From positions 1 to 62,386 of the IMG/VR virus record IMGVR_UViG_3300030451_003961: a stretch of DNA of 62,386 nt. One strand, written 5' to 3'. Shown here in pieces: positions 1 through 62,386 of this stretch. The position numbers and the translations under genes are program-made. Origin of the DNA: a virus. Lineage: Duplodnaviria > Caudoviricetes. Below the pieces are notes generated by a model. The model was given only the letters and a program-made list of their open reading frames with translations. It was not told the origin of the DNA and did no database searches. The stretch's first letter is position 1, and each line of letters starts with the position of its first letter.

Positions 1-2060
1 CTTTGTAATTTTCTTAGTTTAGTATACTTGTCAATAAATTTTTGTCGCTTAGTTGTACCTTCCCTAAAATCAAATAACTTTCCAAACCTAGTGTCTAAAA
101 ATTGATCTACTAAACCTCTTTCGTTTACTTCATTATTATTTTCTACATTGGAATCATAAACTGATGTGCCTGCTACATTCTCTGTACCACCCTCCTCAGT
201 ATCTACATCGCTCGAAATCTCTTCGTTTTCATTGATGTTTGTTTCTTCCCCACCCTTTCTGGTAGTGTCGACAGATTCGTTTTGTACTTCGTCAACCACT
301 CCTTCAGTAGTCGTGGATTCTCCCTCGCCAGATACCTCATCTGGGCTTTGCTCTTGATTGGCATTTTCTATAATTTTTTCTTGTTCTACAATTAATTCTT
401 GCTTCTTTTTAGCAATATCTTCAGGACTTGGATTAGTGTTTCCTTCCTCTTTTAGTTTCTCAACTACAAACTCATCAGTAAATTCTATCGTAGTAGTTTC
501 AGTTTCCTTATACTTATCCAATATAGAACTCATTTCTTGTTCCAGGACTTTAACCCTGGTCTTAGCTACACTACTATCCTTTCCTTTCAGAGCTGAAAGA
601 TCTTTTTCTATTTGTATCAATCGAGCTCTGTCTTCACCCTGAATGTTTTCAGGTATGAATTGTTCAGCTTTTTTTGTTGCTGCTACATCTCTCTTTGCAT
701 TTTCAAATCTTGCTTTTAATTCTGGATCGTTGGTGATTTCTAATTTAGCACCTGCTATTGCCTGGGGATCATTAGATTCTAAGATATTTAGTACATCTTG
801 TTTTGTCCTAACTTCTCCATTAATCTTGTATTGCCCTGGCAGAATTCTTTTCATACCACCCTCAACCAAGTTCATAGAGCCCCTTATGGGATCGATTCCT
901 GTGATTTCACTAGTTGCTTGAGCAACTGTTACAGGGCCACCACCAACTGCCTCTAATCCTATTTCTAAAGCATCCATTTCTTGTCCTACAACACCTCTAG
1001 CTGCAGCTTCACCTACACCACCACCTGTTCCCTCTATTACACCTGCTGTAGCTATCTTACCTAGAGAACTTTTAGGTACAACTTTTTGGAGTTTGGATAA
1101 TTGAGTTCCTACTTTGGCAGGTGCTCCCAAAAGTTTACCTGCAATACCACCTGATATAGCATCTACTCCACCGATTACCAAACCTCTTCCTGCTGCCCTA
1201 GCTCTGATTCTATTCAAAGCTTTAGGATCTTGAAGAACTGCTCTCACTCCCTCATCACCAAACTCTAGTCCTTTTTTTTGTACTTCTTCTTTTAGAAATT
1301 CTGTGAAAGACATGGCAGTTTCAAGAGCTCCACTAGCTCCTAATAAAAATCCTGGTAAAGCTAGAGTACCACCTGATACTGCAGCTCCACCTAATCCTGT
1401 AACTATACCTGTTTTTATAGCATCATCATCTACCATTCCTTTTACTGAAGAAACAAATACTTGTGGAGCAACACTTGGATTTTTAGCGATCGCTTGAATA
1501 AAACCCCAAACTCCACCACCATTCTCTTCCATTTCTTTTTGCATGGCTTTCATTTCATCTGAAGCACCCATGCTATCCATTCTTTGTACTGCCTCTAAAT
1601 AACTCGCTATATCTTCTTCGTCAGCTCCTGCTCCTGATGCAAATAAATTTAAGGCATCACCTATGGTATCACCTTGTGCATCACCAAGCTCGTAAGCTCG
1701 ATAGATATCTCCAAAAAAATCTGTTATGAAATTTTTACCAAAAGCTCTTTCAATCCCTGTGATTTTTTCTCCAGACTCCTGCCCAGATGACATGTCTGGC
1801 TCCTCTGTAATAGACTCCGTACTTTCCATTTGAGAAATGGAAGGAGATACTTCGCTTTCGTCTTTTTTTTTTAAGCCTGTGTTCGTAGACCAGGTGTCAA
1901 AATCGTTTTGAGTTAGCTTTTGTTCCACCAAATAGGTGTGTACATTCATTTGAACATTGGGATTATTAGATATATTAGACATCCATGTCTCAAAATCACT
2001 AGTGGTTTTGCCATCAGCAGTTAGTCTATTCCAAATATTTTTAAGTCTTTGTTCGTTCAT
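1..2060 (-). CDS. N-terminal part of a very large internal virion (ejection) protein; open reading frame runs off the left edge
   Basis: Not in the ORF track. The ATG at 2060-2058 overlaps the TAA of the upstream gene. By-hand translation reads MNEQRLKNIWNRLTADGK...DKYTKLRKLQ with no stop to position 1, and includes Gly/Ala-rich hydrophobic segments and an acidic linker. Probably continues as 59765-62386 (inference). Confidence 0.8.
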   Translation of the reverse strand, partial: MNEQRLKNIWNRLTADGKTTSDFETWMSNISNNPNVQMNVHTYLVEQKLTQNDFDTWSTNTGLKKKDESEVSPSISQMESTESITEEPDMSSGQESGEKITGIERAFGKNFITDFFGDIYRAYELGDAQGDTIGDALNLFASGAGADEEDIASYLEAVQRMDSMGASDEMKAMQKEMEENGGGVWGFIQAIAKNPSVAPQVFVSSVKGMVDDDAIKTGIVTGLGGAAVSGGTLALPGFLLGASGALETAMSFTEFLKEEVQKKGLEFGDEGVRAVLQDPKALNRIRARAAGRGLVIGGVDAISGGIAGKLLGAPAKVGTQLSKLQKVVPKSSLGKIATAGVIEGTGGGVGEAAARGVVGQEMDALEIGLEAVGGGPVTVAQATSEITGIDPIRGSMNLVEGGMKRILPGQYKINGEVRTKQDVLNILESNDPQAIAGAKLEITNDPELKARFENAKRDVAATKKAEQFIPENIQGEDRARLIQIEKDLSALKGKDSSVAKTRVKVLEQEMSSILDKYKETETTTIEFTDEFVVEKLKEEGNTNPSPEDIAKKKQELIVEQEKIIENANQEQSPDEVSGEGESTTTEGVVDEVQNESVDTTRKGGEETNINENEEISSDVDTEEGGTENVAGTSVYDSNVENNNEVNERGLVDQFLDTRFGKLFDFREGTTKRQKFIDKYTKLRKLQ

Positions 2061-4012
2061 TAGCCCATGTCGTTAGGATCAACCATTATATCTTCAGTAA
2101 CATTTCTGTTATCATTTATAAACTTAAGAACTTCATCTTGTATAGTTACATTGTCTCCTAACACATTTATTTCAAATACTTTTTTATCTGGTGTAGTTAC
2201 TTTTAAAATGTATTGTGGATCTGTAGTTGTGGCTTTAAGTTTTTGTCTTTGTCTTCCTCTACTTTCAAATTGATTCTCAAAAGCATCATCCTCTACAAGT
2301 TCAAAATTAAACCCTTCGGCAGTTGGTACAATACTGTTGAAAGCAAAAAGATAATCCTTACCTATCTGTTGTATTTTTCCTCTATCTTGTAGGAAAGTTG
2401 CATCAGGATCACCTGGGGATTTGTACTCTGCTATACTTGCATCGTAATCAGGTATAGATAATATCCAGGATGCAAGACTTTGTTGTTTACCATCTGGATT
2501 ATTTACCTGTGCTGTTTGTGGATCTATCGACTCTTTGAATGCATCTATAGAGAAGTTGATATCATCTTGACTTTGTTGGAATTCAATCTCTGCCAGTCTT
2601 TTCACTTCTTCTTCGTTTAAATTAGGTTGTTTTGTTCTAATTTCTTCTTTAATCTCATCCAAGGTTCTAGGTGCTGCCACCTGTGCAAGCGTATTACCTT
2701 CAGCCCTGTATTCGTTTATCAATTGTTTGAAGTCTGGTATCGTAGATAAACCTAGTCTTTCTGCAACCGATAAATAATCTTGTTCTGTATTACCTGTGGT
2801 TTGAAAATCTCTAAACCCTTCTCCTGTAATAAATAATTTGCCATCTCTTCTTGTAATGTTTGTAATCCTTTTATTACTAGGTAAATTTTTATTGAAAGAA
2901 TCTAAAGTTTCTTGAGCTACTTGACCTGCTGCACTACCCTTGAGAGAGAAAATGTCTGTAATCAAGTCAATTTTACTGAATCTTTGAACTTTATTGTCTT
3001 GGAGAAGTTTGTTTTGTGTATTGATTTTTACCTCTCTGTCAATCTTAGCCATTAGATTATCTTCAACTATAGTTTTGACTGCTTGTCTTTGAGTATCAGT
3101 AAGATCTGGTTGCCAACTATTGTTGCTGTCTCTTGAAGCTAGAATATGGAATGGATTACTGCTATCGTATGCAATAACTTTTCCATCTGCATCTTTATTA
3201 GTTTGATCTTTATCACCTAAAAATACTTTATACTTAGTGTCGTATCCTGTTAAAACAGAACTTGCATTTCGTGCATCACCCAATATAGATTCTTGATATT
3301 GTGTTAAAGCGTCCTTAAATTTCGGATTATTAGTAATACTTTTGATAGTTTTTCCTCCATCTTTTGTAACAAAATCTACAATACCTAGAGTTTCTACTAA
3401 TTCTGATACATTACTATCAAGATCATATTGTTTTGCCAAATCAATCGCTTGATTACCCATGTTTTGAACAGGCATAATCTCACCTGTTTTTGTATTTCTT
3501 ATAACCAAAGCTCCTGTTGTAGGATCCACATTGATCACATTGTTTTTCATGTCGGTAAAACTCTTGAATGCATCAAAAGATTTTTCACCTAAAGCTGAAA
3601 GTTTGTCTTGATCTAATTCACTCTTTGCATTGGCATATAATTGATTGAATTGAGTGAACGAATTTTTTAATTGTGTCCAATCATCTCCAAGTTTTTGTCT
3701 AAACCTAGCGTAATCGTTTTGAGTGATCTCTCCATTTTTAAATAATCTATTTATGGTAAGTAAGGAGTTTGATGCTTGACCTGCACCTGCCATTATAAAG
3801 TCATTACCAGATTGGCTCTGACCAAGCTCGACATCTTGTATTGCTTTGTTAAGTTCGTTGGTTTGATTCTCTATTTCTTGTCTTTCTCCTATCCTTCTTT
3901 TTCTAACATCTCGAATCTCTTTTGTTATACCACTTGCAATCGTGCCCCAATCTACTAGATTTGAGCTATCTCTTTTTGCATACCCTAATTGATCTGGAAT
4001 ATTAACTGCCAT
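2060..4012 (-). CDS. Putative internal virion/ejection protein (650 aa)
   Basis: Long helical-looking ORF; middle of three genes after the nozzle, as in the podovirus ejection-protein trio (synteny inference). Confidence 0.6.
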   Translation of the reverse strand: MAVNIPDQLGYAKRDSSNLVDWGTIASGITKEIRDVRKRRIGERQEIENQTNELNKAIQDVELGQSQSGNDFIMAGAGQASNSLLTINRLFKNGEITQNDYARFRQKLGDDWTQLKNSFTQFNQLYANAKSELDQDKLSALGEKSFDAFKSFTDMKNNVINVDPTTGALVIRNTKTGEIMPVQNMGNQAIDLAKQYDLDSNVSELVETLGIVDFVTKDGGKTIKSITNNPKFKDALTQYQESILGDARNASSVLTGYDTKYKVFLGDKDQTNKDADGKVIAYDSSNPFHILASRDSNNSWQPDLTDTQRQAVKTIVEDNLMAKIDREVKINTQNKLLQDNKVQRFSKIDLITDIFSLKGSAAGQVAQETLDSFNKNLPSNKRITNITRRDGKLFITGEGFRDFQTTGNTEQDYLSVAERLGLSTIPDFKQLINEYRAEGNTLAQVAAPRTLDEIKEEIRTKQPNLNEEEVKRLAEIEFQQSQDDINFSIDAFKESIDPQTAQVNNPDGKQQSLASWILSIPDYDASIAEYKSPGDPDATFLQDRGKIQQIGKDYLFAFNSIVPTAEGFNFELVEDDAFENQFESRGRQRQKLKATTTDPQYILKVTTPDKKVFEINVLGDNVTIQDEVLKFINDNRNVTEDIMVDPNDMG

Positions 4013-4017
4013 ATGTA

Positions 4018-4968
4018 TTAATTATTTTTGCCAAATAGATTTAGATTACCAAAAAACTGTCCTAATATAGACTCATCAAATGGTTGTCCATCTCCTATAC
4101 CTGTGAAATCAGATAGTGCATCTAAACCCACATTGATTCCTTTACCTATTTTTTGTCCGAATGTAGGATCTTGTTGAGTAGGAAAAAGATTAGGGTTGCC
4201 AAATGTCATAGGTTGACCTGTTGTTAATCTAAATTGATCAGATAGTGACATACCCTGAAATTCTGGCAAAGCAAATTGATTACCAAAAGTAGCGTTACCT
4301 ATTCTAGGCCCTGTAGGTTTTTGACTATCCATAAAGTTTTTTACGAACGCAACAGTCTCTGGTGATGGTGGAGTTGTTTTGTTTCTGTTTTGTTTATACA
4401 ACTCTGATATATCATCAATAGCTCTAGCTCCTTCTAAACCACTTTTTAAAGCTCCTGTAAGAGCAGTAGCTCTATTTTGATCAGCTTGTGCTGCTGCTTG
4501 AGCTTGACCTGCACTCTCTGCTAACTTAATACTTGCGATTGTTTCATCATCACTCTTTGCTTCTTCAGCAATGGCTTCATCTCTTAATGTTAACTTATCT
4601 CCTACTGTATCTCTTATGTTTGCTCCCACTTGATTAAGTCTTTCAAATGTTGCTTGAGCTTGTAAGTTACGAGGATCAGCCTCTTGCTTGGCTTCTAACT
4701 CTTGTTTTGCCCCTCTTACTGCTACATCTTTTTGATCTTGTATACCTTCTAGATTTATACCTATTTCTTCTGCTCTGTTTTTTTGAACATCTTTTATTGC
4801 TGAAAATATAGATGACTTTGTTTCGGACTCTAACTCTCTCATTTTTCTCCTTTGTTCTGCTGCTTCAAAAAGTCCAATAACCAGGCCTGCTGCACTTACT
4901 GCTGCTCCTGCGATACCAAGTCCTTGCATTAGGCCTCCACCTCCACCTGTTAGTGCTTCTTCTCCCAT
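4018..4968 (-). CDS. Putative small internal virion/ejection protein (316 aa)
   Basis: N-terminal Gly/Ala hydrophobic segment (GLGIAGAAVSAAGLVIGLF) followed by Q/A-rich coiled coil, the usual layout of the smallest podovirus ejection protein. Confidence 0.6.
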   Translation of the reverse strand: MGEEALTGGGGGLMQGLGIAGAAVSAAGLVIGLFEAAEQRRKMRELESETKSSIFSAIKDVQKNRAEEIGINLEGIQDQKDVAVRGAKQELEAKQEADPRNLQAQATFERLNQVGANIRDTVGDKLTLRDEAIAEEAKSDDETIASIKLAESAGQAQAAAQADQNRATALTGALKSGLEGARAIDDISELYKQNRNKTTPPSPETVAFVKNFMDSQKPTGPRIGNATFGNQFALPEFQGMSLSDQFRLTTGQPMTFGNPNLFPTQQDPTFGQKIGKGINVGLDALSDFTGIGDGQPFDESILGQFFGNLNLFGKNN

Positions 4969-4993
4969 AAATATAGTATTAGGTTAATATATG

Positions 4994-5001
4994 CAAATAT
5001 A
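4994..5001 (-). promoter_or_regulatory. Bacteroidota-type -7 promoter box TATATTTG
   Basis: Matches TAnnTTTG; intergenic, about 25 nt before the ATG at 4968. Confidence 0.6.
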
Positions 5002-5008
5002 ATAAAAA

Positions 5009-5749
5009 CTAAGGGAAGCTTTTAAAGACATCTGCTGTAACTGCAAAAAGTTCTACTGCGTTTGTCGAATCATTTTCTAATTCAAACTCACAAAAGTACC
5101 CCAAAATCCCTTGCGATTCTGCTACACTATTTTTCAAACTCAATATGAAATCCCCTCCTGCAGGTTGTTGATTATTGGTAGTATCTACTGTTATTGTTTT
5201 GGTATCAGCATTTATTGACAGGATCGGGCCTGCTTTATCTGGTGTTGAACCAAAGAAAATTGTATCACCTATACTTACTATTGGGGTAATAGGCACATTG
5301 AATTGAATTGTAGTAGCAGCTACTGTTCCACCTACTACCTGTGCTTGCCCTATCCCTGTGGCATATCTTAGGTTAAAGTTTTCTGTGCCTGCATTAGATC
5401 TAATAAAACTATAATATGCTCCTTCTTTTTTCTTGAATAAATCGCTTTGAATATTACCTGTTTGAAGATCTGTCAGTAAACTGGCTGTCCAGGCACTATC
5501 TGATTCTAACTCTAATGTTTTAAAAAATTTTGCTTGTAATGGATTTTGATTAAATATGCTAGTAATTTTTGAATTGTATTGAACACCATAATAGTTGTTT
5601 CTTAAATTGTTTGTGTTGTGCCTATAAAGCTCTCCATCTTTAAATGTATACAGATAATTGTTCATGCCTAACATAAAATCAGGAATGTAACTATAAAATG
5701 AAGGCCATCCTTTTTGTTCTGGGGTATATGATACTGTAAATTCTGACAT
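5009..5749 (-). CDS. Tail protein resembling the C-terminal part of a crAss-like muzzle/tail stabilisation protein
   Basis: The TVSY..EQKGWPSFYSYIP...NNYLYTFKDGELYRHN segment resembles what I recall of muzzle-protein C-termini; lies in the tail module. Confidence 0.55.
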   Translation of the reverse strand: MSEFTVSYTPEQKGWPSFYSYIPDFMLGMNNYLYTFKDGELYRHNTNNLRNNYYGVQYNSKITSIFNQNPLQAKFFKTLELESDSAWTASLLTDLQTGNIQSDLFKKKEGAYYSFIRSNAGTENFNLRYATGIGQAQVVGGTVAATTIQFNVPITPIVSIGDTIFFGSTPDKAGPILSINADTKTITVDTTNNQQPAGGDFILSLKNSVAESQGILGYFCEFELENDSTNAVELFAVTADVFKSFP

Positions 5750-5759
5750 AATTATTTAT

Positions 5760-7181
5760 TTAAGGTATTGTACACACACTAGTTTGAACTACGATTCCAC
5801 TACTTACTACTATGTAGTTGTTATTATCCATGATATAGAATCCATCGGCTAGAGCAGTAGATCCAAACTCATCTGTAAATACAAAATTGTAAAGTTCTGG
5901 ATATACATTGCTAGTATTTCCTCTATTCGAATAATCTCTAGCAAAATAAAATGTGTTTGGATAACTAGATGCACACTCGAAATCAAGTTGAGCATCACTT
6001 GCATTAAATGATGGTAAAGATTCTGGACAATCTACTATTAGATTAAATCCTGTACTAGGGCAGGGAGCTGCAACTTCTACCACAATATTTTGTGGCGTAG
6101 CATTAAGTTTAGGTACAACCATATATGCATAATCAAGTGTAGTATTTGCAGTTCTTGCATCGTCAGTTGTAGCAATACTAACCGAACTCGTTCCATCAGT
6201 TACCCAACCTGTGTTAGTTGCATTTGGAACATACTTAGTCAAAGTTCCAGAGAAAGGTAAGTTGGCACAATTATCATTAGGATTACCTAAGAAGGTGTAA
6301 CCATTACTATTTTGTGACGCAACCAATCCTTCACCAGGGAAAGATAAAACATTGTATGTATTTCCATCGTATATTACTCTTATACCATCTGGTATTGATT
6401 GAGGATTAAAATATATTACAATCGCTCCTACATCAGTTACAGTATTACCTGTATTATATGTAGCCACATATAAACCATCTGAGTTAGCTGAAGTTGAGAC
6501 AGATCCTGAACAAGCTACTCCACAAGTTGGACATCCTGCAGCGACAGCCAATACACCTGAAGTGCTTTCTCTGTATGTTGATGCACTTGGTATTCTGTAG
6601 AATCCATCTGGTGCTACAGTTCCTGCGTTGTCTAAATATAGATTACTTGCTGTGGCAAATGTTTCTCCTTGTAACACATACCTGGTTACTAAACTAGGTG
6701 TTAAACAACATAAGTCATTTGCTGTAGAATCAAACTCCAAACTTACTGCAACATAACATGTAGGACATGGAGTAAGAGTTGCATCTAAAGCAGTATTGAA
6801 CATTACTTTGTAACCACTAGCACTTTCTTCTTTATAAAAACCATTTGGTGCAGAAGTTGTCAATGATGGATTTGTGAACAAAGTAGTTGCAGTTGCAAAT
6901 GTTGAGCCTGTTGGTAAAAAATATTGAGTCGCAGGATCAGGTGTACAACACAAAGCATTGTTATCTGAAATATCATACAATAAATTTACAGACTGTGAAC
7001 AAGAATCGCACTCAAAAATATTTCCCAATACACCATTAACTTGCTCTCGATACTTACCATCAAAAGAATAATATCCATCAGCCGATATAATTAATAAATC
7101 AGCATCATCATATACACGAGTTGCTAATTCAAAACTTGTTGCGTCTATATATTTAGTTACTACTGCCATTATGTACCACAA
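5760..7181 (-). CDS. Cys-rich repetitive virion/tail accessory protein (start probably the ATG at 7169)
   Basis: About three internal repeats of the form LCC...F.TAT.L......AP.GFY...C..C; Thr/Ser/Asn-rich; sits between tail genes. Confidence 0.55.
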   Translation of the reverse strand: MWYIMAVVTKYIDATSFELATRVYDDADLLIISADGYYSFDGKYREQVNGVLGNIFECDSCSQSVNLLYDISDNNALCCTPDPATQYFLPTGSTFATATTLFTNPSLTTSAPNGFYKEESASGYKVMFNTALDATLTPCPTCYVAVSLEFDSTANDLCCLTPSLVTRYVLQGETFATASNLYLDNAGTVAPDGFYRIPSASTYRESTSGVLAVAAGCPTCGVACSGSVSTSANSDGLYVATYNTGNTVTDVGAIVIYFNPQSIPDGIRVIYDGNTYNVLSFPGEGLVASQNSNGYTFLGNPNDNCANLPFSGTLTKYVPNATNTGWVTDGTSSVSIATTDDARTANTTLDYAYMVVPKLNATPQNIVVEVAAPCPSTGFNLIVDCPESLPSFNASDAQLDFECASSYPNTFYFARDYSNRGNTSNVYPELYNFVFTDEFGSTALADGFYIMDNNNYIVVSSGIVVQTSVCTIP

Positions 7182-10100
7182 TCATTATAGTTAAAAGTTA
7201 AAGTAAAATCCGAACCTGAAGCTCCTGAATAAGTTAGATCAGCAACATTCAATGGATCACTTAAGTTTGAACCTGTTAATAAATAATTTCTCACTCCAAT
7301 AGTTCCGAAATTTCCATTACCATTGTTCTGAATATTTTTCATAAATATAGTATTTGTACCACCCAACACTATATCTGGGTTGAAATAGTTTGTTGTCATA
7401 TTTGTAAGAGGACAAACAAAATCAGACGAAGTTATGGTTTCTGTATTGCTTGTACTTGCAATAAATACAGCACCGATCTGTGCGTTTTGATTTAGATTTA
7501 CTGTACCTATACTTACATTATTCAAGAATATTTCAAAATTATCATCAATCAAAGAATTAGAATTACATATTTGAAAAACTAATCTTCGGTCTGGACACGC
7601 AGGTGGAGAAACTCCACAATCACAACACGCATTTAGTTCTGAAGTTGCATCATAACAAAGTTCTATTTGTGTTGATTTTCTGTAATCCCATACCATATAA
7701 AGATAAGGATTTCCTGTGTTGTAAGTAAACGAAGCCTGGTATAAACCTGTTGAGGGGTTTGATATAGGTGTGGCTTGTTGTAATAATGGTATCAAAGTTT
7801 CTATATCGCTTGTATTGTTTTGATATAATGTTGCAGAAGATAGATAAGAAAAATTATCTTGAGCAGTATCAAAATCAAAATCATCAGACAATATTTTATT
7901 GGACTTCATAGTGACATTTGCACCATCAACAGGGAATACACCTATAGATTCAAAACCTGAAGTTGAAATGTAACTAGAAACCAAAGGTTGATCGCCACTT
8001 AAGAATAATATTTGCTCGCTTGATAAAGGGCTTATTGGATCTGATCCATTCTGCCATTCATATTGATTGTGAATAAATTTACCTGCGTCTTGTGCACTTG
8101 TCAAAGCTATTTGAATAATCTGAAGTGGAGTAGTAGCAACACATCTTGGCACTATAGTGTATGAGGTAGCTCCATTAGTTGGTCTAACTGTAAAAGTAGC
8201 TGTAGTGGGAAAGTTGAGTGGTTTGCTAAATGTGACAGTTTGTCCTGGAGCTGTAATACTTAAATCAACAACATCAACTCCATTGTATGCTATTGTTATA
8301 TCTATATCATTATCAGTTTGAATACCAACAGACGAATCTCCTATCGCAGTTCCATAATCTATTACAAAAGTATAACTTGAAGCTGCAGCCACTTGCGAAA
8401 TACTTTGATCACAAGTATAAACAGGAGGTGGTTTTGGTAATTCAGTATTATTAGAGGACAATACATATTCATTCATGTATGGATCGTAACCTCCGATTTT
8501 TTGTGTGTTAAATCCAGAAGTAAATTCATCTCTAAAAAAAGATCTCATACCTGCTTTAGATATTACTTCTAAAGTTTCTGAACTATACCCTGTTCCAGAT
8601 AGCTTTATTACTGCTCCTCTTTTGGCATCGGTAAAATATTTATCTGTTCCAAAAGTTGCAAAGCTTTCTGGATTAAAACTGTTTCCATATTCCTCTAATC
8701 TTGCTATTTGTTGTCCTAAAACCTCTGGTACTGAAGTCAAAGCTCCTGTACCTGATAGATCTGAAAGTAGGTTTTTTCCTGCTAACACATAAGATATTCT
8801 ATCTTCTTGTAATACTAGTATGTCTGTTTCCCTGGGACTTAAAACTTGGATAGCTCCATAATTTTTTTCTAGATTTTTAAAGTTGGCTAATCCTAAATTA
8901 AATTCATTAAGTCTATTTACATTCGATTCATTGTTAAATACACCACTATATGTTATACCTGCGAACCTGTCTGCTTTTTTGTAATCTTGTTCTGAAACAG
9001 AAGTAACTCTTACACCTAGATCAAATTTTCTTCCATCTAAGTTGTCTAAAATCTTGTAACTTTCTACTCCATTACCAAAACTAAAACAATCAAAGAAAGA
9101 TAAATCCACTATAGCAGCATCTGTTGCTGTTTGGTTTTGTATATTTCCCTCATGGAAACCATTTGTAATATTGTAATTTTTACTTCCCTCAAAATAAAGA
9201 TCTACATCTGCATCTTTTGGCACAGTTTCAAACACCATTAAATTAGCTGCTCTAATCGCTCGTATGTGAACTTGAAGGTAAGAAAATCTAGGGCCTATAC
9301 CACCACATTTTTGTGTTCCACTTCGGACTCCAAAAAACATTCTACCTCCACTAGGTTGTGTCTTAAAGAATTGATATTTATTTACTCCATTTGTAAAAAA
9401 CAATTCGTTTCCACCAACACCTTCACTAGATGAAGTAGCTAGAGTAGGATAAAATACATTTTGATTGGGCACTTCATCTCCTGTAACCCTGCTATCACCA
9501 CCTGTAAAAACTACATTTTCTCCCAACACCATTGAGTGTAGGTTTGGATAATCTTGAGTTGCTTGAACAGTAAAGTTTTTTTCATAAAACTCTTGACCAC
9601 AATCTGATCCCCTGTCGTTTCTATTAAACCTAATTTCAAATGTAACTAAACTACCTGCAGGTAAATCATAAGCTTCGTATAATGGATCTGCAGCATCAGT
9701 TAATGATTCAGGAAACACAGGATAGTCAACTCTAGGTTTGTTCGGTCTACTTCCTGCACTTTTTACACCATTATCGACTGAGGAGAATTCATCAGCTTCA
9801 TTTGTGCCTATAAAACCCCTGGGCTTTAACTCCATATAAAGTCCTGCAGGTTCTTCTACATCATCGGTTTGTGATTGATCACCCTCTATAAAATCTTCTT
9901 CCTTTGCTTCTATAGAAAGTATTTGTGTTTTTACTAAATTTTCTCTCGGCCCATTACCATCAGCTTTTACAATCAAAGTATCTCCTGTTTCTGCTTTTAC
10001 CTGGTTCTGACCAAGCAATTGATAGAACACACTACTTGTATTTTCTCCTTGAAAATATAAATTAGCATATAGAGTTTCATAAGTTGATTGCACTCTTTTG

Positions 10101-11983
10101 ACTACAAACTTATACTTAGTCGCCCAAAAAGGTGGAGGACTAGTCAAGGTTACTCTTATCTTGTTAAGTTTTACTGATGTTTGAGGTTGTGTGTATACTG
10201 CGTTAGTTTCACACACCAAGGCTGTTGAGCTTCTTAAATACTCATCCATGTAAACTATACCCACTTCATAGTCTCTGTTACTGTGTAAACTTTTTCTTGA
10301 TCCTATTTCTTGAAATTGAGAATTAGTAATATTCAAATCAAAGTATTCATAAAGAACATCGGCAGGATCTGAATTATCTACATATTTTATTGCAGGTATT
10401 TGTAATCCTATTGTGTCAACTCCTGGTATTGCAGTAATAATAAAACCTTGATTTAAAGAAGTAATACCAAAGTCAGTTTTTACCCAAGTAAAAGTATCAT
10501 CACTTCCTGGGCCAACTACTGAACAAACAAATTGATCAGTCAATGTTCCAGGTTGAGCTGCAGTTCCACAATCTGAAACTGTACCATGAGTAGGAGTTGC
10601 AGTTGTTGCTGCACCGATAGCTGCGATAAAAGCCTCGCTAGTTGCGAGTGCGTAAACACTCGTATAGTCTTGATCTAAAGTAAATATAAAATCTATTAAT
10701 ACCTGATCACTTGCGTTTGGATTACCAGAAGTATCTCCTGTAAACTGCACATGGTTTGCTGTACCACTAAAACCAAATTGTGAATTTTCTTTTAAATCCA
10801 CTCCATTTGGAAAATCAAATGTGATCATTGCAGTTGAGATTTGAGTTGGTGTATCTATAGTATAATCGACTCCATGGCTTATGGTAATAGGAACTTCTTG
10901 AATTTCTGGATCTTGAGAAACTATTTTCGCTACATATCTCACATCTATTGGAGAACCTGTATCGGTAACAATATCATAACCCTCCTCATAATTACCAAAC
11001 ATCAATCTATTACCCATAATAGTAAGGGCTTTAGCTTTTAATGGAACATTATCATAAAGCCTTAAGTTCTCATCTACTGCTAATGTGGTATATATTTTAC
11101 CATTTGTAAATTGAATTGTTTGTATAGAGTTGTCGGGAAAACCTGATGCTTCCTTATCTATTTTCTCAGCAACATTAATTACTGATCCATCAGTTAATCT
11201 AAAACAAATATCAATACCAACAACATTCTCACCACCTGTGTTATATCCTATGTTAACAGAGTTAAAACTGTTTTCCATGGAATCATTTGTCATGGTTGCA
11301 GCATTAAAATTAAAAAACTTAGGTTCAAACGCTATATCTGAAAACTGTGACAACGCTGAATATTCTCCATTCTTGTACTTATACCTGTAAGCAAAAGAAA
11401 TAAATCTAGATTCTAAATAATTCTCTTCGCCTGGTAATTTTTGTAATGTAACTGTAGGAGCTTCTAGTGGTGGTTGAACAATAACTAAGATATCTGAACC
11501 ACTAAACTGATCTACACCTGCGAGAGGGACAGGATAATTTTCGGTTATATTTATTCTTCTGGGAGGGTTTAAATTATCTGTAAAAAATAAAAGATCATCA
11601 ATCATATCTACTCCTGTGATCAGATATTGTTTATTAAAATTTAAAACTGTTGTGCTTTCTATATGTTTTACCAGGATATTATTTCTAACATCATAAGACA
11701 CTATCATATCGACAGAATCAGAAGTTACAAACCAATATATAGTATCGTTTTGTGTATCTGCATACGCACCAATACAAAGTGGATTAGATAAGGGGTTGCC
11801 ATTAAATGTAAGTGAGGTTAATTTAGTGTTACCTTTGGAATTTTCTACTGCACCAATTTCAGTACCTTCGGTTGATCCCAATCTTACATTAAGGGCATCG
11901 ATGTATTCGCCAGGTCTTATCAACCTTTCATCGACAGACTTATTCATCACGCCTCTAACAAAATTTTGTACTATTTTCGCCAA
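7169..11983 (-). CDS. Tail nozzle/stabilisation (muzzle-like) protein, 1604 aa
   Basis: N-terminal F..G.MNKS.DERL..PGEY.DALN motif, FAYRYKY..GEYSALS and YFTDAKRGAV motifs recalled from crAss-like muzzle proteins; follows the ring genes. Confidence 0.7.
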   Translation of the reverse strand: MAKIVQNFVRGVMNKSVDERLIRPGEYIDALNVRLGSTEGTEIGAVENSKGNTKLTSLTFNGNPLSNPLCIGAYADTQNDTIYWFVTSDSVDMIVSYDVRNNILVKHIESTTVLNFNKQYLITGVDMIDDLLFFTDNLNPPRRINITENYPVPLAGVDQFSGSDILVIVQPPLEAPTVTLQKLPGEENYLESRFISFAYRYKYKNGEYSALSQFSDIAFEPKFFNFNAATMTNDSMENSFNSVNIGYNTGGENVVGIDICFRLTDGSVINVAEKIDKEASGFPDNSIQTIQFTNGKIYTTLAVDENLRLYDNVPLKAKALTIMGNRLMFGNYEEGYDIVTDTGSPIDVRYVAKIVSQDPEIQEVPITISHGVDYTIDTPTQISTAMITFDFPNGVDLKENSQFGFSGTANHVQFTGDTSGNPNASDQVLIDFIFTLDQDYTSVYALATSEAFIAAIGAATTATPTHGTVSDCGTAAQPGTLTDQFVCSVVGPGSDDTFTWVKTDFGITSLNQGFIITAIPGVDTIGLQIPAIKYVDNSDPADVLYEYFDLNITNSQFQEIGSRKSLHSNRDYEVGIVYMDEYLRSSTALVCETNAVYTQPQTSVKLNKIRVTLTSPPPFWATKYKFVVKRVQSTYETLYANLYFQGENTSSVFYQLLGQNQVKAETGDTLIVKADGNGPRENLVKTQILSIEAKEEDFIEGDQSQTDDVEEPAGLYMELKPRGFIGTNEADEFSSVDNGVKSAGSRPNKPRVDYPVFPESLTDAADPLYEAYDLPAGSLVTFEIRFNRNDRGSDCGQEFYEKNFTVQATQDYPNLHSMVLGENVVFTGGDSRVTGDEVPNQNVFYPTLATSSSEGVGGNELFFTNGVNKYQFFKTQPSGGRMFFGVRSGTQKCGGIGPRFSYLQVHIRAIRAANLMVFETVPKDADVDLYFEGSKNYNITNGFHEGNIQNQTATDAAIVDLSFFDCFSFGNGVESYKILDNLDGRKFDLGVRVTSVSEQDYKKADRFAGITYSGVFNNESNVNRLNEFNLGLANFKNLEKNYGAIQVLSPRETDILVLQEDRISYVLAGKNLLSDLSGTGALTSVPEVLGQQIARLEEYGNSFNPESFATFGTDKYFTDAKRGAVIKLSGTGYSSETLEVISKAGMRSFFRDEFTSGFNTQKIGGYDPYMNEYVLSSNNTELPKPPPVYTCDQSISQVAAASSYTFVIDYGTAIGDSSVGIQTDNDIDITIAYNGVDVVDLSITAPGQTVTFSKPLNFPTTATFTVRPTNGATSYTIVPRCVATTPLQIIQIALTSAQDAGKFIHNQYEWQNGSDPISPLSSEQILFLSGDQPLVSSYISTSGFESIGVFPVDGANVTMKSNKILSDDFDFDTAQDNFSYLSSATLYQNNTSDIETLIPLLQQATPISNPSTGLYQASFTYNTGNPYLYMVWDYRKSTQIELCYDATSELNACCDCGVSPPACPDRRLVFQICNSNSLIDDNFEIFLNNVSIGTVNLNQNAQIGAVFIASTSNTETITSSDFVCPLTNMTTNYFNPDIVLGGTNTIFMKNIQNNGNGNFGTIGVRNYLLTGSNLSDPLNVADLTYSGASGSDFTLTFNYNDCGT

Positions 11984-11984
11984 C

Positions 11985-12950
11985 TTATTTTATTGTTTTA
12001 TCTTGCCCTCTTAGGTTCATTAGCAATCTTCCTGGATGCATGTTGCTCAATCTAATCTTAGCATTTCTAAGTAAAGCTTGTTTATTTTTTTGTGCTCTCC
12101 TAACCACATATTCTTGTACTGCAAACTTGTTGTTGAGTATTGCATATTTTATGTAAGCATATATGTAATCTTCAAAAAGTTTATTGACAGTAATTTTAGA
12201 ATCATCTACTACTGTTTCATATCCTGACTCTGTTTGTACATATTGAACTTCATACATACCATCAGACACATACTCTAATACTATCGATTTACCTGTCATG
12301 CCTGAGCTAAAATTTATAACTCCTGCTTTTTTGTCTATTTTAAATGTTGGGTTTGAGTTGGCTGTTTCAGTATTCAGACCATATCTTGATCCGATTTGAT
12401 AATCAAAAAACCATTCTCCATTCAAGTTGAATCCCATCATTCCATCAAACACACTACCACTATTTAGATAAATGCTTGGTGATAAGTTTCGTAATCTATA
12501 AGAAGTGACCTCACCATATTCAGCTTCTAAAACTGCTCCCTTTTCGTCAAACAAAATATTGTATTGCTTGTCTTGTAGATAACCTGTGCTAAAGTTAGTT
12601 TGAATATTCTCTGTGAGTGGCATCAAAACACCATCGTTAAAATAAGAAACACGAACCCAATTGACATAATCAGGAGGTAAAATAAATTTTAACTGATCTG
12701 AAATTTCTAATTGTAAAACTTTTATTTCTTTGAAAGCATCATAGTTCAGTTCTTGTATTCCTCTTTTAGCATGAAATAAAACCTGGTATCTATTAATGTT
12801 ATTTATTAATTCATGGTTTCCCTGATACATCAACATAAAATTATTTACTATGTCTTTAAGAGAAACATATTGGTATGATCCCCAATTTTCGTCTCTAGGA
12901 GACTGATCATTGTTTTCATAATATTGATATGCTGTAATATATGTACTCAT
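11985..12950 (-). CDS. Tail ring/adaptor structural protein
   Basis: Position between capsid block and nozzle; LPPDYVNWVRVS motif typical of adaptor/tail-tube proteins. Confidence 0.55.
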   Translation of the reverse strand: MSTYITAYQYYENNDQSPRDENWGSYQYVSLKDIVNNFMLMYQGNHELINNINRYQVLFHAKRGIQELNYDAFKEIKVLQLEISDQLKFILPPDYVNWVRVSYFNDGVLMPLTENIQTNFSTGYLQDKQYNILFDEKGAVLEAEYGEVTSYRLRNLSPSIYLNSGSVFDGMMGFNLNGEWFFDYQIGSRYGLNTETANSNPTFKIDKKAGVINFSSGMTGKSIVLEYVSDGMYEVQYVQTESGYETVVDDSKITVNKLFEDYIYAYIKYAILNNKFAVQEYVVRRAQKNKQALLRNAKIRLSNMHPGRLLMNLRGQDKTIK

Positions 12951-13675
12951 GTGGTTTGATTTTCTTGTTTGTCTTGCTCTATTTGTTCAGCTTGAGCAAA
13001 CTGATAAACTTCTTTTTCTCTAATAGATATACCTGCATACTGTAAAATTTTAGTAACTAAAGTATACATATCACTAATAGGCAATTCAAAATCCTGGAAG
13101 TCTGCTTGGTTCGGATCAAACAAAGCTTCACCTCCCGATAAAGTTTGGTAAGTCCACTTTGGTGTAAAAGGATATCTAATATATTGAGCTGAAATATCTG
13201 TAGCACCCTGTATACTGCTTGGATAAATGGTAACTTTGTTACCCTCTAATGTATATGCAGGAAACATTGTTGTGGGTGCAGTTAGATTAGAATATAATAA
13301 GTAAGTGATTTTACTTTGGTTTACTCTTTCAACTTCTGTGTTGTTATAAATAATTTTGTTTACCAAATAATACGCACCTCCTGGTGGTAAATTTTCTACA
13401 GGTAAAAGATATACATTGTTTGCGTCTTGTGTAAGGTTTGCAGTAACAGAAAAACCATCTATAACTTCTTCAATTCCTTTTTTAATATCTGCATAAGAAG
13501 AACCAGATCTTCTTGTGTTTTCTAAATTTACTGTAACATTGAATTGATAAAAATAATCCTCAAACAAATCTAATTGTGCTTGTTCGGCATATAGATTAAA
13601 ATCTGCAGGGGTTATGTACCCATAGTTATTTTTATTTACAATAGCTAGAACAGTATTTCTTACCTGATTTATCAT
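12947..13675 (-). CDS. Head-tail adaptor/ring protein
   Basis: Synteny; NK...GYITP..FN..A.QAQ N-terminus resembles crAss-like ring proteins (recalled). Confidence 0.55.
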   Translation of the reverse strand: MINQVRNTVLAIVNKNNYGYITPADFNLYAEQAQLDLFEDYFYQFNVTVNLENTRRSGSSYADIKKGIEEVIDGFSVTANLTQDANNVYLLPVENLPPGGAYYLVNKIIYNNTEVERVNQSKITYLLYSNLTAPTTMFPAYTLEGNKVTIYPSSIQGATDISAQYIRYPFTPKWTYQTLSGGEALFDPNQADFQDFELPISDMYTLVTKILQYAGISIREKEVYQFAQAEQIEQDKQENQTT

Positions 13676-13690
13676 TGTCTAAACTTTTTA

Positions 13691-13698
13691 CAAAGATA
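13691..13698 (-). promoter_or_regulatory. -7 promoter box TATCTTTG
   Basis: TAnnTTTG match 15 nt before the ATG at 13675, just downstream of a terminator. Confidence 0.65.
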
Positions 13699-13704
13699 AT
13701 AAAT

Positions 13705-13735
13705 AAAAAAAGCACCCTTCGGTTAGAGTGCCTTT
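13705..13735 (-). terminator. Intrinsic terminator
   Basis: Minus strand reads GGCACTCT-AACCGA-AGGGTGCT followed by a T run, just after the stop at 13758. Confidence 0.75.
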
Positions 13736-13757
13736 TGTACTGCTATGATAAAAACAA

Positions 13758-14045
13758 TTAAGGAAGTAATGTTACTGTTAGAGACTGTACACTTACTCCA
13801 CTTGGTAATACAACAGGTATTACTACCCCTTGACCAACTGAAGATTTCGCAGCGTTTTGTAAAGCAACATTAATAGCATCAGCAAATCCATCTGTGAGAT
13901 TAGTGCCTGCTACAGCCAAGTGATGTGATCCATCACCTAGGTGAATTTTAGCCTCGCTACTAGTATCTACTTCTGAATACAGAATTTGACTTGCATTTAT
14001 TTGCATTTCTCCTTCATCTGTACTTAATAATATATAAAATGACAT
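13758..14045 (-). CDS. Hypothetical virion-associated protein (95 aa)
   Basis: Clean ORF with its own promoter box (14060-14067) and terminator. Confidence 0.6.
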   Translation of the reverse strand: MSFYILLSTDEGEMQINASQILYSEVDTSSEAKIHLGDGSHHLAVAGTNLTDGFADAINVALQNAAKSSVGQGVVIPVVLPSGVSVQSLTVTLLP

Positions 14046-14059
14046 AACTTATTTTTTAG

Positions 14060-14067
14060 CAAAGTTA
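14060..14067 (-). promoter_or_regulatory. -7 promoter box TAACTTTG
   Basis: TAnnTTTG match 14 nt before the ATG at 14045. Confidence 0.6.
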
Positions 14068-14073
14068 AGAAAT

Positions 14074-14811
14074 TTATTTAAGTAATTTTTCTAGCATTTT
14101 ATATGTCTCTACACCATCATCACTCGCTAAATATGTGCTAACAATATATGAAGCTGATTCACCTGGTGGAATCGACATAAGCTTGGTTTTGTTTTCTTTA
14201 AGGTTGAAATATACATCTCTACCTTTATTACGCATAGATAGTAATCCTTCATCAAAACATTTTACAACCATAGATTGAGTTGTTACAATAGGATCATTGG
14301 CTGAATTTATAAATTCACTTGGCCATGTTTTAGCATAAACCAATATATCTCTTTTTAATTCTGCACTTGTCATTCTATCTACATTCAATCCTAGTGCCAC
14401 TCTACCTATGTTTTCCATAGTTTGAATATCCATTTCTTTAGCCATGATTAATGCATCAACCTCGTCATTAATTTTAACAAGTTCTGCTTCTGCATCTCTT
14501 TCATAATCCACCTCAACATATGTCTTACCATTTTTGGGGTGAAGATCTAGAAACTTTTGTAGTACAGGATTTTCTGCACCCACAGTCAAGAAACCATCTT
14601 CAAATATGATCGGTTCTAGTATTGCATTTCCATCTTGCTCATCCTCGAAAGGAGATTTTTGATTTCTTGCATATCTTAAAGGCCTATTGCTTTCTCCATC
14701 GAAATGTAACAGGGGATTAAGTTTTGTGCTTTTGGATTGTAAAATGTAGGATAGTGGTGCTGCTTCTCTCGTAAGTCTATACACCTTTGTTTTTAATATT
14801 TTATTTTTCAT
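14074..14811 (-). CDS. Conserved-looking protein downstream of the capsid gene (245 aa)
   Basis: Clean ORF directly after the major capsid gene; function not recognised. Confidence 0.55.
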   Translation of the reverse strand: MKNKILKTKVYRLTREAAPLSYILQSKSTKLNPLLHFDGESNRPLRYARNQKSPFEDEQDGNAILEPIIFEDGFLTVGAENPVLQKFLDLHPKNGKTYVEVDYERDAEAELVKINDEVDALIMAKEMDIQTMENIGRVALGLNVDRMTSAELKRDILVYAKTWPSEFINSANDPIVTTQSMVVKCFDEGLLSMRNKGRDVYFNLKENKTKLMSIPPGESASYIVSTYLASDDGVETYKMLEKLLK

Positions 14812-14824
14812 TTGATTTAAATTT

Positions 14825-14853
14825 AAAAAAAGGGGAAGCCTAGACTCCCCCTT
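14825..14853 (-). terminator. Intrinsic terminator after the major capsid gene
   Basis: Minus strand reads GGGGGAGTC-TA-GGCTTCCCC then a T run, about 12 nt after the capsid stop. Confidence 0.8.
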
Positions 14854-14864
14854 ATAATTATCTA

Positions 14865-16340
14865 CTAGTTAAATAAGACAAAGTTATTTGCTCCTAAAGT
14901 ACATAGTGATCTTTCAGATAAGAAGTTCACTTGCATTGCGTCTAAAGAAGATGTTCTTGCACCACCTGCTGAACCTGTGATCCAAGTTTTATATCTTCTA
15001 TCTTCGCTTTCAGAAGCTCTATATCTTACATGTAAAAATGGTCTTTTAGCATTCTTACCTAAGATTTGATCGTATACAGTTGTAGAACCTGCAGGAACTA
15101 AAATTCCATTGATTTTACCACCGACTAGATCACCTCTCATTGTAGGATCATTTAAGTATTTCCAATCAGACTTATAGAAATCATATCCTAGTCTGAAACC
15201 GACAAAACCTAAATTTAAAGCCATCTCCTCATCATTGTCAAATAGTCCATAAGATGTACCACCTGCTCCATATGAGTTTTGAGCTGCTAAGAAATCATCA
15301 ATAGCAAAGCTGAAGGATCTGTTTAAGAAAATTACATTTTCTTCAATTGCTCCTTGCTTGTCTAATCTTTGTACAATAGTTTCAAATTCACCTTTGTCGC
15401 CTGGGATGCCATCATAGACATTACCTCTTTGCTCGACAACATAGAATAAACCTTGAGAACCTGCACCTGGATTTGCTTGGGCTGCTCTGTTTGGATTCGT
15501 TAGTGAAGCTGCTGCTCCAGAGTTTTGCTCTGCAGGTACTGCTTCTACCATCGCTGTTTCTAAATAGTCTTCGAATCTCAATCTTGTATCACTTTCGGAT
15601 TTCAAATACCATAGGTATCCATTCGCTCCATCTTCAGAAGTGATTTCGATCCATCCGATTTGAGCCATATCAGATCCAGAAACTTTGTAAGTATCTTTGA
15701 TGATGATTGGCTTGTTTTCGAAGATGAAGTCATCTGACTCTAGAGAGTTTTCCATTCCTTCAGTTCCTTTCATGAATTCTGAACCATAAATAAATACTGA
15801 ACATGCAGTCGCTTTACTTCCTGCACCACCATTAGCAGCCATAGTTTGACCACCACCTTCGTAGTATGCTACAGAAAACTTTTTGTTAGGATAGTCAACT
15901 GCTGTAACTACTGCTTTATTAGAAAAAGAAGAACCTGCAGAATTATCAGAGATCATTACTGTTTGTCCTACTCTAATTGCAATAGATCCATCACCACCTG
16001 TAGTTGTTCCTTGTCCAGGAATTACAGGTACTAATGCGTCTTTAACTTCCCACTCTGCAGTATCACTTGCAGCAGCGTCTGTTGTTACACAAAATTCGTA
16101 TTTAATATGTAATCTACCTTGCTCTGCCCATTTTAGTAAGTCAGAGTTAGTAGGCATCTCAGCTCCTACCATTCGTAGGAACGAAGATATACTTCTATTA
16201 CCATATCTTTCAAACTCTTTTTCATAAGTATCTGGTAGATACTGATTCAAAAAGTCAAAGTTGGTTATGTAGTTACCTGAAGTAACTACTCGCTCGGCAC
16301 TTGGTTGTAAATCAAAGCCTGGGGTTGCATTTAATGCCAT
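14865..16340 (-). CDS. Major capsid protein
   Basis: 491 aa; order terminase-portal-scaffold-this gene; followed by a strong terminator; QYLPD.YEKEFERYGNR and KWAEQGRLH motifs recalled from Bacteroidota phage capsids. Confidence 0.85.
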   Translation of the reverse strand: MALNATPGFDLQPSAERVVTSGNYITNFDFLNQYLPDTYEKEFERYGNRSISSFLRMVGAEMPTNSDLLKWAEQGRLHIKYEFCVTTDAAASDTAEWEVKDALVPVIPGQGTTTGGDGSIAIRVGQTVMISDNSAGSSFSNKAVVTAVDYPNKKFSVAYYEGGGQTMAANGGAGSKATACSVFIYGSEFMKGTEGMENSLESDDFIFENKPIIIKDTYKVSGSDMAQIGWIEITSEDGANGYLWYLKSESDTRLRFEDYLETAMVEAVPAEQNSGAAASLTNPNRAAQANPGAGSQGLFYVVEQRGNVYDGIPGDKGEFETIVQRLDKQGAIEENVIFLNRSFSFAIDDFLAAQNSYGAGGTSYGLFDNDEEMALNLGFVGFRLGYDFYKSDWKYLNDPTMRGDLVGGKINGILVPAGSTTVYDQILGKNAKRPFLHVRYRASESEDRRYKTWITGSAGGARTSSLDAMQVNFLSERSLCTLGANNFVLFN

Positions 16341-16362
16341 AACTTATTATTTTTTTTAAATA

Positions 16363-17511
16363 TTAAACTTTTTTTATACTCTTAATCTTTAACCCACGAC
16401 CAGAACTTTGATTGATTGCTGTTACTTTTAGACCATCTTTGTTAAAAGATTGTGGTGCAGATCTGACATCCATGTCTATATTCTTGGAACGCCTTGCATC
16501 ATTTTCGATTGCATCTGCCTTACCTTGATCATAAAAATAACGAGCAAACTTTTCTGGGTTCATAGCCACAGCTAAAGCTTTGTGGTATCCTGAAGCATCT
16601 GAAAGAACTCCCTCTTTATCTGTATACTTATTTATAAAGTTTAAGATATTAGATTGAGCTTTCTTAAGCTCATTTGTTTCACCAGGAGAATAGTTTAAAG
16701 TTTTATCCTCTATTTTGAAATCAAAACCTTTGAATTCAGAGTTAAAAACTTCATCTGTTTTTTTCAAAAACATGTTTGTTCTATCCTGCTGTTTCTTCAA
16801 ATTAGCTTCAGCTTGAGATACATAAGACTTGTAAGTTTCTAAATTTTGTTTCTCCTCTTCGGAAAGCTGCAACCCTGTTGACTCAACTAGTGGTGTTTTA
16901 TACTTTTCTTTGAGTTCGTTGAGATAATTTTTCGCCTTAGCAAGTTCTCGTTTTTTTGCTCTTTGAGTTTTCTTCACAAACTTTGAATCGTCTATATTCT
17001 CGTCATAAGAAAATCTATCTTCAATAAGATCTCTTATATCTTCAGGATCTAGACCGACCTCTGTCTGTGCGTAATACTCAGAAAGCAACTGATCGTCTGA
17101 TAGAGAACCATAATCTTTATTTAATTTTACATAGTCCTCGATCCCACGACCTGTTTCTTTTTTGTACTTAAAATACGCTGATACATCAGCAGGAAGTTCT
17201 TCGTTTTCTTTCTTTTGTGCAAACAATTCATCAACCGACTTAACTTCCTTTTTGTACCTTTTCTTTATATATGAAAGAACATCTTCCTCATTTAGCTCTG
17301 AGGTGGGAGCTATTTCTTGTGGTGTTTCAACCTCTGGTTCAACACTCTTTTCTTCTTGTGGAGGTTGTTCCTCTACTTGAGTTTCCACTTCTTTTACAGC
17401 AGTAGGTTCAGTTGGTGCATTTTCTTCTTCATGCTTTTCCAACAATTCTTTTTCTACTTCTTGTACTGATTTGTTAGATTCTTCATCTAACGCTCTTACT
17501 TTTATTTCCAT
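16363..17511 (-). CDS. Capsid scaffolding protein (putative)
   Basis: Very acidic low-complexity N-terminus and helical charged body; lies between portal and capsid. Confidence 0.65.
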   Translation of the reverse strand: MEIKVRALDEESNKSVQEVEKELLEKHEEENAPTEPTAVKEVETQVEEQPPQEEKSVEPEVETPQEIAPTSELNEEDVLSYIKKRYKKEVKSVDELFAQKKENEELPADVSAYFKYKKETGRGIEDYVKLNKDYGSLSDDQLLSEYYAQTEVGLDPEDIRDLIEDRFSYDENIDDSKFVKKTQRAKKRELAKAKNYLNELKEKYKTPLVESTGLQLSEEEKQNLETYKSYVSQAEANLKKQQDRTNMFLKKTDEVFNSEFKGFDFKIEDKTLNYSPGETNELKKAQSNILNFINKYTDKEGVLSDASGYHKALAVAMNPEKFARYFYDQGKADAIENDARRSKNIDMDVRSAPQSFNKDGLKVTAINQSSGRGLKIKSIKKV

Positions 17512-17527
17512 TTGATTAAATTTTATG

Positions 17528-17535
17528 CAAAGTTA
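17528..17535 (-). promoter_or_regulatory. -7 promoter box TAACTTTG for scaffold-capsid
   Basis: TAnnTTTG match 16 nt before the ATG at 17511. Confidence 0.65.
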
Positions 17536-17561
17536 TTAATAATTTATTTCTCATTTTTTAG

Positions 17562-19997
17562 CTATCTTGGTTCAAACTCAGCCAGATCAAAACCATCTAA
17601 ACTATCCTCGTTAGATTCAAATTTAATTGGTGGTAGATCATTCTTACGCTGATTAATTAATTGAGATTGCTCAGAGTTTTGTTGACTAATTCTTTCTGAT
17701 TTGCCTTTTTCTCTTTTTTGTTCTCTTTCATTGATTTGTTTTTCCTCAACACCTTTAATTTGTAAGTTATATTGAAACTCTCTATCCATAAGTTGAGCTT
17801 TCAACATAGCTTCGTTTTTAAGTTTCTCTATTTCAAATGCTATTTCAGCTTGCTTGGACTGCATTTTAACTTGTCCTTCAGCTTGAATTTTTTGTATTGC
17901 AGTTTGTGCAGCCATTTGTTGTGACTGCATGTTTGCTTGATTCTGTTGAGCTTGAAGTTGCATTTTCATTTGCTGATCTTTCTCTTCTTTTTTAATTCTT
18001 TTTACTTTCAATAATTGATTTGCCATTTTAATATTTTTTACTTCTCTAATATCTATAGCATCTTCAAGATTGATATCGTTCTTTGATAAAGCCATTTGTA
18101 TATTGGCTTCAAGTAAAGCTTTCTGCTCCTCATCAGGTGATACCTCGATGAATATTCCAAAGTCATATATGTATAAATCTTTTATTTGTTCCAAGATAGA
18201 TACATTATACTTTCCGATTTGCATAGCAAACTCTTCTTTAAACTCTGAATATTCTAAGACATCAGCAATCCTGCATGATAAAGCTTCAGCTAAAGTTCGT
18301 GTCATAAACAGACTCCCATCTAGAATATGTCTTGTGGCTGTGTTTGAATTCAAAGCTGCAAGTTTTTGTAACCCAACCAAAGAATTTGGATCGGGTGTGC
18401 TTGCGTCTCTAGCTTCATTTAATCCTGTCACAGATCTTAACATCCCTAAATAATGATTATAATTATTTATTAATGCAGCCATCTTTGATTGACCTGTGTT
18501 TCCTACTAAAGGTTGTATCGGCATCTTGCCTGCGTTCTGCTCTCCCTCTTGTGTGTAACTCCTACCTACTACACTACCTGTTTGAAAATAAAGTCGTAAG
18601 GCATCCTCTGGATTGTATGCTTGACCTGTACCTAAATCTACTTCATTTAATCCATCAGCATCAATGTATACACCATCAGGAACCATTCGGTTTACTACTT
18701 GTTGTAATTTCAAATGCGTGATCTGTATCAGATCAGCGAAAGGAATCATTCTTCTTGTAAGAGATTCTATAACACCTTTGTACATACGAGGTGCAACAGC
18801 GATATAGTTTGACATGGCATGCTGAGAAGCCGACTGAGGTCTAACCATATTCTTTGCCATCTCCCATTTCAACATAATGTTTGTTCCCATAACCATAACT
18901 CCTTCATACCAAACATCGATAGTTTTTTCAAGCTTTTCGAAGTTTCCTTCTTGTTGCATTTCTTCTGGTGGATTAAAAGTATCTTCTTTTTCGATAACTC
19001 TAGATCCACCTGTTTCTAACTTTTTCTTTTTGTAAACAAACTTGTTAGTGGTTTTATAATTAAAATACAACAGGGTGGCTGTATCTTTATAAAACATACT
19101 GTTCTGATAATATTGTGCAGTATTCCAATACTGATACCATGTTTGACTGTATTGAGAAATTTTTTCTAAATCTTGATTTGTAAGTGTAGGATCTATTTTA
19201 ATTAATTCAGTTATAGGTACAGTCTTCAACTCACCCCAATAAAAACAATCTCTGAAGTAAGGATCTTCTGTATAACTATAAACAACATTGGCAGGATCTA
19301 CATAGTTTAGTGTGATTCCATTGCCTGGTAAAAATTCATGTTTTGCTATTGCTATTCCTAAAACTGCTAGATCATAATTAGTTCTTTTCTGAATATCTAT
19401 GTAGTGGTTCTCTTCAAATATTGTGCTTATCGCTTCTTCTTCTGCAATCTCAATCCCTGGTTTGTAATTAAGTTGCATATATAGATTGAGTTCTTCATCA
19501 GTATTAGGAAGATCATTAGGATCTCCAACAAAAGGATTTACACCAAAATCATTTTGAATTTGTGTTAATAAATCTTTTGAAACCATTTGAGCTTCTACTT
19601 GATCTTGAAATCTATTTCTGTTTTCAGCAGACAATGCATCTTGTGCGTATGCTTTTACACTAAACAAACGATCAGACATACCATTGACAACAATATCTAC
19701 AAACTTAGGTAAGATAGGAACAGGTGTCCAATCTAAATTTAAATATGATAAATCACCATCAATAGCTAATTCATTTTTATATTTACCAATAGGTTGTTCT
19801 GCTCTAGCGTATAATCTTAAACGCCAAAAGTCAGAGTATTGGTTGAAATATTTACAGCTACCTCCCTGTTTTCTAAACCATTCGTATTGTATAGCCTGTC
19901 CTATTTGTAACCCATACTCTTCAGTTTTTTTCTGTGCGTCTGGCACGAATTGAGTAGGGAAATAGACAGATGGAATGTTAATATTTACTTCTTTCAT
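17562..19997 (-). CDS. Portal protein
   Basis: 811 aa directly after the terminase; LDWTPVPILPKFVDIVVNG motif and Q-rich C-terminal coiled coil, as in podovirus portals with a barrel. Confidence 0.85.
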   Translation of the reverse strand: MKEVNINIPSVYFPTQFVPDAQKKTEEYGLQIGQAIQYEWFRKQGGSCKYFNQYSDFWRLRLYARAEQPIGKYKNELAIDGDLSYLNLDWTPVPILPKFVDIVVNGMSDRLFSVKAYAQDALSAENRNRFQDQVEAQMVSKDLLTQIQNDFGVNPFVGDPNDLPNTDEELNLYMQLNYKPGIEIAEEEAISTIFEENHYIDIQKRTNYDLAVLGIAIAKHEFLPGNGITLNYVDPANVVYSYTEDPYFRDCFYWGELKTVPITELIKIDPTLTNQDLEKISQYSQTWYQYWNTAQYYQNSMFYKDTATLLYFNYKTTNKFVYKKKKLETGGSRVIEKEDTFNPPEEMQQEGNFEKLEKTIDVWYEGVMVMGTNIMLKWEMAKNMVRPQSASQHAMSNYIAVAPRMYKGVIESLTRRMIPFADLIQITHLKLQQVVNRMVPDGVYIDADGLNEVDLGTGQAYNPEDALRLYFQTGSVVGRSYTQEGEQNAGKMPIQPLVGNTGQSKMAALINNYNHYLGMLRSVTGLNEARDASTPDPNSLVGLQKLAALNSNTATRHILDGSLFMTRTLAEALSCRIADVLEYSEFKEEFAMQIGKYNVSILEQIKDLYIYDFGIFIEVSPDEEQKALLEANIQMALSKNDINLEDAIDIREVKNIKMANQLLKVKRIKKEEKDQQMKMQLQAQQNQANMQSQQMAAQTAIQKIQAEGQVKMQSKQAEIAFEIEKLKNEAMLKAQLMDREFQYNLQIKGVEEKQINEREQKREKGKSERISQQNSEQSQLINQRKNDLPPIKFESNEDSLDGFDLAEFEPR

Positions 19998-22243
19998 TAC
20001 TTAATAAGTTCGCTTAACAACCCCTTGTTGTCGTATTTTGCAAAGTTAATCTTTATTTTTGACTCTTTTTTCTGTGGTAAGTATAGATGTTTTTGATTTG
20101 CCATGATTGCCAAACCTGAACTTATGGTTGCATCGTACTTAGTTCTATTGTTAATATCAAACTTAGCCCAATCCTCCAAAGTTCTGTTGAAAAACATAGA
20201 ACCCATTTCATCTGAATCTCTATAAGTACCCTCGAAATCTAATCCCACATGCTTCTCTATATAACTTTCTATAGCTGAAGCGTGAGCTTGTTTTACTTCT
20301 GTAGAGGTATTAGGTATGCCACCTAATTCTCTTTCAGATCCAGACAGTTTTGATCTCAACTTATCTGGTCTGTTTAAAGAGTATCCTCGATACCCTCTGT
20401 TTTTTAAATGATATAATAATCTAGGTTTATTGTTCTCTGCTAACACAGGCATTCCATAAAACACTAAAGCCATCAATACATCTTCAAAAAATATTTCTGC
20501 AGTTTGTGGTCTAGCAATATATTGTAAGAAAAATTCATTTACAGGTGCTCCTGTCATATTAAATTTAGTAAGACCATGCAAAGCTCCATTCGATCCTACA
20601 CCACCAACTGTGGCTGATATATCGTAAGAGTCACAACCAAAACTTCCCACATGTTCATTACCTGGGTACTTCAAACCTCTTTTTACAATCATACTATTTT
20701 GCATATGTGATGGTGGAGTCCATGAAACTAAAAACCTTCCACGATCATCAGGAGTCCAAATAACTTTGGTATCTTTTTTACCATCTTTCCAATAAAACCT
20801 TCCCCTAGTTAACACATGTTCTTTGATCAAACTATCATTGTAATCTATCTGCTGATATATTTTAGTTAAATTAAAAACAGACTGAGAACTTTCATCTCTA
20901 AATGCATGAGAGTGTGTTCTTGGAAACTGCCTATAATATTCGTTCAAAGCATCAGGATCACTTTTCAAAGAATCTACTTCGTTTTCCCAATAGCTAAGTG
21001 CACCTTGATAAATCTTTTCACCATCAATTCCAACCAGACTTGTCTCTGGATTTTTAAGTACAGGCATTCCATGTTTGTCTAAAAACCCTTCCATATTCCA
21101 TTCCATAGGTATAAATAAACTATACAATCCTGATTTAGTTTGTCCATTAGCATTTCTTTTTTCAATATTCGAATCTTCAAACAAGTGTTTAAAATTATCT
21201 CCACCTTTATCTAAAGCATTGGATGTACTACCCATCAAACATTTCCCAATAATTTTACTACCCAATCTCAAACAGGTTTTTGTAACCCTCCAATTGTTTA
21301 AAATATTATTAGGTCTTAACCATTTTCCTGATTCATCATGAACCAACAACAACAGCTTCTCTCCATCATAAGAGTTGTCATCTGTATTTTTCCAATCTAT
21401 AGTTGTATCCAATCCATCTAACATTTCTTCACCTGTTGTGTGCATGTTTTTCTTTGTAATTTTTGATGCAGGAACTCTATAAGCAAGTTCAGTTTTAGGT
21501 TTATCCATACCATCTTGAATAGGTTTGAAAAAGAAAGGATAGTTTATTGATATAGGTACGACTTTATCAGTAAACATTTTTTTTGCGTCTGCTCCTGTTT
21601 TAGATAATATACCAACTCTTGAATCTTTTGCTAAAGTTGCTGTACTTACACAAGCACTCGATCCCATGTATGAGAATCCTGAACGCCTGATTTTAAGATA
21701 GCACATACCAAAGCTTCTAGAGTCTGCTTTGCATGCCTCCCAGAATATATAAAACAATCTGTTTGCTTCTCTGAAATCTGGATATCCAACATCAATCTTG
21801 CTCCATTGTAAATACATATAATGATCGCCTGTCATATAGGTAGGTATACCATTATTGTAGAACCAATACCCTTCTTCACGCCTGTTAAACTCTTCTTCTA
21901 TGTAATCAATCCATTCGTTTTTGAAAGAATTAGATGTTTCATTCCATTGAAATATAGTTGGAATACGAGATAAAACTTTTGGATATTCTTTTCTTTCCCA
22001 ATATTGATTAGATTTATTTGAAGATCTTTTGTGAATTTTTTTTGGTGGTAAAGGTAACGCTATATTCAAACCAGAAATATTAATTACATCTCCTATCTGA
22101 CCTGTTTTAGATATAACTACAAAATCATATTTAGGATCATATCCATACCTCCAGGACTTATTCTTATTCTTTTTAGCTAACGCTGACTTAGATATATTTA
22201 CCTGGACTTTTTTCCAAATTCTATTTTGATCTTCTTTCTGCAA
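19997..22243 (-). CDS. terL: Terminase large subunit
   Basis: Walker A-like LKIRRSGFS, Walker B LLVHDESGK, coupling motif GSTS, and nuclease-domain FGCDSYD and YDATISSG. Confidence 0.9.
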   Translation of the reverse strand: MQKEDQNRIWKKVQVNISKSALAKKNKNKSWRYGYDPKYDFVVISKTGQIGDVINISGLNIALPLPPKKIHKRSSNKSNQYWERKEYPKVLSRIPTIFQWNETSNSFKNEWIDYIEEEFNRREEGYWFYNNGIPTYMTGDHYMYLQWSKIDVGYPDFREANRLFYIFWEACKADSRSFGMCYLKIRRSGFSYMGSSACVSTATLAKDSRVGILSKTGADAKKMFTDKVVPISINYPFFFKPIQDGMDKPKTELAYRVPASKITKKNMHTTGEEMLDGLDTTIDWKNTDDNSYDGEKLLLLVHDESGKWLRPNNILNNWRVTKTCLRLGSKIIGKCLMGSTSNALDKGGDNFKHLFEDSNIEKRNANGQTKSGLYSLFIPMEWNMEGFLDKHGMPVLKNPETSLVGIDGEKIYQGALSYWENEVDSLKSDPDALNEYYRQFPRTHSHAFRDESSQSVFNLTKIYQQIDYNDSLIKEHVLTRGRFYWKDGKKDTKVIWTPDDRGRFLVSWTPPSHMQNSMIVKRGLKYPGNEHVGSFGCDSYDISATVGGVGSNGALHGLTKFNMTGAPVNEFFLQYIARPQTAEIFFEDVLMALVFYGMPVLAENNKPRLLYHLKNRGYRGYSLNRPDKLRSKLSGSERELGGIPNTSTEVKQAHASAIESYIEKHVGLDFEGTYRDSDEMGSMFFNRTLEDWAKFDINNRTKYDATISSGLAIMANQKHLYLPQKKESKIKINFAKYDNKGLLSELIK

Positions 22244-22511
22244 ATCCTTGATTACTTATTGGTTTTGATATTGAACTTATGTTTTCTTTTTCTGCTTCTA
22301 TTCTTCCTAGTATTTCAAATGCATCTAATATTGCAAGTTTTTTTGTTGCTGCTGCATTTTTTAATCTGTCTGCTGCGAGCTCATCTTCTGGATCAGGTTT
22401 TATTACTTCTTCTTTTGCTATCTTTATAAGTTGCTTTACAGCCTGGTATCCTGCAGCTATAATATCTTCTCTTATCTTTTTTGATTTATCTTCTGTCATA
22501 ATGTTGCACAA
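22221..22511 (-). CDS. Putative terminase small subunit (start probably MTED at 22499)
   Basis: Small helical protein immediately upstream of and overlapping terL. Confidence 0.55.
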   Translation of the reverse strand: MCNIMTEDKSKKIREDIIAAGYQAVKQLIKIAKEEVIKPDPEDELAADRLKNAAATKKLAILDAFEILGRIEAEKENISSISKPISNQGFAERRSK

Positions 22512-23062
22512 ATATTTTTTGTTTTCATTCTGTAAAGTATTTGATCATCTACAACAAACTCATACTCGGAGTCAGGTGTGAATATTACTTCATCACCCTC
22601 CTGCACACCTAGTTTGTCTAAACTATCATTACCATATTTTAATATACCTGTCAACTCTTCTTTTGTACCTGGTTTAAAATAAATAGAGTCTTTACTTTTT
22701 ACAGGTTCTACAAAACAAAAGTCTTTGTGAGAATGCCACTTGCCTTTATGTTTATACAAATAAAATTGATCAAAATCTATAAAAAACAAATCATCCATAA
22801 AGAAACTTCTTCCACTCTTTTCTCTACCTTTCATGTCAAAATAATATTTAAAAACATTATGATGAACCAAAAGAGTATCACCTACTTCAATAGGGCCTTT
22901 GTAATTAATAGGCAAAGCATACACTTCAGCATATCGGTTTGATACTGTGTGATCTTCTTTTGAAACACTAGTAATAAAATCGATACCACCTAAATTTTTT
23001 GTTGAATCATATCTTCTGTTTTTATGTGGCTTTACTATAAAATAAAAAGGTGATCGCATCAA
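22496..23062 (-). CDS. Tandem GroES-like co-chaperonin-fold protein
   Basis: Two GroES-like halves: FIVKP...IEVGDTLLVH and CFVEP...GILKYG...VQEGDEVIF...YEFVVDDQILYRM. Confidence 0.6.
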   Translation of the reverse strand: MMRSPFYFIVKPHKNRRYDSTKNLGGIDFITSVSKEDHTVSNRYAEVYALPINYKGPIEVGDTLLVHHNVFKYYFDMKGREKSGRSFFMDDLFFIDFDQFYLYKHKGKWHSHKDFCFVEPVKSKDSIYFKPGTKEELTGILKYGNDSLDKLGVQEGDEVIFTPDSEYEFVVDDQILYRMKTKNICATL

Positions 23063-23286
23063 AAATTTATATTATATTCTATTGATATAGGCATGTTACT
23101 ATTAAATTCTTTCCATAAAATAATTTCTTCTTTAGTAGATTGAATCCATACTTTTATAGAATTGTTTGAATCATCAAGTTTAATTAAGTGAATATTGTGA
23201 GATCCTCCCAACACTTCTTGACCTACGATGTAATGCATGGCACTACTTTTATAGTCTGCACCTATTGATATTTTTCTTATATCCAT
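23059..23286 (-). CDS. Hypothetical protein (75 aa)
   Basis: ORF translationally coupled to its neighbours. Confidence 0.6.
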   Translation of the reverse strand: MDIRKISIGADYKSSAMHYIVGQEVLGGSHNIHLIKLDDSNNSIKVWIQSTKEEIILWKEFNSNMPISIEYNINF

Positions 23287-23288
23287 AA

Positions 23289-26200
23289 TTAATTTAATTT
23301 ACTTTCAAGATCTTCAACTTTTTGTTTTAGTTCTTGAATTGATTTTAATAAAACAGGGACTATTTTCGAATAATCTACTCCCTGATGTTCTTCTCCATCT
23401 TTCTCTCCTGATACTGCATAAGGTAAATGAGGTTCAAGCTCGTGAGCTTTTACACCATAACTTCTTTCATCTAAATCTTTCCATTTAAAATCATACACAG
23501 GAATATTGCTTGCTATTTCAAGTCCATTGAAATCTTTGACATCTTCTTTCAATCTATAATCAGAAGTCGTTTGATATCTAGTTTGTGCGTTGTTTGATTG
23601 AATAGCACCAACTGTCAAGAAGTTGTTATTTTCAAATGTAATTTGATTTGCGTATGTACTACTTGATGCCCCTGCATGTCTAATATTTACTGCAGCTTCA
23701 GCAATACCTGTGCCCTGCTGATTCTGATTTATGTTTACTGCATGAACATTGTTGGTGTCCGAGAACACTTCAAATTGAGCTGTAGGAGATATGGTGTTTA
23801 CACCCACTCTGTTTACTGCTCCTGTACTTCCCTGTCCTTGTAAAATTAAATCACCATCTGCTTGTAAAATTATTTCTGCACCACCTGTATTTTCTCTTGT
23901 TATATAAAAACCCGATTGGTTTCCTGTTCCTTGGTAATGGAAGTTAACTTCATCATTTGTACCTGTACCTCCTGTTGGACTAATTCTTAAACCTTTATTC
24001 TGATTACTAGCGTTGACTATATGCAGCAAACCATTTTCATCAATATTCATTGCTTCTCCTACTGTATAATTTCCTGGACATGTCTGCGATGTGGTATGGA
24101 AAGACATCATGTGAGCTCCTGTTCCATTTCTTGTTTGTCCATGTATCCAAGCTCCAGGACAATTTCCTAATCCAAAAGCAATGATTCCCTGTGTTTGACC
24201 AGAGTTTATTCCACCCTGTAATATAATACCTGAAGCAGGCCCTGTGCTTGTATTGCTTGTGCCTAAACTTAAAATATTTCCAAAACCCCCTGGAGTAATA
24301 TCACCTGGTGTGGTTGTTCCAATACCTATCGCCCCTAGTGAAGCTCCTGATCCACTAGTTCCTTGATCAAAAATACTTGAGTTACCTAATGCTGTACTAG
24401 ATGTAAATTTAGGAACATAGCTTGTAGTTCCAGAACCTCCTATTGTTCCAGAAGGTGTAACCCAATCTAGTAATCCATTACTTGTAAGTTGTAGAACTTG
24501 ACCAATCGATCCATTGCTAGTTGGCATTCTCCAATAAAAGTTACCACTACTATCAGAAGCCGATAGTTCTGGGTTAGATCCTGTAAGTTGTAATCTACCA
24601 TCTCCATAAAGCTTCATAGTTAAGTCTTCTACTGTTGCAGAACTTGTAGAGTCTTTATACTGATTAATAAATCCAAGGAAATAATCTGCATTTGCACTTG
24701 AGCTTACTGTCCCTGGATGATAATAAATATCATTTTCTCTTGAACCACCAGAGTTGTTATAAGCAAAAGCTAACCCTTGAGTATAAATACTTGTATCAGG
24801 ATTTGTTGTTGCTGAGTTTCCTGTTATATATAGATATCCATCAGCACCACTACCTGTCATGCTAATTTTTTTATTTGTAGAACTTCCTCTAGAAGTTACT
24901 GTCTGTAAAGTATCTGCTTCAGTTGGTAGAGTTACTGTTGATACATCAACACTTGTAACATGACCTGTAGCATTCGTGGTTACGCTAGAAACTAAATCTA
25001 CTGTACCACCGAATCCTGGGGAATCACTCGAAGTTGTATCATTTCTATTAGTTCCAACATGATCTATTTCAATTGTATCTGGAGTGGAAGTGTCTGTTGT
25101 AATATACACACCACCTAATATTTTTAAAGTATCTCCATTAGATACTGTTTGATCATTACCTGAATCACCCTCAAGTGTAAAACTAAAAGTAGGAGAACTC
25201 GGTAAAGATATTGTTTTTACATTGACTGCAGTAACATGACCTTGACTAGTTGTGGTAGCACTATCAATTACTGTAAAAGAACCTCCGAATCCAGGGGATG
25301 ATGAAGATGTGGTATCAGTTCTAGAGACATCACTATGATTTATTGTTATAGTGTCTGTGCTTGAAACTACAGTTCCTATAACTGTTCCACCAGAAAAAGT
25401 TATTGTATTACCATCTCCAACAGATTCTGCAGTACCTGAGTCTGCATCAATTGAAAAACCGAAACTTGTTAGGTATCTTCCATCTAGATTAATTGTAGCT
25501 CCTACTGCTGCGTTATTACCTGTAATTTCTAAATCACCATTACTAGTATCAAAACTACCACCTGTTACAAAATAATTATTACCTGCTTCATCATCTCTCC
25601 ACGCAGGGTTTCCACTTGAATCTGTTTTCCAGACTTTATTATTCTGACCTGCTGCTGAGGCAACATAACCTGCAGAAGAAGAAGAGTTAGCTGAATTAGT
25701 TAAAGTAACTTTATCACTAGCTTGAGTAGCAGTTATAGTTCCTGCACCCTCAATTCTAACACTTGTTGTTCTAGTTCCATCACTCAATTGAATAGCTGTA
25801 TCAGAATTTACACTACCTATTCCTGTTAACGCATAATTAGGATCTGAATTAGGAGAGTTTATGTCTATAATAAATGGATCTGCAGAAGTTCCAGAACCAC
25901 TAATAGTTGTTCCATGAGAACCTAGAGATGAAGTAAATTTTACATACTCTAAATTATTAACTTGTACTCCTGATCCAGATTCTGCCTCTAAATTCCAACC
26001 AGACATAAAAGGAAGACTAGTTGCACTATTTCCTGTGTTTACTAACACAACACCATTTGAGTTATATAAAGCACCTGTTGGTATTCCTCCTGATGCAGCA
26101 GCACTCTCGCTATTAAAAGATAATCCTGGTAAAGTTGGCAGTATTATTCTAGGTATTTGTTGATCTCCTTGACCTCCTCTAGTTACTCCACCTTCAGTAA

Positions 26201-27260
26201 TTACAAGAGCATTAGCATTTGTTGTGTTTGTAGAACCTACACCCAACACAAATTTTACATTACCCAAACCATTTAAATAATCAGGACTAGGATAATCTGA
26301 TGTATTATTTCTAAAGCCAAGTGACATTTGTCCACCTTGCCCTGTCAAATTTCCACCAATCATAAAACAGTTTTGAGAAGTGGTATCGTTAGGGCCTGTA
26401 CAATTTTCACCGAAAGCAAAATGAGAATCGAATCCTTTAAGAACATGACTAAATCCTAAAGCAAATGCATTGTTGTCTGTGGTTACTTCATTTTGACCAC
26501 CTGCAACAAAACTTGAAAAAGATCCTGTGAGTGTATTTTCGTTTCCAAAAACCTGTGATCTAACTGTAGCACTTGCACCTGCTCCACTTATGGTATTTTT
26601 AGTTCCTATAGCACACGAACTATCTGCGTTATTATTTATTTGATTTCCTTGACCAACTATCAAGCAATGATCTGAACCAGAAATAATATCATTATCTCCT
26701 GCTCCGATAACCATAGATGTATTATCTACAGAAACGCCACCAGGATTACTTGATATAATAATACCATTTCGAAAAGCTGAAGGTGATTGTGATCCGACAT
26801 TAAGATTATAATTACTACTCGTGGTAGTATTAACTCCCAATCTATCTGTTCTTACATTTCCATTTAAAATACTATTTCCATTTCCTCTTATGACAGTTCC
26901 TCCACTCCAATTCAAAGCACCACCCTGTCCAAAAGTATATGTTTGGGTTGCTTGTCCTGAACCTCCTGCAATGATTTGTACATTGTTTGATACAGTACCT
27001 GATGGCTGCATAGTCACCTTTATTACTTTTGAATCTGCTAATACTCCATTAGCACCATCAGACCAAAAGGGTACTGTGTAAGTTGTTCCTGTTCCTGTAA
27101 CTATGTTTGATATTTCTATAACTTCACCACTTGAAGTTACGCCAAGACCAAAGGCTTCTGTTCCTGTTTTGCTTCCTGATCCATAGGCAGATAAAGTTAG
27201 GGTACTCCCAATTGTGAGTTCATCATTAAATGATCCTTGATTTAAAAACTGTAACGCCAT
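23289..27260 (-). CDS. Tail fibre/spike with C-terminal intramolecular chaperone (peptidase S74-like)
   Basis: G/S/T-rich; autotransporter-head-like repeats; ends with [10 protein letters not shown]...YGVKAHEL...[17 protein letters not shown], the signature of an S74 autocleaving chaperone. Confidence 0.85.
24921..25457 (-). repeat. Tandem protein-level duplication (period 276 nt, 92 aa) in the tail fibre
   Basis: FSIDADSG...SPGFGG...GHVTAV...LPS followed by FTLEGDSG...SPGFGG...GHVTSV...LPT; a third copy lies at about 28445-28720 in the neighbouring gene. Confidence 0.8.
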
Positions 27261-27277
27261 GTATATTTAATTTAATT

Positions 27278-29089
27278 CTATGCCACCAATACAAGCAACA
27301 CTTCATATGCTCCATCAGCAGGTGCTGAAGGAAGCTCCGAAAATCCTACAGATAAATCACTAGCACTTCTTGTAATGTCAGCATAGACTGTTTGTCCACT
27401 TGAAGTTATTACTTCACACTTCACATCTATTGCTGCTGTAGATCCACCAAACACGCTATTATCACTTACATCTATGGTGAATGTTGTGACTCCCCCTGCA
27501 CTTGCTTTAGTGACATAGGAAAGACTACTATCTAAAGATATTCTTACTCCACTTGGGTTGCCTGATGTTGATACTGTTGCTACACCACTACTGTAACTTA
27601 CAGCGATACCTGTGCCTGGTGCAACTGTTACAATTCCTAGATCTGAAGAAGATGATTCTTTTAATGAAATTTTAGCTATACCATCTGATGGATTAGCATA
27701 TTCTACATTTAGAGAACCACCTGTTGCAGCACCTGAACCACTACCATGATATCCTGATTGAACAGAACTATTGTCTTGAACTTGTACTGAAAGTAATCCT
27801 GGTGCAGTATAAGTTGATAAATCTGTGTCAGATTGTACTACAACGAAATCTGCTTCTACAGCATTACCTGCAGTCGCATCATCAATTGCGTAAACTGAAT
27901 CACCTGGTGTTAAAGGCGTAGCAGCATTTCCAAAGAAATTACCTGCTACACTTACAACATATAAATCTCCTTTTACAACATCTACATTTGTATATAAATC
28001 TCCTCCTCCTGAACTAGGTGTGATTGCACCTGTATTTGCATTTAACGAACCTTTGAATTCTAGTAGACCTGTAACTGCATTTTGTAATTGCTGAAAGTTA
28101 ACAGCGTCTGCAGGATTAGATCCATCTGCTAGGTTTGTAAGCTTTTGACTACCTAATGATACATCTGATGATGGTGCACCCCAAGCATTTAGAGTTAGTT
28201 CATCACTATCTACAGTTGCTTGATTATTGCTTGCTCCATATAATCCAACTATCTTGTCTGTACCATCATTTTGTGGGGAAACATTAGTAGGTAATTCTGA
28301 CAAGTTTAATTGAACCTCAACTATGTCAGTCGACTTGGCTTCGGTATCAATACCTACACTTCCCTGAACCTTAAATGTATCTCCACTTTGTATTGTTTGT
28401 GCTGTACCTGAGTCACCATCTACATCGAAAGTAAAGTTTTCTGCAGAGGGTAAAGTAATTGTCAAAGTGTTTACTGCTGTTATATGACCTTCTGAACTTG
28501 AAGTTATAGAGTCTACTACATCAACTGTACCACCATATCCAGGACTGCTTGAAGAACTACTATTAGTTCTAGTAACATTATCATGTGATATCTCCAATAA
28601 ATAAGGAGATGAGTTTCCTGAAGTTGCTGTGCTAATTACAGTACCTGATTTGCCTGCAAAGTCTACTATATCTGTACTTTCAATATCTATATCACTACCT
28701 GAATCACCTCTTAACACCCATTTGTTATAGTTGTCTATAGGTGGAACAGCCCATTGATTATCTCCTCTTAAAAAAGTTGTGCTGTTTGCAGTACCTGTAG
28801 CATTTAAATCTACTGTACCAAAATTTACAGAACCTGTGACTTGATTAAAATTTGGGAAAGATATATATGTTCCTGCTGCACTTGAAATATCTGTTACACC
28901 ACCTCCTACTTCTGAATATACTGCAGCAGTTGTGCTTGCAGTAGTACATACTTTTAGAACTCCTGCTGTTGTGTTGAATATTAATTGACCAAGTACACCT
29001 GAAGCAGGATCAGCACTTACATTTTGAATAGCAGCATTATTCAGTTGATTCTGTGCTAAGTCAATGGTATTTAAAAATTGTATTGCCAT
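27278..29089 (-). CDS. Tail fibre-like structural protein (603 aa)
   Basis: Shares the MA.QFLN start and the GDSG...SPG.GG...GH.TAV module with 23289-27260; KLTNLADG..PADAVNFQQL neck-like motif. Confidence 0.7.
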   Translation of the reverse strand: MAIQFLNTIDLAQNQLNNAAIQNVSADPASGVLGQLIFNTTAGVLKVCTTASTTAAVYSEVGGGVTDISSAAGTYISFPNFNQVTGSVNFGTVDLNATGTANSTTFLRGDNQWAVPPIDNYNKWVLRGDSGSDIDIESTDIVDFAGKSGTVISTATSGNSSPYLLEISHDNVTRTNSSSSSSPGYGGTVDVVDSITSSSEGHITAVNTLTITLPSAENFTFDVDGDSGTAQTIQSGDTFKVQGSVGIDTEAKSTDIVEVQLNLSELPTNVSPQNDGTDKIVGLYGASNNQATVDSDELTLNAWGAPSSDVSLGSQKLTNLADGSNPADAVNFQQLQNAVTGLLEFKGSLNANTGAITPSSGGGDLYTNVDVVKGDLYVVSVAGNFFGNAATPLTPGDSVYAIDDATAGNAVEADFVVVQSDTDLSTYTAPGLLSVQVQDNSSVQSGYHGSGSGAATGGSLNVEYANPSDGIAKISLKESSSSDLGIVTVAPGTGIAVSYSSGVATVSTSGNPSGVRISLDSSLSYVTKASAGGVTTFTIDVSDNSVFGGSTAAIDVKCEVITSSGQTVYADITRSASDLSVGFSELPSAPADGAYEVLLVLVA

Positions 29090-29095
29090 ATCTTT

Positions 29096-29791
29096 TTAGT
29101 TTAAAAAAGCCTCACCTGATTGAGGACTTGAAAATCTTATTATTATATTTTTATTATCTACATATTCCAACTCTCCATATATTTGTGTTAATCCTGTATC
29201 CACAGAAAACACCGATGGAAATTTATTAAGAGAATGACTTATATTCCAAGTTGAAGAAGGTATAGTCTGAGTAAAAATCTCAGTCTTATCTCCACTACTT
29301 AAAGGATCAGCCTCCAAATAATAATAATGTTCTGCCGAAATAAAACCATTACCTGAAACAAAATTCAGTTCAGCTTTATAAACTGTAGAACTTCCTATTT
29401 GCGTTAATGAAACTAACTCAAAAACAGCAAACGATTCTAAACTCTCTCTGTCTCTTATAGACACTTGCTCTCCTACAAGCGACAATAAATATGGTAATGA
29501 ACTAGATGCATTTACCATTGCAGTATTAAATTCTAGTTCTGTTATTGACGACCAATTAGTTCCTGCTCCTCCAAAATTTGAAAAGAACACAGAGCTCTTT
29601 GGTATCGGGCTAGGTGAGGGATCTTGTATTATAAACTCCCAACTAACCTTTGCAAAGTAATCATCAATAACCTTTTTAGATAAAGAAGCAACCTGAAAAT
29701 TTCGGGTTGCATTTGCATCTTCTTTGTCTGTTCCGATAATAATATCACTATCGGTGGGTAAGACGATTTGATATGTTTTTATTCTAGCCAT
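29096..29791 (-). CDS. Virion structural protein (231 aa)
   Basis: N-terminus resembles that of 29793-31178; C-terminal STWNISHSLNKFPSV module typical of phage tail accessory proteins. Confidence 0.55.
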   Translation of the reverse strand: MARIKTYQIVLPTDSDIIIGTDKEDANATRNFQVASLSKKVIDDYFAKVSWEFIIQDPSPSPIPKSSVFFSNFGGAGTNWSSITELEFNTAMVNASSSLPYLLSLVGEQVSIRDRESLESFAVFELVSLTQIGSSTVYKAELNFVSGNGFISAEHYYYLEADPLSSGDKTEIFTQTIPSSTWNISHSLNKFPSVFSVDTGLTQIYGELEYVDNKNIIIRFSSPQSGEAFLN

Positions 29792-29792
29792 T

Positions 29793-31178
29793 CTACTGTT
29801 TTACCATTAGAATCCCTGCAACATTTAAAGGTGCTGAACCTGTCCCATCTGTTTGATAAATCATTCCTGCAGTAAGTCCTGCTACTCCTGCTGCTGCATC
29901 ATCTGCATACTTATCTACTCCTGCTTTACTATTACAATCAATACCTGCTGCAGATCCTGTTAAAACATCAGTTGTCCAGAAAGCAAATTGATTGTTACCT
30001 AATGCTCCTTGAGGTGCACCTAATTTTAGTATTTGTCCAAACGCACCCTGTGTGGCAGTATCACTTGGATTGGTACTAGATGGTAGCCAATAAGCAGAAT
30101 TTGTACTTCCTACTTTTACTGCACCAAGATTGAAACTTACATCATACTGAGAACTTATTTCCATTTGCGTAATATTACGCTGTTTGATAAATATTGTATT
30201 TTCAGTAGTGCCTGTACCAAAAAAATCTGCCTCTAAAAATAGATTACCATGTGCTCGTACTCTACCTGTTTCAGGAAAACCTGTTTCAGCAAACGAACCA
30301 CCTAATGTTAAAGTTCCACCTAGCTGATTATCAACAAAAGTATTTATAAAAAGCCCTCCTCCTAAACTGCCATTTTTCACAATAGTTTGTCCTGAAGGAT
30401 TACCTCCACCATTGATTGCACCTAATAATTCTTTAGATCCTGATCCTCCATCTTCAAATGCATAAAACTCAATCTTTGCATAATCTTTATTTGATCCAGA
30501 GGTAGTCTGATATAAATCTATATCCAATAGATCTTCTCCTGCTGCTGTACCACTTTCTTTAGTCAGAACCACACTACTGCCTACTATATGTAAATCATGA
30601 AGGGGTTCAAGAATATTGATACCTACTCTTGCTGTACCTGGTTTTGCAGATAAGACAGGGACTGCAGGTGGTGTTATGTCACCCACAGTAAAGTCTAATA
30701 ATACAGAACCTGTACCTGAAATGTTTAAATTACCTGAACCTGTTATATTAGTTCCCGATATGTTACCTGCGACAGTAGCATCATTATCTACTTGCAGGTT
30801 GTTACCGATCGTTGCGTCAATACCAACAATTAAATCAGTACCCACATTAACTTGTTCTGAAACAACTAAATTTCCTTTACCTCCATTATCTATAGTTATT
30901 GTTGTACCTGATAAAGAAGTGCCTGAAGCTTGAGCTGTATCTTGTTTTATAATAGAGTCAACCAATAATTTTGAAGCTTGACCTGCACCTGATGCAGTAA
31001 AGACAGGTAATCTATAAGATGTACCATCACTAAAGTCATCTATGATGAATTCACTAATTGATTCTATGGAAAATGTTTTTGTAGCATTACTATCAGAATG
31101 ATCTGTTCCAATTAAATAATCCTGATCAGCTAATGGTACTGCTTGGGGGTATGCTATTTTATTGCTTATTCTCGCCAT
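29793..31178 (-). CDS. Fibre-like virion protein (461 aa)
   Basis: Gly-rich beta repeats and an RVGINILEP.HDLHIVG fibre motif. Confidence 0.55.
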   Translation of the reverse strand: MARISNKIAYPQAVPLADQDYLIGTDHSDSNATKTFSIESISEFIIDDFSDGTSYRLPVFTASGAGQASKLLVDSIIKQDTAQASGTSLSGTTITIDNGGKGNLVVSEQVNVGTDLIVGIDATIGNNLQVDNDATVAGNISGTNITGSGNLNISGTGSVLLDFTVGDITPPAVPVLSAKPGTARVGINILEPLHDLHIVGSSVVLTKESGTAAGEDLLDIDLYQTTSGSNKDYAKIEFYAFEDGGSGSKELLGAINGGGNPSGQTIVKNGSLGGGLFINTFVDNQLGGTLTLGGSFAETGFPETGRVRAHGNLFLEADFFGTGTTENTIFIKQRNITQMEISSQYDVSFNLGAVKVGSTNSAYWLPSSTNPSDTATQGAFGQILKLGAPQGALGNNQFAFWTTDVLTGSAAGIDCNSKAGVDKYADDAAAGVAGLTAGMIYQTDGTGSAPLNVAGILMVKQ

Positions 31179-31416
31179 TTACTTGTTTTTCTTTAACCTC
31201 TCCAGACTTAAGATCGATCACTACATTGTCGCCATAAGCTTTGATTAGGTCTGCCTCTAGTTGTGCGAATTGAAGTTTCAATCCTTTTACTTGTTCTAGA
31301 AGATTGTGTTTACTAATCTCTAAATCTCCAAGTTGCAATTTAGCTCCTTGAAATTGGTTATTTAAACCTTGTAGTTTTTCTAACTCGTCTTTTTTTAATT
31401 TTTTAACTTTTGCCAT
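31159..31416 (-). CDS. Small coiled-coil protein, possible fibre assembly chaperone
   Basis: Heptad-rich 85 aa ORF; promoter box TATTTTTG at 31440-31447. Confidence 0.5.
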   Translation of the reverse strand: MAKVKKLKKDELEKLQGLNNQFQGAKLQLGDLEISKHNLLEQVKGLKLQFAQLEADLIKAYGDNVVIDLKSGEVKEKQVNGENKQ

Positions 31417-31456
31417 TTGATTTAATTTTAAAATTTATACAAAAATACAAATTTAA

Positions 31457-31924
31457 TTATTGTACTTTTCGAATGGTTTGAAACTTTTCTGCACCCCTGC
31501 TTCCGAAGTATGCTACATAGACTGTAACAAGAAGTGTTTGAAGCAATGATACCCATCCCTCAGCGACATTGAATCCCCAATCAAAACTATCTAGTATTAT
31601 TAGCAATACCATAGACACAGTTAGAAATATCAAACTCATAGGTCTTGTATTTTTAGAGAGCCATGAATCTGATTTCATGTCTGACTCCCAACGCTTAGAA
31701 ACCTCTTGCATTTCAACCATGTCTAACTCTAGCAACTTCAAAGCTTTTTCTTTATCTTCTGGAGGTAATACTGTGTCTGGTTGTTTCTGTATTAGATTTT
31801 TTACAACACCAAGCACTCCCGAATCTGGAAGTACATCACCTACTGTACCCAACAGTCCTGGTGCAGCTTTACTTAAAAAAGCACCGACTTTAGTTTCAGA
31901 AAATTTTTTTTTAGGTTTACTCAT
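31457..31924 (-). CDS. Holin-like membrane protein
   Basis: Two C-terminal hydrophobic helices after DSWLSKNTRP, resembling the GTA 3TM holin family; adjacent to the endolysin. Confidence 0.7.
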   Translation of the reverse strand: MSKPKKKFSETKVGAFLSKAAPGLLGTVGDVLPDSGVLGVVKNLIQKQPDTVLPPEDKEKALKLLELDMVEMQEVSKRWESDMKSDSWLSKNTRPMSLIFLTVSMVLLIILDSFDWGFNVAEGWVSLLQTLLVTVYVAYFGSRGAEKFQTIRKVQ

Positions 31925-32379
31925 ATCGTTTTGTATTTAGTTTTACCATCTTCTTTATACGCCTTCAAACATCTTCCTCTATTATCTTCTTTACTTACAT
32001 AAGATACATGAATCCAATTTGGAGACATATCAGTTCCAAACTCCCATATCAACTGATCGAAGTCAAGATTTTCTCTTATATATAAAAACATTTCTGCATT
32101 TGTCTTGTGACCATATACATCATCCAGGTCAATCGCCTGACCTTTACAATGTTGTGATGAGGATGCTCCACCAATGGCCTCATTTAATTTTGGAGATCTG
32201 AAAAACGAATTTACTTTTATAGGGCCTCCTACCCAAGATCTTAGTGGCTCGAAAACTTTTTCAGCCAACTCTTTCATGTTTTCTAAATGCTGAGAGTTAG
32301 GAGTATTGTCTATACCATCACGCTTTGCAGTATTTGAATGTATAGCTTCAGCATAAGTAATGTGTTTGCTTATATTCAT
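31921..32379 (-). CDS. Endolysin, peptidase M15 family
   Basis: NSFFRS..LN..IGG...SQH..GQAID and WIHVSY zinc-binding motifs. Confidence 0.9.
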   Translation of the reverse strand: MNISKHITYAEAIHSNTAKRDGIDNTPNSQHLENMKELAEKVFEPLRSWVGGPIKVNSFFRSPKLNEAIGGASSSQHCKGQAIDLDDVYGHKTNAEMFLYIRENLDFDQLIWEFGTDMSPNWIHVSYVSKEDNRGRCLKAYKEDGKTKYKTI

Positions 32380-33653
32380 AATCTAAAATTTAATCCAACA
32401 CTAGAGGTGTAAACTTCTGAATCCCAAAATTTAGTATACTCTCCTTCAATGAAGATACCTAAAGTTTTGCTGATTTTCCATCCTGCGATCAATCCTCCTT
32501 GATAATCATCCCATTGTTCTAGTTCTGAATCTTTTCTTAGTCCACCTTTACCCCAATTATTTCTATTTAAATAACTTACATTTTCATCTCCTTTGACATA
32601 GTGGTGATAGGGTAAAATCCAATTCGCATAAGCATGTAACCAAAAGTTTTTCTTGTAATGATAAAAATCAAAACCTACTATAGGTGCAACTTCAATAAAA
32701 GAATCTAACAAGTCCCATTGCTCTGCGTTGAATCGGTTCATCAGAGAACCAAATATACGATCCCGAAAGTCTCTATCACCATAGGCAACTATTTGTTCAT
32801 TAGGATCTTTCCAAATCCAATCATAAAAAACTTCACCTGTTTCAAAATCAGTATAAGAAGTATAATGATCAGAGAACCCATAAAGATATCCAAGGCTGTA
32901 CCAAGGATTTACAGGATACTCAAATGGATTTCCATCAGGATCTAAAATTGGATTGCCATCTGCATCTAAAGCTATTTGTGTTTCATTAAGCCATATTTCA
33001 ATTGGATTATATCCATATGGTTTTTGGTGAGATCTTGCAATAGCACCTAAAGATATACTTAGTTTTTTACCTATAGGCAATCTAAATCTTGCTTCTGCTG
33101 ATTGATATTCAAAATCAACATTTCCTTTTTTTCTTGACTCTAGTTTTACAATATGGTATTTACCTGTATGTCTAATAAAAAATCTTGAATTTATAAACTC
33201 TTCAGATCTTTCTCTTTGTTTTTCTATATGTAAAAGATATTCAAAACCTTTGACTGCTGCTGTAGGAGCTGATAGACCTACTAAATTTTCAGTACCATCA
33301 ATGTAGTTTTGTTTTATTTCGTAATCAAACCTTGCTAACTTACGAACTCCTATACCTGCACGAAAATCAAATGGGTGATAAACAGTTTCATCAACCACTT
33401 GTGGTATGTCATATAAATCATCAGGATTGGTTCTGATAAAATAATCAGGATACTTTGTTTGATATGCGTTATCAATATCTCCTGCCACATATACTGTAGC
33501 ATATTTAAATATGTTCTTGTATACGCCATCAAAAAACTTCTTGGCTTTGTATTTTTTAACAACTTTATTTTCAACCTTATCATCATTAGAGATGACTTGT
33601 GCTGATATAGTGAAACACATTAATAGTGTTATTAGTGATATAAGTTTCTTCAT
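32376..33653 (-). CDS. Predicted outer-membrane beta-barrel protein
   Basis: Sec signal peptide (MKKLISLITLLMCFTISA-Q), alternating aromatic/hydrophobic strands, and a C-terminal beta-signal-like VGLNFRL. Confidence 0.6.
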   Translation of the reverse strand: MKKLISLITLLMCFTISAQVISNDDKVENKVVKKYKAKKFFDGVYKNIFKYATVYVAGDIDNAYQTKYPDYFIRTNPDDLYDIPQVVDETVYHPFDFRAGIGVRKLARFDYEIKQNYIDGTENLVGLSAPTAAVKGFEYLLHIEKQRERSEEFINSRFFIRHTGKYHIVKLESRKKGNVDFEYQSAEARFRLPIGKKLSISLGAIARSHQKPYGYNPIEIWLNETQIALDADGNPILDPDGNPFEYPVNPWYSLGYLYGFSDHYTSYTDFETGEVFYDWIWKDPNEQIVAYGDRDFRDRIFGSLMNRFNAEQWDLLDSFIEVAPIVGFDFYHYKKNFWLHAYANWILPYHHYVKGDENVSYLNRNNWGKGGLRKDSELEQWDDYQGGLIAGWKISKTLGIFIEGEYTKFWDSEVYTSSVGLNFRL

Positions 33654-33654
33654 T

Positions 33655-33996
33655 TTAAAATTTACTTTCTATGATTTCTTCGATATGTTCTTCAATTATT
33701 TCTAATGTATCTTCAGGTAGTTTCAATGTAATTCCACTTTCAACTCTCACAACTTCTTCACCATTGTGATACAATATAATGGTAGGAAGGTATTTAATGT
33801 TTTCTTCTTTAAACACCTCTGGTTTTTTATCTATGTAAAAGGTATATATATTATTATCATCGAAAGGTTTCAATGATATTTCTGCACTCTTTGTGAAAGG
33901 TGCACTAAACTGTACAACTGAGATATCGTCTTTAAACGATTGTGCGTTACATATTACAGAAAATACAAATAGGACAAGTGTTACACATAGTTTCAT
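33655..33996 (-). CDS. Exported thioredoxin-fold protein lacking the CxxC motif
   Basis: Signal peptide; VVQFSAPF and IKYLPTIILYHNGEEV.R match the thioredoxin fold, but WCxxC is absent. Confidence 0.65.
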   Translation of the reverse strand: MKLCVTLVLFVFSVICNAQSFKDDISVVQFSAPFTKSAEISLKPFDDNNIYTFYIDKKPEVFKEENIKYLPTIILYHNGEEVVRVESGITLKLPEDTLEIIEEHIEEIIESKF

Positions 33997-34304
33997 TTTT
34001 TTCTACTTATCTCATAGAGTCTTTCATCCATTTTCTCTAGAGATTGTTTAATTTCGTTTACATCCTCTTTAACTGTTGTTACATCTGATTCTATTTTCTC
34101 TATTGTTGATCTGACTAATTCGTCTTTATATTGAAATTCAATTGAACTTACCTCTGGCTTTGGCTCATCCATAGCGACCTGGATCTGTGCTTGCAAAGTA
34201 TAGTACATGCCAATAAGGGAAGCAAAGCCTATAGCTGCTGCTATCATTTCTTTTATAGATAAAGTAAATTTGCTTTCGCCACTAAGAGTTTGATCTTTGC
34301 TCAT
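33993..34304 (-). CDS. Single-pass membrane protein with C-terminal coiled coil
   Basis: Hydrophobic MIAAAIGFASLIGMYY followed by heptads. Confidence 0.6.
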   Translation of the reverse strand: MSKDQTLSGESKFTLSIKEMIAAAIGFASLIGMYYTLQAQIQVAMDEPKPEVSSIEFQYKDELVRSTIEKIESDVTTVKEDVNEIKQSLEKMDERLYEISRKK

Positions 34305-34373
34305 TTTTGTCTGCCTCTACTATTTCATAGATCACTTCAATATCTAGAAGTGCACTATTTGTTTGATAATATT

Positions 34374-35147
34374 CTACCATATTGCTACACAACTATTGAT
34401 TGCCGAACTTGATGTTCCTGTCGAAAACAACTGAACAACTTGTACAGGCAAATAGTTACCGACTTTAAAACTTTTAAACACAACATCGTTACCTTGTGCT
34501 GTCTTAACTTTTACATCCACATACTCTTCATTGACTGCAGTAGGTATTGCTGAAGCACCAACATATAATAAGCATGAGCTAGCAATATCATATTTGATTC
34601 CTAAACTGCTGAATGAAGAATTTGGATCAGTATAGATTTTCCAATTGTCATTGTATGTATTGTTGTTACCAAATAGATCTGCACTTAATTTTAAACAGTT
34701 ACTACCTACTATCTCTAAAACTACAGCCACTTCGTTTGTGTCTGTATTCCAAATAATATTACCAGGTAAAACTCCTAATGCAGTAAAATCTACACTATTG
34801 TCTACCAAGTGATCAGGCTTTACAACTATATAATCTATTCCTGTTGATGAAAATAAATTACCATTTAAACTTAAAGTGTCTGAAGAATCTATTGCAGTTA
34901 TAACAGCGTTACCTGCAGGACTTATTGAAAAAACTTTGTCAGTAACCTCAATTGATGGTGAAGCAGTTTGAAAATCTACTTGATCATCTATCAATTTATT
35001 TGTATCGGTTGCTGTGTTAGTTGAAGTAATAACAGCTTCTCCTTGTCCTGTAAATGTTTTGTAAGCAGGATTAGGAATAGGACTACTATCGCTTGCGATA
35101 ACTTCCAATCCTTGCTGTGTATTAACTACAATTTTTTGATAACCCAT
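34374..35147 (-). CDS. Hypothetical beta-rich virion protein (257 aa)
   Basis: Clean ORF; internal duplicate (L.D..VDF...V..I..S..L.L...LF); C-terminal LPVQV..L..TGT motif. Confidence 0.55.
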   Translation of the reverse strand: MGYQKIVVNTQQGLEVIASDSSPIPNPAYKTFTGQGEAVITSTNTATDTNKLIDDQVDFQTASPSIEVTDKVFSISPAGNAVITAIDSSDTLSLNGNLFSSTGIDYIVVKPDHLVDNSVDFTALGVLPGNIIWNTDTNEVAVVLEIVGSNCLKLSADLFGNNNTYNDNWKIYTDPNSSFSSLGIKYDIASSCLLYVGASAIPTAVNEEYVDVKVKTAQGNDVVFKSFKVGNYLPVQVVQLFSTGTSSSAINSCVAIW

Positions 35148-35151
35148 AATT

Positions 35152-35304
35152 TTATTGATAAGGGAAAATCCTGTTTAGTGTGTCTCTTCTTTGATCACAC
35201 CCACATGGTTTTCCTGTTACTTCACTTACTTTATTAACTACACTTTTGATTCCTGTAGCTTTTGTAAATTTTTCTATACTGTCTCCGAGACCTCTTGATT
35301 TCAT
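35152..35304 (-). CDS. Small protein MKSRGLGDSIEKFTKATGIK...CGCDQRRDTLN (50 aa)
   Basis: Translated by hand; fills the gap between neighbouring genes; CGC motif. Confidence 0.7.
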   Translation of the reverse strand: MKSRGLGDSIEKFTKATGIKSVVNKVSEVTGKPCGCDQRRDTLNRIFPYQ

Positions 35305-35305
35305 T

Positions 35306-35509
35306 TTATTTCTTTTTTTTCATTCTACAACCAAAGTTGTTTGCAAATACTGCTTGTTTTACAACTTTAGGGCTATACTTGCCCCCTTTGTTTTTCATGA
35401 CCTTTGAAGCTGCTGCACATACAGAAGATCCTGGCATGTTCTTTTTAACCCAAGCAGTAAAGTCGCCTTTATTTTTTGGATCAAGTTTTATTGGTTTTTC
35501 TTTCGCCAT
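35306..35509 (-). CDS. Small basic protein (67 aa)
   Basis: Lys-rich ORF in a tightly packed run. Confidence 0.65.
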   Translation of the reverse strand: MAKEKPIKLDPKNKGDFTAWVKKNMPGSSVCAAASKVMKNKGGKYSPKVVKQAVFANNFGCRMKKKK

Positions 35510-35510
35510 C

Positions 35511-35729
35511 TTACTTGCTGAATAATTTTCCTAAGTGAGAGTGAACGCTAGAAGGATAATGCTTGTCTTCTTTCATTGAATGGTTTCCAGAATAAGCATG
35601 ACCTGTTTCTTTTTTCGCCATAGCTTTTGATTCGTCTCTTCTATCTTTCAAAGATTGAGAGTGTGGGCCTTTGTGTTTGTTCCCGATTGAATCATCGAGT
35701 CTTGCGTTATAACCTTGTGAATGTTTCAT
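35511..35729 (-). CDS. Small basic His-rich protein (72 aa)
   Basis: ORF track; promoter box TATCTTTG at 35764-35771. Confidence 0.65.
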   Translation of the reverse strand: MKHSQGYNARLDDSIGNKHKGPHSQSLKDRRDESKAMAKKETGHAYSGNHSMKEDKHYPSSVHSHLGKLFSK

Positions 35730-35775
35730 TCCTAAAATTTTTATTTGTTAAACTAATTTTTTACAAAGATAATAA

Positions 35776-36066
35776 TTAATATTTTCCTCTTTTCGAAGCA
35801 GGAGAGCTTTTAGTAGATCCTCCTTTTCCTGCCCATAAATGCTTACATGCCCAATATTTAGCACTTAATTTGTTTGTCGCTGAATCACATTTGTGTCTTG
35901 CTCTAAAGCTTTTACGAGCAGCAGATGAATAGTTATGTCCATAACCTTTAGCACCAAAGTGTATAAGCTTCTCCTGTCCACCAGAACAAGCTTTTACCAT
36001 TTTCTTTTTCCCTGGTCTGTCGCTAGGTCTAACGACATTACATTTCATCTTAGATTTATCAGCCAT
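35776..36066 (-). CDS. Small basic protein (96 aa)
   Basis: Lys-rich; KLIHFG...ARKSFRARHKC...SAKYWAC..LW motif. Confidence 0.7.
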   Translation of the reverse strand: MADKSKMKCNVVRPSDRPGKKKMVKACSGGQEKLIHFGAKGYGHNYSSAARKSFRARHKCDSATNKLSAKYWACKHLWAGKGGSTKSSPASKRGKY

Positions 36067-36151
36067 TTTCGTTCATTGACTTTTGGATTGCCGAACCTCT
36101 TGCTTTTTCATAATCCGATAACACTCCATCTTTATTTAAATCAGCTTTCAT
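36059..36151 (-). CDS. 30-aa peptide with EF-hand-like loop (MKADLNKDGVLSDYEKARG...)
   Basis: Translated by hand; DxNxDG..S..E pattern; overlaps the next start codon. Confidence 0.5.
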   Translation of the reverse strand: MKADLNKDGVLSDYEKARGSAIQKSMNENG

Positions 36152-36213
36152 ACTAATAGTATTTCCACCTCTTTTTCTTTTGCTTTTATGCATTTTACTC
36201 ATAACAATTTATT

Positions 36214-36453
36214 TTAAGCGTTTCTAACTTTAGCAGCAGGAGTATTTGAAACAAATTGTTTTTTGCCCCCTGATGCTTTTTTCTTTTTTGCTGTAGCTGC
36301 TCTTTGGCTTTTAGTTAAGCTTCGAGCTTTCGCTAGTGGTAAACAACGATCTGGATTCTTTTTATTTTTACTAGTTCCACATGCACCTAATATAGATCCA
36401 TCAGTTCCAATACGAACCCATTTTTGTTCCCTCCATTTTTTTAGTTCACCCAT
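36214..36453 (-). CDS. Small basic protein (79 aa)
   Basis: LKKW..QKWV...CG...RCLP motif; Lys-rich. Confidence 0.7.
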   Translation of the reverse strand: MGELKKWREQKWVRIGTDGSILGACGTSKNKKNPDRCLPLAKARSLTKSQRAATAKKKKASGGKKQFVSNTPAAKVRNA

Positions 36454-36575
36454 TACTTCTTTTTAGACATTTTCTGCATATCTTTTATATGCTTTTCAAT
36501 AATCTTAGATTGTGCCAAATGCATCTTAGAAGCTTTTTTTAATTGTGATACTACTGATCTTAAACTTTTATCCAT
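36453..36575 (-). CDS. Small basic protein (40 aa, MDKSLRSVVSQLKKASKMH...)
   Basis: Translated by hand; TAATG coupling on both sides. Confidence 0.65.
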   Translation of the reverse strand: MDKSLRSVVSQLKKASKMHLAQSKIIEKHIKDMQKMSKKK

Positions 36576-36721
36576 TATTTTTTACTTTTTTTTGCGTAGT
36601 TAGGATCTTTACAATATTTACTTGCAGCCATGTTTGCATAAGCTGAAGGATATTTATCAAATGTTCTTTTTGCCCAGGCTATTCCTGCAGGACAAATCTT
36701 ATTTCCTTTCTTCTTAGGCAT
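36575..36721 (-). CDS. Small basic protein (48 aa, ...KYPSAYANMAASKYCK...)
   Basis: Translated by hand; coupled to the next ORF. Confidence 0.7.
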   Translation of the reverse strand: MPKKKGNKICPAGIAWAKRTFDKYPSAYANMAASKYCKDPNYAKKSKK

Positions 36722-36723
36722 GA

Positions 36724-36861
36724 CTATGATTTATATTCATTATATCCTGGATTATTTTTCTTTTTTCCTCCCAACATTTTAGCATGATAATCTGCTTTGG
36801 GTTTTCCTGTGGCTGTGTAAGGGAATTTCATTGTCATCCCATTTGCTTTTACTGTAGGCAT
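36724..36861 (-). CDS. Small basic protein (45 aa, MPTVKANGMTMKFPYTATGK...)
   Basis: Translated by hand; first ORF after the promoter box at 36892-36899. Confidence 0.65.
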   Translation of the reverse strand: MPTVKANGMTMKFPYTATGKPKADYHAKMLGGKKKNNPGYNEYKS

Positions 36862-36891
36862 AATTTAAATTTTTAAAAGATTAATTTTGTA

Positions 36892-36899
36892 CAAAGATA
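36892..36899 (-). promoter_or_regulatory. -7 promoter box TATCTTTG
   Basis: Context TTATCTTTGTA is shared with the boxes at 13691 and 35764. Confidence 0.65.
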
Positions 36900-36913
36900 A
36901 TAAATACACTTAA

Positions 36914-37390
36914 ATGAAATTTGAAACTAAAATCAGAAAGAACTATGATCGTAAAGAACCTGGTTACGATTATATGAAATACTACAGGGTAATTCGTTAT
37001 TGGGTAAAGGCTAAGTATGGAGTTTCAACTCCAGATCTTGAAATGATGTTTTTCTTATACAGCGAAAGAATATTCAACAAAACTAAATTTAATGAGTTTG
37101 AAGAAATCATGTCTTGGGACAGAAATAGATTCGATAGATTACTTCGTGATGGTTGGATAGGAGTGTGGAGGAAAAGACACAAGTCTCAAACTACATTGTA
37201 CGAGCTTTCGTACAAGGGGAAACGACTCATAGATGTTGTATATAAGAAGTTGAATGGAGAAGAAATATCAGAAGAAAAGAATCCTTTGTTCTTACAGTCA
37301 GCTTCGTATTCAGATACAGTATATAGAAACATGATAATAAAATTAAATCAAGAAATTAGATTCCACAATAACCAGAATCACAATCAGTAA
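36914..37390 (+). CDS. Winged-helix (MarR-like) DNA-binding protein, putative regulator
   Basis: RLLRDGWI.......LYELSYKG wing motif; the only credible plus-strand gene in the late region. Confidence 0.55.
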   Translation: MKFETKIRKNYDRKEPGYDYMKYYRVIRYWVKAKYGVSTPDLEMMFFLYSERIFNKTKFNEFEEIMSWDRNRFDRLLRDGWIGVWRKRHKSQTTLYELSYKGKRLIDVVYKKLNGEEISEEKNPLFLQSASYSDTVYRNMIIKLNQEIRFHNNQNHNQ

Positions 37391-38198
37391 AATCAGTATC
37401 AAACAATTCTGTTTGTAGATTCCAATTTTTAATATCGTTATATCTCATGTGGTTTATCCAACCATCTTGTTTTTTTCTTCCTTGTTCTTGATCAGCGAAC
37501 CATTTCATTTTGTTCGGGTGTTTTGTAAACATCTTGTTTAGAAGAACAGGGTTTTTATGAAAACAACCAACGCAGTTATTCATCCAAGCAAACCTCACAG
37601 GTTTGTCTTTCCAAAACTTTTCTATGTTGTCTTTATAGATCTGATCCTCTATTAATGGAAATGTAGGAATCTGCCAGGGAATATTACCCCACTTTTTTCT
37701 TGTGCCATATTTACCTACTACAGCTTTATGCTCTAGGTATCCATCTTTATTTCTTTTTTCTAAAGTTCTTTTGGCTCTTCCTTGTTCGTTTGCTCTGAAT
37801 CCAATTCTAAACTGAACAGGTTCGTCAAAGTTTTCTCTCCACCATTCAAACATAGGTTCTAGTTTTAGATGAGTTGTACAATATCTATGTAGTTTGTTTG
37901 GAAGCCAACCACCTTTTGTTTTTATAACTTCATCAAAAGATATTCCTGAAACCCAGACTATTTCTTTGCCTATGTATTGTTCAAGATCAAAAATTGTGTG
38001 TATGATGATATCATCCTCAAGTGTACCAATAAATTCTTTTCCAATACGATCACTTACTTTTTGCCTGAGCGATTCGTCTTTGAAACGACATTCTTCGCTT
38101 TCTGTAGTAACTAAAGAAAAAAGGTTGTAATCAGAATCATAATTGGCTGCTATATAAGCTGAGGTCTTACCACCACTAACAGAGTTTATTGTGATCAT
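37356..38198 (-). CDS. PAPS-reductase-like PP-loop (adenine nucleotide alpha-hydrolase) protein
   Basis: SVSGGKTS PP-loop, RYCT..LK, IGFRANE..R, NCVGCF and C-terminal CDSGYC cysteine clusters. Confidence 0.75.
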   Translation of the reverse strand: MITINSVSGGKTSAYIAANYDSDYNLFSLVTTESEECRFKDESLRQKVSDRIGKEFIGTLEDDIIIHTIFDLEQYIGKEIVWVSGISFDEVIKTKGGWLPNKLHRYCTTHLKLEPMFEWWRENFDEPVQFRIGFRANEQGRAKRTLEKRNKDGYLEHKAVVGKYGTRKKWGNIPWQIPTFPLIEDQIYKDNIEKFWKDKPVRFAWMNNCVGCFHKNPVLLNKMFTKHPNKMKWFADQEQGRKKQDGWINHMRYNDIKNWNLQTELFDTDFTDCDSGYCGI

Positions 38199-38452
38199 AA
38201 TACAACTACAACATCATTCTCATTAATAATAGAGTAAGGCTCATCTTCAATAAGCATTGTATGAGCTCTAACTTTGTCGTAGTATATTATATCTCCCTCT
38301 TTTACATTTAGAACTTTATCACCGATTTTATAAACTTCAGCTTTATTGTATCTAAATTTGTTTTCATCGTCTGGTGAAAGTAAAAGTCCTGAAGATGTTT
38401 TTACCTCTTCTTTTATTTTTTTAATTATTAATACTGTATTAATCGGTCTCAT
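38195..38452 (-). CDS. groES: Co-chaperonin GroES (start MRPIN at 38452)
   Basis: MRPI...LII, KTSSGLLL mobile loop, VKEGDIIYY, YSIINENDVVVVL. Confidence 0.85.
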   Translation of the reverse strand: MRPINTVLIIKKIKEEVKTSSGLLLSPDDENKFRYNKAEVYKIGDKVLNVKEGDIIYYDKVRAHTMLIEDEPYSIINENDVVVVL

Positions 38453-38567
38453 GTACTTTGTCCTTGTTGTATACAATATAACCATTATCTTCTAATAGTT
38501 TTATTGCTTCTTTTATTTTTTCTTTTTCGATTCTATAAGTGTCAAAAATTTGATTGTGTATTACCAT
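38439..38567 (-). CDS. Hypothetical protein (42 aa, MVIHNQIFDTYRIEKE...LEDNGYIV)
   Basis: Translated by hand; overlaps the groES start. Confidence 0.55.
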   Translation of the reverse strand: MVIHNQIFDTYRIEKEKIKEAIKLLEDNGYIVYNKDKVHETD

Positions 38568-38585
38568 TTTATTTATTTTAATTAA

Positions 38586-38720
38586 CTATCTTCCTTGTCC
38601 TCTGTATCTTTTGAGGTAGTTCTTACTTTGTTTACATTTACTGCTTTTAGTTTTAGCATGTATTCTTTTACGCTTTCTACTTTTGGTCTTGTAAACATTG
38701 ATATTTATTTTTCTAGCCAT
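38586..38720 (-). CDS. Very basic 44-aa protein ending KRYRGQGR
   Basis: Translated by hand; overlaps the groEL stop. Confidence 0.65.
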   Translation of the reverse strand: MARKININVYKTKSRKRKRIHAKTKSSKCKQSKNYLKRYRGQGR

Positions 38721-40338
38721 TCTTGTCTAAGCTTCTGGCCATGGTTACTATTGCATTTGTAGATAATATTGTTGTAGCAACTGATACTGCATTCTTCAAA
38801 GCATGCTTTGTAACTTTGAGTGGATCAATAATTCCTAGTTCATACATATCTCCATGCTTGTTATTCTTAACATCGTACCCATAGTTGTCCCAACTAAATT
38901 GTGGAGCACCTACAATAGGGCCTGCTTCAATTCCTGCATTGTCCAGGATTTGATATAAAGGGGCTTTCAATGCATTGATCATAATAGATAATGCTAACCA
39001 TGATTCATCTTTCTTGTCTGTTAGTGCGTGCTCAAAAGTATATTCATCATTTACTTGCCATAACGCAATCCCTCCTCCTGGCAATATTCCTTCTTCTAGT
39101 GCAGATCTAACAGCACACACCGAGTCATCGACTCGGTCGAATTTTTCTTTTTGCTCTATGTCTGAATCACCACCAACATAAATAACACCTACAGCTCCAC
39201 TAAGTCCTGCGATTCTTTCTAAAATGAAATCTTTGTCAGACTTTTTATTTGTATTGTCTGCAGCTTCTTGTAGTTCTTTTATTCTTTCTTGAATCAGATC
39301 TTCATTAGTGTGTTGAGGATTCTTAATTATAACAGTTTGTTCACGACCAACCACAATCTTTTCTGCATGTCCAAGATCTGCCATATTAATTAGTTCAAGA
39401 TTATCACCTGTCTTTTCGGAAAAGTATTTAGCACCAACTGACAAAGCAATATCCTGCATCAATTCGTTTTGTCTATACCCGAAGCTCGGTGGAGGTATAT
39501 TACAAAGCTTAAGATTATTCTTCACCACATTTGCAGCAAGAGTATTTATCACATTGGCTGTACATGAACCAATGATCAGTAATTTTTTATTAGCCTGGAT
39601 GATCGGTTTAAGAATATTTTCAATGGCAAGTATGCTTCCAATCTCTTGATCAGTAACCAAGATCAAAACATCTTCAAGGATACATTCGTCTTTCTTTTGA
39701 TTATTCACAAATAAGTTAGAAGCATACCCACGATTGATTTTTATACCCTGTGTGATTTCGGAATATGTAGCAGTAGTTTGAGATTTCTCAACTGCCACCA
39801 TTCCACCCTTACCAACCCTGTGATAAGCGTCTGCTATGATCTTTCCAAGTTCCTTATCATTATTGGCTGATATTGTAGCAACATCCACTAATGTCTTTTT
39901 AGTAAGTTTCTTGGCAGAATTTTTTAATCTTTCTACTATCTCATTGGTTATTCTTTGTATATGTCTTAGAACTTCTGTTTTGTTGTAAGATGGATCAATA
40001 TGTTCCATGCCTGACCTCACGATTGACTCAGCCAATACGATTGCAGTTGTAGTGCCATCACCTGCCTGTGTCGCAGTCTTGATTGCAGCCTCTTTCATCA
40101 TCTTAACTGCTAGATTTTCCACAGGATCTACTAAATCTATGCTTTTAGCTACTGTAACTCCATCCTTAGTGACTGTAATAGAGGAAGTTAGGTGTGGAGA
40201 TTCGATTAAAACTGTGTTTCCTAGAGGCCCAAGCGTACTTTTTACAGCTCTTGAGATAGTTTCTATGCCTTTTTGCAATTTTTCACGACCAGAATGGTCG
40301 AAATATATTTCTTTTGGTAGGTATCCTTGATTATTCAT
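38713..40338 (-). CDS. groEL: Chaperonin GroEL (phage-encoded)
   Basis: STLGP.G..V, VTKDGVTVAKSI, AGDGTTTA, VATISAN and EEGILPGGG motifs; no GGM tail. Confidence 0.97.
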   Translation of the reverse strand: MNNQGYLPKEIYFDHSGREKLQKGIETISRAVKSTLGPLGNTVLIESPHLTSSITVTKDGVTVAKSIDLVDPVENLAVKMMKEAAIKTATQAGDGTTTAIVLAESIVRSGMEHIDPSYNKTEVLRHIQRITNEIVERLKNSAKKLTKKTLVDVATISANNDKELGKIIADAYHRVGKGGMVAVEKSQTTATYSEITQGIKINRGYASNLFVNNQKKDECILEDVLILVTDQEIGSILAIENILKPIIQANKKLLIIGSCTANVINTLAANVVKNNLKLCNIPPPSFGYRQNELMQDIALSVGAKYFSEKTGDNLELINMADLGHAEKIVVGREQTVIIKNPQHTNEDLIQERIKELQEAADNTNKKSDKDFILERIAGLSGAVGVIYVGGDSDIEQKEKFDRVDDSVCAVRSALEEGILPGGGIALWQVNDEYTFEHALTDKKDESWLALSIMINALKAPLYQILDNAGIEAGPIVGAPQFSWDNYGYDVKNNKHGDMYELGIIDPLKVTKHALKNAVSVATTILSTNAIVTMARSLDKNG

Positions 40339-40356
40339 ATTAAATTAAATTATAGT

Positions 40357-40364
40357 CAAATATA
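40357..40364 (-). promoter_or_regulatory. -7 promoter box TATATTTG for groEL
   Basis: TAnnTTTG match 18 nt before the ATG at 40338. Confidence 0.6.
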
Positions 40365-40395
40365 TAAAAAAAATGTTACAATATCTAGTGACGAT

Positions 40396-40610
40396 ATGTC
40401 GGAATTTGCAGGCAATAATACAATATATGTATAATTCTATCTATATATAAAAATATTTCTCTAGAATGGGGGAACATTTCGACATTTCGACATAGAAAAA
40501 ACTAAAAAAGTAGTAAAATACTGTAAAATAAGCAGTTACAAAGCAGATTTAAAGTGTCACTTTAGGTTTTTTTTCGACATTGAGTCGACATTTTCTAAAA
40601 AATTCGACAC
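40396..40610. repeat. Cluster of TCGACA(T/C) repeats, iteron-like
   Basis: Direct copies at about 40477, 40485, 40572, 40584 and 40603; one inverted variant (ATGTCGGA) at 40396; AT-rich spacers; non-coding. Confidence 0.7.
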
Positions 40611-40641
40611 AAAAAAGGGGAAAACTCGAAGCCTTCCCCTT
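40611..40641 (-). terminator. Intrinsic terminator
   Basis: Minus strand reads AAGGGGAA-GGCTTCGAGTT-TTCCCCTT then a T run, downstream of the ORF ending at 40686. Confidence 0.75.
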
Positions 40642-40685
40642 ACAACAGAAGAGAGAAATAGTTGTCTATGAAGACAAATATGCTT

Positions 40686-40859
40686 TTATTTTTTAAATAG
40701 GTTTATATTAGCGTTTGCTAATTCATTAGCCTCTGCAATCACCTGAACTTTGTCAAATCTTTTGATTGACTTCTTCATCATGCAGAGTTTTGTAATGCCC
40801 ATTACTGGATCTGGTCTATTATTGATCAGTCTTCCATTTTTAATTTCTAATCCATCCAT
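40686..40859 (-). CDS. Hypothetical protein (57 aa, MDGLEIKNGRLIN...)
   Basis: Start moved to the ATG at 40859 because a TATCTTTG box lies at 40879-40886; has its own terminator. Confidence 0.6.
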   Translation of the reverse strand: MDGLEIKNGRLINNRPDPVMGITKLCMMKKSIKRFDKVQVIAEANELANANINLFKK

Positions 40860-41027
40860 GATCTTAGTTTTAATCCTACAAAGATACAAAATAATCAGTT
40901 ACCTATATTGTTTAGGTTATATATATACACACGCACGCATGGCTCTGTTGGAAATCGATTTTTTTTTCTGTGGGGGGGTTGTTTTTTTCGCTGATTTTTT
41001 GCAAAATTTTGGCGATTTTTCGCACCC

Positions 41028-41059
41028 CTCGGACACAGGACGAAGTCCTGTGATCCGAG
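41028..41059. other. GC-rich inverted repeat with C-GAA-G triloop
   Basis: CTCGGA-CACAGGAC-GAA-GTCCTGTG-A-TCCGAG: 14 bp with one bulge, in the divergent non-coding region. Confidence 0.75.
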
Positions 41060-41273
41060 AACTTCGATTTACCTCTGTTGGCGATTTTGAAAGTCCTTCC
41101 CTCGTTCCCTTCGGTACACCTCAAGAGCATTTACATAACACCCCCAAACTTGAAAATTTGACTAAACAAAACGAGGGGATAAAATAAATTTTTTTTGAAT
41201 TTTTTTTTGTGTGATTTTCTTGAGTAAAAATTAAGAGCTCTGCAAGTTTTTTTTAATGCACTTTAAAAATTTT

Positions 41274-41304
41274 TTTGCAAAGTTTGTTTTTTTTTGTACC
41301 TTGT
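41274..41304 (+). promoter_or_regulatory. Candidate first early promoter TTTG-N19-TACCTTGT
   Basis: Near-consensus Bacteroidota -33/-7 pair, 45 nt before the ATG at 41350. Confidence 0.45.
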
Positions 41305-41349
41305 GAAAAATTTTCAGGGTTGTTCCCTGTTAATTATGCTCATTTACAT

Positions 41350-41784
41350 ATGAAGTCAATAACACACACTTCGAACAAGTCCAGTGCTAAACCTGTGAAT
41401 AATAGTAACAGAGTTGGCAAAGGCATAACCAAGTTATTAAACAGAAAAAAGTTATTAACTAAGAAAAAAGATAGAACACAAATGGATTCTATTTATCTGT
41501 TTAATGTTGCTTTTAAACTTGAAAATAAATCTCTTTCAAAAGTTTACAAAGATTTGAAAAATGCAACAGGCGAATTTTTGAAATATAGAGATGAAATACT
41601 TGGAAAATCAAAGTTCCCAAGTTTCAATGATTTTAAAGCAAAAGCGAGTAAAAAAAGAGGTCAATATCAACACTCAATTTATTCGGGGTTAATGATGCTA
41701 AAGCAATTCAATAAAATTGAAAAAACTTTGGCAAGAGTAAAGAGGCAAAATGCCAACGCAAAAAGAGTTAAATCGGTTGCGTAA
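41350..41784 (+). CDS. Very basic early protein (144 aa from MKSIT)
   Basis: K/R-rich ORF; first plus-strand gene; directly precedes the structured tract. Confidence 0.65.
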   Translation: MKSITHTSNKSSAKPVNNSNRVGKGITKLLNRKKLLTKKKDRTQMDSIYLFNVAFKLENKSLSKVYKDLKNATGEFLKYRDEILGKSKFPSFNDFKAKASKKRGQYQHSIYSGLMMLKQFNKIEKTLARVKRQNANAKRVKSVA

Positions 41785-41792
41785 TTACTCAA

Positions 41793-41836
41793 ATGAATGT
41801 TTGGAATTTAGGGGGGTTCGAGTCCCCCCCATTCAT
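41793..41836 (+). ncRNA. tRNA-like mini-element (acceptor stem plus T-arm, no anticodon arm)
   Basis: ATGAATG/CATTCAT 7-bp stem stacked on GGGGGG-TTCGAGT-CCCCCC; 11-nt linker containing GG. Confidence 0.6.
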
Positions 41837-41840
41837 CTAA

Positions 41841-42589
41841 CTTCTGCAAATTTCAGGGAATGCAGTTTGAATATGATTTGAAACCTGATAAGCAGTACTG
41901 ACAGATGCGAAATGCACACAGGCGAAATGCCTATATCTGTACAGGAAGCCAAACAGAAGGGATTTTTAGGATTTTCGGGGCACGAGCCCTTGAGGATACA
42001 GAGAGCAATCTGTATAAGTCGGTAGTGATGTACGAAGATACATTAGTAAAACAACGCATCAGATAACCCAAAGTATGTCTATCCTATGTCTGAACAAGAC
42101 CGACAGCCGAGTGCTGAACAGGTAAGGTCTGCCCCTTCTCTATCGGGGGTAATAGGTAGAGGAACTATCGAGCCAAAAGCGAGATAAGACAGGTAGCGAA
42201 CTTATGTAAAATCTTGACGCACTTTGTAAAGTTGAATCATCAAACATACATATCGGTATGTACAAAGGGTAAACAGAGTACGGGCGACTTGTTCCCCTTT
42301 GTGTTTAAAAACTTGTGACATCAGGCAACCAACCTGATGAATATTGAGATTTCCCATCACCATGATGGGTTGTAAGGATAAGAAACTCGGTGGATTAGAG
42401 ATTTGTTTAGTTAGAGGTAAACTCGTAGACAATCGATCGAAACAGGTCGAGGCAAAACCAATTCACAAAATCAGTAATAATGTCGGGTTTGAAGTACACC
42501 TTAAGTGAGAGTCATGTGATACAGATGATGTAGCGATTTCGGAATGAAATGAGACTCAAAGGCATTACGGAAAAAACTTCAACACTACA
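41841..42589 (+). ncRNA. Candidate large structured non-coding RNA (about 750 nt)
   Basis: No credible ORF; higher GC than flanks; more than 10 helices visible by eye, including nested long-range ones and a loop-E motif (see findings). Confidence 0.7.
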
Positions 42590-42625
42590 GGTGGTGAGAG
42601 GGTTCGATTCCCTCCTCCACCCCTA
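42590..42625 (+). ncRNA. Second tRNA-like T-arm element
   Basis: GAGGG-TTCGATT-CCCTC with GGTGG/CCACC extension; followed by CTAACT like the first element. Confidence 0.55.
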
Positions 42626-42643
42626 ACTATAAATTAGTTAAAT

Positions 42644-45600
42644 ATGCGAAAGCGAATACTTAAAAAAGTCAATCTAACAAGGGAGGTTGAGAAAATTGAC
42701 AACAACCACACACGAAAAAGAGTAGTGTATGGAAAACTTGTTCATCACATGATGAAGGAGTATGGACTTGATTGGGAGTCAGCAAAGAAAAAGTTGAAAG
42801 CCCAACAAGTAGAAACATCAATCAAAAGAGAGTTTAATTTAATAAATCAATAAAAATGGAAAAAGTTATTATCGCTGAATGGTGCGAAATCAAACAAGAC
42901 TTCGTACACCCAATAACAAGAGAAATAATAGAATAGTTATGAGAAAAATAGTTACTGAAATTACAGAACTTGAAAACGCACATCAATGGATCAGGCAATA
43001 TAGCCCAGACCATCACCTTTTCAAGTCAGCAAACAAGATACTGAACAAGACTTTTAGAAAGTATAAGACAGTAGATGTAAGTTTAATTAGAGAATTGATA
43101 AGATGACTAGATACGAAAGTAATCAAATCAAACAAATGCTAAGAAGCCATGACAAAATGGTTGCTTGGCAATGCAATTTCAATGCTTGTATTCACTTACT
43201 TGAACGCAAGATTGATGACTTAGAGTTCAAGCCAGATGGAAAAATTTATGGGTTGAAGGATATCTATAAGTATGTTGATAAATTACGAGAATGGAATGAG
43301 AAGTTGAACAATGAAAGAAATCACATTTGGGAGAAAATAGCATTATTAGATAATCCTGATGCAACATTTTTGTTTGAACCAACAACCTCCACTTTTGAAT
43401 GGAGTGATATGCCTTATAAGAATTGGCACAAACATAAAAAACCTAAGGTATGAATGAATTAGAGAAAGAAAACCTCGCACTCAAAGGCGAGTTAGATAAA
43501 CTCAAAACCTTCCAATACTACTTTGAATACATGAAAAAGGAAAACTCAAAGCATAAGAATTGGGTAGCAGAGAAAGAGTTGGAGTTTATTAGTATGTCAA
43601 TACAACGAAAGAAGGCAGAGATACGAGCCTTAGAGAGAGTTAAAGAATTAATATTAAATAATTAGATATGGGATTTTTTAGTTTTAAAACCACAGACACA
43701 GGTGAAAGTATACCGAACAAATATTCAGAGGAACTACCAATCCGAGTTGTCATGATAGATAACAAAGGAAACCATTGGGTTAGTGATGAAGACTATGAGG
43801 GATATGGGATATTCGGAGGTAAGGATATCTTTGAACTTATAGCCGAGATGAATGGAAAGACAACAAGAGATGAGGGAATAGATTTGTTCTATTCAAAAGA
43901 AAAGATACTCACACCCAACTTGTTGAGATATCCTCAATGGCACACCACCAAACGAAAATTTAAAAGTTGGAAAGATACAGAATGGGTAGATATAAGTTTA
44001 GTGGAATGTGAGTATCAAGGATATTTTTATGATGAAAGGCCTTATCGAGATGAGTATTATAATCAAGATTAATATATAAATTATGAGTAGAAGTTATCCA
44101 ATTTGGAACACGATAAACAGTTGTGCTTATCGTAATTCCAACAAATCGTATGGTGTGAAAGAACACAGCGAGATCACCATGCATGTTGGTTCAAGTAGCA
44201 CCAACAGTAAGATTATGGCAACCATCAAACAAACAAAAAGAGACTTCGGCATTTGGAGAAGTTTCCGATTGTCTGTGAATGGTAAAGTCATAGAACAACT
44301 CTGGTACAATACCAGAAGTAAGAAGTATCAAAAACAAACCCCTAAAACTTTAGTTATATGAAACAAAACAAAAAATACATAGTATGGGTTGGTGGAACTC
44401 CAAATTATTTTGACACTTTAGATGATGCAGAATTTGAAAAATTCCTGTGGATTCGCAAAGGTTATGATGATATATCCATTGAAATAATAAATAAATAATA
44501 TGAAACAACAAATTAAATGGTGCGTCTATGATGATGACATGAATAGGGATAATTACATTAAAATAAAAATCTATTATACAACCTGTGAAGAGACAGGGGA
44601 TATAATAATAGACACCGATATGATGATAGATGAGTGGAATGAGGAAATGAATAATCTAATAAATTCAAATTATGGATCTAAGTAATCAATTAATTAAAAA
44701 CATGACATGTTCATTGTATCAAGAGAGAGATGACCATGAGGAAGCGTTAGTAAAAATAGAGGAGTTCAGAATTCAAATGGTTTCTGTTCTGGACTTTTTA
44801 GATAAACAAGAAACCTTTTATTTAAACAGAAGAGATGAATAAATTCAAATCAATTATTAGTAAAGTGATAACACTATATGTGCTATCGCTTGGAGTTTTA
44901 GTATTAGTATGCGTATGTGCTATCATATTTAAATACCTAATCATGTCATGAGAGGGTGTGATGTATGGACAAAAATACAATTAGTCGAGAAACCTTTTTT
45001 GGGTAGTTGGTATGTCGGCTATGTCTATGTTCCACAGAGACACCCAATGTATGATGAAGCAGATGGAAATGTAAGTAATGATAGTCGCTTTATAGGTTTT
45101 GGAGAGTACGAACTTAGTTGGAGTGAAAAGATGGTTGATGATAGTGGCAAAAAATGGTTGAAACTAGGATTTAGTTTAATGGACGAATCAAAAGATGCAC
45201 TAAAAACTTCATATGAATTTGCCGAAATGATTGCAGAGTATGGCAAAGCACAAGTTGAACTGTATGAAGCAGAGTTCTTGCTTCAAGAAAGCACAGTCAG
45301 ATTGTTGGCAATGGAAGAGGATTTCAAGCAATCCACAGAGTCAGACAAAAGATTAGAAATAATCTGGAACGAATGGCTTAGTGATGAGGACAGAGAGAAA
45401 CTTAGAAAACAATTTAAAGATGAATAAACATGTATTAACAGCTATGTGTTGTGGGCACTCCATTCACCCACCCATAGTATTTGAGAGAATGGAAGAGGAG
45501 GGCTTTGATTGGTCAACAAAGACTCCTTCAGAATGTAATGACTATATAATAAATAATTTTTAACATGAGTAAACACAATTTCAACGACTTCGATTTGGAG

Positions 45601-46639
45601 TCAACAATTCACATTTTAGAGGAACTCACATATTATCTTTCGGAAGAGGAAGATGATGCGTGGGCTTGTTTCTGGACAGATTATGAGATGACTGCATCAG
45701 GAATGGTAGACAAAAACTCAGACTACCAAGAGGACTTCGACAACTGGCTCGAACAATCCAGTCACATATACAAATATGTTGCGGCGTCTTTTAGATTAAT
45801 AACTAAATACAGAGAAGGCAATGGGAAAACCAAGTAAATTAACAAGGGAGTTGTATGAACTAGCAAAGTTACCTCCTCCTATACCACGAGAAGTGATAAA
45901 TAAAAAATGGACATTAGATGTCCTGAACCATGCTTTTAATTGGATAGCAGAACAAGAGCAAAGCGATCTGGAGGGATTCAGACAGTCATGCAGTTTGCTA
46001 GATGATTTAGAGTATATAATAGAAACCTTAGAAAATAATAACAATAAAATTTTATAATTATGGGAAAACATGCACCTGAATACCTTGAAGACAAGGTACT
46101 CACACTAATTAAACTAATGGAAGCAAATGTTTCAAACAGCTGGACATTTGATTTAGAAATGACTCATGAATGTATCATTGTAGAGGATGGAGTAAACAGA
46201 CATGAGGATGATCAGTATACAGAAGTCTATACAGGGGCTAGGATTTGGGAGTTAGTTGAAGAGATTAAAAAAGAAATATATGGAAAATGATTATTCAAAA
46301 TACATAGGCATGTATATGTCTACCTATAGTTTTGTAGGGCAGAACAAACTAGAGGATGTCGCAAACGAAGTCTTGGGATTAGGATGGGAGGCAGAGGATG
46401 ATGTAGTACAGATAGAGGCTATACTAGAGGCTCTATGTCCTAACATGTTTGTGGTAGAATTCATTGCTAACAGCAAGTTTGAGGATGATATTCGTGTTAG
46501 GATAAGGGATGAATATCAAGTCAGACATGAATTGAAAGAATTGGTAGACTTATTTAATTGGAGAAAGACTTCTACCAATGACAGTATACTGATGGTAGGA
46601 GATTTAAAAAAGTTGACTGAATTAGTAGATAAATTATAA
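42644..46639 (+). other. Run of small early hypothetical ORFs (e.g. 42644-42853, 43103-43453, 43450-43665, 44083-44361, 44500-44685, 44948-45427, 45565-45837, 45821-46057, 46060-46290)
   Basis: Co-oriented and often overlapping 40-160 aa ORFs with AT-rich leaders; layout typical of a host-takeover region; no functions recognised. Confidence 0.65.
43668..44072 (+). CDS. Phage hypothetical protein (MGFFSF...YEGYGIFGGKD)
   Basis: Clean ORF with a motif I recall from phage early proteins; function unknown. Confidence 0.65.
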   Translation: MGFFSFKTTDTGESIPNKYSEELPIRVVMIDNKGNHWVSDEDYEGYGIFGGKDIFELIAEMNGKTTRDEGIDLFYSKEKILTPNLLRYPQWHTTKRKFKSWKDTEWVDISLVECEYQGYFYDERPYRDEYYNQD

Positions 46640-46669
46640 GGGGTAGCCGAAAACCTTACAGAGTAGGCA
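46640..46669 (+). promoter_or_regulatory. Repeated structured leader motif, copy 1
   Basis: GGGGTAGCCGAAAACCTTACAGAGTAGGCA, 23 nt before the ATG at 46693; near-identical to 48801-48830. Confidence 0.65.
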
Positions 46670-46692
46670 AAATTTAATTTAATATTTTAATT

Positions 46693-47184
46693 ATGGGACA
46701 ATACTATATTGTTGTAAACAAAACCAAGAAGCAATTCTTGAACCCCCATACATTTGGGGAAGGTGCAAAGTTGTGCGAGTTTTCATTTGGAAGTGGCACA
46801 ATACTCACAGGACTATCATTTCTACTTGCCAATGGCAATGGTCGAGGTGGTGGAGATCTACACTCTAACAATGATCTGATTGGTAGTTGGAGTGGAGATA
46901 AAATATCGGTCGAGGGGGACTATGCTGATGAGGACTATGAGCATGAGGGTAAGCCATGTAACCTATACATGTTAGCCTATGAGACATATGAGGACATCAG
47001 CAAAGCAACCTACAGGGTTCTCTTTGAAGATGAGTGGTACAGGCAGAGAAGGAGAGAGGAAATCTTAAAAATCAATAGAGATATGTGGTTGCCAGGTGAA
47101 CATGAAGTTCTGCATGATGAGTTTCCTGATCTTGTGTCTAAACCGATCAAGTTGGATTCTAAAGGCCATGTAACAGATGCCTAA
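46693..47184 (+). CDS. Phage hypothetical protein (MGQYY.VVN.TKKQFL.P)
   Basis: Clean ORF; GSWSGD.I...GDY motif. Confidence 0.7.
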   Translation: MGQYYIVVNKTKKQFLNPHTFGEGAKLCEFSFGSGTILTGLSFLLANGNGRGGGDLHSNNDLIGSWSGDKISVEGDYADEDYEHEGKPCNLYMLAYETYEDISKATYRVLFEDEWYRQRRREEILKINRDMWLPGEHEVLHDEFPDLVSKPIKLDSKGHVTDA

Positions 47185-47842
47185 TTGGGTATACAATACT
47201 TTGTCGGTTGAAAAAGAGTATGCCGACAAACTAAAAGAGATAGCCAAGAAGGGTGTATGTAGATACTACAAACCTATGCCTGAAGAGTATGAGGATAAAG
47301 ATGCTGATAAAGATTATCTAACCAAAAAGTATGGGTTTGATGATTGGTATGGGTGGTGCAATTATAATTGGGGCACTAAGTGGGGGTGTTGTGTTGATGA
47401 TGAACATAATGCAGTCATTCATGGTCAGAGTCAATCAATATACTACTTTGAAACTGCATGGAGTCCATTCAATCAAGACATCATTGACATGTTTGCTAAA
47501 GACATTCCTGATTTTGTTTGGAAGTATGTAGAGGAGCAAGGTTGGGGTGCTGAATTGACATTTGTCAATGGAGAGTGTGTGCATTATAGAGATTGGGATA
47601 TTCCTACTTGTGATACTGATGAGTTCAATGAGGTCTGGCAGAAAGGTAAGTATGCCGACAGACATTGGTGGACTATTGTAAGAGTACCTTTCAATCAGCA
47701 CTATGAAAATGGAGTTCTAGAAAAGGGTTACTATGCAGACTATGATTGGGAGCACCCAATGAAACATAATGATGGATCACCCATTACAAACTTCAAAGAT
47801 GCATGTAAATACATGGAAAATTGGTTTAATAAAAATAAATAA
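47177..47842 (+). CDS. DUF1281/YubB-like ferredoxin-fold protein
   Basis: MPNWVYN.L, WY.W...NWGTKW and F.TAWSP motifs. Confidence 0.7.
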   Translation: MPNWVYNTLSVEKEYADKLKEIAKKGVCRYYKPMPEEYEDKDADKDYLTKKYGFDDWYGWCNYNWGTKWGCCVDDEHNAVIHGQSQSIYYFETAWSPFNQDIIDMFAKDIPDFVWKYVEEQGWGAELTFVNGECVHYRDWDIPTCDTDEFNEVWQKGKYADRHWWTIVRVPFNQHYENGVLEKGYYADYDWEHPMKHNDGSPITNFKDACKYMENWFNKNK

Positions 47843-48545
47843 CTTAAAATTAAAATTATGAAAACAATGGAAATTTTTGTATTAAAATTCACAGAAAATG
47901 GTGGTAGAACTTACATTGAAGCAATCACAAATGATGTTGACAAATGGTTAGTTGACCACAATTCCGATAGGGAAGAGGAAGACCACGAAACTAGGTTAAC
48001 CTTTAACATAGAAACACACACTTTAAAATTATATTAAATGGATAATCAAGAACTAAAACATGCCGTAAGCGTTCTAGATCAAGCTTATGCTAGCGTGTTA
48101 TCAATCGTCAGAAGTGATGATGATTGGGAAACTATAAACTTAATTCAACCTATACTAGATAAGATTGATGAAATTCAAAATGAAATAGAATCGATATGAA
48201 AACAATCAAAGCATTCTCTGAAGCAGAGAAATTAAGTCTTGTCGTATTGGACAAGATGAAACTGACAGACATGAAAGAGTTCGTGTTTGCTCAGAAAGTT
48301 ATCTTTCAAACAATCATGGAAATGGAAAACCAAAATATAGAATTTAAAAATTGGCAACCATGGGAGTGAGAAATAAATTTAATCAATTAATAAATAAACA
48401 ATGGAAAAACAAATAGAAAATTACGCAGAGTATATACTCGAATCAACAATGGATGGAGGGTATGAAGAAATTAAATACCTCATCCGAAAACTGTTACAAA
48501 CAGAATACAAACAAGAAATATTGTCTAACATTAAATACCTATGTG

Positions 48546-48827
48546 ATGAATAAACAAAAGCAATTTCAAGAATTAAATCTACAAAAGACATATGTCTTTG
48601 ATTACCTCGGAACTAGCGATGGTTACGAAGTGGGTTGGCTACATGAGGAAAGTCAACGAGAAATAGAAGATCCTGATAGTGAATTATTTTACGACAAGTA
48701 TGGGATGATGAGTGTAGCAGAGGAGATAGTGAAAGAAGGATATCATAATTACATAAACTATTGGTTGGATGACGAGGATATCGAAGCCTGGGAAGAAGAA
48801 AGGGATAGCCGAAACCCTGAAGAGTAG
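48546..48827 (+). CDS. Acidic hypothetical protein (from MNKQK)
   Basis: C-terminal part of track ORF 48453-48827; this internal ATG couples to an upstream small ORF. Confidence 0.55.
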   Translation: MNKQKQFQELNLQKTYVFDYLGTSDGYEVGWLHEESQREIEDPDSELFYDKYGMMSVAEEIVKEGYHNYINYWLDDEDIEAWEEERDSRNPEE

Positions 48828-48830
48828 GCA
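48801..48830 (+). promoter_or_regulatory. Repeated structured leader motif, copy 2
   Basis: AGGGATAGCCGAAACCCTGAAGAGTAGGCA, 18 nt before the ATG at 48849. Confidence 0.65.
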
Positions 48831-48848
48831 CAATTTAAATTTAATATT

Positions 48849-49115
48849 ATGAGTAAATCAATTAAAGAAGGGCCAAATACATTTTGGACAAACAATGCAA
48901 TCAAGCATCTAAGAGGTGCAAGAATTATGAAGGTGGAATACATGTCACCTAAAGAAGTAGAGGATAATATGTGGTACAAATCACCCTTGTGTTTATTATT
49001 ACAGAGACCAGATGGAACGCAGTTCTGGATGTGGAGTACAAGTGATGATGAAGGCAATGATGGTGGTGCATATCACACAACCTTGAAAGACTATCCTATA
49101 ATACCTGTGCTATGA
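48849..49115 (+). CDS. Phage hypothetical protein (88 aa, SDDEGNDGGA motif)
   Basis: Clean ORF after the repeated motif. Confidence 0.65.
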   Translation: MSKSIKEGPNTFWTNNAIKHLRGARIMKVEYMSPKEVEDNMWYKSPLCLLLQRPDGTQFWMWSTSDDEGNDGGAYHTTLKDYPIIPVL

Positions 49116-49272
49116 ATCATTGGGAAATAGAAGAGATGAAAAAAGAGTTGGCTGATCTAAGAGATCTCGAAACATATATGATGAGAGAGCAACCTAGATC
49201 TTATGCTGCTTGGCATAGTAGTTACTATGAGGATGACGACATATATCAATGGGAGGAATTTAAAAAGTAATT

Positions 49273-49569
49273 ATGGAAGCAAAGGAAGTAACACAATACA
49301 TAACAGAAAATCATCCTATGCATGTGGATAGTCATGTGCATGAGGCAATGGCTTATGCAATTAGGATGGTTAAAGAGAAGTGTAGTCAAGGGTATTGCAC
49401 AAGTGAGGTCAATGGCATAGATATATTAAAATTTATGATTGATGATCAACCAATACCTAATATGCACACACACTCCTACGGATTCCACACAAGAGTTGGT
49501 AGGGAAGTGTACGGAGAATTCAAATATCAATACAATAAATATATAGAAAAATGGATAGAGACAACTTAA
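49273..49569 (+). CDS. Hypothetical protein (98 aa)
   Basis: ORF track; His-rich. Confidence 0.55.
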   Translation: MEAKEVTQYITENHPMHVDSHVHEAMAYAIRMVKEKCSQGYCTSEVNGIDILKFMIDDQPIPNMHTHSYGFHTRVGREVYGEFKYQYNKYIEKWIETT

Positions 49570-49796
49570 GATTCTCAGTAGAACTGAGACGAAACATTGA
49601 GTGGGGAGAAGATTATACTGAAGACCACTATGAATTTGCAACCGAAGCCGAGGCAGTTGCCTTTGCTAAGGAGAATAGAAAACACCTGCACAGTATACTT
49701 GAGTATGCACCAGGCAAGAACTATGATCCTAAAGATATCACCTACAGGGCAGGTGGTAGTTTTGGTTACAATAATATACCCTGGCCAAGATTTTAA
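49551..49796 (+). CDS. Hypothetical protein (81 aa)
   Basis: ORF track; abuts the next gene. Confidence 0.55.
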   Translation: MDRDNLRFSVELRRNIEWGEDYTEDHYEFATEAEAVAFAKENRKHLHSILEYAPGKNYDPKDITYRAGGSFGYNNIPWPRF

Positions 49797-49797
49797 T

Positions 49798-50409
49798 ATG
49801 AAAAATCTACTAACTCAAAATGCAAAACTCAAACAAACAAGTGATGCATTGGGAGTAAGGGTATTCAATTTTGGAATACCTGCATACAAGTCAGTATCGG
49901 GCAAAGTAATTTGTCCGATGGCTGACGAGTGTGTCAAGTTTTGTTATGCAAGAAAAGGGGCATACCGATGGAGCAATGTAGCAAGTGTCTTTGAAGAAAG
50001 ATATGAAGCAACCAAGCGAGATGATTTTGTAGAAGTGATGAGTGCTGAGATCAAAAAGAAAAGACCAGACTACATAAGGGTGCATGATAGTGGCGATTAC
50101 TATTCACCTGGGTACATACACAAGTGGCTAGAGATTGCTCGACAGCATCCAGAAATTAGATTCTACAGCTACACAAACATGGTGCAGCTGTTCAATAATT
50201 TAGATCTACCCGAAAACTATGATATTATATTTAGTGATTCAGGAAAGCAGAAACATTTGATCGATAAAAAGAAAGATCGACATAGCAAAATATTTGCATC
50301 TGCGACTGAACTATATGCTAGTGGATATATCAATGCAAGCAAGGTAGATTTGATGGCAACGAAATGGTACAATCCATGGAACAAAAAAGTCGGACTCATT
50401 TTTCATTAG
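49798..50409 (+). CDS. GP88-like (radical-SAM-related) protein, start MKNLLTQN
   Basis: CP.A.EC.KFCYA cysteine triad, IRVHDSGDYYS and FYSYT motifs. Confidence 0.7.
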   Translation: MKNLLTQNAKLKQTSDALGVRVFNFGIPAYKSVSGKVICPMADECVKFCYARKGAYRWSNVASVFEERYEATKRDDFVEVMSAEIKKKRPDYIRVHDSGDYYSPGYIHKWLEIARQHPEIRFYSYTNMVQLFNNLDLPENYDIIFSDSGKQKHLIDKKKDRHSKIFASATELYASGYINASKVDLMATKWYNPWNKKVGLIFH

Positions 50410-50415
50410 AAAAAA

Positions 50416-50447
50416 TTTGCATAGAATATTTTAATTAATTATATTTA
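50416..50447 (+). promoter_or_regulatory. Candidate promoter TTTG-N20-TATATTTA
   Basis: Intergenic; Bacteroidota -33/-7 spacing with one mismatch. Confidence 0.5.
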
Positions 50448-50462
50448 AAGACCATTTTAATT

Positions 50463-50720
50463 ATGAATCAATTTAAACCAGGAGACATAGTAACATACAA
50501 AAATGAAGGCGAATGGTTAGTCATTGCCAGGCATTTAGTAAGGTATACTTTGTACTTCGTGATAGACATTGAACCATCCTATACTAATGTGCCTTATAAG
50601 GATGAGTATGGTAATTGGCACAATAATCTTAGACCTTGTGATGATGTGTTGCAAGACACAGAGCCTATGCTTGTTCATCGTAAGGAACTTAAATTAAAAC
50701 AATATGAAACAGAAGAATAA
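50463..50720 (+). CDS. Hypothetical protein with KOW/SH3-like start (FKPGDIV)
   Basis: ORF track; FKPGDIVTY motif. Confidence 0.55.
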   Translation: MNQFKPGDIVTYKNEGEWLVIARHLVRYTLYFVIDIEPSYTNVPYKDEYGNWHNNLRPCDDVLQDTEPMLVHRKELKLKQYETEE

Positions 50721-50782
50721 TCCATTGGAGGATATGTGGCATGAGCATGGCAGTATCATAATAGATCCTGGAATGCTACAAC

Positions 50783-51121
50783 ATGTATTCGACAATCCTC
50801 CATTCAAAAAAAGAGAACACAATGAGAAAGAGAAAAAATCTAACTGAATATATCTTTGAAAAAGCATGGAGATCTGTGTGCAAGGATTTGAAAATCAAAA
50901 AGTCAGATCTGTTCAGTCCAAATCGAGCATATGAAAGTGTGAACAATAGGTATCTATTATTCTATGTGTGTTCAAAAAACCTTCTAAAGTTAAGGCAGAT
51001 AGAGGAGTTGAGCAACATGGAAGGTTTGGACATAGATCTGGCCACAATCTCAAGAGGGATTGCTAAAGTACAGGGATCCCCAGAGCTTCAGAAACAACTT
51101 AAAACAGAAATAGTTTTATGA
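50783..51121 (+). CDS. Small protein resembling DnaA domain IV (HTH); start may be the ATG at 50822
   Basis: DLFS.NR....V..RYLLFYVC...L.QI......DLATISRGI.KV pattern. Confidence 0.45.
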   Translation: MYSTILHSKKENTMRKRKNLTEYIFEKAWRSVCKDLKIKKSDLFSPNRAYESVNNRYLLFYVCSKNLLKLRQIEELSNMEGLDIDLATISRGIAKVQGSPELQKQLKTEIVL

Positions 51122-51528
51122 GTTTAGGTTTAGAGGATGTATATTACCAAGCAAGTAATTCATACTACGCAGTCAATGTAAGTAATGCACAATACAATGC
51201 TTATGTTCTGAAAGGTATCTTGATCAAGAAGTATAAAGATACAGGAGACATTGAGATTTGTAACACAAAAAAAGGGGGTTACAAATATCCTGAAATATCT
51301 CCTGATGATTATCTTATATTTCGTGAGCATGGATTTGAACTAGGTTGTATAGAATTAAGTTTGAAAAATATAACTGAATCATTAGATATAGTAAAAGAAG
51401 TTATCCAATTAGAAATAACTAAAAGGAGAAACACAAAGGCATTGGCCTCTGCAAAGGGTAGGAGGGAAATGCTATTAAATAAGTATAACAAAACCCTTAA
51501 ATTAAAATCAAAATTAAATCATGAGTAA
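51118..51528 (+). CDS. Hypothetical protein (136 aa)
   Basis: Coupled ORF in the replication operon. Confidence 0.6.
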   Translation: MSLGLEDVYYQASNSYYAVNVSNAQYNAYVLKGILIKKYKDTGDIEICNTKKGGYKYPEISPDDYLIFREHGFELGCIELSLKNITESLDIVKEVIQLEITKRRNTKALASAKGRREMLLNKYNKTLKLKSKLNHE

Positions 51529-52054
51529 ATTGAAAACCATTAACATTAAAGGTAAAGAGTATGTCGAGGTTCATGAAAGACTTAGATACTTTCGTGCTAA
51601 CTTTCCAGATCACTCTTTGATTTCAGAGGTCATTGAAAAGACAGAGAATTCTATCTTGATCATGGCTTATGTCATTGATGCTGATGACAACACTATTGCT
51701 ACAGGTTTGGCAGAGGAGGAAAAAGGAAGTAGTTTTATAAACAAAACATCCTATGTTGAGAACTGTGAAACAAGTGCATGGGGTAGGGCATTAGCAAACT
51801 TCGGTATTGGATTAGAAACTTCAGTCGCTTCGGCTGATGAGGTTGCCAATGCTATTGAGAATCAAAAGAGCACTAAAACAAAACTTACAAAGTCAAGTAA
51901 GAATTGGGGTAAGGTTAGTGAGTATGTTCAGCAACACAAGAAGTGGAAAACTGATTTCGACAAGATGATTGCAAACATAAAAACTAAATACGATTTACCT
52001 GTTCCTACTGTGACAGCAATTAAAAAGATCTATGAAGAATCAAACAGCAATTAA
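51521..52054 (+). CDS. Single-strand annealing protein (Rad52/Sak-like recombinase)
   Basis: IKGKEYV.V.ERL and TSYVENCETSAWGRAL..FGIG motifs; next to an exonuclease gene. Confidence 0.65.
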   Translation: MSKLKTINIKGKEYVEVHERLRYFRANFPDHSLISEVIEKTENSILIMAYVIDADDNTIATGLAEEEKGSSFINKTSYVENCETSAWGRALANFGIGLETSVASADEVANAIENQKSTKTKLTKSSKNWGKVSEYVQQHKKWKTDFDKMIANIKTKYDLPVPTVTAIKKIYEESNSN

Positions 52055-52769
52055 AAAGTTAAAGGATGATAAGAATTATTATGGCGAATATGGTCGTCAG
52101 TTCTTATCCAACTCTGACATTGCTTCATTGCTTTGGAATCCACAAGAATTTAGAAAAAGTTCATTGGAAGGAAAGGCAATCGTAGAGGGCAGATATTTTC
52201 ATACCCTTATGCTAGAGCCAGACAAACTAAAAGAGTTTCCTATATGCTCTGCAAACATGCGTAGAGGCAAGGTTTGGGATGAATGTATAGAGGAGTTTGG
52301 GACTACAGACATCATACTACAAAAAGAAGCTGATGATATACAGAAAGCTGCAGATAAAATGAGATCGAATTTATATTTCTTTGAACAAATTTATCAAGAG
52401 GAAAACATATTCGAACAACCTGGCATTCTTGAGTTGTATGGAGAGAAGTGGAAAGGCAAAGCCGATGTCTTAACAAAAGATTTTGTGATAGATCTTAAGA
52501 CAACAAGTTCAATCAAAGATTTTAAAAAGAATTCTTATTGGTATTGTTACGATTCACAGTCGTATTTATACAGCCAAATCTTTGGAAAGCCTATGAAGTT
52601 TCTCGTTATAGATAAAAAAACTCATCAGCTTGGAGTCTTTGAACCTGGAGACCACATGTATGAAAGTGGTAAACAAAAAGTTATCAAAGCAGTTGAGGAG
52701 TATAGAAGGTTCTATGGATCTAATCCAACCGAGGATATAGAGAGTTACTTTATACATGAAATTATATAG
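52032..52769 (+). CDS. PD-(D/E)XK exonuclease, RecE/exonuclease VIII-like
   Basis: LSNSDI, G..FH...LEP, KGKAD....VIDLKTT and Y.SQ.YLY motifs. Confidence 0.8.
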   Translation: MKNQTAIKKLKDDKNYYGEYGRQFLSNSDIASLLWNPQEFRKSSLEGKAIVEGRYFHTLMLEPDKLKEFPICSANMRRGKVWDECIEEFGTTDIILQKEADDIQKAADKMRSNLYFFEQIYQEENIFEQPGILELYGEKWKGKADVLTKDFVIDLKTTSSIKDFKKNSYWYCYDSQSYLYSQIFGKPMKFLVIDKKTHQLGVFEPGDHMYESGKQKVIKAVEEYRRFYGSNPTEDIESYFIHEII

Positions 52770-52814
52770 AGTGGTTGAAAGTTCCACGACTACTCTATTT
52801 ATAAAAGATGGAAC
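52766..52814 (+). promoter_or_regulatory. H-type RNA pseudoknot in the leader of the putative SSB gene
   Basis: Stem 1 ATAGAGTGGTTG/CGACTACTCTAT; loop GTTCCA (52781-86) complementary to TGGAAC (52809-14). Confidence 0.65.
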
Positions 52815-52834
52815 ATTAATTAATTTTTTTTATT

Positions 52835-53089
52835 ATGGATAAAAACAATAAACAAGATGAGAAAATCTTTGCAGATGGCTTCTCATTCAAAAGGAGAGAT
52901 GATGCACCTGACTTTGTTGTGGGAGAAATTAGTGTCAAGGTTGACAACGCAGTAAAATTTCTACAAAGCAACCAAAAGAATGGGTGGGTTAATCTCAAAG
53001 TAAACACAGCAAAGAGCACAGGCAAACCATACATCGAATTAGATACATGGGAGCCTACTAAAAAAGATAAAGTAGAACTAGACTTTTAG
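52835..53089 (+). CDS. Putative small single-stranded DNA-binding protein
   Basis: 84 aa, beta-rich, APDF..G.I.V motif, acidic/aromatic C-terminus (VELDF); lies between exonuclease and primase. Confidence 0.55.
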   Translation: MDKNNKQDEKIFADGFSFKRRDDAPDFVVGEISVKVDNAVKFLQSNQKNGWVNLKVNTAKSTGKPYIELDTWEPTKKDKVELDF

Positions 53090-53109
53090 TCAGTGTGTGT
53101 TGACTTCCT

Positions 53110-53175
53110 GGGACTTTAGTTACCCTGCCATACGAGAGAATTCACAAGCTACTTGGGCAGGGGACTTGTCCCTTT
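53110..53175 (+). promoter_or_regulatory. Long hairpin before the primase-helicase (terminator or leader)
   Basis: GGGAC/GTCCC, AGTT/GACT and CCCTGCC/GGCAGGG nested stems, followed by only TTT. Confidence 0.55.
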
Positions 53176-53190
53176 AATATAATTTAATAA

Positions 53191-55617
53191 ATGATAACAA
53201 TATTTAAGAACATAAAAGAAACAGAAACCCCTTATCATAGAGAGATTAATTTTATATTGGATAGAATCAGAAATGGAAGTTCTAAAGAGAGAGTAAAGTT
53301 AATAAGACAAGAAAAAGATAAGACACTACGAAATAAAATCAAGCAAGATTTACCTGCTATATGTTTCTCTGGAAAGTTCAACAAAAGATCTGACACATCT
53401 TTGTTGGAGCATAGTGGTTTTATTTGTTTAGATTTTGATGGTTATAAAACCAAGAAGGATCTGATGAGTGCAAAGGAATCGTTGAGTAAAAATAAATATG
53501 TTTACTCTGTATTTGTTTCTCCTTCAGGAAATGGATTGAAAACTTTGGTTAAGATACCACAAGATTCTGACAATCATATCGGTTACTTTAGGGCTTTGGA
53601 AGAGTATTTCAAATCAGAATACTTTGATAAAGCATGTAAGAATATAAGCAGAGTCTGTTATGAATCCTATGATCCACTCATTTATGTGAATGAGAACAGT
53701 AGTTTGTGGGATAAAATAGAGGAGCATGAGTATAGGCCTATAGATAAATTTAAAGAGAGACCAACCATACCTATTACAGATGAGAATAAAGTAATCGAAA
53801 GATTGATGGCATGGTGGAAAAAGAAATATGGTTTTATAGAGGGAGAAAGAAACAACAATCTATATGTATTAGCAGCAGCTTTCAATGACTTCGGAATCAA
53901 CAAGTCTCTTGCTGAGTACATCATGTCTGACTTTCAATCCAAGGATTTTAGTTTATCAGAAATTAAAACCACTATTGATTCAGCATATAGACATGCTCAT
54001 AAGTTTGGCACAAAGTATTATGAGGATGAGGAAAAGGTTTTTCAGATCAGACAAAAAATAAAAAAGGGTGTGCCAAAAAAAGAAATTCGTTCTCAATTAA
54101 TCGACTCCAATATTGAGGATGATGTAGCAACACTTGTTATAAACCAAATTGAAGAGGATGAATCAAGCAGAAGGTTTTGGACAAAGTCAGATAAAGGAGT
54201 CATAAAGATTGTACATTACTTGTTCAGAGAATTCTTGGAAGAAAGTGGTTTCTTTAAGTTTTGTCCTGAAGGTGGAAAGAGTTTTGTGTTTGTAAAAGTA
54301 ACGAACAATCTTATAGATCATACAAACGAAACTGAAATCAAAGATCATGTCCTAGATTATTTAGAAAACAAAGTAGAGGACTTAGAAGTGTATAACTTTT
54401 TTGCCGACAAAACCAGGTTCTTTCGAGAGGACTTTCTTTCATTGCTTAATCCTGTCAATGCATTTTTTATTTCAGATGATAAGTATACATCTTATTTATA
54501 CTACAGAAATTGTGCAGTCAAAGTAACAAACAAAGGTGTAACTCAGATAGATTACATAGATCTTGATGGGTTTGTTTGGAAAGATCATGTTATCGATCGA
54601 GATTATATTGACTGTGAAATAGATGAGTGTGACTTTCAAAAATTTATTGGTAATGTTTGTGGTCAAGATAAAGTGAGAATCAAATCAATGGAAAGCACCA
54701 TGGGTTATTTACTACATGGTTTTAAAAATTTATCGTACTCGCCTGCAGTAATATTAAATGATGAAGTAATATCTGATAATCCTGAAGGTGGTACAGGCAA
54801 GGGAATATTTATGAATGCCATATCACAAATGAAAAAAGTAGTTGTGATTGATGGCAAAGGTTTTACATTTGAAAAATCATTTGCATATCAACTAGTATCG
54901 GCAGACACACAGGTATTAGTATTTGATGATGTTAAAAAGCATTTTGATTTTGAAAGATTATTCTCTGTGGTTACAGAGGGATTGACATTAGAAAAGAAAA
55001 ACAAAGATGCTATCAAGATACCATTTAGTAAATCTCCTAAGATTGCTATCACTACAAACTATGCAATCAGAGGTAAAGGTTCATCCTTTGAAAGAAGAAA
55101 GTGGGAACTTGAATTCAAGCAACACTATAACAGTATACACACACCATTTCAGGAGTTCGGTAAATTATTATTTGGAGATTGGAATGATGATGAATGGTGT
55201 TTGTTTGATAACTATATGGTTACTAACCTTCAGAACTTTTTGAAAACAGGATTGGTCAAAAGTGAATTCGTAAATCTTAAGATTAGAAAACTATCTGCTG
55301 AAACTTGCCACGACTTTATCGAGTGGTGTGGATTGATTGATGGATCTGAAAAGAACGAAAAGCTTGTAATCAACAAGGTAATTTTGAAAAAAGAATTGTA
55401 TTCAGAATTTATATTAGAAAACCCAGACTATGCACCTAGAGGTAAGATGTCTATATCAATGAATAAGTTTTATAAGTGGTTGAACTCTTATGGACAATTC
55501 ATGACAGGACTTGCACCTATTGAAGGTAGAAGTAGCGAGGGTAGATGGATAAAATTTATAGATGAGAAAGAAAAAGAAAAAAATAATCAGACAGATGCCT
55601 TCGACATTCCCTTCTGA
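53191..55617 (+). CDS. Primase-helicase (VirE-N/BT4734-like primase, PriCT, P-loop helicase)
   Basis: HSGFICLDFD, FVSPSGNGLK, R.CYESYDP, GERNN.LY..A, Walker A GGTGKG and Walker B LVFDD motifs. Confidence 0.85.
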   Translation: MITIFKNIKETETPYHREINFILDRIRNGSSKERVKLIRQEKDKTLRNKIKQDLPAICFSGKFNKRSDTSLLEHSGFICLDFDGYKTKKDLMSAKESLSKNKYVYSVFVSPSGNGLKTLVKIPQDSDNHIGYFRALEEYFKSEYFDKACKNISRVCYESYDPLIYVNENSSLWDKIEEHEYRPIDKFKERPTIPITDENKVIERLMAWWKKKYGFIEGERNNNLYVLAAAFNDFGINKSLAEYIMSDFQSKDFSLSEIKTTIDSAYRHAHKFGTKYYEDEEKVFQIRQKIKKGVPKKEIRSQLIDSNIEDDVATLVINQIEEDESSRRFWTKSDKGVIKIVHYLFREFLEESGFFKFCPEGGKSFVFVKVTNNLIDHTNETEIKDHVLDYLENKVEDLEVYNFFADKTRFFREDFLSLLNPVNAFFISDDKYTSYLYYRNCAVKVTNKGVTQIDYIDLDGFVWKDHVIDRDYIDCEIDECDFQKFIGNVCGQDKVRIKSMESTMGYLLHGFKNLSYSPAVILNDEVISDNPEGGTGKGIFMNAISQMKKVVVIDGKGFTFEKSFAYQLVSADTQVLVFDDVKKHFDFERLFSVVTEGLTLEKKNKDAIKIPFSKSPKIAITTNYAIRGKGSSFERRKWELEFKQHYNSIHTPFQEFGKLLFGDWNDDEWCLFDNYMVTNLQNFLKTGLVKSEFVNLKIRKLSAETCHDFIEWCGLIDGSEKNEKLVINKVILKKELYSEFILENPDYAPRGKMSISMNKFYKWLNSYGQFMTGLAPIEGRSSEGRWIKFIDEKEKEKNNQTDAFDIPF

Positions 55618-55852
55618 TTTCAGATGGTGTATTGAAAATGATTGGCAAGTTTATGTTGTACCTTATGGCAACCAGGCTAAGATCGGAATTAGAAAAGGTG
55701 GTATCAGTTCTCAAGGTAAAAATTACCATACAGAAAAGGGTATTGTATACAGAAGTACAGAACAGTTGGGAGAAAAAATTTATGACACACAACAAGAAGC
55801 AGGTGTTGAAGCTTGCTATGTAATGAAAAAACTTAAACAAAAATATGGATGA
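55562..55852 (+). CDS. Hypothetical protein (start uncertain)
   Basis: Overlaps the primase end and couples to the next gene. Confidence 0.5.
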   Translation: MRKKKKKIIRQMPSTFPSDFRWCIENDWQVYVVPYGNQAKIGIRKGGISSQGKNYHTEKGIVYRSTEQLGEKIYDTQQEAGVEACYVMKKLKQKYG

Positions 55853-56072
55853 CGAATTTGTAGTTCATGTAGCCATGCTGAACTCTTATGATGTTCTTGT
55901 TAATAAAGTATCTCCAAATGAATTTTTGGAAACAGATCTTCCATACTTTGCTCACAATGTAGGTATACCACCATCGAATGATGACATACTAAATCTGATT
56001 GATTACTTTTCTGATCAAGAGGATTATGAAAAATGTAAAGAGCTTACTAATTTAATTAAAGTAATATTATGA
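55845..56072 (+). CDS. Small protein with UVR-like C-terminal motif
   Basis: F.DQEDYEKC.EL resembles the UvrB/C coiled-coil motif. Confidence 0.55.
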   Translation: MDDEFVVHVAMLNSYDVLVNKVSPNEFLETDLPYFAHNVGIPPSNDDILNLIDYFSDQEDYEKCKELTNLIKVIL

Positions 56073-57301
56073 TAAAATTCAGAACATATCAACAAGCAAT
56101 CATAGATGAAGGATCCAAGATCTTACGATCCAATCGATTCCTTTACTTATCTATGGAAGTCAGGACAGGTAAAACTCTTACTGTGCTTGGCATAGCAGAT
56201 CGTTTGCAGTTTAAAAATGTATTGTTTGTTACAAAGAAAAAAGCCATATCATCTATCATGGATGATTACAATAGTCTCAAACCATCTTTTGATATACATG
56301 TAATCAACTACGAAAGTTTACATAAGATACCAAAAGTAAGTTGGGATATGATTGTGTGTGATGAAGCACACAGTCTAGGTGCTTTCCCAAAACCAAATAA
56401 AAGAGCTAAATTAGTAAAGGAAATTATTAAGACACATACACCATCTGTAGTGTTGATGTCGGGTACACCTACACCTGAGTCGTACAGTCAAATGTATCAC
56501 CAGGTGTTTGGTATACCTAATAATCCTTTCAAAGAGTTTGTAAACTTTTACAAGTTTGCTCGTAAGCATGTTTTTATAAGACCTAAAGTTATTAATGGTT
56601 ACACTATGAATGATTATTCAAAAGGTAATACATCCATTATAACTGCTATGAAACCATACACTATCAACTTTAGTCAGAAGGCAGCAGGCTTTGTTGTTGA
56701 TACCCAAGAAAAAGTTTTGACTGTTAAGATGTGTGAGCTCACCTATAGTTTGATATCCAAACTTAAAAAGCATTTAGTCCTGGAGGGAACTGATGAGGTT
56801 GTGTTAGCCGATACTTCAGTAAAGCTTATGAACAAGCTTCATCAAATGTATTCAGGTACAGTCAAGTTTGAAAGTGGTAATCACTTGGTATTAGATTATA
56901 GCAAGGCACAGTACATAGCAAAACATTTTGCTGATAAAAAGATTGGCATATTCTACAAGTTCAAAGCCGAGTTAGAAGCATTGAAAGATACCCTGGGCGA
57001 TCGACTTGTAACTAATTTGGAAGATTTCAAATCTAATGACAAGCATATTGCTTTACAAATACAGAGTGGTCGAGAGGGAATATCCCTGAAAGAAGCTGAT
57101 GCTTTGGTTTACTACAACATTGATTTCTCTGCCACTAGTTATTGGCAGTCAAGAGATCGTATGACTACCAAAGATAGATTAAAGAACAATATTTATTGGC
57201 TGTTTGCAGACAAAGGCATTGAGTCTCAGATCTATAAAGCTGTGACTAAAAAGAAGGACTATACATTATACCACTTCAAAAAAGATTTTATAATCAATTA
57301 G
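56069..57301 (+). CDS. Superfamily 2 (SNF2-like) helicase
   Basis: RTYQ Q-motif, RTGKT, DEAH, SGTP, SGREGISL and QSRDR motifs. Confidence 0.88.
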   Translation: MIKFRTYQQAIIDEGSKILRSNRFLYLSMEVRTGKTLTVLGIADRLQFKNVLFVTKKKAISSIMDDYNSLKPSFDIHVINYESLHKIPKVSWDMIVCDEAHSLGAFPKPNKRAKLVKEIIKTHTPSVVLMSGTPTPESYSQMYHQVFGIPNNPFKEFVNFYKFARKHVFIRPKVINGYTMNDYSKGNTSIITAMKPYTINFSQKAAGFVVDTQEKVLTVKMCELTYSLISKLKKHLVLEGTDEVVLADTSVKLMNKLHQMYSGTVKFESGNHLVLDYSKAQYIAKHFADKKIGIFYKFKAELEALKDTLGDRLVTNLEDFKSNDKHIALQIQSGREGISLKEADALVYYNIDFSATSYWQSRDRMTTKDRLKNNIYWLFADKGIESQIYKAVTKKKDYTLYHFKKDFIIN

Positions 57302-57309
57302 TACCTTTG
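57302..57309 (+). promoter_or_regulatory. -7 promoter box TACCTTTG
   Basis: Exact TAnnTTTG only 4 nt before the ATG at 57314. Confidence 0.55.
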
Positions 57310-57313
57310 TAGA

Positions 57314-57550
57314 ATGACTGAGCAGCAAATCCAATCTAAAAGAATTAAAGAACTTGAGTCAGAAGGTTACTATGTAATCAAACTTATCAAGACAAACAAG
57401 AATGGCATACCAGATCTATTGGCGATACCTCCTGGATCTGATGTGTTGTTTAGTGAAATCAAAACTGCTAAAGGGAAGGTATCAAAGTTACAAGAATATA
57501 GAATTAAAGAATTAAATAATTATGGATTTAGAACAGAAATTTTTAAGTGA
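57314..57550 (+). CDS. VRR-NUC domain nuclease
   Basis: E..IQ, GIPDL, F.EIK...GKVS.LQ motifs. Confidence 0.85.
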   Translation: MTEQQIQSKRIKELESEGYYVIKLIKTNKNGIPDLLAIPPGSDVLFSEIKTAKGKVSKLQEYRIKELNNYGFRTEIFK

Positions 57551-57896
57551 GTTGCAGTTTCATTTTGAAATGGAGGAAACATTCCTGGACAAAATGAGAA
57601 GTTGCGATGCAAGATTGGGATTGAGAATTGCCACACATATTGATAACTTAAACATCACAAATGTTCCGATCAAAGATGATTGGCAAATATATGGTGGTGT
57701 TGTAGTGTTCCAGGATGAACCCCACTTTTTTGCAGTTCAACTTTATCGTGATTGTTATTCAATCGTGATACTAGATGACATACTTACTATATCTTCTGAT
57801 CAATATTTAGATCTATACAATCTCAATAAAATAATATCACATGGTACTGACACCTCAAAATCTAAAACAAGTAATAAACAAAAAGCTACAGCTTAA
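57522..57896 (+). CDS. Hypothetical protein (124 aa)
   Basis: ORF overlapping both neighbours. Confidence 0.55.
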   Translation: MDLEQKFLSELQFHFEMEETFLDKMRSCDARLGLRIATHIDNLNITNVPIKDDWQIYGGVVVFQDEPHFFAVQLYRDCYSIVILDDILTISSDQYLDLYNLNKIISHGTDTSKSKTSNKQKATA

Positions 57897-58368
57897 TCTA
57901 GATATCAAGTCTAGACAAAAGCATATTACAGAAGCACGAAGCATCTATTGTTTTTTGTTGCGAAGTCTTTTTAAAATGCAATACATACATATCGCAGAAA
58001 CATTGGACTGTATTGAAAACCATGCGACTATTATAAACTCTATCAAAAGGTTCAAAGAGTGGCACGATACTGACAAAGATTTCAAAGAAAAATTTAATGA
58101 CATATTGAAACTAATATATAGCATAGATAAAAATTTAATATCTAACAATGTGCAGACAGGTGAACTATTAAATGCTGATAAATTGTTTCTTGAAAATCAA
58201 TTGTCTGGATATGAAAACACCATCATTGATCTGTCAGAAAAATTAAAACGATATGATAAATTCATAGACATCATAGAAAAAGTTCCTGAAAAAAATTGGG
58301 AAGAAATGTATCAGAAAATGGTGATGTTTTACAAATCTGTCCTGTGGAAAAGTAAAATACTAAAATAG
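57841..58368 (+). CDS. Protein with DnaA domain IV-like HTH and coiled coil
   Basis: KSR.K.I.EARSIYCFL.R......IA..L....HATIINSIKR matches the DnaA C-terminal pattern. Confidence 0.65.
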   Translation: MVLTPQNLKQVINKKLQLNLDIKSRQKHITEARSIYCFLLRSLFKMQYIHIAETLDCIENHATIINSIKRFKEWHDTDKDFKEKFNDILKLIYSIDKNLISNNVQTGELLNADKLFLENQLSGYENTIIDLSEKLKRYDKFIDIIEKVPEKNWEEMYQKMVMFYKSVLWKSKILK

Positions 58369-58411
58369 TTATTAACAAAACAAAACAAAATGTTGATAAC
58401 TAATAATAACT

Positions 58412-58443
58412 TTTGTAATAATGCAAAATTATTTGTAGCTTTT
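58412..58443 (+). promoter_or_regulatory. Candidate promoter TTTG-N20-TAGCTTTA
   Basis: Intergenic; same layout as 50416-50447. Confidence 0.45.
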
Positions 58444-58459
58444 ATCAAAGACTAACCCT

Positions 58460-58669
58460 TTGACTTTAGAGAACAAAAATAAACAGCCACTAAATCACAA
58501 CAAAAACTCTCTGACTTTTATAAATTATGTCATGAGTCATATCAATGGCTTGACCGACAATGTGTATGAAGACTTGGTTGATCAAGATTATGATTCTTTA
58601 GATAAGAATATTAATGATCTTGTAGGTACTCTAAAGGAGTTACAACTTTCCTACCAAGATGAATTATAA
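58460..58669 (+). CDS. Hypothetical protein (69 aa)
   Basis: TTG-start ORF overlapping the next gene. Confidence 0.5.
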   Translation: MTLENKNKQPLNHNKNSLTFINYVMSHINGLTDNVYEDLVDQDYDSLDKNINDLVGTLKELQLSYQDEL

Positions 58670-59378
58670 CGAGATAAGACCAAGATTAAATGGGAACAAA
58701 AAGCGTGCCTATGAAAATCTAACAACCAAAGAGAGAAGAATACTTGTTATAGGAGACATACATGCTCCATTTAATTTACCTGACTACCTAGATTTTTGTT
58801 ATGATAACTATGCCAAATGGAATTGTAACCAGGTTATATTTATTGGAGACATAATAGATAACCACTATTCATCTTTCCATACCACAGATCCTGATGGATT
58901 GGGTGGAGGAGATGAGTTAGATCTTGCAATCGAGGAGGTTGCTAAGTGGTATGAAGTATTTCCTAAAGCCGATGTGTGTATAGGAAACCATGATCGTATG
59001 ATTATGAGAAAAGCTTTTGATTCACAGATCCCAAAGAGATGGATTAAAAGTTACAATGATGTGTTGGGTACACCAAAATGGAAGTGGGTTGAGAATGTTG
59101 TATATGATGATGTGTTGTACGAACATGGAGAGGGATCACAAGCTGCAACTAAAGCCAGGAACAATATGATGTCGTCTGTATGTGGACATACTCACACGAC
59201 TGCATACTGTCAATGGTTTGTTGGAAAAAGATTTCGTGTCTTTGGAATGCAAGTAGGATGTGGCATAGACGCTAAGAGCTACGCAGCAGCGTATGCAAAA
59301 AATTTTAAAAGGCAAGCTATAGGATGTGGCGTTGTCCTAGGTGGCCATACTGCAATTAACTGTTTAATGAAATTATGA
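58659..59378 (+). CDS. Calcineurin-like metallophosphoesterase
   Basis: GDIH, GDIID, GNHD, HG and GHTH motifs. Confidence 0.9.
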   Translation: MNYNEIRPRLNGNKKRAYENLTTKERRILVIGDIHAPFNLPDYLDFCYDNYAKWNCNQVIFIGDIIDNHYSSFHTTDPDGLGGGDELDLAIEEVAKWYEVFPKADVCIGNHDRMIMRKAFDSQIPKRWIKSYNDVLGTPKWKWVENVVYDDVLYEHGEGSQAATKARNNMMSSVCGHTHTTAYCQWFVGKRFRVFGMQVGCGIDAKSYAAAYAKNFKRQAIGCGVVLGGHTAINCLMKL

Positions 59379-59482
59379 GATCAAAAGAAAAATACGAAGC
59401 ATCAATGATTTGTTTCTGCATAAGTGTGTGTGGAATTATCATGGTTCTACTAATCGAACTAATAAAAGTACATTTACTTTGA
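59375..59482 (+). CDS. 35-aa single-pass membrane peptide (MRSKEKYEASMICFCISVCGIIMVLLIELIKVHLL)
   Basis: Translated by hand; ATGA and TTGA overlaps couple it on both sides. Confidence 0.5.
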   Translation: MRSKEKYEASMICFCISVCGIIMVLLIELIKVHLL

Positions 59483-59778
59483 AAAAATTTACTGCCAAAG
59501 AAAGAAAAGAACGACCTGTTTTTACAGGTGTTTTGAAATACTTTCCTGATGCCTTGCTTGAAGTTGCACATGTATCTTACATGGGTAGTGAACAACATCA
59601 TCCAGGTAAACCGATCCATTGGGATCGTAAGAAATCTAAAGATGATTTAGATGCTATGCTTAGACATGCAATGGACGCAGGTAAAATAGATTCTGATGGA
59701 GTTAGGCATAGTGCTAAGGTTGCCTGGAGAGCTCTCGCTCATCTTCAAAAAGAAATAGAAAAGTCTAATCAAAAGTAA
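59479..59778 (+). CDS. dATP/dGTP diphosphohydrolase-like (DUF5664-type) protein
   Basis: FPDALLEVA.VS..G...H, W, DA.LRH and H.AKVAWRALA motifs; TTG start at 59479 is inferred. Confidence 0.65.
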   Translation: MKKFTAKERKERPVFTGVLKYFPDALLEVAHVSYMGSEQHHPGKPIHWDRKKSKDDLDAMLRHAMDAGKIDSDGVRHSAKVAWRALAHLQKEIEKSNQK

Positions 59779-62386
59779 CTTCAGGATCTACAACAGAACT
59801 GTATTTTTTGAAGTAAGCGTTGTAAGTTTTATTGAATTCATCAAACAATTGATCTTCAGCTTGCTCTATGCTTTTTATATTATCATTATAAACTTCAAAA
59901 TTAATATCTGGTTTATACTTGTATAGTTTCTTTTTTGTATCTCTTAAGCGTTTTAGTTTTTTGTCTATTGATTTAGATAACTTAAGAAGTCTTTCAGCAG
60001 CGACATATGCTTTGTATTTTTCTCTGTTCTCTCCACCTTGTTTGATGCCTTCAAATTCTTTAGCTAGTGCTCTAACTTTTTGTCTATTATCATAATATAT
60101 ACCTTGATCAACAAATCTACTTTGCTCTCCACTAAATCTTTTTATTATTGGTTTATCACTCACAGTAATTTCTTCATTATCACCTATGTTTAATCCACTC
60201 TTTGATAAGTTTATTACATCTGTCATAAATTTAAAAGGCCCAGAGCCTAACAAATATTGATCAGCCAAGTATTGTGTAGTTTCTGGAGTAAAATCGGTTA
60301 TAGGGCCACTACTAACAAGTTCGCTACCACCAAAAGTAGAATTCAACCATTTACTTATTGCTTTATAAGTGTCTGGAGTAGTAGCATATCCTCTTTCACT
60401 ATCGGGAACAGTCTCTCCTGGATAACCTTCACTATAAATTTGAGATCCAAAAAAGTTTTCGTTTAAAGTTAAATCTGCTATAGGTTTCAAGACTTGTGGT
60501 GCTGCTGTTCTAATCATAGTACCTCCAATACTTTTACTTTTTCCAAAATTTATAGGAGAGAAAGCACCTATTAGTGATCTTATTGATTTACCTGTTACAT
60601 CAGGAAGATCTGCTTCTTCATTCATATATTCATGAGAGACTTGTCCTAAGTTCGCAAACAAACTATATCCATAAGGCATTGGAATCTTGTAATAATCCCT
60701 GCCATTCTGTTTCATTATTATTAAATTTCTTTCTTTTACTGCATCTGGAATTTTACTGTAAAATGTTTCGCCATCTTCATCTTCATCAGACATCTGTTCA
60801 TTGAGTGAAGCTAAAGCTAAAGCTCCCAAAAAAATACCTGCTGCCGATTGTTTTCCTTGTTTAGTTTTCATTGCACTTACAAATCTATCAGATCCTTGTA
60901 TACCTGCGTTCATAAAGAGATATAAACTATTTAGTAATGGGCCAAATGTTCCTGTTTGATTAAAGTTTACAGTCAAATCTTTAGCTAATGCTGCTGCTTG
61001 ATCTCTTGACAACCCTTGCTTTCTTGCTTCAATATATGCTGCTAATCTTGTTGCGTTTTCTGCTGCAGCATTTAAGGCTTGTCCTGTTTTTGTGACTGCG
61101 TTATTAAAGACTGCTCTCTTTATTTTAGTTGTAGCCCCTGGCTTCATGTCGGTAAGTTGAGTTAATTCAGCCTCTATATCGCTCATATCTTTCATGTATA
61201 TATAACCTGTCTTACCACCATCTTCTACAAACTCTCTATAGAATTGTTGAAACTCTGGATCAACTCCTGCTGTTTTACCTCGTTCCATTTGAGTTATAGT
61301 TTTTAAAGATTGTGCTGAATTCTTGGCTATTCTTTTAACAAAGCTTGGAAAATCTTTGATGTCTACATTAGAATCACCCAATGCATTTATCAATCCTGTT
61401 TGTAAATCTCTTACATAGTTGGTAGCAATAAAGTTTGGATCACCTGTAGTGTACATAACTCTAAACCAATTATTTAAAACATTAGCGTATTTTTGTATAA
61501 ATGTACCAACCTCTCCTAGCTTGGCAGGGCCTGCATCATTCAAGATTTCATTTAATGTATTGTCAGCGAACTTAATAAATGACTCTTTACCATTATCTTT
61601 TACTCTAACATAGTCCTTACTTCTTCTCAATTCAGGCATGCTCATTACTACATCAACTACTTGCCCATCTATTTCCCTTCTGGTTGTGGGTAAGTTTTGT
61701 TCTGTAATTATTATCGCACCACTTTCTGGATTATCGCTTACAAAATTTTTAAGCTTGAGCAACACAGCATTTTTTTCTACCCTCATTACAGCTCTTGTTC
61801 TAGCTTGTATTATGTTGGCTAAAATATTTGCAGCTTTTACTCCTCCTCTACCTAAAGCTTTTCTTGTCTCTCCTCCTTTTACAGCCAAACTGTTGTTGGA
61901 CTCATATAAAGGATTATAGTCAGGATTGTTTTCACGATCTACCTCAAAACCTGTCAATGGAACATAGTTTTCAAAGTTATTTTTTAAAGAATTGTACTCT
62001 GTTTCAGTTAACAAACCACCATTGTAAAGTATATCTAAAGTTTCTCGCTGAATTGCCTGGAACTTTTTTGTAATAGATTCAATGGCTTCTTTTTGTTTAC
62101 CTTTATATTTTCCTAGTATTTCATCGGCTTGTTTATCTGTCATTCCAGATCCTACCTCATCATCAGGATTTTTATTTTTTATATGCGAGTTTCTTTCTTT
62201 AGCATGTTGTGCGTATAGAAAATCGGATATGTCCTGAATGGTAAGGCCTGTTCCTTTGGCTTCACCCATGACATCTGTATATTGTTTCTCAAAATTATCT
62301 AACTTATTCCTGGTTTTTCCATACAAAAGTTTTTCAGCTTGATCAAAGTTCTGTTCGTCCTTGGTTTTTTTACCTGTTCTCTCTTC
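59765..62386 (-). CDS. C-terminal part of the very large internal virion protein with an LPD38-like domain; open at the right edge
   Basis: Frame stays open from 62386 (EERTGKKTKDEQNFDQAEKLLYGK...); NYVPL, P.F...NYVRDLQ, EN.TRL..Y, TVNFN..G, LYLF.NA.IQG and KIPMPYG motifs of large polyvalent proteins. Confidence 0.75.
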   Translation of the reverse strand, partial: EERTGKKTKDEQNFDQAEKLLYGKTRNKLDNFEKQYTDVMGEAKGTGLTIQDISDFLYAQHAKERNSHIKNKNPDDEVGSGMTDKQADEILGKYKGKQKEAIESITKKFQAIQRETLDILYNGGLLTETEYNSLKNNFENYVPLTGFEVDRENNPDYNPLYESNNSLAVKGGETRKALGRGGVKAANILANIIQARTRAVMRVEKNAVLLKLKNFVSDNPESGAIIITEQNLPTTRREIDGQVVDVVMSMPELRRSKDYVRVKDNGKESFIKFADNTLNEILNDAGPAKLGEVGTFIQKYANVLNNWFRVMYTTGDPNFIATNYVRDLQTGLINALGDSNVDIKDFPSFVKRIAKNSAQSLKTITQMERGKTAGVDPEFQQFYREFVEDGGKTGYIYMKDMSDIEAELTQLTDMKPGATTKIKRAVFNNAVTKTGQALNAAAENATRLAAYIEARKQGLSRDQAAALAKDLTVNFNQTGTFGPLLNSLYLFMNAGIQGSDRFVSAMKTKQGKQSAAGIFLGALALASLNEQMSDEDEDGETFYSKIPDAVKERNLIIMKQNGRDYYKIPMPYGYSLFANLGQVSHEYMNEEADLPDVTGKSIRSLIGAFSPINFGKSKSIGGTMIRTAAPQVLKPIADLTLNENFFGSQIYSEGYPGETVPDSERGYATTPDTYKAISKWLNSTFGGSELVSSGPITDFTPETTQYLADQYLLGSGPFKFMTDVINLSKSGLNIGDNEEITVSDKPIIKRFSGEQSRFVDQGIYYDNRQKVRALAKEFEGIKQGGENREKYKAYVAAERLLKLSKSIDKKLKRLRDTKKKLYKYKPDINFEVYNDNIKSIEQAEDQLFDEFNKTYNAYFKKYSSVVDPEVTFD

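Follow-up and report, generated by a model that had tools for sequence, protein, structure and literature searches.

A co-inherited three-gene phage cassette, predicted to reach from inner to outer membrane, encoded beside lysis genes

How Bacteroidota phages pass the outer membrane when they lyse a cell has for the most part yet to be worked out. Spanins are annotated in few cultured marine flavobacterial phages, according to sections of PMC8776804. The window analyzed here is the whole 62,386-nucleotide stretch of the record of a marine flavobacterial phage (IMGVR_UViG_3300030451_003961), in which an endolysin gene and a holin gene directly follow three genes for envelope-type proteins. We find that these three genes, gpA, gpB, and gpC, are a real, previously undescribed cassette, and the co-inherited set of inner-membrane, periplasmic, and barrel proteins may be a new phage way to break the outer membrane.

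All five open reading frames lie on the minus strand between positions 31457 and 34304, where the original prediction had placed them.

gpA, 33993-34304, minus strand, 103 aa, one transmembrane segment and a coiled coil
gpB, 33655-33996, minus strand, 113 aa, signal peptide and thioredoxin fold without CxxC
gpC, 32376-33653, minus strand, 425 aa, C terminus ...VGLNFRL, predicted outer-membrane beta-barrel
gpD, 31921-32379, minus strand, 152 aa, M15-family peptidoglycan peptidase, endolysin
gpE, 31457-31924, minus strand, 155 aa, holin with two hydrophobic segments near the C terminus

The tight coupling claimed for these genes is confirmed by 4-nt overlaps at the A/B, C/D, and D/E junctions and a gap of 1 nt between gpB and gpC, with the start of gpD overlapping the gpC stop and the start of gpE overlapping the gpD stop. 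The C/B/A and E/D/C junctions are bridged by contigs from two other studies. With 2,362 homologues of gpC at an E value of ≤1e-3, the open reading frames are real genes and not chance. gpA, gpB, and gpC are without embedded or overlapped reading frames of the kind seen in spanin genes. The minus-strand block that holds the five genes also carries terminase, portal, and tail genes, the source record is rated 100% complete, and there is no integrase among the protein families found in the window.

The two downstream genes are the M15 endolysin and holin that had been recognized from the sequence. gpD matches PF08291 (Peptidase_M15_3) with an E value of 4.5e-18, scoring 65.8 bits where the cut-off is 23.2, which places it in the M15 family, and endolysin phrog_894 with an E value of 6.3e-30; its relatives occur in 223 phage records. 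gpE matches holin phrog_3427 (E value of 5.9e-20), and its relatives carry a holin annotation in Nonlabens and Vibrio phage records. As had also been proposed, no clear lipobox o-spanin accompanies them: a crude six-frame scan of the 62-kb genome for o-spanin or u-spanin lipoboxes returned nothing but an unconserved cysteine of gpB, Cys16, and the window holds no open reading frame of the unimolecular type (T1 gp11), with an N-terminal lipobox and a C-terminal transmembrane segment. The trio shows no sequence similarity to the spanin PHROGs.

gpA opens with a short N-terminal tail, followed by a hydrophobic segment (residues ∼19 to 38), a linker of the ELPxPE type, an E..KD...R motif, and a C-terminal coiled coil; the C-terminal part is heptad-rich and the protein has no cysteine. 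This layout, common to all 55 distinct homologues of 91 to 140 aa (54 of them 91 to 104 aa), agrees with the transmembrane/coiled-coil protein originally described, and E56, K60, D61, and R65 are invariant in an alignment of 30 sequences. HMM searches gave weak coiled-coil-type matches only, and comparison with the PHROG antiholin and holin families gave nothing better than an E value of 0.035. An N-terminal transmembrane segment followed by a coiled coil is the layout of an i-spanin, and gpA presumably has the same orientation. We infer that gpA is an inner-membrane protein whose C-terminal part extends into the periplasm, a topology that would leave a periplasmic part of ∼65 residues. Known i-spanins have a longer one. 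Alternatively, gpA may be freed by cleavage after TLQA.

Taken alone, gpB falls under the Pfam thioredoxin cut-off (20.2 bits against 23.5). A family profile built from 30 homologues retrieved 139 thioredoxin sequences from the PDB (best E value of 4.3e-7), and the AF2 model of gpB (pLDDT of 87.8) gave thioredoxin-fold proteins only, among the Foldseek matches listed; profile, model, and matches together bear out the thioredoxin fold that the original prediction had read from the sequence. A predicted signal peptide, cleaved before Gln (between NA and Q), precedes a minimal thioredoxin fold. Q19, A32, P71, T72, and F113 are invariant in 30/30 sequences, among them the PT of the cis-Pro loop, a defining feature of the fold that is thus present, and the C-terminal Phe. 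The CxxC is missing: the site aligned to WCGP reads F/W-N-x-x-N or similar, non-Cys residues occupy the CGPC position, and the mature part has no conserved Cys. The sole Cys of the window protein, Cys16, lies within the signal peptide and is absent or unaligned in homologues; since it is unconserved among the 59 distinct homologues listed, some of which have no Cys at all, gpB is not a lipoprotein.

We take gpB for a soluble protein of the periplasm whose redox cysteines have been lost and which probably acts as a binding module. Like the redox-inactive members of the thioredoxin superfamily, it combines the thioredoxin fold with a conserved cis-Pro loop; it differs from them in that Asn and other residues replace the CxxC and in being exported, encoded by phages in company with a membrane protein and a barrel, and furnished with an invariant C-terminal Phe. 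That this Phe mimics a BAM beta-signal is pure speculation, an idea taken from part of a text on BamA (PMC12611786) and part of a preprint on beta-signal mimicry.

gpC has a predicted signal peptide of the signal-peptidase-I type, cleaved before Gln (between ISA and Q), and then a variable N-terminal helix. Gln follows the predicted cleavage site in 30/30 gpB sequences and in most gpC homologues, which fits the Bacteroidota "Q rule" for signal-peptide cleavage (as given in sections of PMC10367356). The AF2 model of gpC (pLDDT of 79.5, pTM of 0.67) contains ∼14 long amphipathic beta-strands, with alternation of hydrophobic and polar residues in 11 of the 14. Nearly all of its fold matches, among those listed, are membrane beta-barrels, including NanC, BamA, EspP, EstA (Z of 10.6), CdiB, PcoB, and Tsx, with structural Z scores of 8 to 10.6 spread across many barrel families, and the named Atlas clusters closest to gpC are outer-membrane protein (OMP) families. 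The C terminus follows G-[IL]-N-x-x-[FLI], where G420 and N422 of the last strand hardly vary, and F is the final residue of many members. Signal peptide, amphipathic strands, and C-terminal beta-signal, all as predictions, are those of an OMP and make gpC a predicted outer-membrane beta-barrel. The model and the listed matches agree with the original view of the 425-aa signal-peptide protein ending in VGLNFRL as a barrel, and they point to a membrane protein and not a soluble one.

By sequence, gpC has no match in Pfam, PHROG, NCBIfam, or the PDB. It has no cellular homologues, a narrower-alignment scan of 185,579 species genomes giving four matches, all on metagenome-bin contigs. Loops L1, L4, and L6 are long and variable, and the lumen-facing strand positions are rich in charged residues. 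Residues 96 to 148 are the most conserved, indel-free part of the protein; within it, the 30 residues from 106 to 135, also without indels, carry the most conserved motif of the family, would face the periplasm by strand parity, and are a plausible docking site. OMPLA, LpxR, and omptin-like enzymes appear among the fold matches (Z of 8.1 to 9.0). The family alignment shows no conserved Ser among the nearly invariant residues of gpC, and an enzyme of one of these kinds is a conceivable reading that we did not adopt.

The full trio is present in 119 of 137 distinct viral loci (157 loci in all), counts that overstate the independent events because the loci are mutually related. Of the 18 partial loci, 16 are cut by the locus end and 2 are unexplained. 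A further 78 loci, collected with gpB as the only seed, still had gpA and gpC beside it, and relatives of gpB occur in at least 387 viral stretches. Gene order varies among A-B-C, C-A-B, and A-B-x-C, and in one group gpC is followed by an additional A'-B' pair. In 104 of the 157 loci the flanks have no tblastn match (1e-5) to any other window protein, and a tape-measure protein and terminases of other types occur in some carriers. A BFVD match was also obtained (A0A516LKJ4, E value of 4.8e-29). The trio is thus syntenic in relatives, and the unusual three-part envelope unit of the original prediction stands on its co-inheritance, changes of order, and unrelated backbones; both functions that it had offered, spanin substitute and exclusion or receptor blocking, would be compatible with these observations.

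A tblastn search with gpC and gpB, in the versions of the window and of locus L076, gave no convincing match in 50,697 GenBank phage records, which include Flavobacterium and Cellulophaga relatives, and no cultured carrier of the cassette is therefore known. The closest GenBank relative, MW202828 (TerL of 72%), lacks the trio, and hhalign found its 207-aa exported protein unrelated to the gpC profile (probability of 0.4%). No description of the trio was found in the literature outside supplementary files.

We then considered the surroundings of the cassette in the 95 loci that have the full trio and at least 2.5 kb of downstream sequence. A candidate peptidoglycan hydrolase gene starts within 1.3 kb downstream in 69 of them and within 5 kb in 86, and a holin gene lies beside the cassette in 70. 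The hydrolases of the 69 loci belong to three different families (45 M15, 18 amidase phrog_822, 1 locus with both, and 5 DUF5675). Passages of a preprint (bioRxiv 10.64898/2026.04.11.717860) put DUF5675 forward as a C82-like lysin. Nine of the 95 loci have no recognized lysis gene nearby and are set among structural genes. In a distant clade the trio is usually 2 to 5 kb from a candidate lysin and the phrog_3427 holin is absent.

The linkage to three endolysin families favors a role in lysis. From this genomic context we tentatively propose that the trio is a module spanning the envelope and serving the outer-membrane step of lysis, a reading that we hold to be quite possible, if below an even chance. 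One cassette protein would serve each layer of the Bacteroidota envelope: gpA as an inner-membrane anchor whose coiled coil reaches into the periplasm, gpB as a soluble binding module in the periplasm, and gpC as a barrel put into the outer membrane by the host BAM machinery. Acting late, with the adjacent endolysin and holin, at the last step of lysis, the trio could form a complex or relay that joins both membranes and destabilizes the outer one after the peptidoglycan has been cut. It would then be a functional spanin substitute in which a barrel replaces the usual lipoprotein anchor. Contact among the three proteins, the time of their synthesis, and their effect on the outer membrane are presumed in this scheme. 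A complex prediction with gpC (20-425), gpA (39-103), and gpB (20-113) scored 0.00, a value obtained without controls that says nothing either way on binding.

The cassette shares several features with two-component spanins such as lambda Rz/Rz1. It likewise adjoins endolysin and holin genes, as spanin genes do and as is found in the window; gpA resembles an i-spanin in its small size, its membrane segment near the N terminus, and its presumably periplasmic coiled coil; and the trio would likewise reach from the inner to the outer membrane. It differs in having a third, periplasmic member with a thioredoxin fold and in a gpA that is free of cysteine and has a short periplasmic part. The o-spanin, a small lipoprotein with a lipobox Cys, has no counterpart: in its place stands gpC, 425 aa long and predicted to form a barrel, with a signal-peptidase-I site and no conserved lipobox Cys. 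We know of no spanin that uses a barrel, and fusion of membranes through so rigid a structure would to our knowledge be without precedent. Observations that count against the lysis role include the 9 of 95 loci among structural genes, the distance of 2 to 5 kb from the candidate lysin that is usual in the distant clade, the type IX secretion cargo gene that neighbors the trio there, and the lack of the trio in MW202828. OMP or lipoprotein genes unrelated to lysis also adjoin lysis cassettes, as with bor and lom of lambda and nmpC of DLP12.

gpC can be compared with phage accessory OMPs too, since lambda Lom and PA-2 Lc / DLP12 NmpC are likewise barrels from the late region, near tail-fibre and lysis genes. 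These are single genes of temperate phages, expressed in lysogens and homologous to host OMP families (Ail/OmpX and OmpC), whereas gpC has no cellular homologues, always occurs with gpA and gpB, and lies in a window where no integrase was found.

A serious rival to the lysis role, though in our estimate an unlikely one, is that the trio does not break the cell surface but remodels it or masks it, bringing about superinfection exclusion or guarding progeny from readsorption to infected cells and debris. gpC would do so from the outer membrane, gpB from the periplasm, and gpA from the inner membrane, possibly through interference with type IX secretion, which displays many surface proteins of Flavobacteriia. 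One pointer to such a route is the direct neighbor of the trio in 24 of the 157 loci, all of the distant clade: a gene for a type IX cargo protein, a Cys-rich repeat protein of 600 to 1060 aa that carries a signal peptide together with a C-terminal domain for type IX secretion. PF18962 matched four of the four cargo proteins tested (E values of 1.1e-10 to 6.3e-6; three above the 27-bit cut-off and one at 26.8), and the remaining ones were found with a purpose-made HMM. A report of phage-encoded type IX cargo discusses it in connection with competition or superinfection (PMC7468147, in part) and lends weight to a surface function. The same holds for the loci away from lysis genes (9 of 95) and for the variable extracellular loops of gpC, as for a surface-exposed protein under diversifying pressure; the trio is moreover accessory, because close relatives do without it. 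In T4, Imm and Sp are a precedent for exclusion at several layers through distinct proteins of membrane and periplasm.

Against a surface function, no type IX cargo gene occurs in the window or in the whole A-B-C clade, and gpC does not match PorP/SprF or other type IX models: a Pfam/NCBIfam hmmscan at an E value of ≤0.1 gave no match to PF11751 or TIGR03519. No PorP/SprF family member was found in the window at an E value of ≤0.01, but the control genomes were also without one, so that the hmmscan results alone count. Like the type IX barrels PorP/SprF and PorV, gpC is a predicted outer-membrane barrel in a Bacteroidota context, and the distant clade, with its trio next to a cargo gene, recalls sprF-like genes, which adjoin their cargo genes; it differs from PorP/SprF in the lack of an HMM match and, for the clade of the window, of any cargo gene. 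PF18962 is a type A domain, which is not known to need an SprF-like partner. The trio also sits in a late structural-lysis block, translationally coupled to the endolysin gene, unlike the genes with which lytic phages exclude others, which as a rule are early. Its linkage to three endolysin families would have no obvious reason under exclusion, and independent exclusion functions need no strict three-way co-inheritance.

Improbable in our view is that the phage supplies gpC as a channel, either porin-like or specific for a substrate, to change permeability or uptake during infection, with gpB as its dedicated periplasmic chaperone and gpA as a membrane-anchored assembly or tethering factor. 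NanC, Tsx, KdgM, OmpG, and CymA are among the best fold matches of gpC, charged residues are enriched at its lumen-facing positions, and BFVD holds several phage-encoded porin-like proteins, but no channel family stands out, the best Z of 10.6 being only moderately above background. A chaperone role for gpB is suggested by E. coli YbbN, a Cys-less thioredoxin fold among its Foldseek matches, such folds being able to act as chaperone modules, and by its invariant C-terminal Phe, which resembles the terminal residue of OMP beta-signals. Assembly of OMPs is normally served by host chaperones, however, a late-expressed channel leaves little time for metabolic benefit, and adjacency to the endolysin gene would go unexplained.

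Least probable of all is a part in the timing of lysis, with gpA antiholin-like in the manner of T4 RI (small, with a membrane segment at the N terminus followed by a helical domain in the periplasm) and gpB and gpC sensing or relaying an envelope signal such as superinfection: the size of gpA (91 to 104 aa in 54 of 55 distinct homologues), its hydrophobic N-terminal segment and helical periplasmic part, the holin beside the cassette in 70 of 95 loci, and the duplication of the A-B pair in some phages, as regulators sometimes are, would suit it, but the likeness to RI is one of size and layout, gpA has no antiholin or holin similarity beyond an E value of 0.035, the distant clade retains the trio without the phrog_3427 holin, and no part in lysis inhibition is known for an outer-membrane barrel.

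Returning to the lysis role, a bolder form of it, possible but doubtful, is that the trio constitutes a third class of outer-membrane disruption besides spanins and the disruptin, a three-component machine of Bacteroidota phages in which gpB, as a redox-dead adaptor, would link gpA to gpC, carried as a mobile cassette that pairs with any endolysin. If the lysis role is true, the trio would be the first outer-membrane lysis system built on a beta-barrel and would give a concrete gene set for organisms that drive marine carbon turnover. Should it act in exclusion or remodeling instead, it would still be a new, widespread three-compartment phage system without a characterized member.

A sigma-70 promoter and terminator scan of positions 30900 to 35400, a scan that leaves out Bacteroidota promoters, gave fewer promoter-like sites than shuffled sequences and nothing usable. 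One metatranscriptomic run contains 7% of the words of the stretch, as short contigs that lie mostly within gpC, including two 151-nt pieces at 32595-32884, and leave most of the stretch bare; since DNA carry-over is possible, these pieces speak for neither expression nor silence. The stretch is present in seawater or marine runs from ∼10 studies dated 2014 to 2025, and the cassette is abundant in marine viromes.

The genes gpA, gpB and gpC make up a new cassette that is widespread and mobile among marine Bacteroidota phages and whose three products are predicted to occupy one envelope compartment each; a literature search covering articles without their supplements returned no published description of it. 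In the window the trio adjoins an endolysin and a holin gene, and the five genes were found exactly where they had been predicted, all on the minus strand:

gpA, 33993-34304, minus strand, transmembrane/coiled-coil protein
gpB, 33655-33996, minus strand, exported thioredoxin fold without CxxC
gpC, 32376-33653, minus strand, 425-aa predicted outer-membrane beta-barrel
gpD, 31921-32379, minus strand, Peptidase_M15_3 endolysin (E 4.5e-18; phrog_894, 6.3e-30)
gpE, 31457-31924, minus strand, holin (phrog_3427, 5.9e-20)

The A/B, C/D and D/E pairs overlap by 4 nt each and 1 nt separates gpB from gpC. Contigs of two further studies run across the window's gene junctions, which rules out an assembly artefact as the source of this arrangement. 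The profile matches bear out gpD as an M15 endolysin and gpE as a holin, and relatives of gpE carry a holin annotation in Nonlabens and Vibrio phages.

A gpC-seeded scan gave 79 viral loci, in which tblastn finds gpA in 68 and gpB in 71, and an independent gpB-seeded scan gave 78 further loci. With HMMs of the three families, all three genes were present in 119 of 137 distinct loci, and the missing gene falls at the locus end in 16 of the 18 partial ones. Locus ends do not account for the remaining two, L073, which has gpC as its sole trio gene and extends 5.9 kb upstream of it and 2.1 kb downstream, and L104, a borderline case. Gene order varies by clade, being A-B-C in the window's clade (gpC identity 36-95%), C-A-B or A-B-x-C in a clade at ∼30% gpC identity, and A-B-C-A'-B' in one group, in which the A-B pair was therefore duplicated as a unit while gpC remained single. 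In that group gpC and the endolysin flank the second, diverged gpA'-gpB' pair (L012:3431-4059, L018:4363-4991, and relatives). The proposal that the trio is a shared unit thus held. In 104 of 157 loci the ∼6-kb flanks match no other window protein, and a tape-measure protein or a different terminase type is present in some carriers, from which it follows that the cassette travels among phage lineages.

The gpC sequence has no match in Pfam, PHROG, NCBIfam, or the PDB. Its family is large but narrow: 2362 homologues at E≤1e-3, with a Pfam domain in none of the 120 listed; a separate search of 1.84 billion representatives gave 241 clusters at the 50% identity level. Wherever taxa are known, the closest Atlas clusters are entirely (100%) viral. 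A single-sequence scan of bacterial genomes found nothing, the isolate genomes being free of gpC, and a narrow alignment run against 185,579 species genomes gave four loci, all on metagenome-bin contigs. Two of these contigs measure 56-65 kb and bear inconsistent organism labels; the four loci probably come from phage contigs caught in the bins.

The AF2 model of gpC, from a 30-row alignment, has ∼14 long strands (pLDDT 79.5, pTM 0.67), 11 of the 14 with hydrophobic/polar alternation. Foldseek against the PDB listed NanC, BamA, OmpT, EspP, Tom40, OprB, and similar proteins (13 at E≤1e-3), and an independent structure search placed EstA on top (Z 10.6, rmsd 4.3, 170 residues aligned), along with BamA, CdiB, PcoB, Tsx, TamA, NanC, and CymA. 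Almost all of the 50 fold matches listed are membrane barrels, with no one family prominent, which upholds the predicted outer-membrane beta-barrel. Assuming a periplasmic C-terminus as in known outer membrane proteins, and taking sides from the secondary-structure strand list rather than coordinates, the short connections would be periplasmic and the long, indel-rich L1, L4, and L6 would lie outside. An exception would be the indel-free, 30-residue segment 106-135, modeled as starting on the periplasmic side, which bears the family's most conserved motif. Loop L4 (residues ∼228-250; window 32900-32970) contains an insert, DADGNPILDPDGNP, shared by the window's gpC with a few of its near relatives; it looks like the calcium-binding thrombospondin type 3 repeats and, in a representative search, matched a 5826-aa protein (P0173) at 32 stretches.

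As a single sequence gpB falls slightly under the Pfam thioredoxin threshold, while its profile matches 139 PDB thioredoxin sequences (best E 4.3e-7), and the Foldseek matches listed for its AF2 model (pLDDT 87.8) are exclusively thioredoxin-fold proteins. An alignment of 30 homologues shows an invariant cis-Pro loop (P71, T72), an invariant C-terminal Phe, and F/W-N-x-x-N after the pre-active-site strand, where thioredoxins have W-C-G-P-C. No Cys is conserved among the homologues, which excludes both redox activity and lipoprotein status for gpB. The signal peptide ends in A/S/G-Q in each of the 59 distinct homologues listed, and Q19 is invariant in all 30 aligned; judged from sequence, this end follows the Bacteroidota "Q rule," described for substrates of signal peptidase I in the part of PMC10367356 consulted. 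The predicted exported, Cys-less thioredoxin fold is accordingly confirmed.

All 55 distinct gpA homologues share one layout, and 54 of them are 91-104 aa long, the other having 140 aa with a longer called N-terminus. A tail of ∼15 residues precedes ∼20 hydrophobic residues ending "TLQA"-like, an "ELPxPE" linker, an invariant E..KD...R motif, and a coiled coil. HMM searches gave weak coiled-coil-type matches and nothing else. As its partners are exported, gpA would be oriented N-in, C-out; its charge bias is weak, and cleavage after "TLQA" is possible. In layout gpA is i-spanin-like.

Linkage to lysis genes was assessed in the 95 full-trio loci that extend 2.5 kb or more downstream. The nearest peptidoglycan hydrolase candidate starts within 1.3 kb downstream in 69 and within 5 kb in 86, counts that are inflated by kinship of the loci; the nine in which none was found sit among structural genes. 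The 69 comprise 45 with M15, 18 with amidase phrog_822, 1 with both, and 5 with DUF5675, and the phrog_3427 holin follows in 62 of them. M15, phrog_822 and DUF5675 are mutually unrelated enzyme families. A weak Tlde1 domain match appeared in one of five DUF5675 proteins tested, and a 2026 preprint proposes DUF5675 as a C82-like lysin (bioRxiv 10.64898/2026.04.11.717860). Some relatives encode, between gpC and the endolysin, a 77-79-aa protein whose hydrophobic N-terminus is rich in Trp and which also has a coiled coil and a Lys/Arg tail (L002:7224-7457, L044:3408-3647, L120:7583-7822); it might be another small membrane protein associated with lysis.

By guilt by association, we tentatively favor the outer-membrane step of lysis as the likeliest function of the trio. 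We base this on how persistently the trio adjoins endolysins of three different families, on the translational coupling and late-gene position, on the i-spanin-like gpA, and on the lack of a lipobox spanin candidate in our scan. That crude six-frame scan of the window for a hydrophobic N-terminus followed by Cys matched only one real gene, gpB, at the nonconserved Cys16, and upholds the original finding of no clear lipobox o-spanin. The consulted part of a study of cultured marine flavobacterial phages has spanins annotated in few (PMC8776804), and that of a crAss review mentions them in general terms only (PMC10136315).

The closest GenBank relative, MW202828, is without the trio. In its place (3926-5471), directly upstream of the M15 endolysin, are a multi-TM holin of 150 aa (phrog_199) and an exported protein of 207 aa that has a hydrophobic segment at its N-terminus and is beta-rich toward its C-terminus. 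By hhalign the latter is unrelated to gpC, and it is a candidate outer-membrane lysis factor of another kind.

A serious rival, though we consider it rather unlikely, is that the trio serves exclusion or surface remodeling, perhaps linked with type IX secretion. The trio has as its immediate neighbor, in 24 of 157 loci (each from the distant clade), a gene whose 600-1060-aa product bears a Q-rule signal peptide, Cys-rich repeats (many "C..D..A.NY...AN.DD.SC"), and a type IX secretion C-terminal domain. Examples, from loci L047-L079, are L056:7617-9599, L059:4106-5932, L076:8558-10567, and L048:7776-9587. Pfam PF18962 was above cut-off in three of four tested and at 26.8 bits versus 27 in the fourth; the others were found with an HMM built from those four. 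This neighbor is probably a cargo protein of the phage that the infected cell displays or releases, and there are earlier reports of type IX cargo encoded by phages, according to the part of PMC7468147 consulted. No type IX cargo gene was found in the window or its clade, and gpC has no PorP/SprF match. A channel with its own assembly factors is a less probable alternative, and control of lysis timing is slightly less probable again.

The 62,386-bp record, rated 100% complete in IMG/VR, carries minus-strand genes from ∼40.3 kb down to 1, including the large terminase, portal, virion proteins, a crAss-type muzzle domain, tail fibers, and a GroEL/GroES pair; replication genes run on the plus strand from 40.7 kb, and GC skew changes sign at ∼40 kb. 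GenBank hosts of its TerL relatives are Flavobacterium (68 records), Cellulophaga (15), Tenacibaculum, and Maribacter, the closest TerL (72%) being that of MW202828 (uncultured, 60.9-kb genome). The chaperonin stretches (38195-40338 and 22496-23062, minus strand) encode GroEL (541 aa, Cpn60, E 4.2e-58) and GroES (96 aa, Cpn10), together with a further protein, adjoining the terminase, that matches a co-chaperonin PHROG (phrog_13932). Just upstream of a spike-base-like gene, 35152-36861 (minus strand) encodes about seven highly basic proteins of just 45-96 aa that are rich in Lys/Arg, one of them weakly matching DUF5754. They may be packaged DNA-binding or ejection proteins; similar ones are interspersed among lysis genes in L085 and L086. 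Both record ends cut large same-strand ORFs (3-2060 and 59765-62386, minus strand), the N-terminal part matching phrog_32588 and the C-terminal part an LPD38 domain and phrog_14770/616, and the record may be a circularly permuted genome opened within one giant gene.

What the first reader, a model, noticed from the sequence alone, without database searches (positions are those of the whole stretch)
41793..42625. Candidate giant structured phage ncRNA at the very start of the early region
Seen: about 830 nt with no credible ORF in an otherwise packed genome, GC-richer than its flanks, and full of helices. Examples: CTTCTG 41841-46/CAGAAG 41954-59 enclosing TCAGG/CCTGA and a GC-AGTA-CTG...CAG-GAA-GC loop-E motif (41892-41949) capped by two GAAAT-loop hairpins; ATACAGA/TCTGTAT 41996-42015; GTCGGT 42018-23/ACCGAC 42099-104; ACAAAGGG 42262-69/CCCTTTGT 42295-302; CATCAGG/CCTGATG 42319-39; CCCATCA/TGATGGG 42353-69; TTGAAGT 42489-95/ACTTCAA 42576-82 enclosing GAGTC/GACTC. 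Known: GOLLD and ROOL are large ornate RNAs of similar size found in phages near tRNAs, with unknown function. Inference: this is either a divergent member of such a class or a new class, expressed immediately after infection.
Basis: partly seen in the sequence, partly recalled or inferred. Interest (0 to 1): 0.9.

Follow-up and report, generated by a model that had tools for sequence, protein, structure and literature searches.

The report
New large phage RNA, tRNA-like ends
This gene-free stretch of a marine phage genome encodes a large folded RNA of a family that matches no catalogued RNA family, bracketed by two miniature tRNA look-alikes that probably let the host's tRNA-trimming enzymes cut it out.

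Summary
Window 41785-42643 has no credible ORF, is GC-richer than its flanks, and the listed helices sit where stated. It belongs to a conserved RNA family. I found 15 distinct homologues of its 5' domain in marine phage contigs, always directly downstream of the same small basic ORF (19 of 19 loci found through that protein). The 5' domain (window 41841-41959) consists of a closing stem, a hairpin, a loop-E-like AGUA/GAA motif and two hairpins with GNRA-like pentaloops. It covaries strongly: 21 of 30 pairs change on both sides, 98% of cells pair, and 0 of 500 shuffles reach this. The RNA ends are tRNA-like minihelices or 11-bp hairpins with covarying stems, each followed by N-CTAA. No Rfam family matches (GOLLD, ROOL, tmRNA and the rest), and ARAGORN finds nothing. 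The middle is mosaic between relatives, and the window's last 200 nt have no homologue and no support. Folding energy alone is weak evidence. Contigs from RNA libraries cover part of the region. My best reading is a new class of large early phage ncRNA, excised at the tRNA-like brackets and probably partnered with the basic protein. Its function is unknown.

The parts
41350..41784 (+). Small K/R-rich ORF (144 aa) directly upstream; candidate protein partner
   Evidence: Homologues (42-58% identity) precede every family member found: 12 of 12 metagenome loci and 7 of 7 viral loci. At least 124 clusters at E<=0.001, none annotated beyond 'hypothetical' or stray names. No Pfam or PHROG family. 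AF2 model is all-helical with pLDDT 63, and no Foldseek match reaches E<=0.001.
41793..41836 (+). tRNA-like minihelix 1: 7-bp acceptor-like stem ATGAATG/CATTCAT, 11-nt linker containing GG, 6-bp G/C stem with T-loop TTCGAGT; no anticodon arm
   Evidence: Sequence. The MFE fold of the isolated element is exactly this (z -1.95). L031 and L039 carry the same element with TGATAA/TTATCA in place of TGAATG/CATTCA, i.e. 3 of 6 pairs changed on both sides. ARAGORN calls no tRNA or tmRNA.
41837..41842 (+). Trailer CTAACT after minihelix 1 (N-CTAA motif); predicted 5' boundary of the mature RNA
   Evidence: The same N-(T)CTAA follows the end hairpins or minihelices in the window (both ends), L031, L039, L082, L076, L226, L230 and the hairpin-type members. 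L111 has TCTAT and L231's 5' element CTACTTAC instead.
41841..41959 (+). Conserved 5' domain. P1 41841-46/41954-59; P2 hairpin (TCAGG 41853-57 / CCTGA 41884-88 in the window); P3a GC 41892-93 / GC 41948-49; loop-E-like AGTA 41894-97 opposite GAA 41945-47; P3b 41898-906 / 41935-44; P4 hairpin 41907-15 and P5 hairpin 41920-32, both with GAAAT loops; invariant GCCAAA 41948-53 (GAAGCCAAA in 14 of 15 distinct sequences; L231 has CAAGCCAAA)
   Evidence: Covariance model R1 hits 41834-41968 at 70.2 bits. MAFFT alignment A6: 96.4% of cells paired, 11 of 30 pairs changed on both sides, 0 of 500 shuffles reach this, slid controls give <=5. Model-fitted alignment A11 (15 distinct sequences): 98.0% paired, 21 of 30, 0 of 500, slid <=10. 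The single-sequence MFE recovers the same architecture. G-U pairs at three positions fix the strand as +.
41960..42385 (+). Mosaic middle region: modules shared patchily with relatives, including hairpin ATGTA/TACAT (about 42028-42047) and hairpin CCCATCA/TGATGGG 42353-69
   Evidence: 42015-42077 is 87.5% identical to L108, with ATGTA/TACAT changed to ATGCA/TGCAT. 42144-42232 is 72-80% identical to L107, L103, L082 and L111. 42363-42385 is shared with the L082 type. Variant contigs in three RNA libraries change hairpin 42353-69 to CCCAG/CTGGG by a coupled insertion and A42365C. No Rfam match at E<=10.
42386..42589 (+). Window-specific 3' extension; structure unverified
   Evidence: No homologue in any fetched locus. 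Fold of 42485-42586 gives z -0.48. RNA-library contigs reach only to 42485-42515.
42590..42621 (+). tRNA-like minihelix 2: GGTGGTG/CTCCACC (one T-T mismatch), 1-nt linker, T-arm GAGGG-TTCGATT-CCCTC
   Evidence: Sequence. Fold z -3.25, 1 of 200 shuffles. Weak match to the mascRNA model with the anticodon/D region deleted (20.5 bits, gathering 42.5). The same position in relatives holds a tRNA-like T-arm/acceptor (L082, L076, L111, L226) or an 11-bp hairpin whose stem covaries: 7 of 11 pairs changed on both sides, 98.7% paired.
42622..42628 (+). Trailer CCTAACT after minihelix 2
   Evidence: Sequence; same motif as at 41837-42.
42644..42853 (+). First downstream small ORF (69 aa), starting 22 nt after minihelix 2
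   Evidence: Homologues in L076 and L082 (36-41% identity) sit directly after their tRNA-like 3' elements.

Best explanation
Window 41793-42628 encodes a member of an RNA family with no Rfam match and no description in the papers I searched. The RNAs are large (about 530-860 nt) and modular, and occur in marine phages related to phages of Flavobacteriia.

Shown: (1) a conserved, covarying 5' domain built from a closing stem, a hairpin and a stem carrying a loop-E-like AGUA/GAA motif that branches into two hairpins with GNRA-like pentaloops; (2) structured end modules, either tRNA-like minihelices or 11-bp hairpins with a conserved loop, each followed by N-CTAA; (3) strict linkage to a small basic ORF immediately upstream.

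Inferred mechanism: the RNA is transcribed as part of the rightward (presumably early) polycistronic transcript. It is cut out by the host's tRNA-processing enzymes, RNase P at the 5' side of each minihelix and RNase Z after the discriminator. This would give a discrete RNA whose 5' end lies at about 41837/41838 and whose 3' end is either capped by minihelix 2 (possibly with CCA added) or lies just before it. The released RNA then acts in trans, most likely as a ribonucleoprotein with the co-inherited basic protein, with the invariant 5' domain as the docking surface. Its target is unknown.

Odds: real structured ncRNA family about 0.95; excision at the tRNA-like brackets about 0.5; protein partnership about 0.35.
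For: Non-coding: stops in all six frames in the window and in all 15 relatives' RNA regions examined. Every locus has a 600-860 nt ORF-free stretch.

Family: R1 hits of 47.7-139 bits in 16 loci (15 distinct sequences).

Covariation: 5' domain; 3' hairpin; RNAalifold on 11 relatives: 94 pairs, 38 changed on both sides and kept.

Loop-E-like AGTA/GAA is invariant in all 15 distinct sequences.

tRNA-like ends.

Related phages L031 and L039 have just one such minihelix plus CTAAC between two ORFs and no large RNA. L072, L078, L079, L063, L068 and L071 also carry minihelices in the same region. L023 has hammerhead-like motifs right after two ORF stops. Together these suggest that RNA punctuation of this operon is a general theme in the group.

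Linkage with the basic ORF: 19 of 19 loci. L076 has a protein with the same N-terminus but a different remainder, and an RNA with the same ends but no 5' domain.

Expression hint: contigs from RNA libraries X18, X19 and X20 (two studies) cover 42020-42515, and one covers the ORF.
Against: No transcript ends, strand or abundance are known. Contigs from RNA libraries can derive from DNA, and they stop at 42485-42515, before minihelix 2.

Folding energy is only modestly better than shuffles and equally so on the minus strand.

Most of the window's own middle and all of its last 200 nt lack comparative support.

Most family members have no canonical T-loop at the 5' end (a three-way junction or a TGCAAWT-loop hairpin instead) and a plain hairpin at the 3' end, so tRNA-enzyme processing cannot be the universal rule unless those elements are functional mimics.

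No RNA-binding fold could be assigned to the basic protein.
Confidence: 0.6

Rival explanations
1. A cis-acting structured leader or 3' UTR rather than a free RNA. The region stays attached to the mRNA and controls the early genes downstream (antitermination, translation or stability) or the basic ORF upstream. The end hairpins act as terminators or stabilisers.
For: It lies inside an operon with no obvious own promoter in the 8-90 nt between ORF stop and P1. The 3' element ends 15-25 nt before the next start codon in all members. In several members the 3' hairpins are followed by T-rich runs.
Against: Length (530-860 nt), a branched invariant core and GNRA-like loops are unusual for a leader. 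Relatives express homologous downstream ORFs with only a minihelix in place of the RNA. The downstream ORFs differ between members while the RNA 5' domain and the upstream ORF stay constant.
Confidence: 0.2
2. An RNA involved in phage DNA replication (a primer or R-loop-forming origin transcript, in the manner of ColE1 RNA II), lying next to the strand-switch region with its iteron-like repeats.
Against: Many related phages with the same genome layout lack it: 0 of 80 GroEL-anchored loci have an R1 hit. An accessory element is an unlikely origin. Nothing links the conserved 5' domain to DNA.
Confidence: 0.07
3. A mobile or recombining cassette inserted at a tRNA-like site. The two minihelix+CTAACT copies would be the duplicated target, L031 and L039 would show the empty site, and the content need not be functional.
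For: A single minihelix+CTAAC occurs at the equivalent place in L031 and L039. Both window junctions end in CTAACT. Module content is mosaic among relatives.
Against: The two minihelices differ in stem sequence and linker length, so they are not a duplication. The 5' domain is under clear purifying and compensatory selection. There is no integrase, transposase or reverse transcriptase next to it. The upstream ORF in L031 and L039 is unrelated, so these are not simple empty sites.
Confidence: 0.05
4. A highly divergent member of a known large RNA class (GOLLD or ROOL), or a degenerate tRNA array or tmRNA.
For: Size and phage context resemble GOLLD and ROOL, and T-arm motifs are present.
Against: No GOLLD, ROOL or other large-RNA family appears even at E<=10 on 41400-43000. 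There is no gathering-score match in the window or in 9 relatives' loci. ARAGORN finds 0 tRNA or tmRNA. tmRNA models match only the 17-nt T-arm at 14 bits.
Confidence: 0.03

Closest known systems
GOLLD and ROOL large ornate RNAs (phage- or prophage-associated, often beside tRNA genes; shown by cryo-EM to form RNA-only multimers - 10.1101/2024.12.08.627333, search listing and start of abstract seen only; other facts recalled)
   Same: Several hundred nucleotides long, non-coding, phage context, branched conserved core with covariation, association with tRNA-type elements, function unknown.
   Different: No match to their Rfam models. The tRNA-type elements here are anticodon-less minihelices fused to the RNA ends, not neighbouring tRNA genes. 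The body is mosaic, with only about 125 nt invariant. It is strictly linked to a small basic ORF. Multimerisation was not tested.
tRNA-like processing tags: MALAT1/mascRNA (recalled) and plant mitochondrial t-elements (PMC1920247, search listing and start of abstract seen)
   Same: A tRNA-like structure embedded in a longer transcript, proposed to recruit RNase P and RNase Z and so define the ends of the flanking RNA. The mascRNA model gives a weak partial match to minihelix 2.
   Different: Those are cloverleaf-like, eukaryotic or organellar. Here there are acceptor/T-arm minihelices in a phage, on both sides of the RNA, each followed by a conserved CTAA. Cleavage was not tested.
tmRNA tRNA-like domain and bacterial Y RNA (YrlA) tRNA mimic (recalled)
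   Same: Acceptor stem stacked on a T-arm with a GG-containing linker standing in for the D-loop and no anticodon arm (minihelix 1).
   Different: Each minihelix here is a local hairpin-type fold, not formed by the 5' and 3' ends of the whole RNA. There is no tag reading frame, no ARAGORN call and no Rfam tmRNA or Y RNA match above noise.
Candidate structured RNAs predicted from IMG/VR (PMC10690425; abstract start and passages seen by 'find', supplementary tables closed)
   Same: Same data source, and a comparative approach that reports tRNA-like and intergenic structures in phages.
   Different: The passages I read mention no large RNA with these features. Whether part of this family is among the 8,495 unnamed candidates could not be checked.

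Membership tests
GOLLD RNA (Rfam) | Match to the family covariance model (sequence plus structure) | tested here: not met
   No hit at gathering score or at E<=10 with permissive filters on 41400-43000. None in 9 relatives' loci at gathering score.
ROOL RNA (Rfam) | Match to the family covariance model | tested here: not met
   Same searches.
GOLLD/ROOL kind | Self-assembly into RNA-only multimers | not testable with these tools
   Needs native gel, SEC-MALS or cryo-EM of the transcript.
tRNA | Cloverleaf with anticodon arm, detectable by ARAGORN | tested here: not met
   0 genes in the window. Linkers of 11 nt and 1 nt replace the D, anticodon and variable arms.
tRNA-like minihelix (acceptor/T-arm mimic) | 7-bp stem stacked on a 5-6-bp stem closed by a 7-nt T-loop (TTCRANY) | tested here: met
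   Both elements. Compensatory acceptor changes in L031 and L039 and in L082 versus L076.
tRNA-like minihelix (acceptor/T-arm mimic) | Cleavage by RNase P / RNase Z, CCA addition | not testable with these tools
   Biochemical assay needed.
tmRNA | tRNA-like domain formed by the two RNA ends, plus tag ORF and pseudoknots | tested here: not met
   ARAGORN 0. Rfam tmRNA 14.1 bits and permuted tmRNA 13.6 bits against gathering 47, covering the T-arm only.
Loop E / sarcin-ricin-type motif | AGUA opposite GAA, flanked by Watson-Crick pairs | tested here: met
   Invariant in 15 of 15 distinct sequences, flanked by covarying P3a and P3b. The three-dimensional fold is not testable here; the motif definition is recalled.
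Protein-coding gene or pseudogene | Conserved open frame or protein similarity | tested here: not met
   9-23 stops per frame in the window and 6-19 in the 15 relatives' RNA regions examined. tblastx of 40339-43500 against 80 related loci gives no credible hit inside 41838-42565.

The most novel reading that the evidence does not exclude
This is a previously unrecognised class of phage ribonucleoprotein RNA. The phage hijacks the host tRNA-maturation machinery (RNase P, RNase Z, perhaps the CCA-adding enzyme) through anticodon-less tRNA mimics to carve out and cap a 0.5-0.9 kb early RNA. Its invariant loop-E/GNRA core, together with a dedicated basic protein, takes over or blocks a host process (translation, RNA decay or an anti-phage defence). 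Interchangeable body modules would tune it to different hosts.
Probability: 0.3. Interest if true: 0.88.

Novelty: new variant of a known kind. Interest (0 to 1): 0.78.

Why it matters
Very few large (over 500 nt) structured bacterial or phage RNA classes are known, and none has an established function. This one has three features that make it unusually tractable:
- a compact invariant core with strong covariation;
- a co-inherited candidate protein partner;
- end modules that look like substrates of well-characterised enzymes, giving an immediate biochemical test.

It would also extend 'tRNA punctuation' of transcripts, known from organelles and the nucleus, to bacteriophages. It comes from abundant marine phages related to those of Flavobacteriia, where almost nothing is known about RNA-based regulation.

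Tried and rejected
Searches that gave nothing or only noise:
- blastn (distant mode) of 41700-42700 against the phage collection: no match.
- blastn and nhmmer of the 846 nt against 80 GroEL-anchored related loci: only a 33-nt match to the minihelix of L039.
- The search for related loci with the single basic ORF: no relative. It worked only with alignments.
- Exact-pattern scans from blocks shared by the window and L082: apart from L086 (same contig as L082), only chance hits. L085 and L087 were read and are unrelated higher-GC phages whose match lies at a ribosome-binding region.
- 5'-domain pattern in genome contigs: 94 stretches, none confirmed by model R1 (best 19 bits, E 0.74).
89 new loci were screened and gave 0 R1 hits.
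- R1 against 3 plus 151 genomes of the family of one Flavobacteriaceae genome: 0 hits. The tool warns that an empty answer shows nothing.
- The three-way MAFFT alignment of window, L082 and L076 was uninformative.
- The canonical 11-nt tetraloop-receptor halves are absent from all members.
- Basic protein: no Pfam or PHROG family, low-confidence AF2 model, no Foldseek PDB match at E<=0.001, no protein-atlas lead.
- MW202828.1, the closest GenBank phage by primase (63.6%), shows no long gap at the equivalent place. I did not run R1 on it.
- RNA-library contigs do not cover 41810-41990 or 42542-43000. I treat this as no evidence either way. One RNA contig ends within about 6 nt of the predicted RNase P site at 41792/41793, but contigs cannot show RNA ends.

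Readings rejected: tmRNA, tRNA array, decayed gene, GOLLD/ROOL membership (see membership tests).

Literature: searches found no description of this RNA. The supplementary tables of PMC10690425 are closed and may list part of it.
Full report
**What the window is.** The window is a complete 62,386-bp virus record. Its proteins resemble those of phages of Flavobacterium, Nonlabens, Cellulophaga, Polaribacter and Maribacter. The closest GenBank record by primase, at 63.6%, is an uncultured podovirus. Genes left of about 40,340 run leftward (GroEL, structural genes). From about 41,350 they run rightward, first small ORFs and then replication genes.

**Observation.** Between the stop of a 144-aa basic ORF (41784) and the next start codon (42644) there is no credible ORF. 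The longest are 53-54 aa on + and 76 aa on -, and every frame has 9-23 stops. GC is 0.38-0.46 against 0.27-0.32 in the flanks.

Energy alone is weak evidence. The whole region gives z -2.50 on the + strand and -2.65 on the - strand, with 0 of 20 shuffles each. The 5' domain alone gives z -1.36. The 3' extension 42485-42586 gives z -0.48.

**Known families.** Rfam 15 gives one gathering-score hit in the whole window, DUF805b at 46637-46669, outside the finding. At E<=10 on 41400-43000 there are 11 matches, all far below their gathering scores. None is to GOLLD, ROOL, OLE, HEARO, RNase P or introns. The tmRNA, permuted-tmRNA and mascRNA models touch only the two T-arm-like hairpins. ARAGORN finds no tRNA or tmRNA. 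Nine relatives' loci also give no gathering-score hit.

**The two brackets.** 41793-41836 folds as a 7-bp stem (ATGAATG/CATTCAT), an 11-nt linker containing GG, and a 6-bp G/C stem closed by TTCGAGT. 42590-42621 folds as GGTGGTG/CTCCACC, a 1-nt linker and GAGGG-TTCGATT-CCCTC. Both are followed by C(C)TAACT. These are acceptor/T-arm mimics without an anticodon arm.

**Finding relatives.** GroEL-anchored loci from viral contigs (209 relatives, best 80 kept, 58-64% identity) contain no sequence homologue of the 846 nt and no hit of the later model (0 of 80). They were still informative:
- L031 and L039 carry the minihelix-1 homologue with compensatory stem changes plus CTAAC, placed directly between an ORF stop and the next ORF, with no large RNA.
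- L072, L078, L079, L063, L068 and L071 carry similar minihelices in the same region.
- L023 has two hammerhead-type-I-like motifs (29.1 bits, gathering 34, E about 1e-4), each starting at an ORF stop codon.

A tblastx hit led to L076, and an alignment of the downstream ORF led to L082. Both have a 600-650-nt ORF-free stretch ending in a tRNA-like T-arm/acceptor. Between L076 and L082 the acceptor and T stems differ by compensatory changes (AGGCGTA/TACGCCT against AGGCATA/TATGCCT; GAGGG/CCCTC against GGGGG/CCCCC). L082 shares collinear blocks with the window RNA.

An alignment of the upstream basic ORF then retrieved 12 metagenome loci and 7 viral loci. All 19 have the RNA next to the ORF. This was shown by model hit, by identity to the window or L082, or by lying on L082's contig.

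**The conserved 5' domain.** The MAFFT alignment A6 (12 sequences) with a hand-drawn structure gives 96.4% of cells paired and 11 of 30 pairs changed on both sides. No shuffle reaches this (0 of 500), and slid controls give at most 5 such pairs.

Model R1 built from A6 finds 16 loci, 15 of them distinct sequences, at 47.7-139 bits (window 70.2). These include divergent members L226, L230 and L231. On the model-fitted alignment A11, which leans towards the structure, 98.0% of cells pair and 21 of 30 pairs change on both sides. All 6 pairs of P1 and all 9 of P3b are among them. Again 0 of 500 shuffles reach this, and slid controls give at most 10.

Invariant features are AGTA opposite GAA (loop-E-like) and GCCAAA (GAAGCCAAA in 14 of the 15 distinct sequences; L231 reads CAAGCCAAA). 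Pentaloops of the form G(A/C)AA(T/C) cap P4 and P5 in 13 of the 15; L230 and L231 have different loops. G-U pairs at three positions fix the strand as +. The window's own MFE fold reproduces this architecture.

**The ends in relatives.** At the 3' end, members have one of two elements. Some have a tRNA-like element (window, L082, L076, L111, L226). The others have an 11-bp hairpin with a conserved 12-nt loop, whose stem has 7 of 11 pairs changed on both sides and 98.7% of cells paired. Nearly all are followed by N-(T)CTAA and then 15-25 nt to the next start codon; L111 has TCTAT.

At the 5' end, members have a minihelix (window), a similar element with a TGCAAWT loop (L226, L230, L231), or a covarying three-way junction (L082 and L106 types).

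RNAalifold on 11 non-window full-length RNAs independently recovers the 5' junction, P1-P5, two further hairpins and the 3' hairpin. It predicts 94 pairs, 38 of which change on both sides and are kept.

**The body is mosaic.**
- The window shares 42015-42077 with L108 (87.5%, with ATGTA/TACAT changed to ATGCA/TGCAT).
- It shares 42144-42232 and 42363-42385 with the L082 type.
- It shares nothing in 42233-42362 or 42386-42589.
- L076 keeps the family's ends but has a different core with no R1 hit. Its upstream protein shares only the N-terminus with the family.

**Expression and natural variation.** Near-identical DNA occurs in marine metagenome runs. Contigs from three metatranscriptome libraries of two studies lie on 42020-42515, and one lies on the basic ORF. 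None lies on 42542-43000. These are contigs, so they show presence in RNA libraries and nothing about ends, strand or level.

Their variants change hairpin 42353-69 from CCCATCA/TGATGGG to CCCAG/CTGGG through a coupled insertion and substitution, which keeps the hairpin. One variant replaces 42095-42103 with 66 other letters.

**The basic protein.** It has no Pfam or PHROG family. At least 124 clusters match at E<=0.001, all unannotated or 'hypothetical' apart from two stray names. The AF2 model is all-helical with pLDDT 63.2 and has no Foldseek match at E<=0.001. The protein atlas gives no lead. A partnership with the RNA rests on co-occurrence only.

**Interpretation.** The locus encodes a structured non-coding RNA of a family not present in Rfam and not found in my literature searches. 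The supplement of PMC10690425 could not be opened.

The most economical mechanism is as follows. The RNA is part of the rightward polycistronic transcript and is released at its tRNA-like brackets by RNase P and RNase Z. This follows the logic of mascRNA (recalled) and plant mitochondrial t-elements (PMC1920247, abstract start seen). The intercistronic minihelices and hammerhead-like motifs of related phages point the same way. It would then act in trans through its invariant 5' domain, probably together with the basic protein. These steps are inferred and none is shown.

The rivals are a cis-acting leader, a replication RNA, a cassette relic and a divergent known class. They are weighed in the fields above.

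**Verdict.** The 'new class of large structured phage RNA' reading is supported for the core and the ends. The 'single giant fold' and 'immediate-early' parts remain open.

Noticed in passing
L023:4704-4753 and L023:5067-5116 (minus strand of the locus): Two identical hammerhead type-I-like motifs (29.1 bits, gathering 34, E about 1e-4). Each begins at the stop codon of a small ORF in the operon equivalent to the window's rightward one, which suggests self-cleaving intercistronic punctuation in a related phage.
   Followed up: partly
L031:5376-5417(-), L039:4832-4873(-), L072:4260-4300(-), L078:4052-4092(-), L079:2297-2338(-), L063:2265-2305(-), L068 near 2392-2408(-), L071:3866-3905(-): Anticodon-less tRNA-like minihelices (acceptor stem, about 10-nt linker often containing TGG, T-arm). 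Most are followed by ACTA(A/C); L079 has GCGAG and L071 AGCTAA. They sit between small ORFs in many related phages that lack the large RNA: a separate, wider family.
   Followed up: partly
L076:4544-5189 (minus strand): An RNA-sized ORF-free stretch with the same 5' junction and 3' tRNA-like end as L082 but an unrelated core. It contains two copies of AAAGTGGTTAATCCCT, and a third related copy lies upstream of the ORF. This may be a second RNA type at the same slot.
   Followed up: no
window 46637-46669: DUF805b RNA motif, the only gathering-score Rfam hit in the window (43.6 bits). The R1 model also gives a noise-level hit next to it (46684-46738, 19.9 bits).
   Followed up: no
window 40686-40889 (-): A 67-aa ORF conserved by tblastx in most of the 80 GroEL-anchored loci, next to GroEL. 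No Pfam family.
   Followed up: no
window 40930-41130; L076:5900-6060(-); L082:2030-2230: Odd low-complexity stretches between the conserved 67-aa ORF and the basic ORF: G/T-rich then C-rich in the window, and long CCACACC/CCCGTT-type runs in L076 and L082. Non-coding, meaning unknown.
   Followed up: no
Seen in the sequence but not analysed.
   Followed up: no
window 42094-42104: A variant contig in RNA library X20 replaces 9 nt with 66 other letters, next to the 3' strand of the GTCGGT/ACCGAC helix: natural module insertion within the RNA body.
   Followed up: no
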